In this document: positions 1-64,000 of the stretch, one piece after another | Numbering within the stretch: the first letter of the stretch is position 1 | Layout of the letters: each line of letters begins with the position of its first letter | From: a virus | Reading direction: 5' to 3' (one strand) | Length of the DNA stretch: 64,000 bases | Virus record (IMG/VR): IMGVR_UViG_3300028812_000003 | Span: 1-64,000 of that record | Program-made: the position numbers and the translations under genes | Notes under the pieces: model-generated | Told to the model about the DNA's origin: nothing | What the model saw: only the letters and a program-made list of their open reading frames with translations | Database searches by the model: none

Positions 1-1236
1 ACCATCGTCTCCGTCTTGCCCGACCCGGAGGCGGACCGGCCGCTGGCGCACACGAAGTGGACAGGCGTCTCCGGGTCGGGCAAGACGGAGACGATGGTCA
101 CGGCGATCCTCCAGATGCGCGAACGCATCGACGTCGTGCCGATCGTGGGCGACCCGGCCAAGTTCGAGCAGTCTTTCGGCGACGTCGAGGACATGCTGGG
201 ACTGGCCGCCAAGGACGAGGACGAGGTGAAGACCCTGGTCGTCAACCTCAAGCGGGTCATCGGGTACCGGTCGGGCCTGTTCGCCTCGCTGACCAGGGCA
301 GACGGCGGCGTCGGCTACAAGCAGTGGGTCTCGGAGATGTGGACGCTGCACCGCATCCCGCTGGTGTTCGTGGACATCGAGGAGGCGGCGGACATCGCCG
401 TGGAGATGGACGAGGAGCTGGACGAGCTGCTGCGCAAGCTGCGGTCCATCGGTGTCCACATCTGCCTGTCCATGCAGACCATGCCGCACGACAACATCAG
501 CCGGAAGACCCGGGCGGCCCTCGTGCAGTCCGTCGCCCACGGCCAGAACGAGGACCAGGACGCCAAGTACTCCCTGCACCGGGACACGCTGGAGGCGGGC
601 GCCGACCCGACGAAGTGGCGCAACGACAGCCCCGGCAGCCTGTATGCCGAGGTCGTGGGCACGGACCGGGCCCACTGGCCCATCGACGGCCGGGCGCCGA
701 GGCGCACCGCCAAGGACACGCAGGAGGCCCGGGAGTCCTCGCGGCAGTTCTGGGCGGAGCTGGACGAGGGGACGTACCGCATCCTCGCCCGGGGCATCGC
801 CGACGAGCAGCCCGAGCGGGTGTCCCCGGCCGCGCAGGCGGTCGCGGAGAGCACGGTGGACGACGACTTCACGGAGGTGCGGGACATGTCTCTGACCAGC
901 GACGGAATCGACACGGGGGAGCCGCTGGCCGCCCCCGACGGGCTGTCCCTCACCTTCGCCGACCCCATCGTGGACGAGGGCCGGATGACCACCGAGGACG
1001 CGCGGGCGGAGCTGCTGAACCGCATCAACATCCTCGCGTCCGGCGAGGACCACGAGGTCACGTTCCAGGCCCTGGAGGACATCCCGGGGCTGGTCGGCCG
1101 GTCGCGCGGGTGGGTGTACGACGAGCTGGAGCGGCTGGCCGACGACGGCGTGCTGCGCCGGCTCACGCCGCCCAACACCCGGGCCGTCTACGAGATCACG
1201 GGGAACGTGTTCGCGGAGGCCGCCGCTGCGGGATGA
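1..1236 (+). CDS. traB: TraB-like FtsK/SpoIIIE conjugative DNA translocase (5'-truncated by window)
   Basis: Frame open from base 1; Walker A GVSGSGKT, Walker B-like FVDIEEA, LRSIGVHICLSMQ; C-terminal winged-helix-like GRSRGWVYDELERL as in Streptomyces plasmid TraB. Confidence 0.75.
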   Translation, partial: TIVSVLPDPEADRPLAHTKWTGVSGSGKTETMVTAILQMRERIDVVPIVGDPAKFEQSFGDVEDMLGLAAKDEDEVKTLVVNLKRVIGYRSGLFASLTRADGGVGYKQWVSEMWTLHRIPLVFVDIEEAADIAVEMDEELDELLRKLRSIGVHICLSMQTMPHDNISRKTRAALVQSVAHGQNEDQDAKYSLHRDTLEAGADPTKWRNDSPGSLYAEVVGTDRAHWPIDGRAPRRTAKDTQEARESSRQFWAELDEGTYRILARGIADEQPERVSPAAQAVAESTVDDDFTEVRDMSLTSDGIDTGEPLAAPDGLSLTFADPIVDEGRMTTEDARAELLNRINILASGEDHEVTFQALEDIPGLVGRSRGWVYDELERLADDGVLRRLTPPNTRAVYEITGNVFAEAAAAG

Positions 1237-1289
1237 GGTCGTGAGGCGCCGCGTCAGGGCGGGTATCCGGGGCAGTCAACCGGGTGCCC

Positions 1290-1482
1290 GCCCTGACGTT
1301 TGCCGGTGTGTCAGACAGGTGTCGGAGGGTCATCCGGTGGGGCACACTGACTGTGTCGGCCCGTCACACCGTCAGTCGGCGATCATGCCTGACGGTGCCG
1401 GGCGCGTCAGTCGGCTGTCGGCCGACCGGCCGAACGACCTCCGGCCTTGGGTCTCTCTCTCGCCCTGTCGGCCGGCCGACAC
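1290..1482. repeat. Cluster of short TGTCGG/GTCAGTCGGC repeats; candidate clt (TraB recognition) locus
   Basis: GTCAGTCGGC at 1371 and 1406, TGTCGG at about 1320, 1354, 1416 and 1466, palindrome TGTCGGCCGGCCGACA; directly downstream of traB. Confidence 0.35.
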
Positions 1483-1513
1483 GACCAAGGAACTCTGACA
1501 AAGGATCACTGAC

Positions 1514-1963
1514 ATGAGCAGGAACACTCGCTGCGCCGCCCGTTGCGACGCCTCGCCCGTCATCCTCAAGCCCGTCCCGCTGTGCGTCCTGCACAGCCTG
1601 GAAGTCGCCTCGGAAGTCGTCCCCGGGATGCTTCAGGGCTCCCTCCGTCTCGCCCGGCGGGAGGCCGCCGCGAGCCGCAGTCCGGGAAGCCTGGCCGCCG
1701 TCGCCGCGCCGCCGGACACGGTGCACGAGGACAGCCGTCCCCGGCCGACGCGGGTGGAAGCCGAACGCCTCGCCGCCGAACGGCTCGCCGCCCTCCGGGC
1801 CCGGGGCATCGAGCGGGTGGTGCCGCGTCACTTCAAGGACATCCCCGCCATGACCGGCCGGTCCCGCCCGTGGGTCTATATGTGGCTCAAGGCCCGGGTG
1901 GCGGAGGGCGTGCTGGTCGACGACACCCGGGGCGGGCAGGCCGGCTACCGGTTCGCCGCGTAG
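1514..1963 (+). CDS. Small protein with N-terminal Cys/His motif and TraB-like C-terminal wHTH
   Basis: CAARC..PLCVLH; DIPAMTGRSRPWVYMWLKARVAEGVL resembles TraB DIPGLVGRSRGWVYDELERLADDGVL; start-associated motif at 1483. Confidence 0.65.
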   Translation: MSRNTRCAARCDASPVILKPVPLCVLHSLEVASEVVPGMLQGSLRLARREAAASRSPGSLAAVAAPPDTVHEDSRPRPTRVEAERLAAERLAALRARGIERVVPRHFKDIPAMTGRSRPWVYMWLKARVAEGVLVDDTRGGQAGYRFAA

Positions 1964-2003
1964 GGGTTGTGCAGCGGCAGAACCTATGGTTTAGTTAATT
2001 CAT
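1963..2003 (+). promoter_or_regulatory. Conserved promoter/operator module, copy 1
   Basis: GGGGTTGTGC...ATGGTTTAGTTAATTCAT (1986-2003). Confidence 0.8.
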
Positions 2004-2027
2004 CGAGACCGGCTGATGGAGGAACTG

Positions 2028-2219
2028 ATGAACTGGACCGTCGAGACGCTTCGCTCGGGAGTCGCGCTGGAGGTCGCCGCCGACGACCACGGGACGATGG
2101 GCGTTCCGGGCACGTGGCACCGGGTCCGCCAGGGTGACCGCGTCTCGCGGCCCACCCGCAACCGGGGCGACGCGCTCCGACTGTTCCAGCGCAAGGCGTT
2201 CCTGGCCTCCGGTGCCTGA
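2028..2219 (+). CDS. Hypothetical protein
   Basis: GGAGGAACTG before ATG; between module copy 1 and a hairpin. Confidence 0.6.
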   Translation: MNWTVETLRSGVALEVAADDHGTMGVPGTWHRVRQGDRVSRPTRNRGDALRLFQRKAFLASGA

Positions 2220-2243
2220 CCGCACCGCACGACCCGAAGCCCC

Positions 2244-2275
2244 GAAGCCCCGGAGCCGCAACGGCCCGGGGCTTC
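2244..2275 (+). terminator. GAAGCCCCGG...CCGGGGCTTC hairpin, first of a repeated family
   Basis: Similar hairpins at about 2808, 4191, 5042, 8437, 10125, 13445, 18245, 49227, 52453, 55342 and 55800, mostly just after stop codons. Confidence 0.7.
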
Positions 2276-2364
2276 GTCGTTAGCCGCCTGATTGGGCCGC
2301 TCACGGCCGTGGTACAACTAATTCGGGGCCCCTGCCGGGGCCCTTCTGCCCAAGGAATCAAGGA

Positions 2365-2784
2365 ATGATGACCATGGAGATAGAGCGGAGGCATACCCCC
2401 GTCCCCGGCGAGCTGCTGGAGTACCTGCGGGCCAACCCGACGGCGGCGCAGGCTGCGGCCGACGGCGGGGTTCACGTCCACGTCCACCACCATTACGAGG
2501 CCGCGCCGGCCGTCCCCGCCGGGGCGATCGTGCACCAGGGCCCGGAGCGGACGGCGGCGGAGAAGATGATCCCGTGGCTGTACGCGGCGCTGCTCGCCTG
2601 CGTCGTCCTGACGCTGTGCGCGCTGGTGCTGGCCACGGTGATGGTCATCGCCGTGGTGGTGCTGGCCGCGCTGGTGCTGCTCGGCCTGGTGGTCGCGCAC
2701 ATCATCAACTCCCACGCCGGCGCCGTCGAGGCGAAGGCCAAGGCGGAGGCGCTGGCCGCGAAGGGCACGCACCGGAGGCGGTGA
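2365..2784 (+). CDS. Membrane protein, possibly SpdD-like plasmid spread protein
   Basis: HVHVHHHY and Pro/Ala linker followed by a long hydrophobic hairpin; near traB. Confidence 0.5.
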   Translation: MMTMEIERRHTPVPGELLEYLRANPTAAQAAADGGVHVHVHHHYEAAPAVPAGAIVHQGPERTAAEKMIPWLYAALLACVVLTLCALVLATVMVIAVVVLAALVLLGLVVAHIINSHAGAVEAKAKAEALAAKGTHRRR

Positions 2785-2847
2785 TCACAATGGCGCCGCC
2801 TGCGGCTGAACCCCGGAGACCCTGAGTCTCCGGGGTTCTTCGCGTTC

Positions 2848-2889
2848 GGGGTTGCGGGCCGACGGACGCCTATGGTTTAGTTAATTCAT
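2848..2889 (+). promoter_or_regulatory. Promoter/operator module, copy 2
   Basis: GGGGTTGCGG...ATGGTTTAGTTAATTCAT (2872-2889). Confidence 0.8.
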
Positions 2890-2899
2890 CGGAACCACG

Positions 2900-2925
2900 G
2901 ACCAAGGAACGAGGAACCGACCATG
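2900..2925 (+). promoter_or_regulatory. Start-associated sequence (SAS), consensus copy of a family of about 30
   Basis: GACCAAGGAACGAGGAACCGACC-ATG; identical copy at 10227, variants before most accessory genes. Confidence 0.9.
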
Positions 2926-3522
2926 TGGCACACGAACATCGGAGTGGCGGACCCCGACGGGGCCGTGCGGACGGCCTTCCCCACACGTACCTTCTTCACC
3001 GGGGCTGGGGCATTGGGCGAAGTCGCCGACTTCACCCCCGCGCAACACCTCCAGGGGGTCGCAGCCCATGAACTCGGGCACTTCCTCGTCAACTGGAGGC
3101 TGGGCGCCCGGATGGCCCGCATCTCCGTCCGGGAAGACCCCGGCAACGTCATCCCGAGCGGCGCCGTCTCCTTCGTCCACCCGGACGGCGACACGGCGCG
3201 TCCCGTCCTCGTCGGCGGCGCCGCCGGGGAACGGGCCTACGACATCTGGCTCCGCGAACAGGGTCTGTGGACCCCGGGCCGCGCCGTGTGCGGGGAACTC
3301 CAGGGCGAGTCGGACCGCCGGGCAGCGTTGGAGGCTGACCCGACGATCACGTTTGACGGTGGACCGAACGACTACCGCCGGTTCCAGAACGCGGCCGACG
3401 AGATCCTGAGCGACGTGTGGCCGCTGCTCCTGCGCGGCCTCGGACACTTCACCGACTTCGCCGAGTACACCGGCGACGCGATGTGCGGCCTGCTCGGCAT
3501 CGACAACAACCCGCCCGCCTGA
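2923..3522 (+). CDS. Stand-alone zinc metallopeptidase (M41/FtsH-protease-like)
   Basis: AAHELGH (HEXXH), AAGERA and ESD motifs; no AAA domain. Confidence 0.6.
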   Translation: MWHTNIGVADPDGAVRTAFPTRTFFTGAGALGEVADFTPAQHLQGVAAHELGHFLVNWRLGARMARISVREDPGNVIPSGAVSFVHPDGDTARPVLVGGAAGERAYDIWLREQGLWTPGRAVCGELQGESDRRAALEADPTITFDGGPNDYRRFQNAADEILSDVWPLLLRGLGHFTDFAEYTGDAMCGLLGIDNNPPA

Positions 3523-3540
3523 CCAAGGAACGAGGAAGCG

Positions 3541-3771
3541 ATGACCACGAAGCACAACCACGCTCCGCGCTTCGGCCAGAAGTTCGACGGCTGCCCGCGC
3601 TGCGACGAGCTGAAGGCAGGTGCCGCGCCGGTCCGCTGGGGCAACGGCCGGACGGAGAGGGGGCGCACCGGCGGCTACCCGACCGACGCCGAGGTCTCGA
3701 ACCACTTCGCTCCGGGCGGCCCGCACGAACGCGGCGCGTGCGGGCCTGTCTGCACCTTCGGGGACTGGTGA
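3541..3771 (+). CDS. Small Cys/His-containing hypothetical protein
   Basis: SAS at 3521; CPRC and H...CGPVC. Confidence 0.7.
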   Translation: MTTKHNHAPRFGQKFDGCPRCDELKAGAAPVRWGNGRTERGRTGGYPTDAEVSNHFAPGGPHERGACGPVCTFGDW

Positions 3772-3773
3772 CC

Positions 3774-4169
3774 ATGACCAAGCCCCGCCCCGGCGCCGTC
3801 CGGATCGTCTCCTTCGGCTACGGCCACGGCGACGCCCCGGCCGCCCACCTGACCCTGGACCTGCGGGCCCACTTCCGGGACCCGCACGTCAGCCCGGCCA
3901 TGCGCGAGCTGACCGCCGCAGACCGCACGGTGCGCCGTGCCGTGCTCGGCACGCCGGGCGTCAAGGCCCTGCTGGCCGCCACGGTGCGCGCCGTCCGGGC
4001 GTACGACGCCGGCCCGTCCGCCCGGGACACCGTCGTCGCGGTCGGCTGCACCGGCGGCCGTCACCGCTCCGCCGTCGCCGCCAACGTCCTCGCCCGACGC
4101 CTGCGCCGTCGGGGCCACGTGGTCACCGTGGAGCACCGCGACCTGCACCGCCCCGTCATCGCCCGCTGA
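3774..4169 (+). CDS. Stand-alone RapZ C-terminal-domain-like protein
   Basis: IVSFGYGHG, DLRAHFRDPH and VGCTGGRHRS match RapZ/YvcJ C-terminal motifs. Confidence 0.8.
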   Translation: MTKPRPGAVRIVSFGYGHGDAPAAHLTLDLRAHFRDPHVSPAMRELTAADRTVRRAVLGTPGVKALLAATVRAVRAYDAGPSARDTVVAVGCTGGRHRSAVAANVLARRLRRRGHVVTVEHRDLHRPVIAR

Positions 4170-4230
4170 CCGCCGGCCGGTTGGTCGCACAGCCCCGGAG
4201 CCGTATGGTTCCGGGGCTCTCGTCGTCTCC

Positions 4231-4272
4231 GGGGTTGTCCCCTTCGGAACACCTATGATTTAATCAATTCAT
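4231..4272 (+). promoter_or_regulatory. Promoter/operator module, copy 3
   Basis: GGGGTTGTCC...ATGATTTAATCAATTCAT (4255-4272). Confidence 0.8.
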
Positions 4273-4301
4273 CAGCAACACCGACCAAGGAACGAGGGAC
4301 C

Positions 4302-5027
4302 ATGGACCGTCGCAACGTCACCGGCCACGCGGGCACCGTCCACCAGGGCCTGCTCAACTCGCACACCGGGTTCTTCATCGACGTCGCGTGCGACGCCGGC
4401 CGCTACGCCGTCGTCCGCCACTACGAGAAGCTGGACCCGGCCCGGCTCACCGAGGACGCGCTGACCTGCCCCGGCTGCATGGCCGCCGTCGCCGGCGAGA
4501 AGACCCACCCGGCGGACCTCGCCCGCCAGTGCGCGGACGCGGTCATCGCCGACGCCGACCGGCGCGGCTACGTGCCGCCGCTGGACAACGAGGCGCTGCG
4601 GCTGGCCTTCGTCCACCTCGCCCCGGACAGCGGGGAGCTGCGGCCGGTGTTCGAGCGGCTGGCCCGGGGCGTGTACGACCCGGAGAACCACTACCGCACC
4701 GAGCCGCTGTACGACCTGATCCAGGAACACCTGACGGACGACCTCACCGCGCGGGCCGGGGTCGTCCCGGAGGGTACGCCCGGGGTGTTCATCAGGTACA
4801 CGCGCTTCACCGGTGGCAGCGTCCAGGTCCCGGTCGGCGTCGGCGACCGGCTGGTGAAGGACGGCATCGCCTCCGGGCACTGGGACCGCTTCACGGTCCT
4901 CGTGGTCGAGCGCGGCGGCATCATCGCCCAGTCCGACGACGGGTGGACGAACCGCTTCACCCGCGACGAGGTGCGCCGGTTCTTCGCCTACAAGACGGAC
5001 CGCGCGCCGCAGCCGGCCACCGTCTGA
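4302..5027 (+). CDS. Hypothetical protein
   Basis: SAS at 4280, high GC3, hairpin after stop. Confidence 0.75.
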   Translation: MDRRNVTGHAGTVHQGLLNSHTGFFIDVACDAGRYAVVRHYEKLDPARLTEDALTCPGCMAAVAGEKTHPADLARQCADAVIADADRRGYVPPLDNEALRLAFVHLAPDSGELRPVFERLARGVYDPENHYRTEPLYDLIQEHLTDDLTARAGVVPEGTPGVFIRYTRFTGGSVQVPVGVGDRLVKDGIASGHWDRFTVLVVERGGIIAQSDDGWTNRFTRDEVRRFFAYKTDRAPQPATV

Positions 5028-5144
5028 CCCGCCGACCGACCGAAGCCCCGGAGCCCTCGCGGCCCGGGGCTTCGTCGCGCCGGTGAGCCCGGGAGCGCAG
5101 CGACCGGTGCGGTGATTCAGCGAATCCTCGGTACGGTCCGGCGC

Positions 5145-5867
5145 ATGACGCAGACCACCCCGCCCCTGGCGGTCCTCGTCCCCACGCGGGGACGGCCGCG
5201 AAACGCCGCCCGTCTCCAACAGGCGTTCACCGACACAGGTTCCCTCAACGCAGCCCTGATCTTCGTCGTGGACGCCGACGACCCCGAACTCCCCGGCTAC
5301 CGGGAGCGCGCGGGGGTCGGCGAGATCGCGCACCTGACCGTCCACGACGGCGAGGGCGGCACCGGCATGTCGGCCGCCCTGAACCACGCGGCCGGCCGGT
5401 TCGCCGGCGAGTACAGCGCGCTGGGCTTCATGGGTGACGACCACCTGCCGCGCACCGCCGGGTGGGACGCGCACGTCCTCGGCGCGCTCGCCGGACCCGG
5501 CCCGGCCGTCGTCTACTGCGACGACCTGCTCCAGGGCGAGGCCCTGCCGACGGCCGCGTTCATGCCGTCCCGGCTGGTGCGGGCGCTCGGCTTCATGGCG
5601 CCGCCGGTCCTGCGGCACCTGTACGTCGACAACTTCTGGCAGGAGCTGGGCCAGCGCCTCGGCGGCCTGCGGTACCTGCCGGACGTCGTCGTGGAGCACC
5701 TGCACCCGGCGGCGGGCAAGGCGGCCATGGACGAGCGGTACGCGGCCGTCAACGCCCCCGACGCCGACGCCGCCGACCGGCGCGCGTGGCTGGACTTCCG
5801 GGACGGCACGGGCCTCGCCGGGGCGCTGCGCCGCGTGCGCGCGGAGTACGGGACGGCGGCGGCATGA
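5145..5867 (+). CDS. Glycosyltransferase, GT-A/GT2-like
   Basis: LAVLVPTRGRP, FVVDADD, GFMGDDH, HLYVDN, EHLHP. Confidence 0.8.
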   Translation: MTQTTPPLAVLVPTRGRPRNAARLQQAFTDTGSLNAALIFVVDADDPELPGYRERAGVGEIAHLTVHDGEGGTGMSAALNHAAGRFAGEYSALGFMGDDHLPRTAGWDAHVLGALAGPGPAVVYCDDLLQGEALPTAAFMPSRLVRALGFMAPPVLRHLYVDNFWQELGQRLGGLRYLPDVVVEHLHPAAGKAAMDERYAAVNAPDADAADRRAWLDFRDGTGLAGALRRVRAEYGTAAA

Positions 5868-6781
5868 GGGCGCTGGTCACCGGCGACAGGGGCTTCCTCG
5901 GGAGGCATTTCGCGGCGGAGCTGAGGCGGCGCGGGTACGACGTGACCGGCCTGGACACGAAGGCGTCCTCGGCGCAGGACTGCCGGGCCTTCTTCCGACG
6001 GCAGCTCACCTACCGGAACCCGCCGTCCCCGACGTTTGATCTCGTCGTGCACTGCGCGGCGGTCGTCGGCGGCCGGTCCACCATCGACGGCGACCCGCTC
6101 GCCACGGCGGAGTCGCTGAGCATCGACGCGGAGATGTTCCGGTGGGCGGCCGTCGCGCGGCCCGGCCGGGTGCTGTACTTCTCCAGCTCCGCCGCCTACC
6201 CGGTGTGGTTTCAGACGAAGTGGTCGGCGCGCAGCGGCTACCGGCTGCGCGAGGACGACGTGGACCTGGACGTGGTGCAGCAGCCGGACCAGGTGTATGG
6301 CTGGTCCAAGGTGACCGGCGAACTCCTCGCCGCCCGCCTCCGCGACAGCGGGGTGCCGGTGACCGTCGTGCGGCCGTTCTCCGGGTACGGCGAGGACCAG
6401 GACGAGGCGTACCCGTTCCGGGCGATCCTCGGCCGGGTGCTGCGCCGGGAGGACCCGTTGGAGGTGTGGGGCAGCGGCGCGCAGGTGCGCGACTGGATTC
6501 ACGTGGACGACGTCGTGGCCGGGGCGCTCGCTGTCGCCGAGGCGGGCACGACGGAGCCGGTGAACCTGTGCACTGGACGGGGGACCTCGTTCCTCGATCT
6601 CGCCCGGACGATGGCGGCGGTCGCCGGGTACGCCCCGGAGGTCAAGCCGCTGCCGGGGCGGCCGGCGGGCGTGGAGTACCGGGTCGGCGACCCGGCCCGG
6701 ATGCACCGCTACCACCGGCCCCGGGTCCGGCTGGAGGACGGCATCTGCCGCGCGCTCGGGGTTGTCCAACCGGCCGAGTGA
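5864..6781 (+). CDS. NAD-dependent sugar epimerase/dehydratase
   Basis: ALVTGDRGFLG, FSSSAAY, YGWSK (YxxxK), RPFSGYG, RDWIHVDD; ATGA overlap with the GT gene. Confidence 0.9.
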   Translation: MRALVTGDRGFLGRHFAAELRRRGYDVTGLDTKASSAQDCRAFFRRQLTYRNPPSPTFDLVVHCAAVVGGRSTIDGDPLATAESLSIDAEMFRWAAVARPGRVLYFSSSAAYPVWFQTKWSARSGYRLREDDVDLDVVQQPDQVYGWSKVTGELLAARLRDSGVPVTVVRPFSGYGEDQDEAYPFRAILGRVLRREDPLEVWGSGAQVRDWIHVDDVVAGALAVAEAGTTEPVNLCTGRGTSFLDLARTMAAVAGYAPEVKPLPGRPAGVEYRVGDPARMHRYHRPRVRLEDGICRALGVVQPAE

Positions 6782-6798
6782 TGGTTTAATTAAGTCAT
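6758..6798 (+). promoter_or_regulatory. Promoter/operator module, copy 4 (overlaps epimerase 3' end)
   Basis: GGGGTTGTCC...ATGGTTTAATTAAGTCAT (6781-6798). Confidence 0.8.
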
Positions 6799-6827
6799 CG
6801 CACGACCGACCAAGGAACGAGGGACCC

Positions 6828-7160
6828 ATGACCGACACCCACGACCGCCCGATGCTGCGGAACGCCCGCGAGGCCGCCGACAGCTACCTGCTGCACAAGG
6901 TGGTGGACGACGGCATGGCGTCCGGCGTCGCCCAGAACATGGCCACCGTCGGCTTCGCCACCGCCGCCCGCACCCTGTCCACCCTGCGCACGCGGGACGG
7001 CCTGAGCGAGGACGCCATTGAGCAGGGGTTCCGGCGCAAGCTCGCCGAGGCCCGCGCGGCCGGCGACGAGCAGCGCGTCATCGCGGCCGAGTACACCCTG
7101 GCCATCTGGGGCGGCCTGCGCACCGACCTCGCCGCCTACCTCGGCAGCGTCGGCGAGTGA
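6828..7160 (+). CDS. Hypothetical protein
   Basis: SAS at 6805. Confidence 0.75.
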   Translation: MTDTHDRPMLRNAREAADSYLLHKVVDDGMASGVAQNMATVGFATAARTLSTLRTRDGLSEDAIEQGFRRKLAEARAAGDEQRVIAAEYTLAIWGGLRTDLAAYLGSVGE

Positions 7161-7220
7161 TCCGCCCGCCCCGGGTCCGACGGCCCGGGGCTTCCCTGCG
7201 ACCAAGGAAACGAGGAACCG

Positions 7221-7547
7221 ATGAGCCAGACCACCGACGTGACGGCAGTCGTCCGGGAGATCAGCCACGAGGTCCGCGTGAACCTGCCGGACCGGCCGGT
7301 CGTCAAGACATTCACCGGAGGCCGTCGGAAGGCGTACGGCCTGCGCATCCAGTACGGCATCCGCCAGGACGTCTCCCGCGTGGACATCACTGTGGAGTTC
7401 CACAACGCGGCGGAGCACTTCCCGCCCGTGATGGAGATGCCCGAGTGGATGCGCCGGATCGTGGAGGACAACCGGCCGCGCGACGTCGACAGCCCCGACA
7501 GCAACCGCCGTACCGGCATGGGCGGCTGGCCGCTCCCGGCGCCGTGA
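7221..7547 (+). CDS. Hypothetical protein
   Basis: SAS at 7200; flanked by direct repeats of about 55 bp. Confidence 0.75.
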   Translation: MSQTTDVTAVVREISHEVRVNLPDRPVVKTFTGGRRKAYGLRIQYGIRQDVSRVDITVEFHNAAEHFPPVMEMPEWMRRIVEDNRPRDVDSPDSNRRTGMGGWPLPAP

Positions 7548-7607
7548 CCCACCCGCCCCGGGCCGTCGGGCCCGGGGCTTCCCTGCGACCAAGGAAACGA
7601 GGAAGCC

Positions 7608-7949
7608 ATGGCAACGCAGTTCGACCCGCCGCGCTACACCTGGAACGCGGCCACCGCCCGCGAGGCATTGGAGATGCTGGAGGCCGCGCGGGACCTGATC
7701 GACGCCCACCTGAAGACCCTCGCGCCCGGAGGCACCGGGCGGTTCGAGGCGTCCCGGACGGCGTCGGTCGCCCTGACCGTGACCCTGGACCTGTCCGGCC
7801 TCGTCCGGGCCGTCAACGACAAGGCGACGGTGGAGAACCTGGAGACGGCGCTGGACCTGCCCGCCGACACCACCTGCTGGTGCGGGGATGAGAAGCGCCC
7901 CGGCGACGACCACACGCTGTGCTACCCGGGCATGTGGCGAACAGCGTGA
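7608..7949 (+). CDS. Hypothetical protein
   Basis: SAS at 7587. Confidence 0.7.
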   Translation: MATQFDPPRYTWNAATAREALEMLEAARDLIDAHLKTLAPGGTGRFEASRTASVALTVTLDLSGLVRAVNDKATVENLETALDLPADTTCWCGDEKRPGDDHTLCYPGMWRTA

Positions 7950-8152
7950 CTCGGCGCCCCGCTCTCGCCTGGGACCCCGAGGCGGACCCGTTCGGCCCGT
8001 GGGAGTACGTGGAGGCCGGGGACCTGTGCCGGGGCCACGGTGACGGCTGCATGTGGAGTCGCTGCACCGGGCGGGAGTCCACCTGCCGGTGCTGCTGTCC
8101 GGTCTGCCTCGGCGAGACGCCCGAGGACTACGGATTCGACGGCGACTGGTGA
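7946..8152 (+). CDS. Small Cys-rich hypothetical protein
   Basis: GTGA overlap with upstream stop; CRCCCPVC. Confidence 0.55.
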   Translation: MTRRPALAWDPEADPFGPWEYVEAGDLCRGHGDGCMWSRCTGRESTCRCCCPVCLGETPEDYGFDGDW

Positions 8153-8186
8153 CCACCGGCCGCCCGACCGAGGAAACGAGGAACCG

Positions 8187-8420
8187 ATGCCCAGCTACAC
8201 CCTGACCCGCACCCTGCCCGACGGCACGGTGAGGGCCAACCCGACCCCACTGCGCACGCTGCGCGAGGTGGAGTTCGCCGTGGCGTACTGCCTGATGGAC
8301 AACTCCCGCGTGCCGCGCGGCGAGGCCCGCCGGTTCGCCGCCGACTTCGCCCACCGTCCGGCCGGCGAGCAGATGAAGCACGAGGGCAGTGGCTACGCGT
8401 TCCGCGTGGACCGTGTGTAG
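8187..8420 (+). CDS. Hypothetical protein
   Basis: SAS at 8166. Confidence 0.7.
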   Translation: MPSYTLTRTLPDGTVRANPTPLRTLREVEFAVAYCLMDNSRVPRGEARRFAADFAHRPAGEQMKHEGSGYAFRVDRV

Positions 8421-8433
8421 AAATATTTCGACA
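8416..8433. promoter_or_regulatory. 18-bp near-palindrome TGTAGAAATATTTCGACA; candidate parS/operator
   Basis: Matches the perfect palindrome at 18684-18701. Confidence 0.4.
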
Positions 8434-8477
8434 CGGAGCCCCGGCGACCCTCGCGGTCCCGGGGCTTCGCCGTGTCC

Positions 8478-8519
8478 GGGGTTGCCCCGCTGGCCCGCCT
8501 TATGATTTAATCAATTCAT
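8478..8519 (+). promoter_or_regulatory. Promoter/operator module, copy 5
   Basis: GGGGTTGCCC...ATGATTTAATCAATTCAT (8502-8519). Confidence 0.8.
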
Positions 8520-8560
8520 CGACGGGGTTGACCGCTGACAGACCAAGGAACGAGGAACAC

Positions 8561-8809
8561 ATGGACGCGAACGCACTGCGCGAGGCCGTGACAGCAGTCC
8601 AGGAGAAGATCAGCCGCATGTCGGACGAGGCCCTGAGCGTGACGTGGCTGACGTCCGAGACGCTGCCGATGAGCGAGGAACTGGCCGTCACGCGGGGCTG
8701 GCTGATAGACGAGCTGGAGAAGCGCATGGGGCCCGACAAGTTCGACGCCTGGCTGTTCACCGACGCCGACGCCGTGGACCCGTTCCCCTTCCTGCGCCGT
8801 CGCGCCTGA
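8561..8809 (+). CDS. Hypothetical protein
   Basis: SAS at 8541. Confidence 0.75.
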   Translation: MDANALREAVTAVQEKISRMSDEALSVTWLTSETLPMSEELAVTRGWLIDELEKRMGPDKFDAWLFTDADAVDPFPFLRRRA

Positions 8810-8891
8810 CCACCCGCCGGGCCCCGGCGCCGCGTTGGCGATACCGGGGCCCTGCCCCACCCTGACCGAGGAACCGAGGACGGAGGAAGCC

Positions 8892-9488
8892 ATGGACCGG
8901 ATCTGGCGCGACGCCCGCAGCATCGACGAGGTGGGCGCGGCGATGGCCGGCTGGCTGGAGGGCCGCATCGACGCGCGGCCCGGGTACGGCGCCGCGCGGC
9001 CGGACGAGGAGACGGCGCACCTGGTGCCGGTGCTTGCCCGGCTGAACCGGCGCGGCTACGTCACCACCGACTCGCAGCCGGGTATGGACGCCGAGGCGTT
9101 CGACGGCCGCCGGTGGGAGCAGCGCGCGGCCGTGCAGGGCTGGATCGCCGGCGGGGACCCGCTGCTGCGGCTCCTCGTACGGACCGCGCGGGCGGCCGGG
9201 CTCATCGTCACCGCGTACGGCCCCGGAAGCGCTGTGGGGCCGTCTCGCGGCCTGCTGGCGACCCGGTGGGGCGGCGAGCCGCACACCGGCTTCGGAGGCC
9301 GTCCCGGCCGCCTCCAGCTCGGTTCGGAGCTGCCCGGCATCGGCCGCCGCGCCCGCCGGGGGCTGATCCGTGAGGGCGTGCTGCTCGCCGTCATCGACCC
9401 CGTGTGGGGCCGGGACGGCCGGCTCTGGCCCGCCTTGGACCGGGCCATCGACTTCGCGCACGACGACCAAGGAACGAGGACAGCATGA
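8892..9488 (+). CDS. Hypothetical protein
   Basis: SAS variant at 8864 plus GGAGG; LNRRGYVTTDSQPG, WEQRAAVQG. Confidence 0.7.
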   Translation: MDRIWRDARSIDEVGAAMAGWLEGRIDARPGYGAARPDEETAHLVPVLARLNRRGYVTTDSQPGMDAEAFDGRRWEQRAAVQGWIAGGDPLLRLLVRTARAAGLIVTAYGPGSAVGPSRGLLATRWGGEPHTGFGGRPGRLQLGSELPGIGRRARRGLIREGVLLAVIDPVWGRDGRLWPALDRAIDFAHDDQGTRTA

Positions 9489-9907
9489 CCACGACCGACA
9501 CGCAGACTCTCCCGCAGTCCGCCGTCCCGGCGGCACTGGACCGGGGCCACCTCTACAGCCCGACCCTGTCCCTGACCCGGTACGCGCTGGACCCCGGCGT
9601 CCACTACGACTACCGGCCCGGCGACCTGTTCGAGCCGATGCCCGAGACGCCGCGCGGAAACCCTGCGGACTACCGCCGGTGGTGGGAGGGCGCGGCGATG
9701 GTCGAGTCGCCCGACTTCCTCGGGCTGCGCGCCGGCGACACGGTCACCATGCACAGCCTGCACGGCGACCACTTCCCGGTCGTCGTGGCGGCCACGTACC
9801 GGCACCACGCGTCCGTCCGGTACGAGCTGCCCGGTCTCTGGTCGGACACGGTCCGGACCGTGCAGACGTACGTGACCCGCCGCAACGCCGACGGCCAGTG
9901 GTACTGA
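9485..9907 (+). CDS. Hypothetical protein
   Basis: SAS at 9465. Confidence 0.75.
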   Translation: MTTTDTQTLPQSAVPAALDRGHLYSPTLSLTRYALDPGVHYDYRPGDLFEPMPETPRGNPADYRRWWEGAAMVESPDFLGLRAGDTVTMHSLHGDHFPVVVAATYRHHASVRYELPGLWSDTVRTVQTYVTRRNADGQWY

Positions 9908-9917
9908 GGGGGACACC

Positions 9918-10109
9918 GTGAAGGGAAGCATGCGCGAGATCCGTGACATGGAGGAGCGGGCCCTGGCCCTCGCTGTCCAGGTCGCCGAGCTGCTGGACGC
10001 GATGGACCAGCTCGCCCCGAGCGGGACCCGGATCGTCGCCGGCCGCATCGTCGGCCCCGGCGTGGAGGTCCGCCGCACAGCCAACGGGTTCACCGCGCGG
10101 TCGGCCTGA
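9918..10109 (+). CDS. Hypothetical protein
   Basis: GAGGGG RBS; hairpin follows. Confidence 0.55.
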   Translation: MKGSMREIRDMEERALALAVQVAELLDAMDQLAPSGTRIVAGRIVGPGVEVRRTANGFTARSA

Positions 10110-10165
10110 CTGCCAGCCGCACCAAAGCCCCGGAGCCGCGTTGCTCCGGGGCTTCTTCGCGTCCC

Positions 10166-10206
10166 GGGGTTGCCCCCGTCGCGAGTCTATGATTTAATTA
10201 AGTCAT
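10166..10206 (+). promoter_or_regulatory. Promoter/operator module, copy 6
   Basis: GGGGTTGCCC...ATGATTTAATTAAGTCAT (10189-10206). Confidence 0.8.
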
Positions 10207-10249
10207 CGCCGGGAGGACCGGCGACAGACCAAGGAACGAGGAACCGACC

Positions 10250-10663
10250 ATGACGCAGACCTCCCGCCTCCGCCGCCGGATCGTCGCCCAGCGCTCCGCC
10301 GCCACCCGGCTGGCCCGCTCGCTGCACCGAGGCCGCGCCCTCGCCACCCACGCCCTCGCGGCCGGCGTGGACGCCGAGGCGGCCGAGGGTGTGGCGAACG
10401 GCCTGCGCTCCGTGGCCAAGCGCCTCGGCGTCGAGCCCGTCAAGGTCGTCCGCCGCCACCGCACCGTGCGCGGCTCGGAGAGCCGGACCCGCCGGACCTA
10501 CCACTACACCGCCGCACAGGTGGACGTCCTGCTGCGGAACTACAGGCCGCGCAAGGCGGAGTACAGGGCGGCCGTGGTGCTCATGGTCCTGGCCGGCGGC
10601 GCCCCGGTGACCGTCCGCCAGACGGTGCGCCCGGCGAAGACCCGCGAACTGGTCAGCGCCTGA
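10250..10663 (+). CDS. Basic hypothetical protein
   Basis: Consensus SAS at 10227. Confidence 0.75.
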   Translation: MTQTSRLRRRIVAQRSAATRLARSLHRGRALATHALAAGVDAEAAEGVANGLRSVAKRLGVEPVKVVRRHRTVRGSESRTRRTYHYTAAQVDVLLRNYRPRKAEYRAAVVLMVLAGGAPVTVRQTVRPAKTRELVSA

Positions 10664-10730
10664 CCGACAGACAGACCCGGGGCCGTCGACCGGCGGCCCC
10701 GGCCCACCGAACACGAGAGGAACCGACACG

Positions 10731-11009
10731 ATGACCGGACCCGAGCACTACCTGGAGGCCGAACGGTTTCAGCGCCAGGCCGAGACGTGGGAGAACGCGG
10801 ACACCGGCTGGAAGGCGGACATGTCCGGAGAGGAGCGGATCGCCCGGCGTACGGCGGACCTGACCGCCGCCCTGGTCCACGCGACCCTCGCCGGCGCTGC
10901 CGCCACGGCGCTGGGGTCCTTGTCGAACGGGATGCCCGGCGAGGACTTCGCGGCGTGGAACGAGGCCGCCGGGGTGCCGACGTTCCCGGGGAACGCCTCC
11001 GCGCGCTGA
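10731..11009 (+). CDS. Hypothetical protein
   Basis: AGGAACCGAC half-SAS; MTGPEHYLEAER start. Confidence 0.7.
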   Translation: MTGPEHYLEAERFQRQAETWENADTGWKADMSGEERIARRTADLTAALVHATLAGAAATALGSLSNGMPGEDFAAWNEAAGVPTFPGNASAR

Positions 11010-11097
11010 ACGCCGCCCGGGGGCGCGGCCGGTGAGCCGTCCGCGCCCCCTGTGAGGCAGCTCAGTCCGAGCGCCCGACCAAGGAATGAGGAAGATC

Positions 11098-11253
11098 ATG
11101 GCAGTGGTGTTCACGTCGCCGGCGGGCCACCCGCGCGGCGTCAAGCCGGCCGAGGCGAAGGCGCAGGAGATCCGCAGCAACGGCGGACAGGCCGAGGTGC
11201 GGATGGACCCGGCCAGCGACACGTTCCGCGTGCACGTCCCGGACGAGGACTGA
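11098..11253 (+). CDS. 51-aa hypothetical protein (not in ORF track)
   Basis: SAS at 11077; MAVVFTSPAGHPRG...VHVPDED*. Confidence 0.65.
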   Translation: MAVVFTSPAGHPRGVKPAEAKAQEIRSNGGQAEVRMDPASDTFRVHVPDED

Positions 11254-11266
11254 CCGCAGAACCTGT

Positions 11267-11312
11267 GCCCCGGGGTTGTCCGCCCCGGGGCTTCATGGTT
11301 TAATTAAGTCAT
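11267..11312 (+). promoter_or_regulatory. Promoter/operator module, copy 7 (TTGTC box inside hairpin)
   Basis: GCCCCGGGG-TTGTCCG-CCCCGGGGC then ATGGTTTAATTAAGTCAT (11295-11312). Confidence 0.8.
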
Positions 11313-11358
11313 AACGGCCGTTAGGTCGGAGACCAAAGACCAAGGAAAGTAGGGCCCC

Positions 11359-11820
11359 ATGACCAGCTACTCCGTGGAGCGACCGGTGCGGCGCAAGCCG
11401 TCCGGCCCCGCGTCCCGCGTCCGCCCCGGGCTGGTGCACCTGCGCCCCGGCGAGGCGACGATGGGCCAGCCGGTGACCATCCGCACGCTGGACGAGGACG
11501 GCGACGAGGTGGAGTTCCCGGCCGTCTACGTGCGCACCGACCGCACGCACCTGTACTGCGCCAAGGCCGGCGAGGAGCAGTCCCGCCGCTACCGCCCCTC
11601 GCAGGTGTTCCCGCGCCGGGAGACCTACCGCCGCTGGACCGTCACGCTCCAGCACAAGGCGATGGCGGAGGACGGCAGCCGGGACAGCCTGCTGCCGGTG
11701 TTCGTCTCCGCACGCACCGAGCTGGAGGCGCGGTACGAGGCGCTGAAGCAGGTGCGCGCCCGGTTCGGCGCGCGGGCCAACTTCCGGTTCACCCTCCACT
11801 CCGTGAAGCGGGCGAGGTGA
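11359..11820 (+). CDS. Hypothetical protein
   Basis: SAS at 11338. Confidence 0.7.
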   Translation: MTSYSVERPVRRKPSGPASRVRPGLVHLRPGEATMGQPVTIRTLDEDGDEVEFPAVYVRTDRTHLYCAKAGEEQSRRYRPSQVFPRRETYRRWTVTLQHKAMAEDGSRDSLLPVFVSARTELEARYEALKQVRARFGARANFRFTLHSVKRAR

Positions 11821-11821
11821 C

Positions 11822-12334
11822 ATGGCCGTCGACACACTGTCCCGCCGGGCCCTGCTGGAGATGAAGCGGGACAACGACTACGCGCCCCGGTACAGGGTCT
11901 GGCCGCCCGAGGGGTACACCGCCCCGACGGCGGAAGAGTTCGCCGACCTGCTGCGGCGGGCCAAGGGCTACCGCACTTCGCCGGCGTTCCGCTCGCAGTG
12001 GGAACGCCTGGACGACGCGACGGTGCTGCGCCGGGCGCAGCTCTGCGAGCTGACCAGCACGGTGTTCTCCGGTCAGGACAAAGGCTTCGTCTACGACTAC
12101 GCGCGGGCCCTGCGGGCGGAGATGAACCGGCGAAAGATCGTGTTCCGGTCCATCGCCATACTGCGCTGCCAGTCGTGCAGCCACGCCACGGAGCGACTGT
12201 TCGCGAAGCCCTCCGACCTCCCGGACCGGAAGGACGCCGCCTTCTACTGCGCGCGGTGCTGGAGCGGCTACACCCTCGGCGACCTCGCCGACGGCCTGGC
12301 CGACGAGGACGACGAGGCGGAGGACGAGGGATGA
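11822..12334 (+). CDS. Hypothetical protein with CxxC...CxxC zinc motif
   Basis: GAGG RBS; CQSC and CARC; acidic tail. Confidence 0.7.
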   Translation: MAVDTLSRRALLEMKRDNDYAPRYRVWPPEGYTAPTAEEFADLLRRAKGYRTSPAFRSQWERLDDATVLRRAQLCELTSTVFSGQDKGFVYDYARALRAEMNRRKIVFRSIAILRCQSCSHATERLFAKPSDLPDRKDAAFYCARCWSGYTLGDLADGLADEDDEAEDEG

Positions 12335-13338
12335 ACGGCGCGCAGGTTACCGAGATATTCGCGGGCGTCGGCTTCAGCGAGGTGCTGCGGCCCCTCGGCC
12401 TGCACGGCCCGGGGCTGGAAATGGACCCGGCCGCCTGCGCCACCCGACGGGCCGCCGGGCACTGGACCATCGAGTGCGACGTCACCCGGCACCCCACCGA
12501 GCCGTTCGCAGGCACGGGCGGCCTGGTGGGCGGGCCGCCCTGCCCGCCGTTCGGCAAGTCCGGGCGGAGGCTGGGCCTCACCGACCTGCCGCTGGTTCAC
12601 GAGGCCATCGACAGTCTGGCCCGGGGCCGGGACACCCGGGCCGCGCACGCTGCGGGGTGCCTGGACGCCCGGTCCATCCTGACCGCCGAGCCGATGCGCT
12701 GGCTGTACGACCTGCGCCCGGCGTGGGTCGTCCTGGAGCAGGTGCCGTCGGTGCTGCCGGTGTGGGGGCACTACGCGGAGATTCTGGGCGACTGGGGGTA
12801 CAGCACGGCCGCCGGCGTCCTGCACGCCGAGCGGCACGGCGCTGGGCAGAAGCGGCCTCGCGCCCTCCTGCTGGCGTCCCGGGTGCGGGAGGTGTCACTG
12901 CCCGCGTCGACGCACGGCGGGCCGGGACAGCCGCCGCTGGTCGCCATGGCGGACGTCGTCGGGTGGGGGTACACCCGCCGCCCGTCCCCGGCGGTGACCG
13001 GCGGCGGGGTCTACACCGGGGGCGCGGAGCCGTTCGGCAACGGCTCCCGGCAGGCCATGCGGAAGGTCATCGGCACTGACGCGTGGCGGGACCGGGCGCC
13101 GCTGTGCGTGCAGTGCGCGGAGGGCGGGGAGCGGGACCCGGCCGAGCCGTGCAAACACCTGCGGCCGTCCCTGGCCGAGTGCGCGGCGCTCCAGGGGTTC
13201 CGGCCGGACCTCGTCTTCCTCGGCAGGTCCGGCCAGCGGCACCTCCAGGTCGGCAACGCCGTTCCGAAGGCCCTGGCGCTCGCGGCCGTCCTCGCCGCGT
13301 CCGGTGTCGGCGAGCGCGGCGAGGTGCTGGCGGCGTAG
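12331..13338 (+). CDS. DNA (cytosine-5)-methyltransferase
   Basis: EIFAGVG (I), GGPPCPPF (IV), EQV (VI variant), QKRPR (VIII), LQGF, VGNAVP (X). Confidence 0.9.
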   Translation: MNGAQVTEIFAGVGFSEVLRPLGLHGPGLEMDPAACATRRAAGHWTIECDVTRHPTEPFAGTGGLVGGPPCPPFGKSGRRLGLTDLPLVHEAIDSLARGRDTRAAHAAGCLDARSILTAEPMRWLYDLRPAWVVLEQVPSVLPVWGHYAEILGDWGYSTAAGVLHAERHGAGQKRPRALLLASRVREVSLPASTHGGPGQPPLVAMADVVGWGYTRRPSPAVTGGGVYTGGAEPFGNGSRQAMRKVIGTDAWRDRAPLCVQCAEGGERDPAEPCKHLRPSLAECAALQGFRPDLVFLGRSGQRHLQVGNAVPKALALAAVLAASGVGERGEVLAA

Positions 13339-13485
13339 CCGACTGACAGGCGTGGATACGCTCCGTCGGCCGCTACATGGTGACGCCCGCCTGGGACCGC
13401 ATCATCCGCCCGCTGTCCCCCTGAACGACCGACCGCCCCACCCTGAAGCCCCGGAGCCCTCGCGGCCCGGGGCTTCGTCGTGCCC

Positions 13486-13526
13486 GGGGTTGTCTTCCCC
13501 GGCACCCTATGGTTTAATTAATTCAT
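13486..13526 (+). promoter_or_regulatory. Promoter/operator module, copy 8
   Basis: GGGGTTGTCT...ATGGTTTAATTAATTCAT (13509-13526). Confidence 0.8.
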
Positions 13527-13574
13527 CGGGGCGCTGGCCGGGCGGACCGCAGACCAGGGAACGGGGAACCGACC

Positions 13575-14117
13575 ATGACCGAGACGTTCGAGCCGGTGGA
13601 CTTCAGCAACGTGCACGAGGGCGACCGCGTCCAGTTCGTCACCAACGAGAACGGCTACGGCGGGCGCGGCTGGTACGAGCGCACCGGTGCGGTCGTCAAG
13701 GTCACCGAGAAGACCGTCCGAGTCGAGTGCGACGACGCACCGACACGCGTCAAGCGGGACGTCGCGGTCCTGCGCCGGAATGACTGGCACCCGCGCTCCG
13801 TGCGCAAGGCCGCCACCGAGCAGCCGGCCCGCCGGCCGTACAACGCGGAGAACGTGCGGATCGTGGACGCGGGCGTCGTCGTCACCGCCGTGTGGTGCTC
13901 CGACCCCACCGTGGACCCGGCGGTCGCGCTGGAGAACATCCTGCACCGTGACCTGCCGTACGAGGTGGAGGTCATCGCCGAAGCCAGCTGGTTCTTCAAG
14001 AACGAGGGCGCCTACTTCTCCGGGTGGGTCGTGGGCAGCAGCGACCCGATCCCGAACAAGCGCGAGGCGCTGCGGGAGCTGCGCCGCTGCATCGCCGACC
14101 ACTTCACCCGCGACTGA
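13575..14117 (+). CDS. Hypothetical protein
   Basis: SAS at 13552. Confidence 0.75.
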   Translation: MTETFEPVDFSNVHEGDRVQFVTNENGYGGRGWYERTGAVVKVTEKTVRVECDDAPTRVKRDVAVLRRNDWHPRSVRKAATEQPARRPYNAENVRIVDAGVVVTAVWCSDPTVDPAVALENILHRDLPYEVEVIAEASWFFKNEGAYFSGWVVGSSDPIPNKREALRELRRCIADHFTRD

Positions 14118-14134
14118 GGGATGAGGCACAGACG

Positions 14135-14347
14135 ATGGCTGTTAGGACCCTGCGTCACCTCGGCAGCAGCGTGTACGCCACCAGCGACGGCCGTTACCGG
14201 CTGGAGCCGTACAACGACGACACCGAGGTGACGCGCGGCCGAGGCCCGAAGCGCTGGTACGTCATCGACACGACCGGCGCCGAGCCACCCCGCACCGGCT
14301 ACACCGTCTCCCGGTTCCGCCGGGAGTTCTGCACCACCGCTCACTGA
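14135..14347 (+). CDS. Hypothetical protein
   Basis: GAGG RBS; MAVRTLRHLG. Confidence 0.6.
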   Translation: MAVRTLRHLGSSVYATSDGRYRLEPYNDDTEVTRGRGPKRWYVIDTTGAEPPRTGYTVSRFRREFCTTAH

Positions 14348-14424
14348 CCAAGGAACCAGGAACGCAATTCCCGCCCCCGCCCGTATGATCCGGCGCCAGG
14401 GGCGGGGCAGGAGGGATAACGACC

Positions 14425-14640
14425 GTGACGACCAGTGTGCAGAGCCCGGACGAGCGCATCGTGGACCCGGGGTTCACCCGGGCCATGGACACCACCGAGA
14501 CGGCGATAGCGGAGCTGCGCGGCCTCGGCGTGCCGATGGACCAGGCGATCGTCGTGGTGCAGCGCGTCTACAGCGCCGGCCGGGACCGGGGCCTGCACCT
14601 CGGCCTGCGGATGCTGGACGTCCCGGCCGCCGCGTCCTGA
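14425..14640 (+). CDS. Hypothetical protein
   Basis: AGGAGG RBS, GTG start. Confidence 0.6.
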   Translation: MTTSVQSPDERIVDPGFTRAMDTTETAIAELRGLGVPMDQAIVVVQRVYSAGRDRGLHLGLRMLDVPAAAS

Positions 14641-14672
14641 CGACCACCGACCAAGGAACGAGGAACCGACTC

Positions 14673-15554
14673 ATGACCGTCTACGCGCTGAAGCACCCCG
14701 ACGGCCGCCGGCTGTACCACCTGCCGGTGCCGGACGCGTTCGGCCGGCCCGGGTTCACCGCCCGCGCCAAGTTGACCGGGATGTTCGCCGACGGCCGCCC
14801 GATGGCGGAGCTGCACGGCGACTGGTGGGCCACGGACCGCGAGGCCGTCCGGCTCACCGCCACGGCTCAGCCCCGGCCGAAGACCGTCGGCTACCGGCTG
14901 ATCGACCCGAACGCGGAGTCCGTGCGCTACCCGGCCACCCTCACCGTCGAGGAGCGGAACGAGCGCGTGAGGGGCGACGAGGACGCGCTGTGGTCGTTCT
15001 ACACGGACGTCACCGAGGAGCAGCCGCCGCTGGAGCACGTCTACGACGGCCCGGTGGTGTTCCTGGAGGGCCGGGAGCCGCCGGCACCTGACGAGCCGCA
15101 GTGGGTCGCGCAGCTCCCGTACATGCTGGCCGAGCGGACGGAGTACGCGCACCTGTTCCCCGGGCACATCCCTGGCCTGGCCGCCCACCTGATGGCCGTC
15201 TTCAAGGGGATGCCGCGCGTCGACTTCGTCTCCCTGAACTTCCAGAACAGGCCCGGCGTGCACGTGAGCCTGTACGTCCCGTACGACGAGCCCCGCACCG
15301 AGTGGCGTGCCAACACCGGACGCGGCGGCCGGCCGCTGAAGTCGGGCAGGCACGTGCCGGTGAAGGTCAACCGGCGTCTGACTCTGCCGATCCCGGACCG
15401 GGTCGCGGCCGACAACTACGCCGAGGCGCTGGAGCAGTGGCAGCAGCAGGTCACCCACTGGACGGGCGTGGTGGAGTCCGTGTCGGTCGCCGCGTGCAGC
15501 CACTGCGACGGCAAGGGCTACGTCTCGCACGGCGCGGAGCAGTACGGCCGCTGA
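14673..15554 (+). CDS. Hypothetical protein with C-terminal CxxCxGxG motif
   Basis: SAS at 14646; CSHCDGKG. Confidence 0.75.
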   Translation: MTVYALKHPDGRRLYHLPVPDAFGRPGFTARAKLTGMFADGRPMAELHGDWWATDREAVRLTATAQPRPKTVGYRLIDPNAESVRYPATLTVEERNERVRGDEDALWSFYTDVTEEQPPLEHVYDGPVVFLEGREPPAPDEPQWVAQLPYMLAERTEYAHLFPGHIPGLAAHLMAVFKGMPRVDFVSLNFQNRPGVHVSLYVPYDEPRTEWRANTGRGGRPLKSGRHVPVKVNRRLTLPIPDRVAADNYAEALEQWQQQVTHWTGVVESVSVAACSHCDGKGYVSHGAEQYGR

Positions 15555-15573
15555 CGGCCGGCCAGACTCGCCA

Positions 15574-15621
15574 GGGTCCCGGGGTTGTGCGTCCCGGGGC
15601 CCTGTGGTTTAATTAAATCAA
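15574..15621 (+). promoter_or_regulatory. Promoter/operator module, copy 9
   Basis: Hairpin containing GGGGTTGTGC, then GTGGTTTAATTAAATCAA (15604-15621); heads the unit that contains the tRNA-like RNA. Confidence 0.75.
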
Positions 15622-15657
15622 TGGCCGGGTGGACCGGCCGGGAACGAGGAACCGACC

Positions 15658-16245
15658 ATGAGCGCACCCCGCAAGGGCGGAGGCCACAGCAAGGGCCAGT
15701 CCATGCCGTACGCCGTCGTGTACGCGTGGGACGGCGACAAGCCGGTCCGAAACGCGAAGTGGACCCTGGGCGCGGCCGAGGCCGCGATGCTCGACACGCT
15801 GCGCGCCGCGAACGCGCGGGGCGGAGAGCTGGAGATCCGGGTCACCGACCGTGCGACCGGCGAGACCGTGGTGGAGCCGCAGCGCTGCGCCGTGTGCCGC
15901 GACCAGTGGGCCACCGAACTCGGCCGCACCGACGGCGGGTACACGCTGTGCGGCACCTGCGACGAGGACGACCTGTCCGCCGATGAGCCGGTGACCCCGG
16001 CCGCGCCCGAACTGTCGGCCCCGCTCCTCGCGGCCCTCCGGGCCAAGGGGCTGGACCCCTCCGCGCGGCCGGACGGCACGGTGACCGTGACCACGAACGA
16101 CATCGACTGGACGCTGCGCCCGGAGCCGCACGCGGTCACGGGCGAGCCGTGCGGCGTGTGGTCGGCCGTCGGCCCCGTCGGCTCGCGCGGCATGTTCGGC
16201 GCGTCCAACGCGGCGGAGTTCATCGCCCAGCGCACCACCCCGTAG
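15658..16245 (+). CDS. Hypothetical protein with zinc motif
   Basis: SAS; CAVC...CGTC. Confidence 0.7.
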   Translation: MSAPRKGGGHSKGQSMPYAVVYAWDGDKPVRNAKWTLGAAEAAMLDTLRAANARGGELEIRVTDRATGETVVEPQRCAVCRDQWATELGRTDGGYTLCGTCDEDDLSADEPVTPAAPELSAPLLAALRAKGLDPSARPDGTVTVTTNDIDWTLRPEPHAVTGEPCGVWSAVGPVGSRGMFGASNAAEFIAQRTTP

Positions 16246-16312
16246 ACCTGGCGCACGACGGCCGGGGCACCGTCGCCCCGGCCCCACCGATCACGGAAAC
16301 GAGGAACCGACC

Positions 16313-16909
16313 ATGACCAGGCAGACCGCCGCCCCGCTGGAACACGCCAGCCTGAACCCCTCAGCCCGTCAGGCGCGCGAAATCGCACGAACCGTCACCG
16401 AGGGGCACCTCCTGCTCAGCCCGCCGTACCAGCGCGGCAGCGTGTGGACGACCGACCAGCGCATCGCCCTGGTGGAGTCCTGGCTGCGCGGCCTGCCCGT
16501 TGGCGTTGTCATCCTCGCCGACCGGGCCACCGAGGAGTGGCGCACGGCCAACCCCGGCCGCGACCCGTACGAGACGGGCGGTGCCTTCTGGGCGGTCATC
16601 GACGGCCGGCAGCGACTCACCACCGCGTGCATGTGGTTCGCCGGCGAGTTCGCCGTCCCCGCGTCATGGTTCCCGACCGACCGCATCGAATTCACCGAGG
16701 ACACCTGCGACGGCCCGTACGTCCGGTACACCGGTCTGACCGTGCCGGGGCAGCGGATTTTCGCCAACCGAGCGCAGTTCATGGTCGCCGAGACGAAGGC
16801 GTGCGCGACCGAGGCAGACGAGGCCAGGTTCTACCTGCTGGTCAACGGCGGCGGCACGCAGCAGACCGAGGCCGACATGGCCAACGCGGCCCGCGTCGCG
16901 GGTCACTGA
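16313..16909 (+). CDS. DUF262 (GmrSD N-terminal, ParB/Srx-like) domain protein
   Basis: PPYQRGSVW, LVESWLRGLPVG, VIDGRQRLTT. Confidence 0.85.
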   Translation: MTRQTAAPLEHASLNPSARQAREIARTVTEGHLLLSPPYQRGSVWTTDQRIALVESWLRGLPVGVVILADRATEEWRTANPGRDPYETGGAFWAVIDGRQRLTTACMWFAGEFAVPASWFPTDRIEFTEDTCDGPYVRYTGLTVPGQRIFANRAQFMVAETKACATEADEARFYLLVNGGGTQQTEADMANAARVAGH

Positions 16910-16929
16910 CCGCCGAGACGAGGAACGAC

Positions 16930-17181
16930 ATGAACAAGAACCTGCTGAAGGCCCTGGCCGAGATGGAGGACGGCGACGACCGGCCCGGTGTGAAAGCCCT
17001 GTCGACGTACGACATCCGTGAGTGGGCCGAGGACCCCCACGGGGGTGGTCTCCCCGCCGTCTCCGCCGACGCATTCGCCAAGTGGCTGGACGGAGTCTTC
17101 TACGACTGGAGCGAGGACGGCGAGACGACCAACGAGGACATTCTGAAGGGTGCGCGGGCTCACTGGGTCGGCGAGGCGTAG
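16930..17181 (+). CDS. Small acidic hypothetical protein
   Basis: CGAGGAACGAC-ATG. Confidence 0.7.
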   Translation: MNKNLLKALAEMEDGDDRPGVKALSTYDIREWAEDPHGGGLPAVSADAFAKWLDGVFYDWSEDGETTNEDILKGARAHWVGEA

Positions 17182-17245
17182 CACGACGGCCGGCCGGGAG
17201 CCGCGATCCCGGCACCGCTCGCAGGCTCACGGGCCTGCGGCACAC

Positions 17246-17344
17246 GGGGCTGTAGCACAGTCAGGCAGTGCACCCGTGAAGCGCGTTCCTTGGTCGGTTC
17301 CCGCGCTCCGGGAGACTCCGGTTCGAGTCCGGACAGGCCCACCA
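17246..17344 (+). ncRNA. tRNA-like RNA with anticodon loop replaced by an extended hairpin bearing an anti-SAS loop
   Basis: Acceptor GGGGCTG/CAGGCCC + ACCA; TA; D arm GCAC-AGTCAGGCA-GTGC; CCCG/CGGG extended by AGCGCG/CGCGCT; loop TTCCTTGGTCGGTTCC (17286-17301); T arm TCCGG-TTCGAGT-CCGGA. Confidence 0.85.
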
Positions 17345-17380
17345 CCGACAGACCACCGACGACCAGGGAAGTGAGGAAGC

Positions 17381-18049
17381 ATGAGCGCACGAGAGTGGGT
17401 CTACGCCCGGTTGACCGGGGCCCGCATCAGCCCGGAAGACGCGGCCCGGAAGCTGGACGACTACCACGAGGAAGCGCGCCGGGAGATCCTGGGCAGCGAC
17501 CTGAACCCCTCCAGCCTCGTGCTGGACGCGCAGGCGTACCGGCGGCTGCGAGACGGCATCCAGGCCACGATGGCCGACCCGGACCGGTGGGACCAGGACG
17601 GGGCTGAGGACTCGATCCTGGCCGACTACGTGAAGTGGCTGGCCGACGGCAAGCCCGCGCGGGACGACGGCTGGGACGGGGAGATGCCTTCCCGGCAGAC
17701 GCTGCCCGACGTCCTGCGGGGCGCGGCCGACCGGATCGACGCGGAGGACGTGCCGCAGACCGCCGAGGACACGGCCGACTTCTGTGACGGCGCCCGATGG
17801 GCCACGGCCCAACTGCGAGCCATCGCCGGCGAGGCGGACGCAGCGCCCGAGGACATCGGCTGGCTGCCCGACTGGCTGGCGGGGCTGGCCCGGGACCACG
17901 CCGCGTCGCTCCTGTCCGACGACGAGCGCGCGATCCTGCGCTACGCCGTGGGCCTCGCGCAGGAGCAGATGTTCTCGCGCGGTGACGAATTCACCGACGC
18001 CGACGAGGCGGCGCTGGAGTCGCTGAAGCGTCTCGCGGGCGAGGGGTAG
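17381..18049 (+). CDS. Hypothetical protein
   Basis: SAS variant at 17361. Confidence 0.75.
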   Translation: MSAREWVYARLTGARISPEDAARKLDDYHEEARREILGSDLNPSSLVLDAQAYRRLRDGIQATMADPDRWDQDGAEDSILADYVKWLADGKPARDDGWDGEMPSRQTLPDVLRGAADRIDAEDVPQTAEDTADFCDGARWATAQLRAIAGEADAAPEDIGWLPDWLAGLARDHAASLLSDDERAILRYAVGLAQEQMFSRGDEFTDADEAALESLKRLAGEG

Positions 18050-18051
18050 CC

Positions 18052-18231
18052 ATGGCGACGTACGTGAAGGCGTCCGACACGGACCCGTTGAACGTGGAGC
18101 CCCGACCTATCTGCAACGCGGGCTCACGGTTCGACCCGGAAGGGTTCCCGCTACCGGTCGGCGACGACCAGCCCCGCCGCTGGGTCCCGCTGTGGGGTGG
18201 TCCCTGCACCGCCTGTGGCACGCCCTGCTGA
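18052..18231 (+). CDS. 59-aa hypothetical protein (not in ORF track)
   Basis: GAGGGG RBS; ends CTACGTPC; hairpin follows. Confidence 0.5.
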   Translation: MATYVKASDTDPLNVEPRPICNAGSRFDPEGFPLPVGDDQPRRWVPLWGGPCTACGTPC

Positions 18232-18288
18232 CCCCGCACAGCCCGAAGCCCCGGAGCCCTCACGGCGCCGGGGCTTCGTCGTGTCCGC

Positions 18289-19104
18289 TCACCGCGTGAG
18301 GCGGTCGATCTTCCCGGCGAGGTCGCGGACCTGCGCGGCCAGCACCTGACCCCGTTCCGGATCGGCCTCCAGGGCGTCGGCGATGACCCGCCCGCGCAGC
18401 GCCCGGTGGGCACCGCGCAGCGCGGCCAGACCCTGTTCCAGCCGGACGAGTGCGCGGGCCTGCTCGGGGGTGTGCTCGGTCACCGGCTCCGCCGGCTGCC
18501 CCTCGGCCGGGGCGGGCGCGGGCGGCGGAAGGTAGTTGAGCCGGTCGGCCGCTCCCCGGATCGCCTTGACGGTGACCTTGTCGCCGGACTGCCGTGCGGC
18601 GGCGACCACCTCGCGCACGGCGACCTCCCCGTGGGCGGCGAGGACCGGGGCGAGGGCGCGGGCCTGCGACTCCACCGGCGCCGTGTCGAAAATTTTCGAC
18701 ATGACCAGCATGACCGGGGCGGCGTCGATGAGCTGGTAGGCGCGGGTGCGGTCCATGTCCCACCGCTGCCTGATGTAGTCCTCGAACGTCTCGTGCGTCA
18801 GCCGGAACAGGGTGTCGTCCCGGATCGCGCGCAGCGCCGTCCCGGCCTCCACGACGAACCGTGCGCGGGCCGCCTTGAGCGACCCGGCGGCCGTCTCCTG
18901 CGCCTCGGAGATGGCCGCCTCGAACGCGGCGAGACGCTGTTCGTCGGTGCCGGTGACGGCCGCCGGGTCGAGCGGCCGGGGTGCGAACGGGTCCGGCGTC
19001 TCGGGTTGCGCGGGCAGCAGCGGGTTGACGGCCGGCGCGGCGACGCGGGACCGGGCTCCGGTGAGCAGCGCGGCGCGGTCGACGCGGGGGCGTGCGGTGC
19101 TCAC
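18289..19104 (-). CDS. ParA partner, putative centromere/DNA-binding protein
   Basis: Translationally coupled to parA; TFEDYIRQRWDMDRTRAYQLI HTH-like segment. Confidence 0.65.
   Translation of the reverse strand: MSTARPRVDRAALLTGARSRVAAPAVNPLLPAQPETPDPFAPRPLDPAAVTGTDEQRLAAFEAAISEAQETAAGSLKAARARFVVEAGTALRAIRDDTLFRLTHETFEDYIRQRWDMDRTRAYQLIDAAPVMLVMSKIFDTAPVESQARALAPVLAAHGEVAVREVVAAARQSGDKVTVKAIRGAADRLNYLPPPAPAPAEGQPAEPVTEHTPEQARALVRLEQGLAALRGAHRALRGRVIADALEADPERGQVLAAQVRDLAGKIDRLTR
18684..18701. promoter_or_regulatory. Perfect palindrome TGTCGAAAATTTTCGACA; candidate parS
   Basis: AT-rich perfect inverted repeat inside the ParA-partner gene; second copy at 8416. Confidence 0.45.
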
Positions 19105-19766
19105 CGGGTCACCTCGTCCAGCAGCTCGCCGGCGAGCAGCGCCATGGGGCTGCCCTGCTCTATGCGGGGCGGGCGGCCGAACGCCTGCGCGTAGCCGTCG
19201 CGGCCGTCGCTGCGGGGCACCTCGGTACGCATCACGGTGAAGCCGGCGCCCGTCAGGTCTTCCCGCGTCTCGCGGGCGGAGGACGCGGAGCGGTTGACCA
19301 TCGTCATGAGCAGCAGCAGCCGGGGCGGCACGACGCCGACGGCTTCCAGTTGCTCGACTGCCTTGAGCACCGAGCCGGCGCGCTCCAGCTCTATCGGGGT
19401 GGGCTGCACGGCGAGGACGACCAGGTCACTGGCGGCCAGCACGGCGAAGTGCGCGTTCCCCGACCGGCGCTCCCACGCCCCGGTGTCGATGAGCGCCAGG
19501 CCGTGGGGTGGGGTGAGCCGGCGGGCCTCGTCGGCGATGCGGGACGCGGCGGGCGCGCGGTAGACCGGGGCGCCGAGATCCGCGCTGTCCGACCAGGCGT
19601 ACAGGCTGCCGTCCTCCTGCTCGCCGGGGTCGTCGGCGTCGATGCCGACGGCGGGGACGCCGGTGGAGCCCCAGTGCGCGAGCAGGTGACCACAGGTGGT
19701 GGATTTGCCGCTGCCGCCCTTGCCGATGACGCCGATGCGCCTGCCCTCGGCTGGTAGTCGTGTCAT
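19101..19766 (-). CDS. parA: ParA-family partition ATPase (short type, no N-terminal HTH)
   Basis: KGGSGKST deviant Walker A, IDADD, LIDT, SDLVVLAVQPTPIEL. Confidence 0.9.
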   Translation of the reverse strand: MTRLPAEGRRIGVIGKGGSGKSTTCGHLLAHWGSTGVPAVGIDADDPGEQEDGSLYAWSDSADLGAPVYRAPAASRIADEARRLTPPHGLALIDTGAWERRSGNAHFAVLAASDLVVLAVQPTPIELERAGSVLKAVEQLEAVGVVPPRLLLLMTMVNRSASSARETREDLTGAGFTVMRTEVPRSDGRDGYAQAFGRPPRIEQGSPMALLAGELLDEVTR

Positions 19767-19843
19767 GCCTGTCTCCCGGTTCCTCGGTCGGTGGTCCGGG
19801 ATGAGCGTAGCGAGCGCCGGGCGGGCTCCGCCGGAAGGGTCGC

Positions 19844-19885
19844 GGGTGTTGTCCCGGACGGGCGACTATGATTTAATTAAGTCAC
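19844..19885 (+). promoter_or_regulatory. Promoter/operator module, copy 10
   Basis: GGTGTTGTCC...ATGATTTAATTAAGTCAC (19868-19885). Confidence 0.8.
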
Positions 19886-19930
19886 CGGGACGGACGGCCG
19901 GACCGGCAGACCACGGAACGAGGAACCGAC

Positions 19931-20206
19931 ATGCGGCAGACGACATGGGCCGAATGGGAGCCGGACGCCATGAGCGAGGCGGCGGAGCTGGAGGGGTACA
20001 CGGACCTGACCGCGTTGAAGGTCCCCGAGCAGCGGCTGGTGGAGTCCATGCCGTACCACGCCGCGTTCTCCGACTACCGCTTCCACGTCGTCGGCTGCGC
20101 CGACTGCCGGCGCGACGACCGGGCGGACTGCCCCGAGGGCGAGGCCCTGCTGGCCGTCTCCCGCATCGGCGTGGACGAACAGCACCGCGCCGCCGCGCAC
20201 AACTGA
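19931..20206 (+). CDS. Hypothetical protein
   Basis: SAS at 19909; H..GCADC...CPEG. Confidence 0.7.
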   Translation: MRQTTWAEWEPDAMSEAAELEGYTDLTALKVPEQRLVESMPYHAAFSDYRFHVVGCADCRRDDRADCPEGEALLAVSRIGVDEQHRAAAHN

Positions 20207-20239
20207 TCGAACCGGAACCGACCAGGGAACGAGGAAGAC

Positions 20240-21439
20240 ATGACGACGCACGCGCAGGCACCCGAGACGGCCCCGGCCCGCTTCACCACCACCCACCGCG
20301 AACTGTCCGACGCGTTGAAGACCGTGGCGCTCGGGGTCGCCGCCAAGCCGCCCGTCCCCATCCTGGGCGGGGTGATGGCCGAGACGTCCGACGGCGCGCT
20401 CACCTTGCGCGCGTTCGACTACGAGACTTCCGTGTCCGTCCGCGTGGACGGCGGGACGGGAGGCGACGGGGCCAGCCTGTTCAACTTCTACGACGCGAAG
20501 GACGTCCTGGCCGCCGCTGTCGCCGGCGAGAAGACGGCCGTGGCCGCCCGCACGCGAGTCACCGTGGACGACGGGACGCTGTCCACGCCGGACCTGGCGG
20601 TGCCGCTCAACACGCTGCCGCTGGAGGAATACCCGGCCTTCCCGCCGGACGCCCCGGGGCAGGTGACCGTGAACGGCGCGGAGTGGTTCGCGCGGGTGGC
20701 CCGTGTGCTGCCCGCCGCCGCCGGCCGGGACGACATGCTGCCGGCGCTGACGTACGTGCACCTGCGCATCGCCGGCGGAGTGCTGCGCCTGACCGCCACC
20801 GACCGTTACCGCGTCACCGTGGGCGAGGTGGAGGCGATAGACGGAGGCCGGGCGGAGACTGCCGCACTGGTGCCCGCGTGGCTGCTGGAAAAGATGTCCA
20901 GGCTGCTGGGCAGGCACACCGGCCCGGTCACCGTCGGGGTGATGGACGACTGGGTGACGTTCACCGTCGGAGCGGTGACGGTGACGGTGCGTTGCCCGGT
21001 CGCGGCGGGGGACTTCCCGGACCTGTGGGGCATGCTCCCGTCGGGGGCGTTGCCGCTGGCCGTGCGGGTGGACCGTGAGGCCCTGACGCGGGCGGTCCGC
21101 AAGGCTCACGCCCTGTCCAAGGCCAAGGGTCTCAAGGCGCCGCACGTGCTGCTGGAGTTCGCCCCGGCTGGCGTGACCGTCTCGCCGGGCCTGGACGACG
21201 GGGTGCAGGACCGGGTGCGCGGGGTCGCCGTGGGCGGCGAGGCGCTGGCCGGCGGGAGCCTGGACGCCCCGATGGTGGTGAACGGGGCGTACCTGCTGGA
21301 CGCCCTCGGGACGTTCAACGGTCCGGCGGTGGTCGTCCACGCGCGGACCTCGCTCAAGCCGTTCGTCCTCACCGACGGCGAGGCCGTCACCGGCGAGGGC
21401 TTCGTGCACATGCTCATGCCGGTGCGGCTCAAGCGCTGA
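20240..21439 (+). CDS. dnaN: DNA polymerase III beta-clamp-like protein
   Basis: PPVPILGGV, LRAFDYETS, EEYPAFP, LTATDRYR, GDFPD, NGAYLLDAL, HMLMPVRL C-terminus. Confidence 0.85.
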   Translation: MTTHAQAPETAPARFTTTHRELSDALKTVALGVAAKPPVPILGGVMAETSDGALTLRAFDYETSVSVRVDGGTGGDGASLFNFYDAKDVLAAAVAGEKTAVAARTRVTVDDGTLSTPDLAVPLNTLPLEEYPAFPPDAPGQVTVNGAEWFARVARVLPAAAGRDDMLPALTYVHLRIAGGVLRLTATDRYRVTVGEVEAIDGGRAETAALVPAWLLEKMSRLLGRHTGPVTVGVMDDWVTFTVGAVTVTVRCPVAAGDFPDLWGMLPSGALPLAVRVDREALTRAVRKAHALSKAKGLKAPHVLLEFAPAGVTVSPGLDDGVQDRVRGVAVGGEALAGGSLDAPMVVNGAYLLDALGTFNGPAVVVHARTSLKPFVLTDGEAVTGEGFVHMLMPVRLKR

Positions 21440-21482
21440 CCGCACCGTACTCAACTGACCGAACCAGAACCGAGGAGACGAC

Positions 21483-21809
21483 GTGAGCAACGTAACCGAG
21501 GCCGTGGGCCGGCTGATCGCCGACTGGCAGGATGCCCGCGCGGCGCTGGCCGAGCTGGAGCGCGCCGAGCACCCGGACATCACCGACAGCCACGGCCGGG
21601 TGTGGACGTGGCGCGGGCGGGGCGACCTGTACCGGCACTGCGGCATCGCCGCGCCCGCCGACATGATCAACAACTTCGGGCTTCCGTCGCAGCGGTCACT
21701 CGACAATCCGAACTCCGACCCGTGCGGCATCTGCCTGGACGGCCGTGAGCGTCGCGCGCCCAAGTGCCGCCCGGAGTGGAACTGCTCGCACAAGTGGTGC
21801 CAGAGCTGA
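21483..21809 (+). CDS. Cys-rich hypothetical protein
   Basis: GAGGAG RBS, GTG start. Confidence 0.7.
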   Translation: MSNVTEAVGRLIADWQDARAALAELERAEHPDITDSHGRVWTWRGRGDLYRHCGIAAPADMINNFGLPSQRSLDNPNSDPCGICLDGRERRAPKCRPEWNCSHKWCQS

Positions 21810-21821
21810 CCGAACCGCCGA

Positions 21822-21870
21822 GGGCCCCGGGGTTGTCGACCTCGGGGCCCTTATGATTTAATCAATTCAT
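21822..21870 (+). promoter_or_regulatory. Promoter/operator module, copy 11
   Basis: Hairpin containing TTGTCG; ATGATTTAATCAATTCAT (21853-21870). Confidence 0.8.
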
Positions 21871-21913
21871 CGGGCCGGACAGCCGGCCCGGCGGACCAAG
21901 GAACGAGGACCCG

Positions 21914-22078
21914 ATGACCGACCCGCGCACCCTGCTGATGCGTCCCGTCGACCAACCGCTGTACGGCGAGGCCGCGAAGGCGGCCGGCCGGCTGCTGCGG
22001 CTCCCGGTGGACGAGCCGCTGTACGGCGAGGCCGCCCGCGTCATCGGCCAGGCACTGACCAAGGAATCGAGGAACTGA
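21914..22078 (+). CDS. 54-aa peptide with internal repeat (not in ORF track)
   Basis: SAS at 21894; LLxxPVDxPLYGEAA twice. Confidence 0.65.
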   Translation: MTDPRTLLMRPVDQPLYGEAAKAAGRLLRLPVDEPLYGEAARVIGQALTKESRN

Positions 22079-22284
22079 TGCTGAAGTCGACGAAGCTGGG
22101 CGCGGCCATGTTGGCCGTCGGAACGACGAGCGCCCTGGCGGCGTCCGGCGCGGCCGAGGACCGCGCCGCCGTCCTCGCCGTGACCACGGGCCTGGCGTCC
22201 GGCGCCTTCATCGCGCTGGGTGCCACGACCCTGATCATCGGGTGGACCGCGCGGCGCCCGGCCGCCGAGGCGGACAAGCACTGA
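22078..22284 (+). CDS. Small membrane protein
   Basis: SAS at 22057; two hydrophobic segments. Confidence 0.65.
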   Translation: MLKSTKLGAAMLAVGTTSALAASGAAEDRAAVLAVTTGLASGAFIALGATTLIIGWTARRPAAEADKH

Positions 22285-22298
22285 CCGAACGAAGCCGG

Positions 22299-22345
22299 CG
22301 CCCCGGGGTTGTCTTCCCCGGGGCGTTATGGTTTAATTAATTCAT
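22299..22345 (+). promoter_or_regulatory. Promoter/operator module, copy 12
   Basis: CGCCCCGGGG-TTGTCTT-CCCCGGGGCG then ATGGTTTAATTAATTCAT (22328-22345). Confidence 0.8.
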
Positions 22346-22389
22346 CAGCCGGACACGCCGGCCGAGGACTACGGAAGAAGGAACCGACC

Positions 22390-22674
22390 ATGCAGCTCTC
22401 CCGCCAGGACATCGTCACCGCCGCCGAGAACATCGAGCTGAGCGAGGACGACTACAGCATCCGCGAGTCGTACCCGGCCAGCTACGGCGAGACCTGCGCC
22501 GGCGTCGTCCTCCCCAGCACCGGCGAGGTGACCGAGTTCATGGTCTCGCTCGCGCTGCTGCTCGCCGAGGACGGCCGGGGCGAGGACGCGCGGGAGCTGG
22601 CCCGCAAGACGCGCACCGACTCGATGGGGTTCAGCACCATCGCCTACTGGGACGGCGTCGAGATCACCGACTGA
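22390..22674 (+). CDS. Small acidic hypothetical protein
   Basis: GGAACCGACC-ATG; TDSMG motif. Confidence 0.75.
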   Translation: MQLSRQDIVTAAENIELSEDDYSIRESYPASYGETCAGVVLPSTGEVTEFMVSLALLLAEDGRGEDARELARKTRTDSMGFSTIAYWDGVEITD

Positions 22675-22701
22675 CCGCCCGGGGCCGTTAGGCCCCAACC
22701 C

Positions 22702-22772
22702 GCTCCCGTGGGATAACGGATGTCCGCCGGGCCCTCAACCCGGAAGTGCCGGATCGTGACCGGCCGGGAGCA
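22702..22772 (+). tRNA. Atypical tRNA, Glu(CUC)-like
   Basis: GCTCCCG/CGGGAGC acceptor; GGAT-AACGGAT-GTCC; CCGGG-CCCTCAA-CCCGG; AAGT; GCCGG-ATCGTGA-CCGGC; no encoded CCA. Confidence 0.7.
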
Positions 22773-22806
22773 CTCCCCGCACCCCCGACCAAGGAAAGCA
22801 GGACTC

Positions 22807-23250
22807 ATGGACGCACTCACGATCCCGGGGACGGTCCTGGGCGCCGCGCTGAGGTTCACGCCTCCCGAGGACGGCAAGCCGGCCATGACCGTGGAAGGGC
22901 TGTTCGCCGGGCAGTACACCACCGTGCTGCTGTCGGCCGACTGGCTGCTCCCGCTCGCGGCGTGGTTCGCCGGCGAGGCGCAGCCGGCCGCCCTCGGGGA
23001 CCGGCCAGGCACGCTGTACGGGGCCAGCCTCGCCGTCCACGGCGACGAGACGGCCACCGTCTGGAACACGTACACCTGGGCTCGGCTGGAATGCCTCACG
23101 CCGTACGGCGACGCCCGGGTGGCCATCGGCCCGCGCGGCAAGGAGTACGGGACGTCCGTGCTGCTCCCGCCCGAGGGCCGCCAGTCGGCGGCGGCCTGGC
23201 TGCGCCGGACGGACGCCGAGGACTGGACGCCGCGCACCGCGACGGCCTGA
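22807..23250 (+). CDS. Hypothetical protein
   Basis: SAS at 22787. Confidence 0.7.
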   Translation: MDALTIPGTVLGAALRFTPPEDGKPAMTVEGLFAGQYTTVLLSADWLLPLAAWFAGEAQPAALGDRPGTLYGASLAVHGDETATVWNTYTWARLECLTPYGDARVAIGPRGKEYGTSVLLPPEGRQSAAAWLRRTDAEDWTPRTATA

Positions 23251-23409
23251 CCGGCCCGTTCGGCGATACGCACCACCGCCGGCACACTCCGAGCCGGTAC
23301 GCCGTGGCCCCTCCCCCACCGGGCCCGGCGTCACAGCGCCCCGTCCGCACCCCACTGGACGGGGCGCTCGCACCACCGCATCACCTGACCAAGGAACAGG
23401 GGGCCCGCC

Positions 23410-24408
23410 ATGGGCATCATCACCATCACGCACACCCGCGCCGACGGCACGCTGCTGGAAGGTTCCCGCAAGGGCGACGGCGTCCTGGAAGCCGTCCGGC
23501 CGCACGGCTTCCGCTGGTTCCCCTCGCTGGGCTGCCTCGGCATCCAGCGCTCCCGGGACCGGGCCGCGCAGATGTGGCGCATCAACGGCGCGAAGGACGC
23601 CCTGGAGGCCGCCGGGTGGACCGTGGACGTCGTCACCGACGAGGACACCGCGCGGCCGTTCGCCGAGGCGGAGGCCGACCGCGAGCAGCGCGCCGAGGAC
23701 CGGGCGGAACGGCTCACCGGCGCGGCCGGCCGGGCGCAGGCCGCGTCCGAGGCGGGGTACCGCCGGGCGCGCGAGATAGCCGAGCACATCCCTCCGGGCC
23801 AGCCGGTTCTGCGGGGCCATCACTCGGAGGGCCGTCACCGCCGGGACCTCGCGCGCATGGACGCCGGGGAGCGGAAGTTCATCGGCGAGGGCCAGCGGGC
23901 GGAGCGGCTGGCCGAGCGGGCCGGGACGGCCGCCGGGTACAGCGAGCGGCGCAACGACCCGGCGCGCACCCTGCGGCGCATCGAGAAGCTTCAGGCGGAC
24001 CGGCGCCGGGTGGAGCGGTCGCTGTCCCGGTGCACCCCGGGCTCCGACTACGCCGGCGAGCTGCGCCGTCAGCTCGCGGAGCTGGACGACCAGCTCGACC
24101 ACTGGCGGGTCGTCGTCCGGCGGGCCGAGGCCGAGGGGTTCAAGGTCTGGTCCCGGGCCGACTTCACGCGCGGCGACTTCGTGCGGTACCGGGGGACCTG
24201 GTACGAGGTGCTGCGGGTCAACCCCAAGTCGCTGACCATCCCGCACATCCACATCGGCGTCGGGCGGGACGTGGTGCGCAAGGGGGACGGCGGCCGGCTG
24301 AGCGACTGGACGTGGACTGCCCGCTACGACGACGGGATCACCGGGCGCAGGGGCGCCGAGGAGATGGCCGCGCACGAGGAGCGGGAGCGGGGCGACCGCC
24401 CCGTTTGA
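23410..24408 (+). CDS. DUF3560-like domain protein
   Basis: RAEDRAERL, IPPGQPVLRGHHSEGRHRRDL; SAS at 23387. Confidence 0.8.
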   Translation: MGIITITHTRADGTLLEGSRKGDGVLEAVRPHGFRWFPSLGCLGIQRSRDRAAQMWRINGAKDALEAAGWTVDVVTDEDTARPFAEAEADREQRAEDRAERLTGAAGRAQAASEAGYRRAREIAEHIPPGQPVLRGHHSEGRHRRDLARMDAGERKFIGEGQRAERLAERAGTAAGYSERRNDPARTLRRIEKLQADRRRVERSLSRCTPGSDYAGELRRQLAELDDQLDHWRVVVRRAEAEGFKVWSRADFTRGDFVRYRGTWYEVLRVNPKSLTIPHIHIGVGRDVVRKGDGGRLSDWTWTARYDDGITGRRGAEEMAAHEERERGDRPV

Positions 24409-24708
24409 TCCTTTGGCCAGAACTCGACGGTCGGTGACAATCTGTTGACAGCCCCGTTCCTGACACCCGGGCGGGGCTGTCGCGCGTCCGCCCCAACTCC
24501 TGTTGACAATAAGTCAGTTGACCTCGCGGTACGTGCTCCCGGTGAACGATTCGTGAAGTCCTCCGCCCCTGAGCTGCGATGACTCACAATCGGAGACGCG
24601 TCTCTCACTTAGTGTGAGGGGCACATTTATCTACGTGTGTGCCGTTCCAAACCCGCGTGCACACCGCAATAGTTCAGTCTGAAAGTGTCACTGCGTCCGA
24701 GGAGTCAG

Positions 24709-25113
24709 ATGGTGATACCGGTAACTGTCGGCGGGTACGCCGCGTCGGAGGTGCGCTGGCAGGACGACGCCCTGTGCAACGGGGCGCCGCTGGAGACGTT
24801 CGTCCCCGACAAGGAAGACGAGGCCGGTCTGGAGGCCGCGCAGACCTACTGCAACCCCTGTCCCGTCCGGGCGACTTGCCTGCGCTACGCCTTGACGTAT
24901 GGTCAGCGTGGGTACTGGGGTGGTACGGACACGGCGGAGCGCAGGCGCCTGAAGGCGAAGAAGAACCGGGCCAAGTGCCCGTCGTGCGAGTCCCGGAGGG
25001 TGGTCGACATGGAGGAGAGCATGGACGCCCTCTGCCTGGCCTGCGGCGTCTCCTGGCTGACCGAGGCCGCCGCCCAGCCCCGCACCCGGACCACGGTCCG
25101 GCCGGTGGCCTGA
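24709..25113 (+). CDS. WhiB-family transcription factor with extra C-terminal zinc ribbon
   Basis: WQDDALC, CNPCPVRATCL, GYWGGT, ERRRL; then CPSC...CLAC. Confidence 0.9.
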   Translation: MVIPVTVGGYAASEVRWQDDALCNGAPLETFVPDKEDEAGLEAAQTYCNPCPVRATCLRYALTYGQRGYWGGTDTAERRRLKAKKNRAKCPSCESRRVVDMEESMDALCLACGVSWLTEAAAQPRTRTTVRPVA

Positions 25114-25199
25114 AGGCCCTCCCCGCTGACATCGGGGAGGGCCTTCAGTAGGGACAACGTAGTGGCCGGGCGTCCCGCTCAGTGAGGGGGCGCCCGGCC
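25110..25199. terminator. Two hairpins between convergent transcription units
   Basis: CTGAAGGCCCTCCCCG...CGGGGAGGGCCTTCAG and GGCCGGGCG...CGCCCGGCC. Confidence 0.7.
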
Positions 25200-25235
25200 T
25201 AGTTGAAGTAAATTTGCCCCCGGGACAAGATTTCC

Positions 25236-26324
25236 TTACGCCGCGTGCACGCCGCGCGCATCCTGCACGTCACGCGCCCGCGCCCACGCCTCGGCCCACC
25301 GCCACGCGTTCGCCGACAGCCGCAGGCCCTCGGCCACCTCCCGGCCGGCCTCCGCCCGCTCCGCCCGCAGGGCCGCCGAGCCGGTCAGCCGCCGCAGCTC
25401 CCGGTACCACCGGCGCGGCGTGTCGGCGAGGACCCCGGCGCCCCGTGCGTGCAGCCGCACGTACTCCGCACGGGGCGAGGCCACCCACGGTATGCCGAGG
25501 GCCGACAGCTCCAGCGGCTTGAGCCACGACTTGGCCCGGTTGAACGCGGTGTCCGCCAGCGGGGCGATGCCGACCCCGACGTCCCCCGCCACGGCGGCCG
25601 GCCAGCCGTGCACATCCACACCGGTGCGCCCCTGCGGGTCGTGGAACAGGCCGAACGCCACGCCCACCCCGGTCGGGTCGCCGACGACGCGGAAGTCCCC
25701 GCCCTCGGAGACGAGACGCGCGACGGCGCCGCCGAGGACGGCCGGGTCGTCCGGGTGGGAGGCGAGCGCGGCGGGCCAGCCGATGGTGTCGCGATCGACG
25801 CGGGGCACGCCGTAGTAGCTGTCCGGCAGGTGGTTGTGGATCACATGCCCCCGGCCGTGCCGGGCGTAGCGCTCCAGCAGCGCCGGGGTGGACACGGTGA
25901 CCAGCGTGGCATCACGGCACGCGGCGGCAAGGTGCTGCCACGAGTGCCGCCGGACCTGCCGCGTGCGCGGGTCGACCCTCCCCGCGAAGCGGGGATGCAT
26001 CGACTCGTACGCCGGGTTACGCGGGTGGACGGCTGCCAGGTCGTCGTCCACGTCCACCACCACGGCGATGCCCTTGGCGCGCAGCAGCGGCACCGCCTCC
26101 GCCATCCACTGGTGGGTGAGGCGCTGGAAGACGAGGACGTCCACGCCATCCACGTCCAGCACGTCTTCCACCCGGTCATCCGCGCCGATCTTCAGCTTCA
26201 GCCCACGGTCGGCGGGCGGGCGGATCTCCACGTCGTGGCCGGCCGCCCGCAGCAGCTCCGCCGGCCAGATGAGCCGGAAGTGCCCGCACCCGCCCGTGTC
26301 CGCCGGATAGACGACGACTCGCAT
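25236..26324 (-). CDS. Glycosyltransferase (GT-B-like, phage type)
   Basis: GGCGHFRLIWP, VVVDVDDDL, GIAPLADTAFNRAKSWLKPLE; SAS variant upstream. Confidence 0.85.
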   Translation of the reverse strand: MRVVVYPADTGGCGHFRLIWPAELLRAAGHDVEIRPPADRGLKLKIGADDRVEDVLDVDGVDVLVFQRLTHQWMAEAVPLLRAKGIAVVVDVDDDLAAVHPRNPAYESMHPRFAGRVDPRTRQVRRHSWQHLAAACRDATLVTVSTPALLERYARHGRGHVIHNHLPDSYYGVPRVDRDTIGWPAALASHPDDPAVLGGAVARLVSEGGDFRVVGDPTGVGVAFGLFHDPQGRTGVDVHGWPAAVAGDVGVGIAPLADTAFNRAKSWLKPLELSALGIPWVASPRAEYVRLHARGAGVLADTPRRWYRELRRLTGSAALRAERAEAGREVAEGLRLSANAWRWAEAWARARDVQDARGVHAA

Positions 26325-26357
26325 TCCTCGGTCTCCGTTCCCTGGTCCACTGCCCGG

Positions 26358-26573
26358 CTACTGTCCGGTCCCGGCCTGTTCCCCCGCAGACCCCTTCACC
26401 CGCGCCGTACGACCCGCAGACGGCCGTTTGGGCTCCGGGGCGGACGTCCGGCCGCCGCCGTCCTCCACGGTCCGCAGACGGGCCTCTACGGCCGCCAGGC
26501 GCTCCTCCAGCGGCGCCGTGGCGCGGGCCACCGCCTCGTCGATGGACGCGCGCACGCGTGCTTCCTGGGACAT
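26358..26573 (-). CDS. Small coiled-coil hypothetical protein
   Basis: Follows endolysin; LEERLAAVEARL. Confidence 0.55.
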   Translation of the reverse strand: MSQEARVRASIDEAVARATAPLEERLAAVEARLRTVEDGGGRTSAPEPKRPSAGRTARVKGSAGEQAGTGQ

Positions 26574-26586
26574 GGCCCGCCCGCCT

Positions 26587-27576
26587 TCAGCTCGCGCCGG
26601 TCTCAAGCCGGATGTCTATGGACTCGATGGCCGCCTGAATCCGGGCGACCAGCGCGTCCTCGTCGATGTCCTGCCGGTTGGCGGCGAGGGCGGCGACCGT
26701 CTTGGTCAGCTCCGCGATGGTCGCGGACTGCGCGGCGAGACGGCTGTCCATCGACCGCACCCGGTTGCCGATGTCCTTGAGGTAGCTCGCCGGCTGCCAG
26801 GTCGGGTTCGTCTTGCGGTCGGCGGCGCTGGTGGGCGCGGTGATCGCGTCCGTCTCCCACACCGCCTTGTAGATGTCCTGCTTGGTCATCCCTGCCATGG
26901 GGTCCTCTTCCTCTCCGGGGCTCCAGTCGGGCCCGTGCTTCAGCCGCTCGTCGACGTCCCGGCGGAACTGGTCCGGGGTGAAGGTGAACCGGCCGCGCGT
27001 GCCGTACCCCTCGACCGGCCCCTTCGGGTCGATCTTCCCCTCCACGCTCGTCTCCTTGTGGCATCCGACAGACTCGGCCGTCCAGCCGTGGTGGCGGCAC
27101 ACGGCCGCGTCGAGCCGCACCCACGCGTCGTACTGGGCGCGCGGGTAGACGTCCGTGCCGTCGCCCAGGTTCTCCGTCTCCACGCCGTAGCTGACGTCGT
27201 TGCCGTCGATGGTGCCCGACGCGCGGGACGGCGCGGGGTGCGCCGACAGCTCGTCGCGGAAGGACTGGTAGGCGTTGACGGCCATCGGCCCGGCGTGGTT
27301 GGCGCGGCCCGCGCTGCACATCGTGGCCGTGCCGTCCTTGGCGAGGTGGATGTGTGCGAGCGGGGCGGGCAGGCCGGGGACGCCTGTCTTGGCGACGATG
27401 TCCCGGGAGTTCCGGCCGGCCGTGTGGTGGTTGAGGATCATCCGCACCGGGCCGAAGGTGAGGCCCGTGGCGGAGTCGCGCGAGCGGGTGCGCCAGCCCG
27501 GGTACTCGGAGACCTTCACGCCTTCGGCGCGCAGGATGCGCAGCCACTGGTCTGCGGTCAGCGGGGTCGTCGACAT
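26587..27576 (-). CDS. Endolysin, N-acetylmuramoyl-L-alanine amidase
   Basis: PGWRTR, ILNHHTAG, GRANHAG, YGVETEN, GCHKE, KIDP. Confidence 0.9.
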   Translation of the reverse strand: MSTTPLTADQWLRILRAEGVKVSEYPGWRTRSRDSATGLTFGPVRMILNHHTAGRNSRDIVAKTGVPGLPAPLAHIHLAKDGTATMCSAGRANHAGPMAVNAYQSFRDELSAHPAPSRASGTIDGNDVSYGVETENLGDGTDVYPRAQYDAWVRLDAAVCRHHGWTAESVGCHKETSVEGKIDPKGPVEGYGTRGRFTFTPDQFRRDVDERLKHGPDWSPGEEEDPMAGMTKQDIYKAVWETDAITAPTSAADRKTNPTWQPASYLKDIGNRVRSMDSRLAAQSATIAELTKTVAALAANRQDIDEDALVARIQAAIESIDIRLETGAS

Positions 27577-27866
27577 CACACACGCTCCGGCCAGTGCCAG
27601 GTGCCGCCCGCCATGTGCTCGCGGTCGACGTGCGAGACCCCTTGATTGAAGAATTGTCCGGTCGGGTTGAACACGGCCAGCGAAACGATCCCTCCGCCGG
27701 CCTCCCCGGCAGGGTCTTCCACCTCCGTGATGATGGCCGCGCGGCACTGCGCGGTGTATGCCTGGCTGCCGTCCTCGCGGACCGGCGTGCCGTGGCTGAC
27801 GTAGTGGACGATCCGCCCGACGGAGGGAAGTTGCGGACGGAACGTGTCAGGTGCCGGTTGTGTCAC
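27576..27866 (-). CDS. Phage-type hypothetical protein
   Basis: PSVGRIVHYVSHG...CRAAIITEV...GTWHWPERV. Confidence 0.75.
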   Translation of the reverse strand: MTQPAPDTFRPQLPSVGRIVHYVSHGTPVREDGSQAYTAQCRAAIITEVEDPAGEAGGGIVSLAVFNPTGQFFNQGVSHVDREHMAGGTWHWPERV

Positions 27867-28164
27867 GGCGCGCTCCCTTGATCTGCGTACGGCCGACAAG
27901 CCATGCCTGGTAGAGCATCAGCGCCCCAAACAGGGCGGCGAGGACCCCGCGCACGGTGCGCAGCACCTCGATGTCCGCCCGGAGCAGGGTGACGCAGATG
28001 GAGATGGCCATGAACGCGGAGATGGCCAGAGCCTTGATGACGAGCAGCCGGCCGACGGAGTCACGCCACCAGCGCGCCAGCAGGGAGTAGACGGCGACGA
28101 AGGTGAGGCTTCCCGACAGGGCGAGGATGCTGCCCCACAGGTTCACCGTCTCCCCTGTCGTCAT
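27847..28164 (-). CDS. Putative holin (3 TM)
   Basis: Three hydrophobic helices; in lysis cassette. Confidence 0.6.
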   Translation of the reverse strand: MTTGETVNLWGSILALSGSLTFVAVYSLLARWWRDSVGRLLVIKALAISAFMAISICVTLLRADIEVLRTVRGVLAALFGALMLYQAWLVGRTQIKGARRDTTGT

Positions 28165-28400
28165 TGGAACTTGCCCCCAAGTGCGTCCTTGATCAGCGGG
28201 GCGAAGTGGTTGCGTTCACCCAGCCGCCGCAGGGTACGCGAAATCTCCGAAATCACCGCCGTGCGCTCCCGGGCGCGGGCGAGGTCGCCTTCCAGGTCGT
28301 GCAGCGCTTCCTCCGCCGCGCGGACGTCCTCGGCCGCCCGCTCGTCTTCGGCCCTACTCGCCTTGTGTCGGCGCCAGCGCACGGCCGCCCCCTCCCTCAC
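28161..28400 (-). CDS. Lysis-cassette hypothetical protein
   Basis: ERNHFAPLI C-terminal motif; overlapping stop/start. Confidence 0.6.
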   Translation of the reverse strand: MREGAAVRWRRHKASRAEDERAAEDVRAAEEALHDLEGDLARARERTAVISEISRTLRRLGERNHFAPLIKDALGGKFQ

Positions 28401-28686
28401 GGTTGGCGCGGGCCGCCTCGGAGACGGCGTCCAGCACGCGCTCGGTGGTCACGGCCGTACCCATCAGCAGGTCCAGTTGGGACTGCTGAAGGTCGATCAT
28501 CTCCTTGCGGCCGTCGGCGAGGGAGCGCCAGACGTCGATCTGCCGGTCCTTGTCCTGCACGACGAGGTCCACGGTGGACCGGGGCACCAGCGCCCCGCGC
28601 AGCACCATCAGCACGACCAGCAGCACGACGCCGCCGGCGCCGAGGGTCGGGGTGAGGAAAGCGGCGAAGCCGTCCACGGGGGTCAC
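28354..28686 (-). CDS. Membrane protein, lysis cassette
   Basis: N-terminal TM, LRGALVPRST, coiled coil. Confidence 0.65.
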   Translation of the reverse strand: MTPVDGFAAFLTPTLGAGGVVLLVVLMVLRGALVPRSTVDLVVQDKDRQIDVWRSLADGRKEMIDLQQSQLDLLMGTAVTTERVLDAVSEAARANREGGGGRALAPTQGE

Positions 28687-29165
28687 AGCCCGGTCAGCCA
28701 GGAGAAGTCGGCGGCCCCGACGGCACCGACGGCCGCCGTCAGGTCGTCGTCCGACAGCACGCCCTTGTCCACGAGAGTCTTGGCCAGCCCGATGAGCATG
28801 ACGTCCTGACTGAACAGCAGTGCGCGCTGGCCTGCGGGGAGCGCCGCGACGTCCACGCTCAGCTTGGCCAGCAGCACGCGGTGGGCCTTCCAGAAGGCGA
28901 GCAGGCCCGCCTTGGTGGCGTCGCCCGAACCGGCCTCGGCGAACACGGCGTGCGCGCCCGCCTCGTCGTCACCGCCGTAGGTCCAGGCGGAGACGAGGCT
29001 GAGCCCGGCGCGCGTGAGCAGACCAGCAGCCTCGGTCTGCGCGCTCTCGCGGTCGGTGGCCGCGAGGGGCCGGGGCGGGGTGCTCTCGCGGCCGGACAGG
29101 GTGGCGTACCACGTACCGGTGTCGTGGTCGTGGTGGACGCGGACGGGGGTGTAGCCGGCTGGCAT
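28683..29165 (-). CDS. Hypothetical protein
   Basis: AGGAG RBS; in operon. Confidence 0.65.
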   Translation of the reverse strand: MPAGYTPVRVHHDHDTGTWYATLSGRESTPPRPLAATDRESAQTEAAGLLTRAGLSLVSAWTYGGDDEAGAHAVFAEAGSGDATKAGLLAFWKAHRVLLAKLSVDVAALPAGQRALLFSQDVMLIGLAKTLVDKGVLSDDDLTAAVGAVGAADFSWLTGL

Positions 29166-29174
29166 GGTCGTCTC

Positions 29175-29711
29175 CTAGAAGGGCATGACGTGCAGGCGCC
29201 GGGACAGGAAGGTTCCGGTCCCGCCGGCGACCCGGTACTTCATCGTGAAGGTGTTGGACCCGGCGGTCAGGTCGCTGTGGAAGACCGCGTTCCCGGCGAC
29301 CTGGCCGACCCCGGCCGCGCCGAAGGTGGCCAGGCCCCGGTTGTCGGAGGCGGACATGGACGTGGCGCCGCTGATGTCGAACGCGACGCGGGACGAGGAC
29401 GCGCTGGTGTTCGTCATGGACGCGGAGAACAGGATCAGGGCGCAGTTGCTGGTGTCGACGGTGACGGCCGGGCCGGGGCCGGTGTCCAGGTCGCCGAAGG
29501 ACGTGGACGTGGTGGTGCCGCTGCTCAGGTCGACGCCCACCTTCGCGGTGCGTTCGACGATCTGGTTGGTGGCGACGGTGGTGAACCAGGACCCCGGGGT
29601 GGTCGCCTTGGCGGGCGCGACCTCGGCGAGGTTGTCGCGGATGAAGGTGTTGAACTGCGCCGCCGTGAAGACGGAGCCCGCGATGGCGGTCATGGGTGCG
29701 GTCCAGGCCAT
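29175..29711 (-). CDS. Minor tail/fibre-like protein, paralogue 2
   Basis: MAWTAPMTAIAG; Ser/Thr-rich beta protein. Confidence 0.7.
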   Translation of the reverse strand: MAWTAPMTAIAGSVFTAAQFNTFIRDNLAEVAPAKATTPGSWFTTVATNQIVERTAKVGVDLSSGTTTSTSFGDLDTGPGPAVTVDTSNCALILFSASMTNTSASSSRVAFDISGATSMSASDNRGLATFGAAGVGQVAGNAVFHSDLTAGSNTFTMKYRVAGGTGTFLSRRLHVMPF

Positions 29712-29720
29712 GGGGTCACC

Positions 29721-30260
29721 TCAGAAGGGGAGGACGATCAGTTCGCGGTTGCCGAAGGTCCCGGAGCCCGAGCCGACGAGGTACTTCATCGTGAAGGTGT
29801 TGATGCCGGGGGTCAGGGTGTCGAACAGGTGGGACGTGCCCATGCGCCAGACGTTGCCGGCCGCCGCGCCGTCGCGGACCAGGCGCCAGGCGGGGGACGG
29901 GGCGATGCTGGACGCGCCCGAGACGCCGACGGACACGGTGGAGGCGCCGTTGCTCACGGTGTTGTTGAGGTCGGCGGAGAACATGACCAGCGCGCGGCTG
30001 CTGGTGGGGACGGTCACCCGGGGCCCGACGGTGGCGAGGTCCGCGTAGGTCATCGACGTGGTGCCCTGGCTGGTGAGTACGGAGTCCTGCGCGAGCTGTC
30101 GCGCGGCGAGGGCGTTGGGCCCGGTGGAGACGAAGAACTGGGCGTCGCTCGTCGCCTTGGCGGCGGGGCACTCCAGCAGGTTGTCGCGGACGAAGGTGTT
30201 GAACTGGCTCGCGCTGAACGTCGCGCCGGCCACGGCGGTCATGGGTGCGGTCCAGGCCAT
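29721..30260 (-). CDS. Minor tail/fibre-like protein, paralogue 1
   Basis: MAWTAPMTAVAG; GGAGG RBS. Confidence 0.7.
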   Translation of the reverse strand: MAWTAPMTAVAGATFSASQFNTFVRDNLLECPAAKATSDAQFFVSTGPNALAARQLAQDSVLTSQGTTSMTYADLATVGPRVTVPTSSRALVMFSADLNNTVSNGASTVSVGVSGASSIAPSPAWRLVRDGAAAGNVWRMGTSHLFDTLTPGINTFTMKYLVGSGSGTFGNRELIVLPF

Positions 30261-30429
30261 CGTTCAGGCCACCTCCAAAGGACGCTTATCGAAACGAATT
30301 AGTTTCGGTACTCCCGGTACCGTGTGCTCCCCATTACGTATAGGAGAGGCCAATTTCACGGTTAACCTGACAACACGGTACCGGCGGTACCTGATCTTGC
30401 TGTGTGCCCCCACCTGCGGATTTTCGACC

Positions 30430-30888
30430 TTAACCCTTATAGCGCCTAACGTTTCCCGAAGCCCTCCAGGGGCCGCAGGCACGCCCTCCGCGCACACCGT
30501 GCGCCTCACCCTCCGCCTCCAGATCCCGCACGCTCTGCCCGTGGGGCAGGCCGAAACGCAGCGCCACCGGATGGTCCGTCGGGTACCAGTTCCGCGTGTT
30601 CGGCACCGGCCTGCGGGCCAGCACCGCGAGGATGGCGTGCCGGTCGTCCGGCCACGAGACCGGCGCCTGCATCCCGCAGTACGAGCACAGGAAGAACCCG
30701 ACCTCCGCGTCCCTCGGCCCGCCCATGCGCGACGGCCGCAGCAGGAACTCCGCATTGCCGCAGCCGGCCCGGTCGGGCGCGGCCCCGGGGCGCGGGCAGT
30801 CCGCCACCCACTCCCCCGCGTACACGTACGCCCTCGCCACCGCCACCCGCTCCTGCGGCACTTCCATCCCCATCGCTGCCTCCCTCAT
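30430..30888 (-). CDS. Tail-region hypothetical protein
   Basis: ARAYVYAGEWVADCP...CSYC...RNW; ATGA overlap with upstream gene. Confidence 0.65.
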   Translation of the reverse strand: MREAAMGMEVPQERVAVARAYVYAGEWVADCPRPGAAPDRAGCGNAEFLLRPSRMGGPRDAEVGFFLCSYCGMQAPVSWPDDRHAILAVLARRPVPNTRNWYPTDHPVALRFGLPHGQSVRDLEAEGEAHGVRGGRACGPWRASGNVRRYKG

Positions 30889-33800
30889 GTGCCCAACTTC
30901 CCGACGTCGAACTGACCCTGGACCGGGTCGTCGAACACGAACACCTCGTCGGCCGCGTCCGCCACCGTCAGGTCGAACACGCCCTGGTCGAACCCCGCGC
31001 CGCGCTGGTCGAACGTGAACACGTTCTCCGGGACCAACAGGTCCCGCTCGCAGCCGAGGACCACCGAGTGCACCGGCGGCTGCCCCGCCCGGTTGAACCG
31101 CTGAATGGAGTGCGCGACCCGCTCCACGAAGAAGTCCGCGTCCAGCCCCATCTCCTCGTTGACGATGCGGACGCGGTCGCTGACGGTGCGTCGCACCACC
31201 TGCATGAAGTGCGCGGGGTCGCTGGAGGTGATCCGGAGTTGCACCGTGGGCCGCCGCCGTGCGTAGTGCAGCAGGATCATCCCGGCGATGGCCTCCGCGT
31301 CCGCCGGCGAGGCCCACGGCGCGCTGTCCGGGTAGGACCGCTCCCCGTGGCGGCCGACCGAGCCGGGGTCGGTCATCGACACCCGCACCGTGCGCTGCAC
31401 CCCCAGCGACCGCGCCCGGAGCTGAAGCCGTGTCACCTCCAGCGGCCCGCCCACCGCGCGCACCGTCAGCGTCGCCGACGCGCCCGAGCGGCGGTCGAGC
31501 TGGAGGGACGGCACCCCGCCGCCCGAGCTGAAGTAGGTGACGTCCGTACCCAGCACCGGCAGCACCGCGCCCACGAACGGCTCCGAGACGTTGACCGCGA
31601 CGTCCACCGACTGCCCCGGCGCGAGGCTGTACGTCGACTCGTCGGACCACACCGCCTCCAGCACCGGCGCCGGGCTGCGCTCCTCCACGTCGAACGCCAC
31701 CACGTTGACGATGTCCCGCCAGCCGTGGGCGTAGGTGAACGGCTTGGTGAAGTCGTACCCCTCGGCGGGCGCCCCGGCCGCGCAGTCCCCCAGCCGCCCG
31801 GCGGTGAACGTCGCCCGGGACGTGAGCGACGCCTGCCGCAGCAGCCGGTGGTGCCGGTCCCGGAAGACGAACGTCCCGTCCGGGGCGACGTAGGCGACGG
31901 CCGGCGGGCCCTCCGACTTCACCAGGTCGTTGATGGCGCTCAGCGCGTCGGTGCCCTCCAGCCACCAGTACCGCACCACCGAGGCGCCCGGGTCGATGTC
32001 CCGCCCTCCGGTCCACCCGGCCAGGTCCAGCACAGCGCGGACGAGGTCGCCCGTGCGCATTGACGTGTAGACGGCCGTCGACAGCTTCACGCCCGCCAGA
32101 TCGTTGAGACCGTCGAGAAAGGTGAACTCCGCCGTGCGGTCGGCGAAGTCCGCGTGCACGTTGTAGTCGTCGGTGCGGCCCGTGAACAGGGGGTACGTCT
32201 GGCCGTTGAACGTCACCGACCCGCCCATCAGCCGGGCCGGGTCCAGGTCCCCGTACAGCGGGCTGCCGGTGTTCTCCGGACTGTAGCGCCGGCTGGTGTT
32301 GTTCACGGTGAACCCGGCGGAGCCGACGGCGGCCGGACTGAGCTGCCGTTCCTGGTCGCGGCCGTAGCTCACCGACACGTCCGAGACGATGTCCCCGGTC
32401 ACGTCCTCGGTGTCGGCCGTGAACGACGCGGTGAAATCGTCGAACAGGAACGTCACCGGCAGCGTGTTGGTCGTGCTGCCGCCCAGAAGGGTGCGCACGC
32501 CGACCGCCCCGGCGGCCGTCAGATCGGGGTCCGTGGCGGACACCTGCCAGCCGGGCTCCGCGCTCCCGGCGGGCCACACCTTGGCCAGCAGCCGGTTGCC
32601 CGCCACGCGCAGCCGCACCGCGTAGGCCGCCCCGGCGGCGTGCGTCAGCCCGGTGGCCCCGGTGGCAAGGACGACCTCTGTGCCGCCCACCCGCTTGCGC
32701 AGCGTCGGGACGACGGCACCCGTGGACGCCATTTGCACACGGACGAAATAGAAGTTGTTCGCGTCGGTGTGCCGGGCCATCAGGTACACGTACATGCTGT
32801 CCGAAGCGGCGGTCTGGTCGACGGAGAAGGTGACGCGCAGGTCCGTGTCCGGCGAGGACGCGGGCACGGTGGAGAAGCGGGACGCGCTGCGCGTGCTCAC
32901 CGCGTGCACACCGGCGGAGCCGTTGACGGAGAAGTTGGACGCGATGGACCCCGTCGACCACGCCTGACCGCTGTCGGCCGTACCCCAGCCGCCTGTGACG
33001 CTGCGGCCGAAGGTGTCAGCCGCGTACGCCGCGCCCACCGCCTCGGTGTCTCCGATGGTCCCGTCACCGCTCCAGTCGATGGCAAACCGGTAACGGGGCA
33101 GACCCTGCTCCCCGCACAGGTCCCACCCACCCGGCTGCGTGACCACCGTCGGGCTGTTCGCCGTCGCGGACACGGCGGCCGAGCCGGGCAGCGCGAAGGC
33201 GGCGACGGTGACGGGCTTCAAGGCGACGGACCACATCGTGGACCCGCCCGCGCACAGGCCGTCACCGCCGGTGGCGAAGGTCGCGCGGACCGCCTGCGCA
33301 CCGGGGGTGATGGTGGAGTCGGAGTCGTACAGCGAGGCGAACAGTTCGCCCATGCCGTCGTTGTCGTCGACCCGCTTGGTGTTGGTGCCGCCGGCGATGG
33401 TCGTGGACCGCGCGCCCCAGGCGGAGCCGGTGCGCAGCGTCAGCAGCCAGTCCCCGTCGGCCACGGTGGTGAGCTGCGGGTGCGTCTGCGAGGACGCCGT
33501 GCCGGCGGTGCCGACGGCCGCGAACTTCTCGATGGGCCCGGCCGGGTCGACCCCGGAGTAGGCGACCGCGAACCCGAGCACGTACGGGCTGCCCGTCGGC
33601 CACGGCTCCCGGGAGAAGGTGAACAGCGCACCCGAGGTCGACCCGCTGGTGGCCACCCGGTAGTAGACCCGCGTCTGCACCCGGGAGTAACTGGCCCCGG
33701 ACGGCGTCTGCCCGGCGCTGGCCTTGCTCAGCAGCGTCCAGCCGGCCGGTGTGGCGGGGCCGGTGTTGCTGTCGTAGGCGAGGACGATCAGCAGCAGGTC

Positions 33801-33902
33801 CCCGGCCTGATGGCCCGGGGGCATGGGGACCACCTGCCAGGTGGGCGACACACCGATGTTGGCCTTGACCGAGGCGCCTGCGGAACGGAAGGCGATAGGC
33901 AT
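30885..33902 (-). CDS. Large minor tail protein (tail tip/receptor binding)
   Basis: 1005 aa directly after tape measure; beta-rich; NTSRRYSPEN, DGTFVFRDR. Confidence 0.8.
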   Translation of the reverse strand: MPIAFRSAGASVKANIGVSPTWQVVPMPPGHQAGDLLLIVLAYDSNTGPATPAGWTLLSKASAGQTPSGASYSRVQTRVYYRVATSGSTSGALFTFSREPWPTGSPYVLGFAVAYSGVDPAGPIEKFAAVGTAGTASSQTHPQLTTVADGDWLLTLRTGSAWGARSTTIAGGTNTKRVDDNDGMGELFASLYDSDSTITPGAQAVRATFATGGDGLCAGGSTMWSVALKPVTVAAFALPGSAAVSATANSPTVVTQPGGWDLCGEQGLPRYRFAIDWSGDGTIGDTEAVGAAYAADTFGRSVTGGWGTADSGQAWSTGSIASNFSVNGSAGVHAVSTRSASRFSTVPASSPDTDLRVTFSVDQTAASDSMYVYLMARHTDANNFYFVRVQMASTGAVVPTLRKRVGGTEVVLATGATGLTHAAGAAYAVRLRVAGNRLLAKVWPAGSAEPGWQVSATDPDLTAAGAVGVRTLLGGSTTNTLPVTFLFDDFTASFTADTEDVTGDIVSDVSVSYGRDQERQLSPAAVGSAGFTVNNTSRRYSPENTGSPLYGDLDPARLMGGSVTFNGQTYPLFTGRTDDYNVHADFADRTAEFTFLDGLNDLAGVKLSTAVYTSMRTGDLVRAVLDLAGWTGGRDIDPGASVVRYWWLEGTDALSAINDLVKSEGPPAVAYVAPDGTFVFRDRHHRLLRQASLTSRATFTAGRLGDCAAGAPAEGYDFTKPFTYAHGWRDIVNVVAFDVEERSPAPVLEAVWSDESTYSLAPGQSVDVAVNVSEPFVGAVLPVLGTDVTYFSSGGGVPSLQLDRRSGASATLTVRAVGGPLEVTRLQLRARSLGVQRTVRVSMTDPGSVGRHGERSYPDSAPWASPADAEAIAGMILLHYARRRPTVQLRITSSDPAHFMQVVRRTVSDRVRIVNEEMGLDADFFVERVAHSIQRFNRAGQPPVHSVVLGCERDLLVPENVFTFDQRGAGFDQGVFDLTVADAADEVFVFDDPVQGQFDVGKLGT

Positions 33903-36900
33903 CAGGCGGTCCCTCCCAGCGCCTTGGGCAGACGGCCTTTACGGCGGAGCTGGTCCAGGGACGACACCAGCCAGTCCTCCGTCTCCCGGCGGGAGCCGAT
34001 CACCCCGTGGTTCTCCACGGTCAGGTGGACCACGCCCCCGCCGGTGGGCGCGGCGGCCTGGCGCAGCGAGGCGCGGTGGCTGCGGATGCGGGTCCCGGCG
34101 GGCAGCTTCATCAGCTCCGGGCCCAGCTCGCCCGTCCAGTGCCAGCCCGGCGCGGAGCCGTCGGTGCCCAGTGCGTAGCCGCCGGGCCGGTTGTATGCCC
34201 GGGGCAGCGAGCCGTACGCCGACAGCGCGTACCGCATCGAGGAGTAGATGTTGGCGAGCGGGTTGATCGACGTGCCGTACATGAACGGGCCGGTCTTGCG
34301 GAACCGGCCTGCGTGCGCCTGGAAGGTCGGGCGGATCACCTGCATGAGGCCGACCGAGGGGTATCCGCGCTTGGCGTTGATGTCCCAGAGGTTGACCGCC
34401 CGGGGGTTGCCCCCGGACTCCTGGTTCATCCGGCGCAGGGTGATGTTGGTGTACGCGGCCGGCTGGCCGACGAGGCGGAGCGCCTGCTGGACGACGCCGG
34501 ACCACCGCTTGACGCCGGACCCTCCGATGTCCACGTTGCCGCCTCCGCCGCCGAAGCCGAGCAGGTCCGTGCCGACCGACCTCACCGCGCGGATGAGGCC
34601 GTCCACGGCCATGCGCGGGATGCGCGCGGCCATGCGCGCCCACGGGCTCTTGCCGATGGCCGCCGTGATCCTCTTCAGCGGGCCCATCAGCAGATCCTTG
34701 GCCTTGCCGACCGGGTTGCTCAGGAAGTCCAGCGCGCCCTTGCCGAAGTTGGCGCCCTTCTCCAGCGCGGAGCCGATGGCGCCCTTGATGGAGCCGAGGA
34801 TGCCGCCGGACTCCATCATCGGGATGCCGAGGTGGTGTCCGGCCGCCTGCCACAGCGCACGCGCCCGCGAGCCGTACCGGGGGTCCGTCGGGATGACGTA
34901 TTCGGGCCGTGTCGTGTTGCCCTCGCCGACGATGGCGGTCGGCCGGTTGAAGACACCCATCGGCTCGCGCGGGCCCACGGTGCCGCCGGACTCCAGCAGT
35001 TTGACCGGCTTCAGCCTGTTGTCCAGGCCGATCCAACTGGTGATCTTGCCCCAGATGTTGACCAGGCCCTTGTTCCAGATCTTGTCCAGCACCCAGTTCA
35101 CGGGCGCCTTCGTCTTGCTGCGGATGCCGGACCAGATGGAGCCGATGCCGTCACGCATCTCCCGGAAATACCCCTTCACCTTGTCGCGCAAGGTCCGCGC
35201 CCAGCCGGGGATCGTCCGGGTGAAGAAGTTGCCGATGGGCGAGAAGACCCGGGACCGGATGGAGCCGTAGGCGTCGGCGAGCCCGTCGCGCAGGCTCCGC
35301 CAGGCGCCGGTGACCTTGTCCCGCGCGTTGCGCGCCCCGGTCGGAATCCTCCGGGTGAAAAAGTCGCCGATGGGTGCGAAGACCCTGTTGCGGACGGACT
35401 CGTAGACCCCGGCGAGCCGGTCGCGCAGACCGGTCCACGCGCCCACCACGCGGTCGCGCGCCGTGCCCGCCCAGCCGGGGATCGTCTTGGTGAAGAACCG
35501 GCCGATGGGTGAGAGCACCTGGTCTTTGAGGCCGAGCCAGACGGCGAGCACGTTCGCCACCATCACCCGCCAGGCCATCTCCACCTTCGTGCGCAGGGCC
35601 CCGGCGGCGGCCGGCAGCTTCTGCGTGAAGAACCGCCCTATGGGGCCGAAGACCTTGTCGCGCAGCCAGTCCCAGGCGCCGGTGAAGAAGTTGACGAAAG
35701 GCCCGGAGAACCACGCTCCGACGGCCCGCGCCGCGTCGGCGATACCGCCCAGCGCGCCCTTGACGATGTTGCGGAAGGTCTCCGACTTCTTCCACAGCAG
35801 CACGAACACGGCGCCGAGGGCGACGAGCAGGCCGATCACGATGCCGATGGGTGAGGAGATCATCGCCACGGCCAGCACGCGGAAGGCGGCCGTGGTCAGC
35901 ACGACTGCCAGGCGTACCGCCACCATCGCGTAGCGGAAGGCGAGCATGGCCGCGCGGCCCACCCTCATCGCCGTGGTGTGCAGCCACGTCGCCGCCGCTG
36001 CCGCCCGGGAGGCCGCCGCCGAGGCGACGAGGGTGACCCGGTGCGCGATCATCGTGGCGCGGCTGGCGTAGACGGCTCCCGAGGCGGCGGTGACCGACGT
36101 GCGGAACAGCCACGTGGCGGCCGTCGCAGCCGCCTGGTAGATGCGGTACAGCTTCAGCGCCGCGTTGACGGCGAGGATCGCCGGGACGAGCAGCTTCAGC
36201 ACCGGCGTGGGAATGGCGGCGACGATCTGCGCGAACACCTGGAGCATGAGCAGGCCGAACCCGCCCATCGGCCCGGCGGCCGAGGCGATGTCCGCCAGTG
36301 CCGAGCCGAACTCGGACAGGGCCGGGACGGCCGCCCGCGCCCGCTCCATGAACAGGGCGAAACTCTCGGACTTCCCGAGGCCCGCGCCGAAGTCGGCGAA
36401 CCGCTGCGTCAGCTCCACCAGCCCGCCCGACACCTCGGACTGCGCGGGCATGAACGCGTTGACCATGCCGACCACGCCGACGGTGATGTTCTTGACCGAC
36501 TCCAGGAAGTTGCCGAGCGCGCTGCCCGCGTTGCCCTGGAGGTTCGCGCCGAACTCCCGGAAGACACGGCCGGCCTGGCCCTCGCCGAGCGAGGCGGTGA
36601 ACTCCTTGATCTCGCGCGAGGCGATGCGCACGAACGGGGTCAGCTTGGGCAGCATCTCCCGCAGCTTGTTGATGCCTGCGGTGAAGATCGGCATGGTGGT
36701 GCCGGACAGGCTGTCCGACCACTTGTCGATGTCGTCCTTCAGGCCCTCGAACGCCTTGGCCGTCTCCCGGGTGGCCGGGGTCATGGCCTTCATCTTCTCG
36801 TCGTAGATGGCCTGTGACCGGCGGGCGGTGTTGGTCGTGGTGGTGACCTCGCCCAGCGCCCGGTTGTACTCCTGCGCCTTGGCCTTGGCCTCCGCAGACA

Positions 36901-37267
36901 TGTCGGCCGTGATCTTGATTTGCTGGCCGTACTTGACGCCCATGTCCTTGGCCAGCTTTTGCGCGTTGGCCTTGGCGATGGTCGCCTTCTCCTGCGCCTC
37001 CTCGGCCGCGTCCAGCTTCTCCCCGGCCTCGGTGATCTTCTGGAACTGCGGGACGACGGCCGCCGCGAAGCCGCCCGCCGCCGCGCCGGCGGACATCAGG
37101 GACGCGGTCATCGCGCCGACACCCGCCGTCACGGCCGCCGTCACGGGGAGGATCGCCGTGGACAGGGCCGAGGCACCGATGGACCCGAGGCCCTTGACTG
37201 CCTTCATCGCCGGCGACGTGTCGGCGTCGATCCGGACGAAGCCGGTCCCGATGAGAACGCCAGCCAT
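33902..37267 (-). CDS. Tape measure protein with C-terminal lytic transglycosylase
   Basis: 1121 aa, Ala-rich, Trp/Phe periodic repeats; QESGGNPRAVNLWDINA, GLMQVI. Confidence 0.92.
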   Translation of the reverse strand: MAGVLIGTGFVRIDADTSPAMKAVKGLGSIGASALSTAILPVTAAVTAGVGAMTASLMSAGAAAGGFAAAVVPQFQKITEAGEKLDAAEEAQEKATIAKANAQKLAKDMGVKYGQQIKITADMSAEAKAKAQEYNRALGEVTTTTNTARRSQAIYDEKMKAMTPATRETAKAFEGLKDDIDKWSDSLSGTTMPIFTAGINKLREMLPKLTPFVRIASREIKEFTASLGEGQAGRVFREFGANLQGNAGSALGNFLESVKNITVGVVGMVNAFMPAQSEVSGGLVELTQRFADFGAGLGKSESFALFMERARAAVPALSEFGSALADIASAAGPMGGFGLLMLQVFAQIVAAIPTPVLKLLVPAILAVNAALKLYRIYQAAATAATWLFRTSVTAASGAVYASRATMIAHRVTLVASAAASRAAAAATWLHTTAMRVGRAAMLAFRYAMVAVRLAVVLTTAAFRVLAVAMISSPIGIVIGLLVALGAVFVLLWKKSETFRNIVKGALGGIADAARAVGAWFSGPFVNFFTGAWDWLRDKVFGPIGRFFTQKLPAAAGALRTKVEMAWRVMVANVLAVWLGLKDQVLSPIGRFFTKTIPGWAGTARDRVVGAWTGLRDRLAGVYESVRNRVFAPIGDFFTRRIPTGARNARDKVTGAWRSLRDGLADAYGSIRSRVFSPIGNFFTRTIPGWARTLRDKVKGYFREMRDGIGSIWSGIRSKTKAPVNWVLDKIWNKGLVNIWGKITSWIGLDNRLKPVKLLESGGTVGPREPMGVFNRPTAIVGEGNTTRPEYVIPTDPRYGSRARALWQAAGHHLGIPMMESGGILGSIKGAIGSALEKGANFGKGALDFLSNPVGKAKDLLMGPLKRITAAIGKSPWARMAARIPRMAVDGLIRAVRSVGTDLLGFGGGGGNVDIGGSGVKRWSGVVQQALRLVGQPAAYTNITLRRMNQESGGNPRAVNLWDINAKRGYPSVGLMQVIRPTFQAHAGRFRKTGPFMYGTSINPLANIYSSMRYALSAYGSLPRAYNRPGGYALGTDGSAPGWHWTGELGPELMKLPAGTRIRSHRASLRQAAAPTGGGVVHLTVENHGVIGSRRETEDWLVSSLDQLRRKGRLPKALGGTA

Positions 37268-37923
37268 CTACAACATCACCCCTTGAGCCGCGAGGAACGC
37301 CTGGCTTGCGTCCTCGTCGCCGTGCCACCAGTACGGCGCTCCCTCTTCGACCTCCACCGGGGCGGGCGCGTCCTGTCCGGGCACCCGCCACAGACGGACC
37401 TCCAGGTCGGAGTCCAGCCGCTGCTGCGCTGCGTCCTCGGGCTCGTTCTCGCCCGGCTCCGCCCGCTGGCTCATCTCGTAGTAGACGACGTTCAGGAACC
37501 GGTCGATGGGGAGGCTGCGGAGATCAACACCTCGCCCGGTGTACTGTCCGTCAAGGACATGCCAGGTACCGGGACGGAGCGCCCATCCGGCGAGGATGAG
37601 GGCGCTTCGGTAGGGCGGAGCCCGTACTCCTCCATGAGCCAGGTGACGATGTCCTCCACCTGGTCGATCTCGATGGGGTTCTCCCGGTCCCGCATGCGCG
37701 CGTTGAAGCGCTCCAGCGACTCCGGGAGCAGCACGACGTCCAGCAGGCTGCGGAACGCCTTGAGCTGCTGGTCGACGGTCGCCGACACGTCCATGCCGGC
37801 GAACTCCCTGGCGAAGTCCAGCAGCACCTCGGCAGGGACACCGCGCGCCGCCTGGAACACGTCCTCGTCCACGCGGAAGGTGATGTCCTTCCGCTTCTTG
37901 CTGAAGTCGCGCATCTCGGTCAT
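37268..37923 (-). CDS. Tail assembly chaperone, long (frameshifted) form
   Basis: -1 frame ORF without its own start runs from near CGC CCT ACC (about 37612) up to the tape measure start. Confidence 0.7.
37492..37923 (-). CDS. Tail assembly chaperone, short form
   Basis: Upstream of tape measure; WLMEEYGLRPT followed by low-complexity tail. Confidence 0.8.
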   Translation of the reverse strand: MTEMRDFSKKRKDITFRVDEDVFQAARGVPAEVLLDFAREFAGMDVSATVDQQLKAFRSLLDVVLLPESLERFNARMRDRENPIEIDQVEDIVTWLMEEYGLRPTEAPSSSPDGRSVPVPGMSLTDSTPGEVLISAASPSTGS

Positions 37924-37971
37924 GCGCGCACGGTAAGCCCACCGCGTAGCATGATCGTTCCGGTGGCCCCG

Positions 37972-38337
37972 TCAGCCCATGCGCAGGGCCTTGGTCATGA
38001 ACGGGTTCGGCTTCGTCCCCGGGTGGTTGACGACCCGGGCGAACACCGTGCGGCCCTTCACGGAGAACTTCAGCACCTGCCGGGTGCGCGGGTAGATGCG
38101 GTGCGGCCTCGTCCCGTTGTGGACGTACATCGTGGCGGGGTGGTTGGACTCCACGCGCACGTGCCGGCCGACGACGACCGCGCGTACCTTGCGGCCCATC
38201 TTCCCCGGGGCCATGCGCCGGGCGTTGCGCTGCACCCGGCGGGCCTTGCGGACCAGTTCCTTCATCACCGGCGAGTCCGGGGACAGCAGCAGGCCGTTGA
38301 CCCCGTCGGCGCGGATCTCGATGCGCGCGGCGGGCAC
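37972..38337 (-). CDS. Tail completion/neck protein (HK97 gp10-like)
   Basis: YVHNGTRPH, VNHPGTKPNPFM. Confidence 0.75.
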   Translation of the reverse strand: MPAARIEIRADGVNGLLLSPDSPVMKELVRKARRVQRNARRMAPGKMGRKVRAVVVGRHVRVESNHPATMYVHNGTRPHRIYPRTRQVLKFSVKGRTVFARVVNHPGTKPNPFMTKALRMG

Positions 38338-38338
38338 G

Positions 38339-38839
38339 TCAGCCCCGCACCAGACAGACGCGGACGGTCAGGGTCACGCCCACACACCCGCCCTCCGGGC
38401 CGGCCGGCTCCACCGGCGTGACGAGGTAGTCCAGCACCTCGTCGTCCTCCTTGAGACGGCACAGCAGCGCGGACACCGCGTCCAGCATCTCGGTGGCGTC
38501 CTGGAGCAGCAGGCCCGCCGCCGTGTCCAGTTCGTCGGCCGGCGGGGCAGCCTCCACGCCGTCCGGGTTGGGCGCGCAGCGCACCACCGCCACGGTGAAC
38601 TGGCCCACCTCGTACGGCGGCTGGCAGGCGCCGTTGACCGCCTCCGACTCCTCGGGGAACCCCTCGGACAGGTACAGCCGGGACAGGGACACGGCGAGCA
38701 TCCCGCCGCAGTCGCACGAGTCCCAGGCGACCTCCCCGGGGACCAGGCCGACGCGGGACGGCTTGGACGACAGGCCGTCCCGCACAGCGGTCACCAGGTG
38801 CGTGCCGACGGTGTACCAGCGCGCGGCCCCTGCGATCAC
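38339..38839 (-). CDS. Putative tail terminator
   Basis: Position in operon; GPEGGCVG motif. Confidence 0.6.
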   Translation of the reverse strand: MIAGAARWYTVGTHLVTAVRDGLSSKPSRVGLVPGEVAWDSCDCGGMLAVSLSRLYLSEGFPEESEAVNGACQPPYEVGQFTVAVVRCAPNPDGVEAAPPADELDTAAGLLLQDATEMLDAVSALLCRLKEDDEVLDYLVTPVEPAGPEGGCVGVTLTVRVCLVRG

Positions 38840-39612
38840 GACAACCCCCTCCGCAGGATCGCGTCCACGTCCCCGATGCGCGCCCGGGAGCGCAGGCCCG
38901 ACGGGTTCTCGGAGGCGAGGAACATGTCCACCAGGTACAGGCCGGTACGGCCGTCCTTGAGCAGTTGCCCGATGTCCGGGTACTGGATGGTGACGCCCTG
39001 GCGGACGAGCTGCGTCACGCCCGGCGGCAGACGGCAGTCCAGCCCGGACATGGCCTTGACGATCTCGCAGGCGAGTTCGCCCATGGCGAGACGCCCGGAG
39101 TCGGGCACCTCTTCACCGACGACCGCCGTCACCGACCACGTGCCCGGCTCGTCGTCACCGGCGGAGAAGTCGTTGCAGCGCGGCCACGCGGCGCCGTCGA
39201 CGCGGATCAGGTCCCGCCCGGCGAGCCGGTACGCCCCGGCCGCCAGCACCGCCCCGTCCACCCGCACCTCGTCCACCCGGCTCGTCAGCGCGGGCAGCCG
39301 GACGGTGGACAGGTCCGTGCAGGAGCAGCCGCGACGGCAGCCGCCCGAGCAGTACGGCAGCCGGTAGACGTCCCACGGCGTACGCGACACCAGCAGCGAC
39401 GGGCCGTCCCACAGCGGGACCCCGGACCAGTCGCCGCAGTCGTCCGCACAGGGGCGCAGCGTCACCGCGCACTGCCCGAACCGGCGCCCGGACAGGGCCC
39501 ACAGGATGCGCGAGGCCGCGCGCACCGCGTACCCCGTGGCCTCCGGGGACCGCGCGGACACGTCGCACGTCCAGTACACCGGCCAGTCCTCGCACAGCAG
39601 AGCGTCCGCCAC
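38836..39612 (-). CDS. Head-to-tail adaptor
   Basis: ILWALSGRRFG, CRLP, VRQGVTI, TGLYLVD. Confidence 0.7.
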   Translation of the reverse strand: MADALLCEDWPVYWTCDVSARSPEATGYAVRAASRILWALSGRRFGQCAVTLRPCADDCGDWSGVPLWDGPSLLVSRTPWDVYRLPYCSGGCRRGCSCTDLSTVRLPALTSRVDEVRVDGAVLAAGAYRLAGRDLIRVDGAAWPRCNDFSAGDDEPGTWSVTAVVGEEVPDSGRLAMGELACEIVKAMSGLDCRLPPGVTQLVRQGVTIQYPDIGQLLKDGRTGLYLVDMFLASENPSGLRSRARIGDVDAILRRGLS

Positions 39613-39620
39613 TGCCCCTC

Positions 39621-40103
39621 CTACGCGGTGAAGGTGATCAGACCGGCGTCGTGCCAGACCACGGTGAAGGTCCCGGACACCACCGACTGCGCGCCGCCGA
39701 AGTACAGGTAGGCCACACCCTGGTCGGCGACGGTTCCGGCGGTGATGGAGTCGTCGTAGACGAGGCAGCCGTACGCGTCGGTCAGGGTGAGGGAGCCGGC
39801 GCCGGCGAGGTCCGCCGCGTCGAACGTGACTGTCCCGGAGGACGGCGCGGTGAAAGTCTTGGACGCGAGGGGCCGCCCGCCGGCGGGCCAGTTGGTGCCG
39901 CCGCTGACCTCGCGCGCCGCCGTCCACGTGCCGGCGCCGTAGGCGGTGGAGCCGACGACCGCGTCCAGGTCCGGCGTCACCGTGTTGTCGAACAGCGCGG
40001 CCTTGACGATGTCGGAGTCCAGCCCGGTGTAGCCGGTCCCGGACGCCTGCATCATCGGGCCGCGCACCCACTCGCGGAAGACACGGCTTTCCGTCCACGC
40101 CAT
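39621..40103 (-). CDS. Virion structural protein
   Basis: AAGGAG RBS; VTFDAAD, GTFTVVW. Confidence 0.65.
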   Translation of the reverse strand: MAWTESRVFREWVRGPMMQASGTGYTGLDSDIVKAALFDNTVTPDLDAVVGSTAYGAGTWTAAREVSGGTNWPAGGRPLASKTFTAPSSGTVTFDAADLAGAGSLTLTDAYGCLVYDDSITAGTVADQGVAYLYFGGAQSVVSGTFTVVWHDAGLITFTA

Positions 40104-40107
40104 CGGT

Positions 40108-40401
40108 TCAGCTCCTTCGCACGTGCGCGGCCGGGGCGTACACCACGCGGTCCTCACCGTCGTCCCTCGTCACCGTCACGGCCATGACCGGGCGGCCGTC
40201 GCCGTCACGGCGTACGTCCTCGCCGCCCACGTAGTCCTCCCGGGCCACGGCCCGCACCGCGCACCGCACGCCGTCCAGCACCATCGGCGCGAGCAGCCCC
40301 GCGAGGCCGGGGCACGCGTGGAAGCGGTCGCCCGGTCCACGCGTGACGGCGGTGGCCGTGCAGTTGGGGCACGACCACCGCCGCTCGGGGTCCAGGATCA
40401 T
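40108..40401 (-). CDS. Hypothetical protein
   Basis: WSCPNC...FHACPG; ATGA overlap. Confidence 0.6.
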   Translation of the reverse strand: MILDPERRWSCPNCTATAVTRGPGDRFHACPGLAGLLAPMVLDGVRCAVRAVAREDYVGGEDVRRDGDGRPVMAVTVTRDDGEDRVVYAPAAHVRRS

Positions 40402-41093
40402 GTGAGCTGGAGCGGGTTGACCTGCGGGGTGGGCGGGGCCGTGGTCGTCAGGTTCCACAGCCAGTGCTCACCGGCCTGCGCACTGTCCCCGGCGGGCAGC
40501 CACGAGGTGGACCCCGGGCCCCGGTTCCAGCCGACCACCGGTGTGACGGAGGCGGCCTGCGTCTCGGACTGCACCTGGAGTGTGGAGCGCCCGTTCTCCA
40601 CGGTGTACGTGCCGATGCGGCTGGCACCGACGTTGGGCCACGCGTTGTAGATGTAGCGCTGCGCCCCGGAAGGGTCGCACGCCCCGGAGCCGGCGACGCG
40701 CTGCCAGACCTCCAGCGAGTACCGGTTGGACGGGGTGCCCTCCGCGAAGGCGAAGCCGGTCCCGGTGACCCCGGCGCCGTTGACGGTCAGCTCACGCGCG
40801 CTCGCGAGGTACGCCACGCCGGTGGTGTTGATCTCGCAGAAGTCGATGGTGAGCTGCATTCGCTTCAGGACCGGGTCGTCCTTCTGGTTGACGCACGGCG
40901 AGCCGTCCGCAGTCCGCTCGAAGAACTCCTCGCCGTCCTCGTACTGCGGCTCCATCTGCACCTGAACGAAGCCCTTGGTCACGACGACCAGAGAGCCGGT
41001 GCCGGTGACCGGGTTGCCGCAGGCGTCCACGCGGACGATCCTCGCGTGCGTGCCCTTGATGGCGGTTGCCGCGCTGGCGACGGTTGATGGCAT
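40398..41093 (-). CDS. Major tail protein
   Basis: RIVRVDACGNP, EDGEEFFERTADGSPC, YSLEVW; after capsid genes. Confidence 0.75.
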   Translation of the reverse strand: MPSTVASAATAIKGTHARIVRVDACGNPVTGTGSLVVVTKGFVQVQMEPQYEDGEEFFERTADGSPCVNQKDDPVLKRMQLTIDFCEINTTGVAYLASARELTVNGAGVTGTGFAFAEGTPSNRYSLEVWQRVAGSGACDPSGAQRYIYNAWPNVGASRIGTYTVENGRSTLQVQSETQAASVTPVVGWNRGPGSTSWLPAGDSAQAGEHWLWNLTTTAPPTPQVNPLQLT

Positions 41094-41106
41094 TGCTGTT
41101 CACCCC

Positions 41107-42000
41107 TTACGCGGGAACGCCGAGAGTCATGAGGGCGGCGAGGTGCGCGCACTCCCACCCGAACAGGTAGGTGCGCGAAGCCTGCTTGCGCACCGTGTTG
41201 GTCGCCCGGTCGAACGTGCCGGGGAAGTCCCGCACCGCGACGTCGGAGCGGTAGCCGAACAGGGCGCCGGTGGCGTACAGCCACGCCGCCCCGGACGGAG
41301 CGGCGGCCCCGTCCGGCCCCGTCCCCGAGTAGCCTGCCGCCGCCACGATCAGGTGCCCGCCCGGCGTGCGCGGCAGGCCGTCCGCCTCGTCCTCGCACAC
41401 CAGGCGGCGGGCCTTCAGCGTCGCCATCGCGGACACGGGCACGTGCACCACACCCGCGCCGCCGTACTGTTCGGCGAGCGCCTGGTCCAGCCGGCCGATG
41501 ACGGTGGCCGCGTCGGCGGCCGTGGCCGAGACGGTGTCGGCCGCCGTCTGGAGGCGGATGCCCTGCGGGTCGTCCAGCGTGGCGGAGGCGGCGAGGTGCG
41601 GCCACACGGCCGCCTGTCCGCCGGCCCGCCCCGACCAGAACGCCCGGGAGACCTGGAACGCCTCGGAGCGCGCCAGCGCCTCGGCCGCCTGGTCCACGTC
41701 GGGCAGGCCGATGAGCGAGCAGTCGAACGCGGCGTACACCGTGAACGCCGTGGCCCCACGGTCCACACCGCCGTCGGCCGTGGGCTCCAGCGGCGCAGCG
41801 GCCGGGACCGCGCCGCCGGTGCCGGTGAGCGCGTCGCACTCGTCGGCGTACGTCGTGTCCGCCCCACCGCACCAGTCCGTCCAGGTCACGCCCTGCTGCC
41901 AGTGCGGCCCCGACGGGCCCGGGTGCTGCGCCGCGTCCCACAGTGTGTTGGGGAGCGCGACGAAGCCGGGCCCGTCGACTATGCCCCGGATTCCTGCCAC
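41107..42000 (-). CDS. Capsid-associated/minor capsid protein
   Basis: Directly after major capsid gene; HWQQGV, WLYATG. Confidence 0.6.
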   Translation of the reverse strand: MAGIRGIVDGPGFVALPNTLWDAAQHPGPSGPHWQQGVTWTDWCGGADTTYADECDALTGTGGAVPAAAPLEPTADGGVDRGATAFTVYAAFDCSLIGLPDVDQAAEALARSEAFQVSRAFWSGRAGGQAAVWPHLAASATLDDPQGIRLQTAADTVSATAADAATVIGRLDQALAEQYGGAGVVHVPVSAMATLKARRLVCEDEADGLPRTPGGHLIVAAAGYSGTGPDGAAAPSGAAWLYATGALFGYRSDVAVRDFPGTFDRATNTVRKQASRTYLFGWECAHLAALMTLGVPA

Positions 42001-42041
42001 GTCACGCCCCCTTCACGTCCTGCTCGGTCACCGATGACGGA

Positions 42042-43826
42042 TCAGATCTGCGCCGCTGCGGTGAGCCCGGCGGTGCCGGCACCGTTGACCTGGAAGCTGG
42101 CGCGGTACAGCCGCGACTCGTGACCGACCTTGGCGACCAGGTGCGCCTCTTCGGCCCACAGGGCCGTGTGGTCGTTCTCGGCGTTCAGCGCGCTGTCGCG
42201 CACCACGCCGAGGTCGAGCTGGAGGCCGTTGCCGTGCAGGAACGTGCCGGCCGCGTACAGCATGAAGTCCACCGACGTGGGCCAGGCCGTCATGTTGGCG
42301 GAGGTCCGGCCGAACTGCCCGGTGCCGCGCACCTGCCAGTCGCTCACGAACTGCGGGCGCACGTTGCGGTCGGTGAACCACGCGGTGATCTGCGCGTCGC
42401 TGACCGACTCGCGTTCGACCGAGGTCCTCCAGGCGAGGTCGGCCCGGATGACGGCGAGCGCCCAGCGCGGCAGGACGATCTCCAGCACCGCGTCCTCACG
42501 CATGGCGAACTTCGCGCGGTAGTCGATGGCCGCCAGCTCCACCGAGTTGAGCAGCGTCTGCGTCGCCGGGACGTTGCCGCCGAGGGTGATGGCGGCCGTG
42601 GACCGGGCGACCATGAGGGAGATCAGCCGCGCGTTGATGACGTGCGCGTACGCGGCGCGCAGCAGGCGGATGAAATTTTGCGTCGCCTCCGGGTACGCGT
42701 CGTCGGTGAGGTTACCGGCGGTCAGGCTGATGCCGTACGCCTCCAGCCGCGCCTCGTCGAACGTCGGGCACGGCACGCGCAGGGTGGGCTTGTTGACGGA
42801 GCCGGTGACGGTGGCGATGTCGTCCGCCTCGGTCCACAGCCACGGGTCGGACGCGTTGGAGAACGTGACGCCGAAGCCGCCGAAGCCACTCGCCGGGTTG
42901 GAGCCCGCGTTCTGGAAGAACACGTCACCGATGCTGGGGCTGACCGGGAAGCGGATGCCGCCCCGGGAGACACCGACGGTCGGCAGGTCGACGAGGCCCA
43001 CCGGCGTGTCGGCGATGTTGAAGAAGTCGTACGTGACCTCGGACGGCGCGCACCAGCCGCCGCCCGCGAGCAGGGCGTCCGCCTGCCCGCGCTGCTGCGT
43101 CATCGAGTGCCACAGCTCCTCGATGGTGCTCGCGCTGGTCCGGTCGTCCACCGTGTGGTCGAACTGGTTGCGCACCGACGCGACGAGGTGACGCGGGGCG
43201 CCCTGGTCGCCGTACTGCGTCGTCGGGACCGCCTTCGCCTTGGCACGGAAGGCTTCGCCCAGGGCCTCCAGCGTCGGCATGGACTGTCCCGCCGCGACGC
43301 CCGGGATGTCCACGGAGGCCGTCACGGCCATGGTCTGCGTGCCGGGTGCCTTGGGCTGCGGGGCCCGCTCGCGCACCTGGGAGAGGGAGGCGACCCGGCG
43401 CGTCGCCAGGTCCGGGTTTCCGTCGTAGAGGACCGAGGTCACGCCCTTGGCCACGGCCTCCGCCACGGCGTCCAGGTTGAACCGGCCGCCGGCGGTGACG
43501 GGTGCGGCGCCCTCGCCCCCGTCACCGCCCTCGCCGCCCTCGCCACCGTGGACGGACTGACGCAGGAGCGCCATCTGGCGGGTCCGCTCCTGCTGAGCTG
43601 AGGCCGCTTCCTCTTCCGCGCGGACCGCGCGCACGCGCAGCTCGGCGCGGAGGCGGTCCAGGTCGCGGGTGAGGCGCTGGCTGTAGCTGATGTGCTCGGG
43701 GGTGAGACTGGCGAGTCCGGCAACGCGGTCGAACTCCGCGACCGCCGTGGACTCCAGCTCACGCAGCTCCGACTCCCCCACCAGCGAGAGGTCGTCGGGT
43801 GCGCTGAACAGCTCGGGCTCCGACAC
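42042..43826 (-). CDS. Major capsid protein with N-terminal scaffold-like region
   Basis: GGAGG RBS plus GTG; LLAGGGWCAPSEVTYD, LDLGVVRDSALNAEND. Confidence 0.85.
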   Translation of the reverse strand: MSEPELFSAPDDLSLVGESELRELESTAVAEFDRVAGLASLTPEHISYSQRLTRDLDRLRAELRVRAVRAEEEAASAQQERTRQMALLRQSVHGGEGGEGGDGGEGAAPVTAGGRFNLDAVAEAVAKGVTSVLYDGNPDLATRRVASLSQVRERAPQPKAPGTQTMAVTASVDIPGVAAGQSMPTLEALGEAFRAKAKAVPTTQYGDQGAPRHLVASVRNQFDHTVDDRTSASTIEELWHSMTQQRGQADALLAGGGWCAPSEVTYDFFNIADTPVGLVDLPTVGVSRGGIRFPVSPSIGDVFFQNAGSNPASGFGGFGVTFSNASDPWLWTEADDIATVTGSVNKPTLRVPCPTFDEARLEAYGISLTAGNLTDDAYPEATQNFIRLLRAAYAHVINARLISLMVARSTAAITLGGNVPATQTLLNSVELAAIDYRAKFAMREDAVLEIVLPRWALAVIRADLAWRTSVERESVSDAQITAWFTDRNVRPQFVSDWQVRGTGQFGRTSANMTAWPTSVDFMLYAAGTFLHGNGLQLDLGVVRDSALNAENDHTALWAEEAHLVAKVGHESRLYRASFQVNGAGTAGLTAAAQI

Positions 43827-44003
43827 TGCGGACCTCCCGGGAAAGTGGTCTGATCGAATCGGCGCGCACGGTACATACAAACGGCCGAATCGCCAAAAGC
43901 CACACAGGCTCAGACGATCCGGCCGTCGCTGCTGGTCAGCCGCCGATGGGTTCCGGCTCGGGCGGCGGGGGCGGTGCGGGACGGTTGCAGCCACACATAA
44001 CGA

Positions 44004-47000
44004 TCACCTCCCCTCGGTGGTGTGGACCCGGCGGGACAGCGCGGTCAGGACGCGCCGGTAGGCCCACTGGTCCAACTCGTCCTCGGTCAGTCCCTCGCTG
44101 AGCTGCGGGATACCCGCCGCGACGAGGGCGAGCTGCTGTCCGGCGGCCAGGGCCGTCTTCAGCTTGGGCACCGGGAAGCCGGGGACGTTCACGGCGAGCA
44201 GGCCGACGAGGCGCAGGTGACCGCCGATGCGACGCCAGTCGCCCGACACCTGCCCGGCCGCGCGCAGCTCGTGGATGCGCGACTCCGGGGTGCCGGGCCG
44301 CACGGACCCGGCGACCCAGATGCCGTGCGCGTCGTTGCCCACCGCGACGTCCGCCACGGCGGCCCCGGTGTTGTCGTAGTGGTCAGCGGCGGCCCGGTGG
44401 CCGTACGACAGCGGCGCGTGCCCGGTGCCGACGGTGATCTGTCCGACGGAGGTGGTCCCGCCGTCGTCGCACCACACGTTGCCGGTCATGAAGTACGGGT
44501 GCGACTCCTCGTGCGGAGGCGTCACGCACACACCCTCCTGCCCGATGTGACAGGTGCCCCACAGGGCTGCGTGTCCGTAGACGCGGCCCTCCGGGGTGAC
44601 GGTGATCCCGGTCGGGACGGACAGGGCCGGGCTGGCGAACCACGCGGCCGGCGGGCGCTGCGGCGCCTGCACCGTCAGGGACCGGAAGCGGGCCACCCGC
44701 GTCTCGCGCACCGCGCCGATGGGCTCGCCGCCGGCGACGACCGCGCCGTCCTCACCCAGCAGCGCGATGTACGCCTCCGCGAACGCCGGGATGTCCACGA
44801 GGGTCGCCGCGCGGATGCGGCCCCGGTTGAACACGACCTTCTCCGGGGACGCGAACAGCATGTCGAACGGGTCGGGGCCCTCGCCGTCGGCGTCCGGGTC
44901 TGCGGGCCACACCAGTTCCATGTCGGCGTCCTTGATGGAGTCGACATCCACGCTCACACCGCGCAGGAACTGGCCCTTGATTTTCCCGTGGACGGTGCGG
45001 CCGTCGTCGGTGGACAGGTCCAGCACGCCTTCGCCCATGATCAGGCCGCCGTCCTCGCGCCAGATGCGGTCGATCCGGCCCACGTTGACGGCGATGGTGC
45101 GGGGCTCCCCGCCGTGGGAGTCCTCCTTGTTCCAGCGCAGCGGCAGCGGCAGGTCAGCCCACGTGAGGGCGTCCGCCTTGAACTCCCGGCCGTCGCCGGT
45201 CTCGATACCCTCCACCGTCAGCGGGCCACGCCACGGCGCCGTCTCGCCGTCGGCGCCTATCTCCGCAGCCGGCTTGCCCGCCACCCGGTCGGCGTCGGCA
45301 GCCGCGCCGTGCGCCAGCGCCTCGGCCTGCCCGGCTGCCTTCTGCTCGCCGACCGGGACGCACTCGCCGCTCTCCTCGTCCGGCTCCATGCCGGGCGGGC
45401 ACTGCGCCTCCTCGCCGGCTGCCGACTGGTTCTCCTTCAGCCGCTTGTCCTTCTTCGTGCCGGGGTTCGGCTCGCCCTTGCCCAGGGCCTCGGCCGTCTC
45501 GGTCGCGCTCGTCACGGTGCTGTCTCCCTCCGCCGCGTACAGCGCGGCCAGTTGATCATCGGCGTCGTCTTCGGTTGCGTGGCAGCCGGACACCGATCCG
45601 TCGGCGTCCTTGACCACGGCCCACGGCTTGCCGTCCGGACACCCAGAATGGCCCTCCACTTTGTGCCAGGGCATGCCGGTCTCCTCTCCGCTCGCCGTGG
45701 TCGCCGTACGTACCTCCTGCCAGACGGCGACGATGAAGCCACGGCAGGCGTTGCCGTAGCGGGCGCCGGTGCAGTCCCGGTAACCCATGACCGGGTACTC
45801 CGCGACGGCGGCGTCCAAGGTGGTGAAGGTGCGGCCGTCGATGACCTTGCACGGGCCGCACGTCCGGCTGTCCAGGATCTCGCTCGCCACGTAGGTGGAG
45901 GCGGGCGGCGCGGCCTCCATCACCGCGTGCCGCCCGGCGTTCTGCGCGGCCGTCATGGCCGAGCCGACCGAGGCGCGCACCCCGGCGTCGTCCATCGTGG
46001 CCAGCTCCCGGTCCACCTCCGCCGCCACCGTTTCTGCCGGGGCCGAGGACCGCAGCAGCCCGGACAGTTTCCGCTTGGCCGCCTGCACGAGGGCGGAGGC
46101 TGCGAGGTCGGAGGTGAGCCGGGCGACGGAGGTGAGCAGTCGCCGTCCGCCGACCCCTGCGGTGAGTACGTCGGGGCCGTCGCCGTCCTCGGGCAGCGAC
46201 CAGTCCGGCACGGTCACGCCCTGCGCCTCGGCCTCCCGTTGGCAGGCCCTGCCGGCCTTGACCGCGTACTCCTCCATGAGGCCGGTCAGGGTGGCGGTGG
46301 CGTCCAGGGTGGATAGCGTCAGGTCCGGCAGCAGTTCAGGGTCGTCGGCGGCGAGGTGCTTGACGATCTGCTCGCGCAGATCCAGGCGCCACGCGGCCGT
46401 CGTGGACTTCAGCGCTTGGACCGCCCCGGCTGTCGCGGCCTCCCACTCGGCGTGTACCGACGCGAAGTCGGCGCGGCTGGACAGCTCCAGGTCGGTCGGC
46501 TCCCGGCGCAGCGGCCCGCCAGCGGCCGTCACCGCGTCGCCGGACAGCGGGATGTCCCGGTCGTCATCGCCGAAGCTGAGCCGGATGCGGTCGAACGTCA
46601 CCGGGCCCAGCCGCTGCTCCAGTTCAGGCAGGAGCGCCGGGTCGTCGCTGTAGGCAGCGCAGACGTGCGCGGCCCACGGGCTGTGCTGCTCGGGGATTTC
46701 CGGGAGGTCCATCGTCATGGTGAGTGCGGTCCCAGCCAGAACCCGGGCTTCCACGAGGGAGCCGCCCGCAGGCTCTGCATCCCGATCGTCGCCGACGGAC
46801 CACACCCAGCACGGGTAGTCCCCGCCGCCGTTCCAGTGAGCGGCGCCGAACGCCCTCGCTTGTACGGTCGGCAGCCCCGCGACGAGATTCCTTACTCGGC
46901 TCTCCAGCGTGTCGCGCTGGTCCTCGGTCCAGGTGGCGCCATCGTCTCCGAGGAAGAACAGCGTCAGGTGCAGTTCGTCAGCCGGCTCGCCGCCGGGCAC

Positions 47001-47198
47001 CGCGAGGCGTTCGGCGTCCTCGGCCGTCGGCATGAGGGCGATCATGCAACCCTGCGTGTGCGAGCCGTCGGCAGCGGCCGTCAGGACTGGTGGGTGCGGG
47101 TGAGACTGCCGACGGACCACGGCCACGGCGTCCGGCGGAAGTTGCCCGCGCAGCAGGTCCCCACCCTCGTTGACTTCCACCTCAGCGTGCTGCTCCAT
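44004..47198 (-). CDS. Multidomain head protein: 2H-phosphoesterase-like + MuF-like + capsid maturation protease
   Basis: ELHLTLFFLG and WAAHVC; ILDSRTCGPC...CRG; VEGIETGDGR, GVSVD, ATLVDIPAF; between portal and capsid. Confidence 0.75.
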   Translation of the reverse strand: MEQHAEVEVNEGGDLLRGQLPPDAVAVVRRQSHPHPPVLTAAADGSHTQGCMIALMPTAEDAERLAVPGGEPADELHLTLFFLGDDGATWTEDQRDTLESRVRNLVAGLPTVQARAFGAAHWNGGGDYPCWVWSVGDDRDAEPAGGSLVEARVLAGTALTMTMDLPEIPEQHSPWAAHVCAAYSDDPALLPELEQRLGPVTFDRIRLSFGDDDRDIPLSGDAVTAAGGPLRREPTDLELSSRADFASVHAEWEAATAGAVQALKSTTAAWRLDLREQIVKHLAADDPELLPDLTLSTLDATATLTGLMEEYAVKAGRACQREAEAQGVTVPDWSLPEDGDGPDVLTAGVGGRRLLTSVARLTSDLAASALVQAAKRKLSGLLRSSAPAETVAAEVDRELATMDDAGVRASVGSAMTAAQNAGRHAVMEAAPPASTYVASEILDSRTCGPCKVIDGRTFTTLDAAVAEYPVMGYRDCTGARYGNACRGFIVAVWQEVRTATTASGEETGMPWHKVEGHSGCPDGKPWAVVKDADGSVSGCHATEDDADDQLAALYAAEGDSTVTSATETAEALGKGEPNPGTKKDKRLKENQSAAGEEAQCPPGMEPDEESGECVPVGEQKAAGQAEALAHGAAADADRVAGKPAAEIGADGETAPWRGPLTVEGIETGDGREFKADALTWADLPLPLRWNKEDSHGGEPRTIAVNVGRIDRIWREDGGLIMGEGVLDLSTDDGRTVHGKIKGQFLRGVSVDVDSIKDADMELVWPADPDADGEGPDPFDMLFASPEKVVFNRGRIRAATLVDIPAFAEAYIALLGEDGAVVAGGEPIGAVRETRVARFRSLTVQAPQRPPAAWFASPALSVPTGITVTPEGRVYGHAALWGTCHIGQEGVCVTPPHEESHPYFMTGNVWCDDGGTTSVGQITVGTGHAPLSYGHRAAADHYDNTGAAVADVAVGNDAHGIWVAGSVRPGTPESRIHELRAAGQVSGDWRRIGGHLRLVGLLAVNVPGFPVPKLKTALAAGQQLALVAAGIPQLSEGLTEDELDQWAYRRVLTALSRRVHTTEGR

Positions 47199-49023
47199 GA
47201 CCGCTCACCGCCCTCGGCCGCAGGGACGTAGAGATCATCGCCGTGGTGTCCGCGTAGGGGCTGCGGCCGTCCAGCACCAGGCGGCCGAAGGCGTCCAGGT
47301 GGCACAGGTAGGTCCCGCTGCTCCCGGGCCGTGCCGACGGGGCCGCCGTGGCGACCGCGTGCGTGAACGGACAGGAGTACTCGTGCTCGCCGCACAGCGC
47401 GGGGTGCAGCAGTTCCCACCGGCCGGCCGCGCCGACCCGGAGCATGTGCTGTGTGCGCGCCTGCTGGACGAGGAGCCGCGCCCGCTCCGCTGCCGCCGCC
47501 TGCGACGGGGGCCCGGTCTCGTCCTGCGTCGGCGGCGGCTGGTCGCCCTGCGGGGCCGGGCGGTCGGCAGGGCTCCCGGACGTCTGCTCGCCCGCAGGCG
47601 GCGGGGTGTTGCCCTCCTGCACTGCCTCGGCCGTGCCGGGGTCCTGCGGGGAGACGGGGACGATCTGCGGGACGTCCTCGCCAAGCAGTTGCGCGAGGGC
47701 GGACGCGGCGCCGGACGGCAGCGTGCGGATGATGGTCTTCAAGGCCAGGTTGCGCAGCTCGTCGCCTTCCGGCTTGTCGGACTCGCCGAAACCAAGTTCC
47801 CGGCGGTACGCCTCGGGCGACAGCTCCATGCGGTCGTATGCCAGCGTCGCGTTGCCGCTGCGGTCCGGGCGCATGGCCAGCTCGCTCATGTCGTACCAGA
47901 CGACCCACGCGGCAGGGTCCTCGCCGGACGCCTCCAGCCGGGGCTGGAGGTAGCCGCGCGTGAGGGCGTCGCAGATCAGTTCCGCCACCGGGGCGATGTG
48001 CGTCTTCAGCGCGCCCTCTTCGAGCTGCCAGGCGCCCCAGTGGTTGACGTCACCCATGCCCAGCAGGATCTCGGCGGGCATGTCCAGCTTGGTGGCCAGA
48101 CGCTTGATCGCGCTGTCCCGCTTCTCGATGATCTTTTCGTCGATCTTCAGGGTGAAGTCGATGTGCTTCACCTTGTCGATGGCGTCCGCCGGACCGACCA
48201 GCGGGATGGGGACGACGGCGGAGGCGGTGCCAGGGTTCTGGATCGCGGTGGCGCTGATCTCGATCCACTCCGCCATGAGCGGGTTGGGCTCGTCGGCGAA
48301 CTCCTCGCGTACCGGGAAGGTCAGTTCGTCCGGCAGCAGGACGAGGCCGGCCGACGCCAGGCGGGACAGGTACTCAGACGTGATCTTCCGGTTGACCAGC
48401 TCCAGCTCGCGCATGATGTCCCGCGCGCTGCGGGCCGGGGAGTCGGCGAGGTGGAAGTACCTGTCGTGCGGACGCCAGACGCGGACGACGTGGTGGTCCG
48501 GCGCGAGGTCCCGCCAGTCCTGGCCGGTGGTCGCCGACTCCTCGTCCATCACCTGGTACTTGCCGGACTGGACGCGGATCTCGTCCACGGACCGGACCTG
48601 CCAGCGCTCCACCTTGCCGTCCTGCTCGCCGACCAGGTAGCCCTCACCGGGGAGGGAGAGCTGCACCGTCAGGCGGCGCATGAGCTGGGCCTGCCCGGCG
48701 ACCCCTCCGCCGAGGCGCATCATCAGGTCAGCGGCCGTACCACCGGTGACGATCTCCGGTTCGTCGCTGTCCGGCTGGAGCCTGGCGGCGCGCAGGCGTA
48801 CCCGGGACAGCATGTTGCTGAGCCACCAGACGCCGTAGTTGAACTCCCCCAGGCTCTCGTGGAACTGCCAGACCTCTTCCTGCCAGCGGTCCGTGCGGCG
48901 CAGGAACTTGGTCTCCGGGCCGGGTGGCTCTGCTGCGGCGGCCGTCAGCGCCTCGGGCTGCGGCGCGGGCAGCGGGGAGGGGTGGGTGACACCTCGTCCC
49001 CGGAATACGTCGTACCACGGCAT
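47182..49023 (-). CDS. Portal protein
   Basis: GGAGG RBS; SRLASAGLVLLP, LDMPAEILLGMGDVNHW; first head gene. Confidence 0.85.
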   Translation of the reverse strand: MPWYDVFRGRGVTHPSPLPAPQPEALTAAAAEPPGPETKFLRRTDRWQEEVWQFHESLGEFNYGVWWLSNMLSRVRLRAARLQPDSDEPEIVTGGTAADLMMRLGGGVAGQAQLMRRLTVQLSLPGEGYLVGEQDGKVERWQVRSVDEIRVQSGKYQVMDEESATTGQDWRDLAPDHHVVRVWRPHDRYFHLADSPARSARDIMRELELVNRKITSEYLSRLASAGLVLLPDELTFPVREEFADEPNPLMAEWIEISATAIQNPGTASAVVPIPLVGPADAIDKVKHIDFTLKIDEKIIEKRDSAIKRLATKLDMPAEILLGMGDVNHWGAWQLEEGALKTHIAPVAELICDALTRGYLQPRLEASGEDPAAWVVWYDMSELAMRPDRSGNATLAYDRMELSPEAYRRELGFGESDKPEGDELRNLALKTIIRTLPSGAASALAQLLGEDVPQIVPVSPQDPGTAEAVQEGNTPPPAGEQTSGSPADRPAPQGDQPPPTQDETGPPSQAAAAERARLLVQQARTQHMLRVGAAGRWELLHPALCGEHEYSCPFTHAVATAAPSARPGSSGTYLCHLDAFGRLVLDGRSPYADTTAMISTSLRPRAVSGHGAAR

Positions 49024-49267
49024 GCGGACCTCCCCGGCTCGGATCGTGGGGCATGGTAGCCGCGATCATCCGAATAGCCGTTTTACGGACGCCCGGGACC
49101 GGCTCATGCGTGGGCCCCGCCGGCCACCACCAGCGGGGCCCACACCCCTGCGCACCCTGACCCGAGGAAGTCGGGGAACTGCGCGCACCATACGCGCACC
49201 AGGCCATATCGCCTACTCCCACAGCAAAGCCCCGGAACCCGACGGTTCCGGGGCTCAGCGGGCGGCC

Positions 49268-50275
49268 CTACGCGCCGGCGGAACCCCGCTGCCACGCCGC
49301 CCCGGAAGACGCGCGGTGGCCGCCTCCCGGGGTGTAGACGCGGGTGGCGAGCGCGGTCTGGACGAGGTGGTCGGAGACGGCGCGCGAGATGACCATGCCG
49401 GTCGCCGCCTCCACGAACCCGAACTGGCCGAACGGGTTCGCCTCCAGGAACCACCACGTGCCGTCACGATCGACGGCGAAGTCCAGCGCCGCGTACTCCA
49501 GGCCCAACGCGTCCATCAGCCGCTGCACCTTCTGGACCAGGGGCAGGCTGGCGCCCACGGCCTCGAACCGCAGGTCCCGCTCCGGGGCGGCCCGCCAGTC
49601 CAGCGCGCCCCCGGAGGTCACCTTGCAGGGGAACGCGCGGTCGCCGACCACGGTCAGCCGGACGTCGTACACCTTGTCCACCGGCCGCTGGAGGTAGCAC
49701 ACGGCCTGGCGCACGCTGTCGGCCGCGTCCTCGATCTCCTCGGCCGTCGTGAGCCGGGCCTGGACGAACCGGGACGGGTGCGCGGTGAGGGTTTTGCACA
49801 CCGCCCGGCCGCCCTGCTCCCGGGCGAACGTGACGGCACGGCTCGGGTCGTTGGTGAACAGGGCGGGCGGCGTGCGTAACCCGAGCGACGCGGCCAGCCG
49901 CAACTGCCTCGGCCCCGGCCTCGCCGACAGGGCGCGGTGCGGGTGGTTGACCCACAGCACGTCGTCGAGACCGAACAGGAAGTCCTCCAGGATGACGCGG
50001 GACTCCTGCTGCTCCCACCCGCCCGGCAGGCCGGGGTGCCACCAGAGAACCGACACGACCGACTGCGACAGGGTGGACCGGTGCGCGTCCGAGAGCGTGA
50101 ACCGTAGCGGCTCGCCGTCCGAGAGACCGGTCATCGTCAGGACCCCCGGGCGCGCGAGGTCCGACGGGTCGACGCGGTGGATGGAGACGCCGCGTTCCTG
50201 AATCTGCCGTATCACCATGTCGGCCCCGAGGTCGCCGGGGGAGGTGACGACAAGCACGGTGGGTGGGAGCGGCAT
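49268..50275 (-). CDS. ATP-grasp RiPP (graspetide) ligase
   Basis: WVNHP, LFTNDP, YLQRPVDKVYDVRLTVVG, LDWR, AALDF, WWFLEANPFGQFGF. Confidence 0.9.
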   Translation of the reverse strand: MPLPPTVLVVTSPGDLGADMVIRQIQERGVSIHRVDPSDLARPGVLTMTGLSDGEPLRFTLSDAHRSTLSQSVVSVLWWHPGLPGGWEQQESRVILEDFLFGLDDVLWVNHPHRALSARPGPRQLRLAASLGLRTPPALFTNDPSRAVTFAREQGGRAVCKTLTAHPSRFVQARLTTAEEIEDAADSVRQAVCYLQRPVDKVYDVRLTVVGDRAFPCKVTSGGALDWRAAPERDLRFEAVGASLPLVQKVQRLMDALGLEYAALDFAVDRDGTWWFLEANPFGQFGFVEAATGMVISRAVSDHLVQTALATRVYTPGGGHRASSGAAWQRGSAGA

Positions 50276-50277
50276 GA

Positions 50278-50550
50278 TCAGTCGTCGTCCTTCTTGAGCC
50301 CGGTGGAGTTGTGGGTCATGGTCGGTCCGACCAGCGCGGGCGTGGCGTCGGCGAAGTCGTCGTCCCGCTTGAATCCCTTGTTGTTGTGGGTCATGGTCGT
50401 GGCCCAGACGTCGGCGACGTCCACCACGGCGTCGCCGGCCGGGGTGATGTTGAGCTGGCGCAGCCGGTCGTACGTGTGCGCCGGCGTGCGGTCGGTGGGC
50501 GGCTCCGGGTCTGCGACGAGGAGTGCGAACGGGGTGAGGGTGGCGGTCAC
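50278..50550 (-). CDS. Graspetide precursor peptide with two core repeats
   Basis: PFAL leader, YDRLRQLN; TMTHNNKGFKRDDD and TMTHNSTGLKKDDD. Confidence 0.85.
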   Translation of the reverse strand: MTATLTPFALLVADPEPPTDRTPAHTYDRLRQLNITPAGDAVVDVADVWATTMTHNNKGFKRDDDFADATPALVGPTMTHNSTGLKKDDD

Positions 50551-50632
50551 AGTCTGTTCCTTCTCGTGTAGGGGCCGAGCCTAGCGCCGGGTGGACGCCG
50601 GGCCGTGGGAAGAGGTCAGGGTGTTCCGGGGC

Positions 50633-51928
50633 TCACAGCCGCGCGGACACCCGCTCGCGCAGGTCGGTGACGGCCGGCGAGTCGGGGACGGACGGCAGTC
50701 GCGCGGCCACGGTGGCCAGGCCGTCGGAGATCTTCGTGGACTGCACGCCGGCGGAGCACGTCAGGAAGTCGTCCCAGGTGTGCAGCGCCTGCGCGGTGTT
50801 GCCGCGCTTGAGCTGCACGTGTCCCAGGTCGGCGAGCACGATGGCCCGCGTGCGCTTGCGGTCCAGGCCGTGAATGTCCAGTGCCAGGTTCAGGTGCTCC
50901 TCGGCGGCGGCGAGGTCACCGAGCCGGGCGTGGATCATCCCGGAGTCGTGCGCCCACCGGCCGTGGCTGTAGTGCGACGCCCACGACTGCCCCGGAGCGG
51001 ACGGGGCGTGCTCCATCGCGCCCTGCGCGGCGGACAGCAGCCGGGCCGCCGTGGCGCGGTCGCCGTCGGCCGCCTTCGCCCGCGCGAGGGTGTTGCGGTA
51101 GTAGGCGAGCGCCTTGGGGTTGTCCAGCCGCCGGCCGCGCTCCTCGCACGCCTCGGCCAGCCGCACCGCCGTGGGGATGTGCCCGAGGTCGATGGCCTGG
51201 TCAGCGAGCCCGCGCAGCGCGGTCGCCGCCAGCTCGTTCTCCCCGGCCTCGGTGGCCAGCCGTACGGAGTGGACGAGGTAGCGCTGGCTCAGGCCCACGT
51301 TGCCCTCGTCCCGCGCCATCCAGCCGATGAGGTGGACCAGTTCGGCGGTCGCCGCGAACAGCTCCCGGCCCACGGCTGCGGTGTACCGGCCGTCCAGCCA
51401 CCGGCGTACGTCCTCGGTCAGGTAGCGCACGGCGAGGTGCCGCGCGTGTCCGCCGCCCAGTTCCGAGGCCGCGTCCCCGAGGGTGCCGGTCATGGTGCGC
51501 ACGGCGGCCACCTCGCCCATGCCGACGGCCGCCGGGCCGGACCGGGCCACGCGCCGGGTCACCGCCTCGGGGTCCGGGAGGTCCAGGGCGGCCAGGCCCG
51601 CGCCGGCCGAGGCGGCGAGGAACGTCCTCCGGTTCACGTCGTCTCCCCCAAGGGTCATGACCGAGGTCACCGTGTCGTCCGGGCCGGCGGTCACTTCCGC
51701 AGCACCGCGAAAGTGATCCTGGAGGGCGACGCCCAGCGCCTGTTCGATGTAGGGGAGCCAGTCCACCGGGATACGCCGGCCGGTCTCCCACCGGTAGACC
51801 TGCTGCCGGTCGCAGTGTCCCCGCCGTCCCCAGCGCAGCTCCGATAACTGGTCCGCGAGGGCGGCCTGGCTGCACCGTGGGGTCCGGGCCTCCCGGGCGG
51901 CGCGAATGCGTTCGCCGATTGTCGACAT
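50633..51928 (-). CDS. XRE-HTH/TPR-like transcriptional regulator
   Basis: IGERIRAARE, SQAALA, VYRWETGRRIP; NRRTFL; LGGGHAR; helical repeats. Confidence 0.85.
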   Translation of the reverse strand: MSTIGERIRAAREARTPRCSQAALADQLSELRWGRRGHCDRQQVYRWETGRRIPVDWLPYIEQALGVALQDHFRGAAEVTAGPDDTVTSVMTLGGDDVNRRTFLAASAGAGLAALDLPDPEAVTRRVARSGPAAVGMGEVAAVRTMTGTLGDAASELGGGHARHLAVRYLTEDVRRWLDGRYTAAVGRELFAATAELVHLIGWMARDEGNVGLSQRYLVHSVRLATEAGENELAATALRGLADQAIDLGHIPTAVRLAEACEERGRRLDNPKALAYYRNTLARAKAADGDRATAARLLSAAQGAMEHAPSAPGQSWASHYSHGRWAHDSGMIHARLGDLAAAEEHLNLALDIHGLDRKRTRAIVLADLGHVQLKRGNTAQALHTWDDFLTCSAGVQSTKISDGLATVAARLPSVPDSPAVTDLRERVSARL

Positions 51929-52058
51929 GTCTTCCTCGGTCCTGGTCACTGGTCTCTGGTCTACGGCTGGCCTACGCCTGGCCTACAGTCTGGCAGCTAC
52001 GCGCGGGCCGTGGCAGGGGGTTGACTGGCCATTACGACAGCAACCCCCGGAGGACATC

Positions 52059-52439
52059 ATGCCCGCCACACTCGGCCTTCCCACCCTCACCGACACCGTC
52101 CGCCGCGCGGCGGAGATCCACGACGCCTGGACGGCGGACCCGGAGATGCCGGACGTGGCCGGGTGCGTGGCCGATGCCGTACGGGTCCTCGCCGTCCGGG
52201 CCGCCGTGCACGAGGCCACCAAGGACGAGGACGCCGCCGCTCTCGTCGCGCCGGTGGCGGTGGAGCTGTCCGCGCTTCTGCTGGACCGTCAGTTCCCGGA
52301 GGTGGCCCGTGTGATGGCCCGCACGGGTCACAGGTTTATTTCCGGCAGGCGGGGTACCCACTGGCAGCCCGGCGGATACCTGCACCGGGTGTACGTCGGC
52401 GCCTTCGGGCAGGCGGGCGGCCGGCACTGGCCCGTGTGA
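52059..52439 (+). CDS. Hypothetical protein divergent from the XRE regulator
   Basis: GGAGG RBS; hairpin follows. Confidence 0.65.
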   Translation: MPATLGLPTLTDTVRRAAEIHDAWTADPEMPDVAGCVADAVRVLAVRAAVHEATKDEDAAALVAPVAVELSALLLDRQFPEVARVMARTGHRFISGRRGTHWQPGGYLHRVYVGAFGQAGGRHWPV

Positions 52440-52503
52440 GACACGGGAACGACGAAGCCCCGGGACCTGTGGTGGAGTCCCGGGGCTTCGGTGTGTCTGC
52501 GGG

Positions 52504-52860
52504 TCAGGTGCGGCCGACGACCCCGCCGCCGGTGAGCAGGGAGTCGATGGTGTTGGCGATGTCCTGGAGCAGGATGCCGTCCCGCATACGGGCTTCGCCC
52601 ACCTCGTGGGTCTCGACGGTGCGGCGGTTGACGCGGCGGACACCGGCGATGCGGGAGCCGATGCGGCCGATGCGGCGGGCCAGCAGGGGCAGCGGGTTGT
52701 CCTCGTCGTAGCGGTAGCCGTAGCCGTCGGCGGTGATGTAGGCGAGGACACCGGCGACGCCGTGGACACCGTACTTGGCCAGCAGCGCCTCGTGCTCGCG
52801 CAGGACGGCGGCGATGCAGACCATGGCGGGGGCGGCGGTGCGGGTGGCGGTGGTGTTCAT
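52504..52860 (-). CDS. Hypothetical protein
   Basis: SAS at 52861-52883. Confidence 0.75.
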   Translation of the reverse strand: MNTTATRTAAPAMVCIAAVLREHEALLAKYGVHGVAGVLAYITADGYGYRYDEDNPLPLLARRIGRIGSRIAGVRRVNRRTVETHEVGEARMRDGILLQDIANTIDSLLTGGGVVGRT

Positions 52861-52906
52861 GGCGGGTTCCTTCTTCCTTGGTCTGTCGGTCCGGTACCCC
52901 GTCCCG

Positions 52907-52947
52907 ATGAATTAATTAAACCATGACCTTGCGGAGAAGACAACCCC
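52907..52947 (-). promoter_or_regulatory. Promoter/operator module, copy 13
   Basis: Reverse complement GGGGTTGTCT...ATGGTTTAATTAATTCAT (52907-52924). Confidence 0.8.
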
Positions 52948-53003
52948 GGGACCATCCTCGGATCGGCCGGTGCCCCGGATCGAGGCGCCGGTGCGCAGGC
53001 GGG

Positions 53004-53660
53004 TCAGACCGTGGCGGCCTTACGCCTCGGGGCGCGGCGGACGTTCTTGACCACGAAGTCCTTCGGGTCCTCGGACGGGAGCGGCCAGGTCTGGCCGGTG
53101 CGAGCCATCTCCGCGCGGGCCTTTGCGTTCTGTTCCCGGCGGAAGTCCACGGATTCGGCGACCGCGATGCGTGCGGCCTCGTCCTTGTCGGCGGCCGACA
53201 CCACGCGGACGCCGGCGCCGATCATGCCGCCGCGCGGGTGGTGGCGTTCGATCAGGACGCGGTACGTCTCGCGGGCCTCCCGCGCGGTCTCGCGGACAGT
53301 AGTCACGACCTCTTCGGCCAGGCCCGTCGGGATGTCCGTGTCGCCGTGCTCCTCGCGCACCACAGCGTAGACGGCCGCGTACATCTCCCAGCCCATCAGC
53401 TTGCCCCGGAGGATGACGCGCACCACGGGGTTGTCCTGTGCGTCGAACGCCTCTCGCGCCGCCGCGACCTTGCCGGCGTAGTACAGCGTCTGGTCCGGCG
53501 AGTAGTTGTCGCGGACGACGCTCTCCACCAGGGTGAGTCCCTTGCGGAGCACCTTGTTCGCCTCGGCCTGGCTGATGAGGCCGTCGCGGACGTAGGGCTT
53601 CATCGCGTCGCGGGCCGCGCGCTCCGTCTTGGGCATCTCGCGTCGGGTCACGCTGCTCAC
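53004..53660 (-). CDS. Hypothetical protein
   Basis: GGGGAG RBS; GTGA overlap. Confidence 0.7.
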   Translation of the reverse strand: MSSVTRREMPKTERAARDAMKPYVRDGLISQAEANKVLRKGLTLVESVVRDNYSPDQTLYYAGKVAAAREAFDAQDNPVVRVILRGKLMGWEMYAAVYAVVREEHGDTDIPTGLAEEVVTTVRETAREARETYRVLIERHHPRGGMIGAGVRVVSAADKDEAARIAVAESVDFRREQNAKARAEMARTGQTWPLPSEDPKDFVVKNVRRAPRRKAATV

Positions 53661-54040
53661 CAGTTCTCCCCGTCGGACGGGTCGGCGTACCAGTCGGCCG
53701 GCAGCGGGTCGCCGTGCCAGTCGCGCGGCAGCGGGGTAAGGGCCCCGGGCTTCGGACGGTTCCTGCTCCAGGGCTGCGCGTGGCTGGCCCACCGCCGCGT
53801 AAGAGGGTTCCACCTGTTGACCATGACACCGCCTACGGCGTAGGTGCCCGTGTGACCGAACTTCGTGCGGAAGGCCACCCTGTCCGCACGGCCGCGTTCG
53901 TCCCGGATGCGCCGGGCTTCGGCGTACGCCTCGTCTTCCGTGGCGTACCTGTCGGACTGACGGAAGCCGGGCCCTTCGATCACGATCTCGAACGGCAGGG
54001 CGCTCCGGGGCGCGCCCGCCTGACTGGGATTGTCGGCCAT
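53657..54040 (-). CDS. Hypothetical protein
   Basis: SAS at 54041-54064. Confidence 0.7.
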   Translation of the reverse strand: MADNPSQAGAPRSALPFEIVIEGPGFRQSDRYATEDEAYAEARRIRDERGRADRVAFRTKFGHTGTYAVGGVMVNRWNPLTRRWASHAQPWSRNRPKPGALTPLPRDWHGDPLPADWYADPSDGENW

Positions 54041-54085
54041 GGCCGGTTCCTTCTTTCCTTGGTCTGTCGGACGGCACCCCGTCCG

Positions 54086-54127
54086 ATGGATTGATTAAAT
54101 CATACTCGCGGGCCGAAGGACAACCCG
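54086..54127 (-). promoter_or_regulatory. Promoter/operator module, copy 14
   Basis: Reverse complement GGGTTGTCC...ATGATTTAATCAATCCAT (54086-54103). Confidence 0.8.
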
Positions 54128-54243
54128 GAGCGGAGGATGCCACGGAACCCGGCAGCCGCAGAATCGCTCTGGGCGAAGCGCAAAACGTGTGTTTTGCAGG
54201 AGCCGGTCGACGGGCCCCGGTAGGCTCATCGCCCGTGACGATC

Positions 54244-55335
54244 ATGACCCCGGGACCCGGAACGCTCGCCGCCGACGACCCGGCGCTGCGCACCGTCATG
54301 ACCCTGCGGGACCGGTTGGGCACCGTCGCGCCCCGTGACCCGAGGACGCGCCGGCTCGGGCCGCGCGTACACCGGCTGGACCTGCTGCACCAGTTGTGCG
54401 AGCGCGAGACGTTCGGACACGTCTGCGGGTGGCTGTCCTCCGAGCGGTTCACCTCCGACGGCACCCGGCGCGAGTACGCGGACGACGTCCGGCACTGGGC
54501 CCGCGCCGGCCGGGAGTTGGTGGGCACCGAGCCGTGGTACCTCGGGGCGATCACCCCGGACGTCATCCCGCACTGGCGCGCGTGGACCGACGACATCAAG
54601 CTGGGCTCCCGCCGGGTCAACCGGCTGTGCTCCTCGCTGACCTCGCTCATCGAGTACACCAAGTTCCGCACCCGGCTGGACATCGTCAACCCGATCACCC
54701 GGTACGACCGGCCGGTGATCGACCAGCACGACGAGACGGCGATGACGCCGGTCCTGGAGGTGGAGGAGTTCCAGGCCGTGGTGGAACAGGCGGCCACGGC
54801 GCGGCAGGCGTTCGTCCCGGTGCTCATCTACACCCTGGCCGGGCGGGTCTCCGAGTGCTGCGCGGCCGACCGGCGGGACATCAGGTCGGTGGGCGGCGAG
54901 TGCAAGCTGGACCTCACCCGCAAGGGCGGCAAGGGCCGCGTGTTCACCCTGCCGCCGCTGCTGTGCGAGCTGGGCGCCCGGTGCTGGGACGGACAGGAGT
55001 CCGGGCCGCTGTTCCTGGACGACGAGGGCCGGCCGATGGACCGGCACGCGGTGGACCGGCTGCTGAACCGCCTCGGCCGCGCGGCCGGCGTCCTGCCCGG
55101 CCGGGACCTCACCCCGCACGTGCTGCGCGCGAGCAAGCTCACCCACATGTACGACGAGGGGCAGAAGGCGCAGGACGGGAAGCCGACGCCGGACGACATC
55201 CGGCGCTTCGCCGACCACAGCCACCTGTCCACGACGATGCGTTACATCCGCCGCCGCGACGACGAGGCGCTGAAGCGGACGCACGCGGCGGCGGCCGTCC
55301 GCGTGTACGAGGGCCTGGTGGACCGGTTCCTGTGA
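54244..55335 (+). CDS. Tyrosine recombinase (XerC/D-like); start uncertain
   Basis: AGRVSE (R), RKGGK (K), HVLR (HxxR), DHSHLSTTMRY (H, Y). Confidence 0.9.
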   Translation: MTPGPGTLAADDPALRTVMTLRDRLGTVAPRDPRTRRLGPRVHRLDLLHQLCERETFGHVCGWLSSERFTSDGTRREYADDVRHWARAGRELVGTEPWYLGAITPDVIPHWRAWTDDIKLGSRRVNRLCSSLTSLIEYTKFRTRLDIVNPITRYDRPVIDQHDETAMTPVLEVEEFQAVVEQAATARQAFVPVLIYTLAGRVSECCAADRRDIRSVGGECKLDLTRKGGKGRVFTLPPLLCELGARCWDGQESGPLFLDDEGRPMDRHAVDRLLNRLGRAAGVLPGRDLTPHVLRASKLTHMYDEGQKAQDGKPTPDDIRRFADHSHLSTTMRYIRRRDDEALKRTHAAAAVRVYEGLVDRFL

Positions 55336-55385
55336 CACGACGAAGCCCCGGGCCGATGCGGCTCCGGGGCTTCGTTGCGGTGCGG

Positions 55386-55781
55386 TCAACGCTGTCCGTA
55401 CCGCTGCTCGATGTCCGCCATGCACGGCTTGCAGGCGCTGTGCCCGGAGCCCCACGCCGAGACGGCGAGGGCGTCGGGGTCGACGTAGGTCATGCACATC
55501 CCGCACAGCTCCTGCCCCGGCGCGGGCGCGGAGTGCAGCCGGTATCCGGTCCGGCGCTCCGCGCCCCTGTCGGTCAGGCCCGTCGGGTGCAGCGACGAGA
55601 CCTTCACCCACCGGTGCCCGCCGAGGCCCTTGATACCGCCGAACGGGTCCCAGACGTAGACGTCGTCACCGTGCACGCGCTCCACGACGAACGGCCGGCA
55701 CCGGGACCCGGCGGAGGTCCGACACGGCACGTACGTCTGCCTCGGCTTCACCGCGAACGTCTCGCGCCCCATGGTCATCAT
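55386..55781 (-). CDS. Hypothetical protein with C-terminal zinc motif
   Basis: GACCAAGGA directly before ATG; CGMC...CKPC. Confidence 0.65.
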   Translation of the reverse strand: MMTMGRETFAVKPRQTYVPCRTSAGSRCRPFVVERVHGDDVYVWDPFGGIKGLGGHRWVKVSSLHPTGLTDRGAERRTGYRLHSAPAPGQELCGMCMTYVDPDALAVSAWGSGHSACKPCMADIEQRYGQR

Positions 55782-55842
55782 TCCTTGGTCTGAACTGTGG
55801 AGCCCCGGGCCGTGTGGCTCCGGGGCTCCCTGGCCGCGCGGG

Positions 55843-56022
55843 TCAGGCGGCGCGGTCGTGCTTGCGGACGGTCTCCCAGTAGACGTCATTGGGGACGGCG
55901 TCGATGTTCTCGATGGGTCCGTGTTCCTGGACCAGGTCTTCCACGACGGCGTCGATGTCGTAGTCCCCGGTGTGGTCACCGAGGGTGAGGGACACCTGGT
56001 GGGCAAGCGCGGTACGGTCCAT
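55843..56022 (-). CDS. 59-aa acidic protein
   Basis: Double SAS upstream; DYDIDAVVEDL...YWE. Confidence 0.7.
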   Translation of the reverse strand: MDRTALAHQVSLTLGDHTGDYDIDAVVEDLVQEHGPIENIDAVPNDVYWETVRKHDRAA

Positions 56023-56048
56023 GGCCGTTCCTTCCTTGGTCGGGTTCC

Positions 56049-56089
56049 TTGGTTTGATTAAATCATCCCGAGGTCGTTGTCACAACCCC
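56049..56089 (-). promoter_or_regulatory. Promoter/operator module, copy 15
   Basis: Reverse complement GGGGTTGTGA...ATGATTTAATCAAACCAA (56049-56066). Confidence 0.75.
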
Positions 56090-56628
56090 TCGGCCCGCTT
56101 CTTCGCCACGTAGTCGGTGAGCATGTCGGCGGCCCCGTACATCTCCTCCGAGTGCCGGGCCACCTCGTCGGCGTGGAAGTCCTCCGAGCCGGTGCCCACG
56201 GCGATCTCCGACGCGGCGCCGAACGCGTGGTACGCCGCGAGCAGCGCGACGGCGGCCACGGACATTTGCTGACTCGCCTGCGGCACCTGCACGATGCCCT
56301 GCCGGGCGAACTCCGACAGGGCCCGGAACTGTCCGGCGAGGCCCGACAGCATCGCGGGCAGGTCCCGCTCGTACGCGGTGAACCACCCCTTCTGCACGTC
56401 GGCCTCCAGCGGCCCGCCGCGCAGCCCTTCCTCCATCTGCGCCACGAGGCCCTTGAGCAGGCCGACATACTGCGCGGCGTACCCGGCGTCGCCCATCGGG
56501 TGCTGCGCACCGGCGGGCCTGCGGGCGTCCAGCCCGGTCTCCAGGCTGTCGATGGCCCGCTTGACCCGGCGGGACTCAGGCAGCGGGATGGCGTGGGTGC
56601 GGGCACCCCGGGGTTCCTCGGTCGTCAT
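56080..56628 (-). CDS. Hypothetical helical protein
   Basis: High-GC3 ORF. Confidence 0.65.
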   Translation of the reverse strand: MTTEEPRGARTHAIPLPESRRVKRAIDSLETGLDARRPAGAQHPMGDAGYAAQYVGLLKGLVAQMEEGLRGGPLEADVQKGWFTAYERDLPAMLSGLAGQFRALSEFARQGIVQVPQASQQMSVAAVALLAAYHAFGAASEIAVGTGSEDFHADEVARHSEEMYGAADMLTDYVAKKRAEGL

Positions 56629-56665
56629 GGCCCGTACGCTACCGGCACCCGCCGACAGCGTGCGG

Positions 56666-57034
56666 TCACTCCGGGGAACCGACGGAGCCGAGGGCCTGGT
56701 GCGCGCGGTCCAGGGAGGCGTACAGCGCGCGAGTCTTCTGGATGGCCTCGGCCATGGCGCTGTGAAAGGCGAGCAGCCGGACCTCCAGATCGTCCGGCCC
56801 GTGGTCGCTGCGCAGACGGCCGTCGTCCTCCATCTCACCGACGAACCCCTCCAACTGGCCAACGGCCTGCGTGAGCCGGTTCGCCAGGATCGCCAGGTTC
56901 GCCACGGTGCTGTACGCGTCGCTCGGGTACTCCCACCCGGCGGCCGGACGGGACAGGGTGGCGTGGGCCAGGGCGCGGACTGCCTCGGCGGCGTCGTCGG
57001 CGAGCTGGGCAGGGGTGCGGGGTTCCTTGGTCAA
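56666..57034 (-). CDS. Hypothetical protein
   Basis: GGAGG RBS plus TTG; AEAVRALAHAT...YPSDAY. Confidence 0.7.
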   Translation of the reverse strand: MTKEPRTPAQLADDAAEAVRALAHATLSRPAAGWEYPSDAYSTVANLAILANRLTQAVGQLEGFVGEMEDDGRLRSDHGPDDLEVRLLAFHSAMAEAIQKTRALYASLDRAHQALGSVGSPE

Positions 57035-57282
57035 CGCCGTGCCTCCCGCGCACCGGCGACGACCCCGTCCAGGTACGCGTACACGCTCGCCCGGTCCATC
57101 GGGCTCTGGCCGCTGCCGCCCACGTGCACGGCGTACTTGTCGTCGTCCAGGTCGACGACGTGGATACGCAGTCCGGTCTCACAGGCTGCGACCCCTGCGG
57201 TCCACTGGACCTCCAGGTGTGGCGGCCACTCGGGGTCGTACGACGGTGTGTGGCTCCCGTCGGGGTTTCTCGTGACGTCCAT
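57031..57282 (-). CDS. Hypothetical protein
   Basis: Coupled to downstream gene. Confidence 0.6.
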   Translation of the reverse strand: MDVTRNPDGSHTPSYDPEWPPHLEVQWTAGVAACETGLRIHVVDLDDDKYAVHVGGSGQSPMDRASVYAYLDGVVAGAREARR

Positions 57283-57313
57283 GCCCCGAAGGCTATCGGT
57301 CCGGCGAGGGCGG

Positions 57314-57748
57314 TCAGGCCCATTCCCGCGAGGCGAGCAGTGCGGCGCCGGCCCACACCGCGCCCCACACGAGGAGCGGCGCCGGGACGCCGACGGTGAA
57401 GGCGACGCCGGCTGTGATCGCGGCCGACAGCCACCCGGACACGCACCACGGACAGGTGATCAGTTCGGCGAGCCAGTGGGGCGACCATTTGGCCCGGCGG
57501 ACGTAGCGGTTCACCCGGCCGTCGAGTCGGGTCAGGGTGCCGAGGGAGGGGTGCCGCACGAACGGTTCGTCGTCCGACAGACCCGGCACCGGGCCCCACT
57601 TCTCCTCTTCCCGGTCGGTGAGCGGTCGCCACCCGCCGGCGAGGCGGTCGCGCAGCCACAACACGGGCGGGAACGTGTCCTTCGCGGCGAGGCGGGAGGC
57701 GCGGTAGCTGGCGAGGATCATGCAGGCGACGAGCAGCCAGGCGGGCAC
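57314..57748 (-). CDS. DUF1360-like membrane protein
   Basis: YRASRLAAKDTFPP, LAELITCPWCVSGW. Confidence 0.75.
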   Translation of the reverse strand: MPAWLLVACMILASYRASRLAAKDTFPPVLWLRDRLAGGWRPLTDREEEKWGPVPGLSDDEPFVRHPSLGTLTRLDGRVNRYVRRAKWSPHWLAELITCPWCVSGWLSAAITAGVAFTVGVPAPLLVWGAVWAGAALLASREWA

Positions 57749-57859
57749 GGGGCGCTCCAGGGTCGTGGACGGGACGCCCTGTCGGGCGACGATTGGAGGT
57801 GGTCACCAGGCCGAACGCCCCGCCATAGGAGAGACGTTGCGCCTGGTGACCCGGTTGCG

Positions 57860-58225
57860 TCAAGCGACGAGACGGCCGGACGGTGAGACGGCTGCGGGCT
57901 GCGGCGCGGCCACGTTCGGCCGGGTGACGAACCACGCGACGAGCAGCATGACCGCGCCCACGACCTTCGCCTGGTCCTCCGCGCTCCACTCGAACGCGAA
58001 GTAGCTCACCAGTGACACCCCTGCCACCACGAGACCGTTGACGGCGGCGATGATGCCGTCACCCACCTGCACGGCGACGATGACGCCGAGGACGGCCGCG
58101 ACGACGGCCGTGATGATGGACTGGAGCTGCGCGTCGAACCCGAAGCCGAAGGCGCTCAGGATCTGCCACACCGCGCCGACGGCCGCCAGCCATACCGCCG
58201 GCTCTCGCCCGTAGACCTTGCCCAT
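57860..58225 (-). CDS. Holin-like 4-TM membrane protein
   Basis: AGGAGG RBS; GREPAVW start; four hydrophobic segments. Confidence 0.65.
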   Translation of the reverse strand: MGKVYGREPAVWLAAVGAVWQILSAFGFGFDAQLQSIITAVVAAVLGVIVAVQVGDGIIAAVNGLVVAGVSLVSYFAFEWSAEDQAKVVGAVMLLVAWFVTRPNVAAPQPAAVSPSGRLVA

Positions 58226-58308
58226 GACTGCCTCCTTGAGGGGATCAATCCCGGGGCAGGGTAGGGCAGATCCCCCGATTCACCATCTCGGGCAACGGCG
58301 AAGCCTGG

Positions 58309-60513
58309 TCACCCGATGGAGCGTGTCGCCGAGGACAGACCGCCGGCCACGGCAATGCCGGTCATGGTCGCCTTCACGATCCGCTGGTGCCAGGCCGGCC
58401 AGACCATCGCGTCCAGACGGTCCGGACTCCAGTCCAGCTCGTCGTACCAGGTGCACATCTGGTCTTCCAGCTCCGGGTGCTCCCCCACCATGTGCCACCG
58501 GCCCTGCTCCGAAAGGGCGCTGACCGGCTCCGCGCGGACCTTCTTCCCCCTCGTCGCCCGCACGACCTTGATGGGGATGCGCACGCCCAGGGCGTCGGCC
58601 GCCGCGCGGATCGTGTTGACGGCCATGTCCCCGCCGAAGTTGACCTCCACGCAGATGTCGTCCGCCTCGTGGTCGACGGCGGCCTGCACCGCGCGGCGGC
58701 CCCAGCCGTCCGGGGAGAGGTGGCACGACCTGTCGGCGAGGACGTAGCCGTGCGCGAGCTGCGTCGGGCGGCCGTCGGCCCGCACGTGCTCCTGCACCGC
58801 CTTGCCGACGACGACGATGCCCTGTTCGCCCCGGCCGCCCGACGGGTCCACCCCGACGGAGATCCGTGCGAGGTCGGGCAGGTCGCTCGGGCGCACCCGG
58901 TGGTCGTCGATCATCGCGCGGTTCCACAGCGCGTTCTCGTCGGCGTCGATGATCTCCGCGTGGAGTTCCTGCCGACCGATCTGCGTGCCCGCATAGGCGT
59001 CCTCCAGCGCGGCCCGGATGTCTTCGGGCAGGTGGGGGTTGTCGTACATGGACGCGTGCGTGCGCACGACGTTGCCCACACCGCCGGCCGCGAGTTTCTT
59101 GATCAGGGCCCGGGGCTTGGGGGTGGTGGAGGCGATCCAGTGCGGGCGTGGGCCGACGCGTAGGCCGAACCGCATCTGGTCCCAGGTGTCGTCCAGGTAG
59201 CGCCACGCGGCCAGCTCCTCCAGCCACGCAAGGCAGTTGGAGACGAGCAGGCCGCCCGCGAAGAACTCGTGATCGTGTTCAATCGTCAGGTCGTACACGC
59301 GCACGGCGCGACTGGTACGCGAGGACCGAAGTGCACCGGCGCGAACAAGTGCGGGTCGGGTTCCGGCGCTGGCACTCGAACGCGTCGCCGCACACGCCGC
59401 ACACCCGCTGCTCCCGTGCTCGTGACGGAGCAACAGCCTCCCGGCAGGCTCCGGGGCAGTACCGCGCTCCGGTCGTCCCTCGGGAGCGGAAGACTGCGCC
59501 GCACCGCTGACAGGTGAAGTCCCGGTATTCCGCGCGGTCCCAGGTTGCCCGGCCGCCCTTACGGTGCCAGTCCTCTCCGCGCTCCTCGCCGTGCTCGTGC
59601 CAATGCTGGCCCGGCGCGAGCAGCACGAAGTTGCTGACCCGGTTGTCCCGCTTGTTGTGGTTGCGGTGGTGCACTTGCATGCCTGCGGGGATCGGACCGA
59701 CCTCCCGCGCGTACATGTACCGGTGCAGCAGTCCGTGCCGCGTGCTCCGGTAGTAGTCGTCCGGGCCTGCATGCCAGGTGACGCCGTCGTACCGTATCGA
59801 ATCCCCGTATTTCCCCATGTAAAGATTGTCTCCGTTGGCTGAACGAGCGAAACCGGCTTCCAGCCGTCGGCCGTCGCCACCTTGTGATCCGGCGTGAGCC
59901 ACGTGGACCCCGCGTCGTGGTCGTAGCGCACGACGTCCTTGATGCCGTTGTCCCAGGCCGCCAGAACCTCTCGCAGGCCGTTGCGCGTCCACACGCGGTC
60001 CCCGGGCCGGATGGTCTCGATGGGTCTCTCTCCGTACTCGGTGCGCACCAGGGTGCCCTCGGCCACGCACCGGTTACCGCCGGACCGCAGGCGCTCGATG
60101 TCCTCCGGGCTGTGCGCGCCGAACACCTTGGCCTCGCTACCGTTGGGCCACTTGATGATCGTGCCGCCCTGGCGGGTCGTCATCTTCGCCTCGGGGCTGT
60201 GCACCCGCAGGCCGGACGGGCCGGCGTAGCAGGACGTCGCCGCGTCGCCGAGGGTGGGCGCGATGATCCCGATCCAGTGCGGGATGGGACCGGGCAGGCA
60301 CGGCGGGCCCATGACGTGCTCGTGGACGTACCGCGCGCACGCGTCGGTCTTCCCGGCGCCTCGCCCGGCCAGCAGCAGCCATCCGTACCAGTCGCCGGGC
60401 GGCGGGACCTGGTGGGGCAGCGGAGTCCAGCGCGGCTCCGTCAGCGTCCGCGCGTGCATGAGCAGCTTCTCCGCCGCGCGGCTCCTCAGCCTCGTGTCCG
60501 CCATGCCCGCCAT
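58309..60513 (-). CDS. terL: Terminase large subunit, intein-containing
   Basis: AGRGAGKT, AWLEE (Walker B), STTPKP, GRQEL, VGVDPS, SPDRLDA. Confidence 0.92.
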   Translation of the reverse strand: MAGMADTRLRSRAAEKLLMHARTLTEPRWTPLPHQVPPPGDWYGWLLLAGRGAGKTDACARYVHEHVMGPPCLPGPIPHWIGIIAPTLGDAATSCYAGPSGLRVHSPEAKMTTRQGGTIIKWPNGSEAKVFGAHSPEDIERLRSGGNRCVAEGTLVRTEYGERPIETIRPGDRVWTRNGLREVLAAWDNGIKDVVRYDHDAGSTWLTPDHKVATADGWKPVSLVQPTETIFTWGNTGIRYGTTASPGMQARTTTTGARGTDCCTGTCTRGRSVRSPQACKCTTATTTSGTTGSATSCCSRRASIGTSTARSAERTGTVRAAGQPGTARNTGTSPVSGAAQSSAPEGRPERGTAPEPAGRLLLRHEHGSSGCAACAATRSSASAGTRPALVRAGALRSSRTSRAVRVYDLTIEHDHEFFAGGLLVSNCLAWLEELAAWRYLDDTWDQMRFGLRVGPRPHWIASTTPKPRALIKKLAAGGVGNVVRTHASMYDNPHLPEDIRAALEDAYAGTQIGRQELHAEIIDADENALWNRAMIDDHRVRPSDLPDLARISVGVDPSGGRGEQGIVVVGKAVQEHVRADGRPTQLAHGYVLADRSCHLSPDGWGRRAVQAAVDHEADDICVEVNFGGDMAVNTIRAAADALGVRIPIKVVRATRGKKVRAEPVSALSEQGRWHMVGEHPELEDQMCTWYDELDWSPDRLDAMVWPAWHQRIVKATMTGIAVAGGLSSATRSIG
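59236..60069 (-). mobile_element. Intein (278 aa) in terminase, just before Walker B
   Basis: R|CVAEGTLV block A, LTPDHKV block B, VYDLTI..HEFFAGGLLVSN|C blocks F/G. Confidence 0.92.
59279..59818 (-). CDS. HNH endonuclease with zinc fingers, nested out of frame inside the intein
   Basis: GGAG 11 nt before ATG; LLHRYMY..GPIPAGMQVHHRNHNKRDNRVSN; CQRC, CPGAC, CGVC, CSRRC. Confidence 0.88.
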   Translation of the reverse strand: MGKYGDSIRYDGVTWHAGPDDYYRSTRHGLLHRYMYAREVGPIPAGMQVHHRNHNKRDNRVSNFVLLAPGQHWHEHGEERGEDWHRKGGRATWDRAEYRDFTCQRCGAVFRSRGTTGARYCPGACREAVAPSRAREQRVCGVCGDAFECQRRNPTRTCSRRCTSVLAYQSRRARVRPDD

Positions 60514-60616
60514 TGTCGGCTGCCGGGCGGCGCGCGGTTTCCGGAGCACGACGAGGCCCGCACCGGACGGGGGTGTCGGTGCGGGCCTCGGTGGTGCAAT
60601 GCAGACGGCGGCGAGT

Positions 60617-61869
<1,253 letters not shown>

Positions 61870-61889
61870 TCACGAAACGGCCAAACGGC

Positions 61890-62708
61890 TCAGGTGGTGG
61901 CCGGCTCGGGCAGCAGGCCGTGCTCACGAGCCTTGCGCAGGGCGGCGGGGCGGCGGTCGGCCTTGTCCATCCACGCCACGTCCAGGCGCCGGTACGCCTC
62001 GCTCAGCCGCGTGGACAGGGTCCCCGGATGCATCTTCAGCTCACGTGCCGCCTCGGAAAGGGACGCCCCGTCCTCTAGCGCTACGAGTACTCTCACCTGC
62101 GTGTCCGTGAGGGTGACCGGGTTGGTTCGGACGACGCGGGGTTCCGGCATCCGCAGGCGGAGCAGACCCCGGGCGGCGGCCTCGCGCAGCGCGGCCTCAC
62201 GGCGCACCGTCTGAGGCAGGTGGCTCACCCCGAGGGCCGCATAGGCGGACGCGGTGAGTTCCTTGACGACCTTCTGACTGACGCCCCAACGGGTGCAGAT
62301 CTGCGCCACCGTGCGGCCGGCGTCGAACGCGCGCAACAGCCGTGTCTCGGCCTCGGACAGGGTCACCCGGCGGTTGCGCAACGCGGCCTCGGTCTCGGCC
62401 CGCTCGCGGTTGCCGCGTTTGCACGCCGCGCAGATCGCCTCGTCCCGCTTGATGTGGCGGCGGTAGGCTGCGAGCGTCCCGCAATCCTCGTACGGGCCGA
62501 TGTGCCCGGCCAGCAGACCGTTGCGTACGGCCTGTGCGGCCGTGGACGCCCCGAGCTGACGGTAAATGCGATTGCAGGAACTCTTGACCCCGACGGACGT
62601 GACGCCCGTCTCCCGTGCGATTACTTCGCGGGGGCGGCCGACGGACAGCAGCCACAGCAGCCGGCGCTGGCGCTCCGTCAGGACGATGGGCTGAAGTGCT
62701 GCATCCAC
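61890..62708 (-). CDS. Transcriptional regulator with three LuxR-type HTH repeats and a Cys/His motif
   Basis: LTERQRRLL..IARETGV; CGTLAAYRRH..CAAC; LSEAETRLL; LTDTQVRVL..AARELKM. Confidence 0.75.
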   Translation of the reverse strand: MDAALQPIVLTERQRRLLWLLSVGRPREVIARETGVTSVGVKSSCNRIYRQLGASTAAQAVRNGLLAGHIGPYEDCGTLAAYRRHIKRDEAICAACKRGNRERAETEAALRNRRVTLSEAETRLLRAFDAGRTVAQICTRWGVSQKVVKELTASAYAALGVSHLPQTVRREAALREAAARGLLRLRMPEPRVVRTNPVTLTDTQVRVLVALEDGASLSEAARELKMHPGTLSTRLSEAYRRLDVAWMDKADRRPAALRKAREHGLLPEPATT

Positions 62709-62817
62709 GGGACGCCCCTCTCGTAGATTGGGTTGGACCCCGGGCCACGTCCACTGGCCCGGGGTCCTTGTCGACCGGCGACGGCCCGGGGTCGTTCCGC
62801 CGGGTCTGGCCGGGACA

Positions 62818-62859
62818 CTCATTTAGTTAAATCCCCGTTCCATGGTTTTGCTAAACCAT
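62818..62859 (-). promoter_or_regulatory. Two operator-like palindromes upstream of the triple-HTH gene
   Basis: Reverse complement ATGGTTTAGCAAAACCAT (62842-62859) and GGGATTTAACTAAATGAG (62818-62835). Confidence 0.6.
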
Positions 62860-63938
62860 CACAGGGCCAGCCACTCGGGGTTGTCCAGCGACCAGCGCAC
62901 GGTGGTCTCCAGCGACTTCTCCAGGGACACCGGAGGCGTCCAGCCGAAGGCCGCCATCCGCGAGCCGTCCAGGGCGTACCGCAGGTCGTGCCCCGGCCGC
63001 GAGGCGTGGAAGGACACCGGCTGCACCAGGGCCCGGACGTAGTCGTCGGACAGCCCCATGACCTCCCCGACCATCCGCACCAGTTCGACGTTGTCCACCT
63101 CGCGCTCGCCGACGATGTGGAACCGCTCGGGCCGCGTGACCCCGTCGCCGTAGCGCGCCGGGCCCATGGCGATGCGGATCATGTCGCCGCCCAGCGTCCA
63201 CACCTCCGGTTCGGCCTCGGTGTACCGGCGCGTCAGGTACAGCCACGCGTCGGCGAGGTTGCGCGCGTGCAGGTAGAACCGTGAACCGGGCGTGCCGTCG
63301 AGCGCGGTGTGCACGGTGATCGGCAAGCCGTCCCGCAGGCCCCGGACGACCATCGGGAGGAACTTCTCGGGGTCCTGCGTCTCGCCGATGATGTTCATCG
63401 TGTTGGTGAGGACGAGGGGCACGTCATAGGTCCGCCAGTAGCTGACGGCGATGGACTCCTGCGCCGCCTTGCTCGCGGAATACGGGTTGGACGGCACGGC
63501 CGTCTCCCACTCGGTGTGCCGGTGGTCGCCGTACGCCGGACCGTACACCTCGTCGGTGGACATCTGGAGGAACAGGCGCGGCCGGATCTCCCGCGCGACC
63601 TCCAGCACGTGGAGCATCAGGGCGACGTTGTTCTGCACGAAGTCGACGGGGTGGGCGATGGACCGGTCCACGTGCGACTCGCTGGCGACGTTCATGATGA
63701 CGTCGCAGTCCCCGAACATGTGCAGGGTCAGCGGGTCCGCCGGGGCGCGCATGTCCCAGTGGACGATGTCCACGCGCTTGCCCCAGTCGGTGTCGCACAC
63801 GGCGGAGGCGACACGGGCGGGCAGCCCCTTGTGCCGGAAGGACACCGGGCAGACGATCTCCCAGTCCGTGCGGGCGAGCAGGTGACGCAGGACGTGCGAG
63901 CCGACGAACCCGGCCGCCCCGGTGAGCAGGACGCGCAT
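62859..63938 (-). CDS. dTDP-glucose 4,6-dehydratase-like (RmlB-like) enzyme
   Basis: LLTGAAGFVGSH, ASESHVDRSI, STDEVYG, NPYSASKA, PGHDLRYALD; SAS variant upstream. Confidence 0.9.
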   Translation of the reverse strand: MRVLLTGAAGFVGSHVLRHLLARTDWEIVCPVSFRHKGLPARVASAVCDTDWGKRVDIVHWDMRAPADPLTLHMFGDCDVIMNVASESHVDRSIAHPVDFVQNNVALMLHVLEVAREIRPRLFLQMSTDEVYGPAYGDHRHTEWETAVPSNPYSASKAAQESIAVSYWRTYDVPLVLTNTMNIIGETQDPEKFLPMVVRGLRDGLPITVHTALDGTPGSRFYLHARNLADAWLYLTRRYTEAEPEVWTLGGDMIRIAMGPARYGDGVTRPERFHIVGEREVDNVELVRMVGEVMGLSDDYVRALVQPVSFHASRPGHDLRYALDGSRMAAFGWTPPVSLEKSLETTVRWSLDNPEWLAL

Positions 63939-64000
63939 GGACACCCCTTGTTCCGTGGTCTTTGATCGTGGCGGCAGGGTAGCCACGGACCGGGGAATCG

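What the first reader, a model, noticed from the sequence alone, without database searches (positions are those of the whole stretch)
17246..17344. tRNA-scaffolded RNA whose anticodon loop is antisense to the start motif of about 30 genes: candidate regulon-wide translational control system
Seen in sequence: a tRNA body with acceptor stem GGGGCTG/CAGGCCC (6 of 7 pairs), U8-A9, a D arm with GG, a T loop TTCGAGT and an encoded ACCA end. The 7-nt anticodon loop is replaced by a further 6-bp stem (AGCGCG/CGCGCT) capped by a 16-nt loop TTCCTTGGTCGGTTCC. The reverse complement of 17284-17301 is GGAACCGACCAAGGAACG. It contains both halves of the start-associated motif (ACC)GACCAAGGAACG-AGGAACCGACC-ATG. 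There are 15-nt perfect matches at 4280, 6805 and 14646; an 18-nt match with one G-U at 20214 (before dnaN); and GGAACCGACCA matches reaching the A of the start codon at 2923, 10250, 13575, 15658, 16313 and 22390. Many variants (GACCAGGGAA, GACCGAGGAA) are A-to-G changes tolerated as G-U pairs with this loop. Established knowledge: P1/P7 C4 RNA and P4 CI RNA are RNase P-processed structured antisense RNAs, but they act on one local operon, and start-associated sequences in actinobacteriophages have no identified trans partner that I know of. Inference: host tRNA-processing enzymes mature and stabilise this RNA, which then pairs over the Shine-Dalgarno/start region of dozens of accessory mRNAs. 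It could be a delayed shut-off (it lies inside one of the same cassettes, downstream of module copy 9) or a tRNA-mimic guide that recruits ribosomes to those mRNAs.
Basis: partly seen in the sequence, partly recalled or inferred. Interest (0 to 1): 0.95.

Follow-up and report, generated by a model that had tools for sequence, protein, structure and literature searches.

The report
tRNA-shaped antisense RNA against phage leaders
A family of about 80-100 kb Streptomyces phage-plasmids carries a conserved tRNA-shaped RNA gene whose tip is the base-pairing partner of the private start signal in front of 20-35 of the element's own non-structural genes, so it is a testable candidate partner for the long-unexplained start-associated sequences of actinophages, although nobody has yet shown that the RNA is made.

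Summary
Positions 17246-17344 (+) match the Rfam tRNA model at 43.4 bits, with a 32-nt insert where the model has a 9-nt anticodon segment. I found about 20 homologues, all in Streptomyces-associated phage-plasmid-like elements. In 16 aligned copies, 14 of 27 base pairs show changes on both sides, so this is a real structured RNA gene.

The hairpin loop always contains UCGGUUCC. It can pair with the leader motif at two positions:
- a distal box, (C)CGACCAAGG(AA);
- a start-proximal box, GGAACCGAYCA, where pairing ends on the A of ATG.

Between 18 and 31 gene starts per main-clade genome carry at least 8 contiguous complementary bases, against 1-3 for shuffled loops. One divergent genome has loop GAUC and boxes GATC where the main clade has GGUC and GACC. 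Related phages without the RNA lack the motif, and host chromosomes almost lack it.

The most likely function is an antisense RNA matured by tRNA-processing enzymes that blocks ribosome binding on the element's non-structural mRNAs. Expression, processing and the direction of the effect are inferred. No RNA run was available. This scan noted the same family earlier on other genomes.

The parts
17246..17344 (+). tRNA-like RNA gene (TLS). Acceptor 17246-52 with 17334-40. D arm 17255-71. Anticodon stem 17273-76 with 17309-12. T arm 17317-33. Discriminator A plus CCA at 17341-44.
   Evidence: Rfam tRNA 43.4 bits with a 32-nt insert. In 16 aligned homologues, 14 of 27 pairs change on both sides and 94% of cells are paired.
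17280..17307 (+). Extension hairpin that replaces the anticodon loop: stem AGCGCG/CGCGCT and a 16-nt loop at 17286-17301.
   Evidence: Fold. The stem covaries in 4 of its 7 pairs (helix 4). The loop core CCTTGGTCGGTTCC is invariant in the main clade, and TCGGTTCC is invariant in all 16 aligned copies and in the further metagenome copies.
17193..17213 (+). Conserved 5' hairpin (GCCGGGA, loop GCCGCGA, TCCCGGC). It starts 12 nt after the stop codon of the upstream gene and precedes the TLS in all homologues.
   Evidence: Present in all homologues. Its stem covaries in the G013-type copies, which have GGCGGA/TCCGCC.
17220..17239 (+). Extra hairpin (CGCAGGC...GCCTGCG) inserted between the 5' hairpin and the TLS. 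Among the homologues examined it is seen only in this record and in L186/G011.
   Evidence: Sequence comparison of homologues.
16930..17181 (+). Upstream 83-aa gene with no Pfam family. The TLS unit follows its stop codon directly, so the two are probably co-transcribed.
   Evidence: No promoter-like site lies between 15400 and 18300.
15572..15625 (+). Hairpin plus AT-rich palindrome module in front of the cassette that contains the TLS. It is the likely source of the transcript.
2900..2925 (+). Full start-associated motif (distal box GACCAAGGAA, proximal box AGGAACCGACC, then ATG). Other copies with both boxes: 10227-10252 and 13552-13577.
20214..20242 (+). Motif before dnaN. It matches the 18-nt antisense of the loop region with one A-to-G change.
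1483..23412 (+). Left arm of non-structural genes, with 27 sense copies of GACCAAGGAA allowing 1 mismatch. Several proximal boxes lie before ATGs (2923, 10250, 13575, 15658, 16313, 22390).
51900..63986 (-). Leftward non-structural genes with minus-strand motif copies (51941, 52883, 54064, 55790, 56041/56054, 63960). The portal-side structural block, about 27-50 kb, has none.
17361..17383 (+). Variant motif GACCAGGGAA before the gene just downstream of the TLS. In the homologues inspected this position always deviates, as GACCA(G/T/C)G.

Best explanation
The gene encodes a stable small RNA built on a tRNA body. It is transcribed as part of an early or accessory-gene cassette, directly after the stop codon of the upstream gene. 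The host's tRNA-maturation enzymes are then expected to release it: RNase P at the 5' end, a 3' nuclease, and CCA addition where CCA is not encoded. These enzymes recognise the conserved acceptor/T-arm half.

A long GC hairpin replaces the anticodon stem-loop. Its apical loop presents 5'-(Y)UUGGUCGGUUCC-3'. This loop base-pairs in trans with the start-associated leader of the element's own non-structural mRNAs, at either of two positions:
- over the distal box (C)CGACCAAGG(AA), which contains an upstream Shine-Dalgarno-like AAGGA;
- over the proximal box GGAACCGAYCA, which covers the working Shine-Dalgarno GGAA, the spacer and the A of AUG.

Either duplex keeps the 30S subunit off the site. 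As the RNA accumulates, translation of the whole gene class falls. This could serve as a delayed early-to-late shut-off or as an RNA layer of silencing and immunity in the plasmid-prophage state.

Shown by sequence analysis: the gene's conservation, its fold, the complementarity, the co-occurrence with the motif, and the fact that the motif is private to the element. Inferred: expression, processing, pairing in vivo, and repression rather than activation.
For: 1. tRNA fold. Rfam tRNA scores 43.4 bits. U8, A14, G18-G19, the T loop UUCGAGU and discriminator A are present.

2. Structure conservation. About 20 homologues were found. In 16 aligned sequences, 14 of 27 pairs change on both sides and 94.4% of cells are paired. 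No shuffle out of 500 reached these values, and slid controls gave 17-51% paired.

3. Loop conservation. The flanking stems vary and compensate, yet TCGGTTCC is invariant in all copies and CCTTGGTCGGTTCC throughout the main clade.

4. Complementarity in every main-clade genome. 18-31 gene starts carry at least 8 contiguous complementary bases, against 1-3 for shuffled loops. With one G.U allowed, 30-37 starts reach at least 9, against 3-6.

5. Two pairing positions. One ends at -10 to -15. The other ends exactly on the A of ATG, in 5-9 genes per main-clade genome.

6. A matching change in loop and target. In G019 the loop has GAUC, and its boxes read AACCGATCATG 5 times and never the GACC form. 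Main-clade loops have GGUC, with AACCGACCATG 3-8 times and the GATC form 0-2 times. In G019, 4 gene starts have at least 10 pairs against 0.2 for shuffled loops, and all four duplexes end at position 0.

7. Co-occurrence. The 12 genomes with the RNA have 3-8 copies of GAACCGAYCATG. Five portal-related genomes without it have 0-1 and no enrichment of the motif at gene starts.

8. The motif is private to the element. 13 of 17 copies of CGACCAAGGAA in a 9.1-Mb host genome, and 7 of 9 in an 8.2-Mb one, lie on the roughly 93-96 kb element contig.

9. The 3' tail of 16S rRNA explains only AAGGA of the motif.

10. No other antisense-oriented copy of the motif was seen in the record. Each of the nine main-clade genomes has exactly one copy of the loop core.
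Against: - No expression data exist; no RNA run was available.
- The acceptor stem is imperfect in many copies, with 5-6 of 7 pairs.
- Four homologues have a shrunken D arm.
- In most main-clade homologues the two loop bases opposite the last AA of GACCAAGGAA are not complementary. They are instead predicted to pair inside the loop (AACC with GGUU), which leaves a 6-nt apical loop UUGGUC.
- In G019 the loop no longer matches the abundant distal box GACCAAGG. In G024 the excess over shuffled loops is weak: 5 starts against a mean of 1.15 and a maximum of 4 at 10 or more pairs.
- The matching loop/box change is a single evolutionary event. The second GAUC loop (L385) lies on a 1.5-kb contig where the boxes cannot be counted.
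- Co-occurrence is confounded by phylogeny.
- One small RNA would have to titrate about 30 mRNA species.
Confidence: 0.5

Rival explanations
1. The pairing is the same but the effect is opposite. The tRNA-shaped RNA activates or licenses translation of motif-bearing mRNAs, whose Shine-Dalgarno sequences are weak (AAGGA/AGGAA). It could do this by opening the leader, by protecting it from nucleases, or by docking its tRNA body on the 30S subunit or ribosome and positioning the start codon.
For: The proximal pairing ends precisely on the A of ATG in 5-9 genes per main-clade genome. The tRNA tertiary-interaction bases and the acceptor/T-arm half are kept.
Against: [quoted passage not shown] The arm is about 25 nt longer than an anticodon arm, so it cannot occupy a ribosomal tRNA site in the normal way. 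No precedent is known to me, and no data bear on the direction of the effect.
Confidence: 0.12
2. The complementarity is not used for RNA-RNA pairing. The motif would be a double-stranded DNA site for an element-encoded protein, like the asymmetric stoperators of cluster A mycobacteriophages. The copy inside the RNA gene would be one more such site, or the loop would be a protein-binding or otherwise functional RNA surface whose likeness to the motif reflects shared origin.
For: Promoter-plus-palindrome modules show that DNA-level control exists in the same cassettes (note e1-6100866). The distance from the distal box to the ATG varies between about 19 and 28 nt. In cluster K phages the homologous hairpin keeps a pyrimidine-rich loop even where it no longer matches the motif.
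Against: All other copies are strictly sense-oriented and tied to start codons, and they contain the Shine-Dalgarno sequence. The inverted copy is displayed in a loop whose flanking stem covaries to keep pairing, which a duplex-DNA site would not need. The G019 loop change follows the box next to the start codon. The motif lies outside the palindromic operators.
Confidence: 0.15
3. The RNA is a decoy or an auxiliary tRNA-like molecule aimed at a host factor such as an anticodon nuclease, a tRNA-modifying or tRNA-dependent enzyme, or a Ro/Y-RNA-type quality-control system. In that case the match to the motif is secondary.
For: The tRNA body is well kept. A DUF262/GmrSD_N-like defence-type domain lies two genes upstream. 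A second, non-canonical tRNA-Glu lies in the same arm.
Against: This does not explain why the only invariant stretch is the antisense of the element's own leader, nor the co-occurrence with it. The YrlA model scores 15 bits against a gathering score of 69. No universally linked protein gene lies within 5 kb.
Confidence: 0.08
4. It is a decaying tRNA pseudogene that was hit by an inverted insertion carrying the motif, and it has no function.
For: Acceptor stems are imperfect. ARAGORN does not call it. The fold z-score of the window copy alone is only -0.95.
Against: It is conserved across elements whose portals are only 67% identical. Both-side changes occur in all five helices while the loop stays invariant. 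Two body types keep the same hairpin. The 5' hairpin is conserved as well.
Confidence: 0.03

Closest known systems
C4 antisense RNA of phage-plasmids P1/P7 (Rfam RF01695) and CI RNA of satellite P4 (from established knowledge, not re-read here)
   Same: Encoded by a phage or phage-plasmid. A small structured RNA cut out of a longer transcript by RNase P. Loop sequences are complementary to ribosome-binding regions of the element's own mRNA. It acts as an RNA repressor or immunity factor.
   Different: No sequence or structure homology: no C4 hit even at E up to 10. The body here is a full tRNA cloverleaf. The target is a motif shared by 20-35 dispersed genes (4-6 in distant relatives) rather than one operon. 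Processing and function are not shown here.
Start-associated sequences (SAS) of cluster K mycobacteriophages (Pope et al. 2011, PMC3203893; PMC11373665; PMC12699233)
   Same: A short asymmetric motif that includes the Shine-Dalgarno sequence. It lies just upstream of ATG starts, in one orientation, on non-structural genes only, and is nearly absent from the host. Its partner is stated to be unknown ('either RNA or protein'), and the need for experimental verification is still stated in 2025.
   Different: The motif sequence differs (GACCAAGGAA...GGAACCGACC against GGGATAGGAGCCC), as do the host genus and the phage group. Here a conserved RNA carrying the antisense can be named. In cluster K only K1-like phages have an exact antisense copy in a hairpin loop.
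tRNA (Rfam RF00005)
   Same: Acceptor, D and T arms, the bases for tertiary interactions, a discriminator base, and often an encoded CCA.
   Different: No 7-nt anticodon loop and no anticodon. The arm is extended to a stem of about 11-13 bp with a loop of 15-18 nt. Acceptor stems often have one or two mismatches. In four homologues the D arm is reduced.
Other tRNA-like non-coding RNAs: tmRNA tRNA-like domain; bacterial Y-RNA-like YrlA (RF02553)
   Same: They reuse the tRNA acceptor/T-arm module, presumably for processing, stability or protein recognition.
   Different: ARAGORN finds no tmRNA and no tag reading frame. YrlA scores 15.2 bits against a gathering score of 69, and its topology differs because its ends lie in the long stem.
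Trans-acting antisense RNAs that present the recognition sequence in a hairpin loop (CopA, RNAI, Sok type; from established knowledge)
   Same: A GC stem presents a single-stranded loop. The apical UUGG fits the YUNR U-turn pattern. The target overlaps a ribosome-binding site.
   Different: Those RNAs are cis-encoded opposite a single target. This one is trans-encoded and matches a shared leader motif.

Membership tests
tRNA (RF00005) | Cloverleaf with acceptor, D and T arms and the conserved tertiary bases | tested here: met
   43.4 bits against a gathering score of 29. Stems covary. U8, A14, GG and the T loop UUCGAGU can be read.
tRNA (RF00005) | A 5-bp anticodon stem with a 7-nt loop, U33 and an anticodon | tested here: not met
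   A 32-nt insert replaces the 9-nt model segment. Default ARAGORN makes no call. With introns allowed it gives only a forced tRNA-Arg(CCT) reading with an 8-nt 'intron'.
tRNA (RF00005) | Aminoacylation and use in decoding | not testable with these tools
   Needs acid gels or charging assays.
C4 / CI type phage antisense RNAs | Homology to Rfam C4 (RF01695) | tested here: not met
   No C4 match at E up to 10 in 17100-17500.
C4 / CI type phage antisense RNAs | Loop complementary to the ribosome-binding region of the element's own mRNA | tested here: met
C4 / CI type phage antisense RNAs | Release from a precursor by RNase P, and repression of the target | not testable with these tools
   Only the substrate-like acceptor/T-arm half and the position directly after an upstream gene can be seen.
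Start-associated sequence systems (cluster K type) | An asymmetric motif with an embedded Shine-Dalgarno sequence just upstream of starts, in one orientation, on non-structural genes, rare in the host | tested here: met
Start-associated sequence systems (cluster K type) | Consensus GGGATAGGAGCCC and membership of cluster K | tested here: not met
   The motif differs. There is no nucleotide match to any of 50,697 phage records.
tmRNA | tRNA-like domain plus a tag reading frame | tested here: not met
   ARAGORN -m finds no tmRNA. The permuted-tmRNA model scores 12 bits against a gathering score of 47.
YrlA / bacterial Y RNA | Match to RF02553, with a Ro-binding stem formed by the two RNA ends | tested here: not met
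   15.2 bits against a gathering score of 69.
Trans-encoded regulatory sRNA | A discrete expressed transcript | not tested
   No RNA run holds the sequence. This is not evidence either way.

The most novel reading that the evidence does not exclude
The RNA is not a repressor but an RNA initiation-specificity factor. In this reading, a tRNA-shaped guide uses its tRNA body to engage the 30S subunit or an initiation factor. Its loop pairs with positions -10 to 0 of the leaders, stopping exactly at the A of AUG. That would give the element a private channel of translation for its weak-Shine-Dalgarno gene class.
Probability: 0.1. Interest if true: 0.95.

Novelty: new variant of a known kind. Interest (0 to 1): 0.8.

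Why it matters
Start-associated sequences were described in 2011, and papers from 2024 and 2025 still call their role unknown or unverified. Here an analogous motif system comes with a named, conserved candidate RNA partner, in elements carried by culturable Streptomyces strains: S. africanus NRRL B-24243, NRRL S-455 and S1D4-14 with pS1D4-14.2. That makes the question directly testable with northern blots, reporters and compensatory mutants.

If the reading holds, it would be the first case known to me of a phage controlling a whole class of its genes through one small RNA that reads a shared leader. It would also be a natural example of a tRNA body used as the chassis for an antisense RNA. 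The same design could serve as an orthogonal translational switch in Streptomyces engineering.

Tried and rejected
- RNA evidence: no RNA holder was listed for 15600-19200.
- Intron-containing tRNA: ARAGORN with introns gives only a forced tRNA-Arg(CCT) with poor stems. Rejected.
- Duplex-energy counts with RNAduplex: uninformative. Shuffled loops also reach -14 to -16 kcal/mol on these GC-rich leaders. I replaced this with counts of contiguous pairs.
- Nucleotide search of 50,697 phage records: no match. Only one plasmid record matched.
- 16S rRNA mimicry or pairing: the loop shares 8 nt (UGGUCGGU) with 16S. About 0.2 such matches are expected by chance, so this was not pursued. The 16S 3' tail pairs only with AAGGA of the motif.
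- A linked protein partner: no gene family lies within 5 kb of the RNA in all 12 genomes. The best is present in 8.
- Extending the idea to cluster K: the single reverse-oriented SAS of Anaya lies in the apical loop of a hairpin in a conserved non-coding region. The loop is exact only in K1-like phages, has two central mismatches in Amgine, Unicorn and Shandong1, and has no match in Keshu, while the SAS itself is unchanged. This is not independent support.
- Host shut-off by targeting host mRNAs: the motif is almost confined to the element. Rejected.
- Complex prediction, structure prediction and protein database searches were not relevant and were not used.

Full report
**What the window is.** The window is the first 64 kb of a 76.5-kb IMG/VR virus record with 71.6% G+C. 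It encodes a portal, a large terminase interrupted by a Hint (intein) domain, DnaN, an amidase and a ParA-like ATPase. No cultured phage record matches it at the nucleotide level. The nearest named relative is the 98.8-kb linear plasmid pS1D4-14.2 of Streptomyces sp. S1D4-14. Whole contigs of 92-96 kb in Streptomyces africanus NRRL B-24243 and in Streptomyces sp. NRRL S-455 and NPDC017936 carry the same RNA gene; the first two contigs have the same lengths as IMG/VR records G004 and G008. I therefore read it as a Streptomyces phage-plasmid.

**The observation.**
- The Rfam tRNA model matches 17246-17341 at 43.4 bits (gathering score 29, E = 4e-8). All four arms align, and a 32-nt insertion replaces the 9-nt anticodon segment of the model.
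- Default ARAGORN and the filtered whole-window Rfam run miss it.
- ARAGORN with introns allowed gives only a forced reading.
- The predicted fold is a cloverleaf whose anticodon arm continues into a 6-bp GC stem with a 16-nt loop at 17286-17301.

**The motif.**
- GACCAAGGAA is the most frequent 10-mer of the record.
- With one mismatch allowed there are 40 copies. Most lie 9-28 nt upstream of an ATG on the same strand, on the rightward left arm (1.4-23.4 kb) and on leftward non-structural genes (52-72 kb).
- The copy inside the RNA loop is the only one antisense to the local direction of the genes.
- The full form reads GACCAAGGAA-CG-AGGAACCGACC-ATG.
- In two host genomes of 8-9 Mb the 11-mer CGACCAAGGAA is almost confined to the element's contig: 13 of 17 copies and 7 of 9 copies. 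The motif is private to the element, as Pope et al. reported for cluster K start-associated sequences.

**It is a real RNA gene.** I collected homologues by exact-pattern scans outside and inside the loop, and by running a covariance model over records related through the portal protein.
- In 16 aligned sequences, 14 of 27 pairs show changes on both sides and 94.4% of cells are paired. No shuffle out of 500 reached these values, and slid controls gave 17-51% paired. The alignment was fitted to the model, which favours the structure. A MAFFT alignment of the 11 closest copies already gave 4 such pairs.
- Two body types exist. One has a normal D arm. The other has a shrunken D arm and a 7-bp anticodon stem that itself covaries (CCUCGCA/UGCGGGG, CCCCGCA/UGCGGGG, CCUCGCA/UGCGAGG).
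- A hairpin that starts just after the stop codon of the upstream gene precedes the RNA in all copies and also covaries. The flanking protein genes differ between genomes. The unit of conservation is therefore the 5' hairpin plus the tRNA-like RNA, probably co-transcribed with the upstream gene. No sigma-70-like promoter lies in 15400-18300. The nearest hairpin-plus-palindrome module is at 15572-15625.

**The loop.** The stems change and compensate, but the loop does not. CCUUGGUCGGUUCC is invariant in the main clade and UCGGUUCC in every copy. The variants are:
- CUUUGGUCGGUUCC (G013 type);
- UCUGAUCGGUUCC (G019 type);
- UUCGGUCGGUUCC (G024);
- CUUUGAUCGGUUCC (L385).

**Complementarity to gene starts.** I called ORFs by third-position G+C and looked at -40 to +3 of candidate starts.
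- In the nine main-clade genomes, 18-31 starts have at least 8 contiguous Watson-Crick complementary bases to their own loop. Shuffled loops give 1-3.
- With one G.U allowed, three main-clade genomes tested have 30-37 starts with at least 9 pairs, against 3-6 for shuffles.
- The duplexes fall at two positions. One ends at -10 to -15, on the distal box (C)CGACCAAGG(AA). The other ends exactly on the A of ATG, on the proximal box GGAACCGAYCA, in 5-9 genes per main-clade genome.
- The universally conserved loop half, UCGGUUCC, pairs with the proximal box. That box holds the working Shine-Dalgarno sequence GGAA at the usual spacing.

**Co-variation and co-occurrence.**
- In G019 the loop reads GAUC where the main clade reads GGUC. 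Its own boxes read AACCGATCATG 5 times and never the GACC form. Main-clade genomes have AACCGACCATG 3-8 times and the GATC form 0-2 times.
- G019 has 4 starts with at least 10 pairs, against 0.2 for shuffles, and all four duplexes end at position 0.
- G013 and G024 keep GGUC against mostly GATC boxes, which G.U pairing tolerates. In G024 the excess over shuffles is weak.
- Five portal-related genomes with no covariance-model hit of the right length (G014, G015, G017, G025, G027) have 0-1 copies of GAACCGAYCATG and no enrichment of the motif at gene starts.
- This co-occurrence is consistent with a functional link, but shared descent confounds it.

**Limits.**
- No RNA run holds the region, so expression is unproven.
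- Acceptor stems often have one or two mismatches.
- In most main-clade copies the loop bases opposite the last AA of the distal box are not complementary. They are predicted to pair within the loop, leaving an apical UUGGUC. The effective duplex is then about 8-12 bp, seeded from a loop that fits the YUNR pattern.
- G019's loop no longer matches the distal box, which is still frequent there.

**Mechanism.** The duplex at either position covers a Shine-Dalgarno-like element, and the proximal one also covers the spacer and the first base of the start codon. Occlusion of 30S binding is therefore the simplest reading.
- The conserved acceptor/T-arm half, the discriminator A and the CCA (encoded in 12 of 16 aligned copies) fit release and stabilisation by the tRNA-maturation machinery, as is known for the RNase P-processed C4 and CI RNAs of P1/P7 and P4. 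That comparison rests on established knowledge and was not re-read here.
- The RNA sits inside one of the cassettes it would control. This suits a delayed shut-off of the non-structural class, or an RNA layer of silencing in the plasmid-prophage state.
- Activation, a DNA-level role for the motif, and a decoy role cannot be excluded. They are scored as rivals.

**Comparison with known systems.**
- The Rfam models for C4, tmRNA and YrlA do not match.
- No paper in the searchable library describes this RNA or a partner for start-associated sequences. Papers from 2011, 2024 and 2025 state that the role of these sequences is unknown or unverified.
- Earlier notes of this scan describe the same family on other genomes (e1-5838614, e1-5912584, e1-5980887, e1-5838615, e1-3648785) and reach a similar reading. 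They are not independent evidence.
- What I did not see in those notes: the divergent homologues, the two pairing positions, the invariant UCGGUUCC half, the GAUC/GATC co-change, the relatives that lack both RNA and motif, and the host-genome counts.

**Side check on cluster K.** Pope et al. noted one reverse-oriented SAS per K1 genome.
- In Anaya it lies in a 385-nt non-coding gap after an intrinsic terminator. It sits in the apical loop (CCUCCUAUCC) of a GC hairpin, in a region with fold z = -5.7 that is conserved in 182 cluster K phages.
- The loop is exactly antisense only in Anaya and SgtBeansprout. It has two central mismatches in Amgine, Unicorn and Shandong1 and no match in Keshu, although all keep GGGATAGGAG.
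- The parallel is suggestive but ambiguous.

**Verdict.** I class it as a new variant of a known kind, namely phage antisense RNAs matured by tRNA-processing enzymes. It is new in its full tRNA chassis and in reading a leader shared by a whole gene class.

Noticed in passing
L281:9849-9900 (Mycobacterium phage Anaya JF704106, 59849-59900): The single reverse-oriented start-associated sequence of this cluster K1 phage lies in the apical loop (CCUCCUAUCC) of a GC hairpin. The hairpin sits in a 385-nt non-coding, strongly structured region after a terminator, and the region is conserved in 182 cluster K phages. The loop is exactly antisense only in K1-like phages. It has two central mismatches in Amgine, Unicorn and Shandong1 and no match in Keshu.
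   Followed up: partly
window 22702-22773: ARAGORN calls a tRNA-Glu(CTC) here, but the whole-window Rfam run at gathering threshold reported nothing.
   Followed up: no
window 17361-17383 and the homologous places in L002, L003, L024, L025, L066, L108, L111: The leader motif of the gene just downstream of the RNA always departs from the consensus at the sixth base (GACCAGGG, GACCATGG, GACCACGG/GACCACGA). This might prevent pairing in cis with the loop inside the precursor.
   Followed up: no
window 58309-60756 (-): The large terminase carries a Hint (intein) domain between its N-terminal part and the ATPase/nuclease domains.
   Followed up: no
L002 (NZ_CP041606.1 89341-89438): RefSeq locus tags jump from FNV66_RS01225 to FNV66_RS01215 exactly at the RNA. 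The gene table available here omits RNA genes, so the record may already annotate a tRNA-like feature there.
   Followed up: no
window 15572-15625: A terminator-like hairpin is followed by the AT-rich palindrome TTTAATTAAA in front of the cassette that holds the RNA. It is one of the repeated promoter/operator-like modules that another note (e1-6100866) describes.
   Followed up: partly
window 16313-16909 (+): A 198-aa protein with a GmrSD_N/DUF262-type domain (E = 6e-17) lies two genes upstream of the RNA, among the accessory genes.
   Followed up: no
G025, G019, G024 (whole records): GATCATG is very frequent (44-68 copies) in these more distant relatives, including G025, which lacks the RNA. 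A GATC immediately before ATG may be a separate start-linked feature.
   Followed up: no
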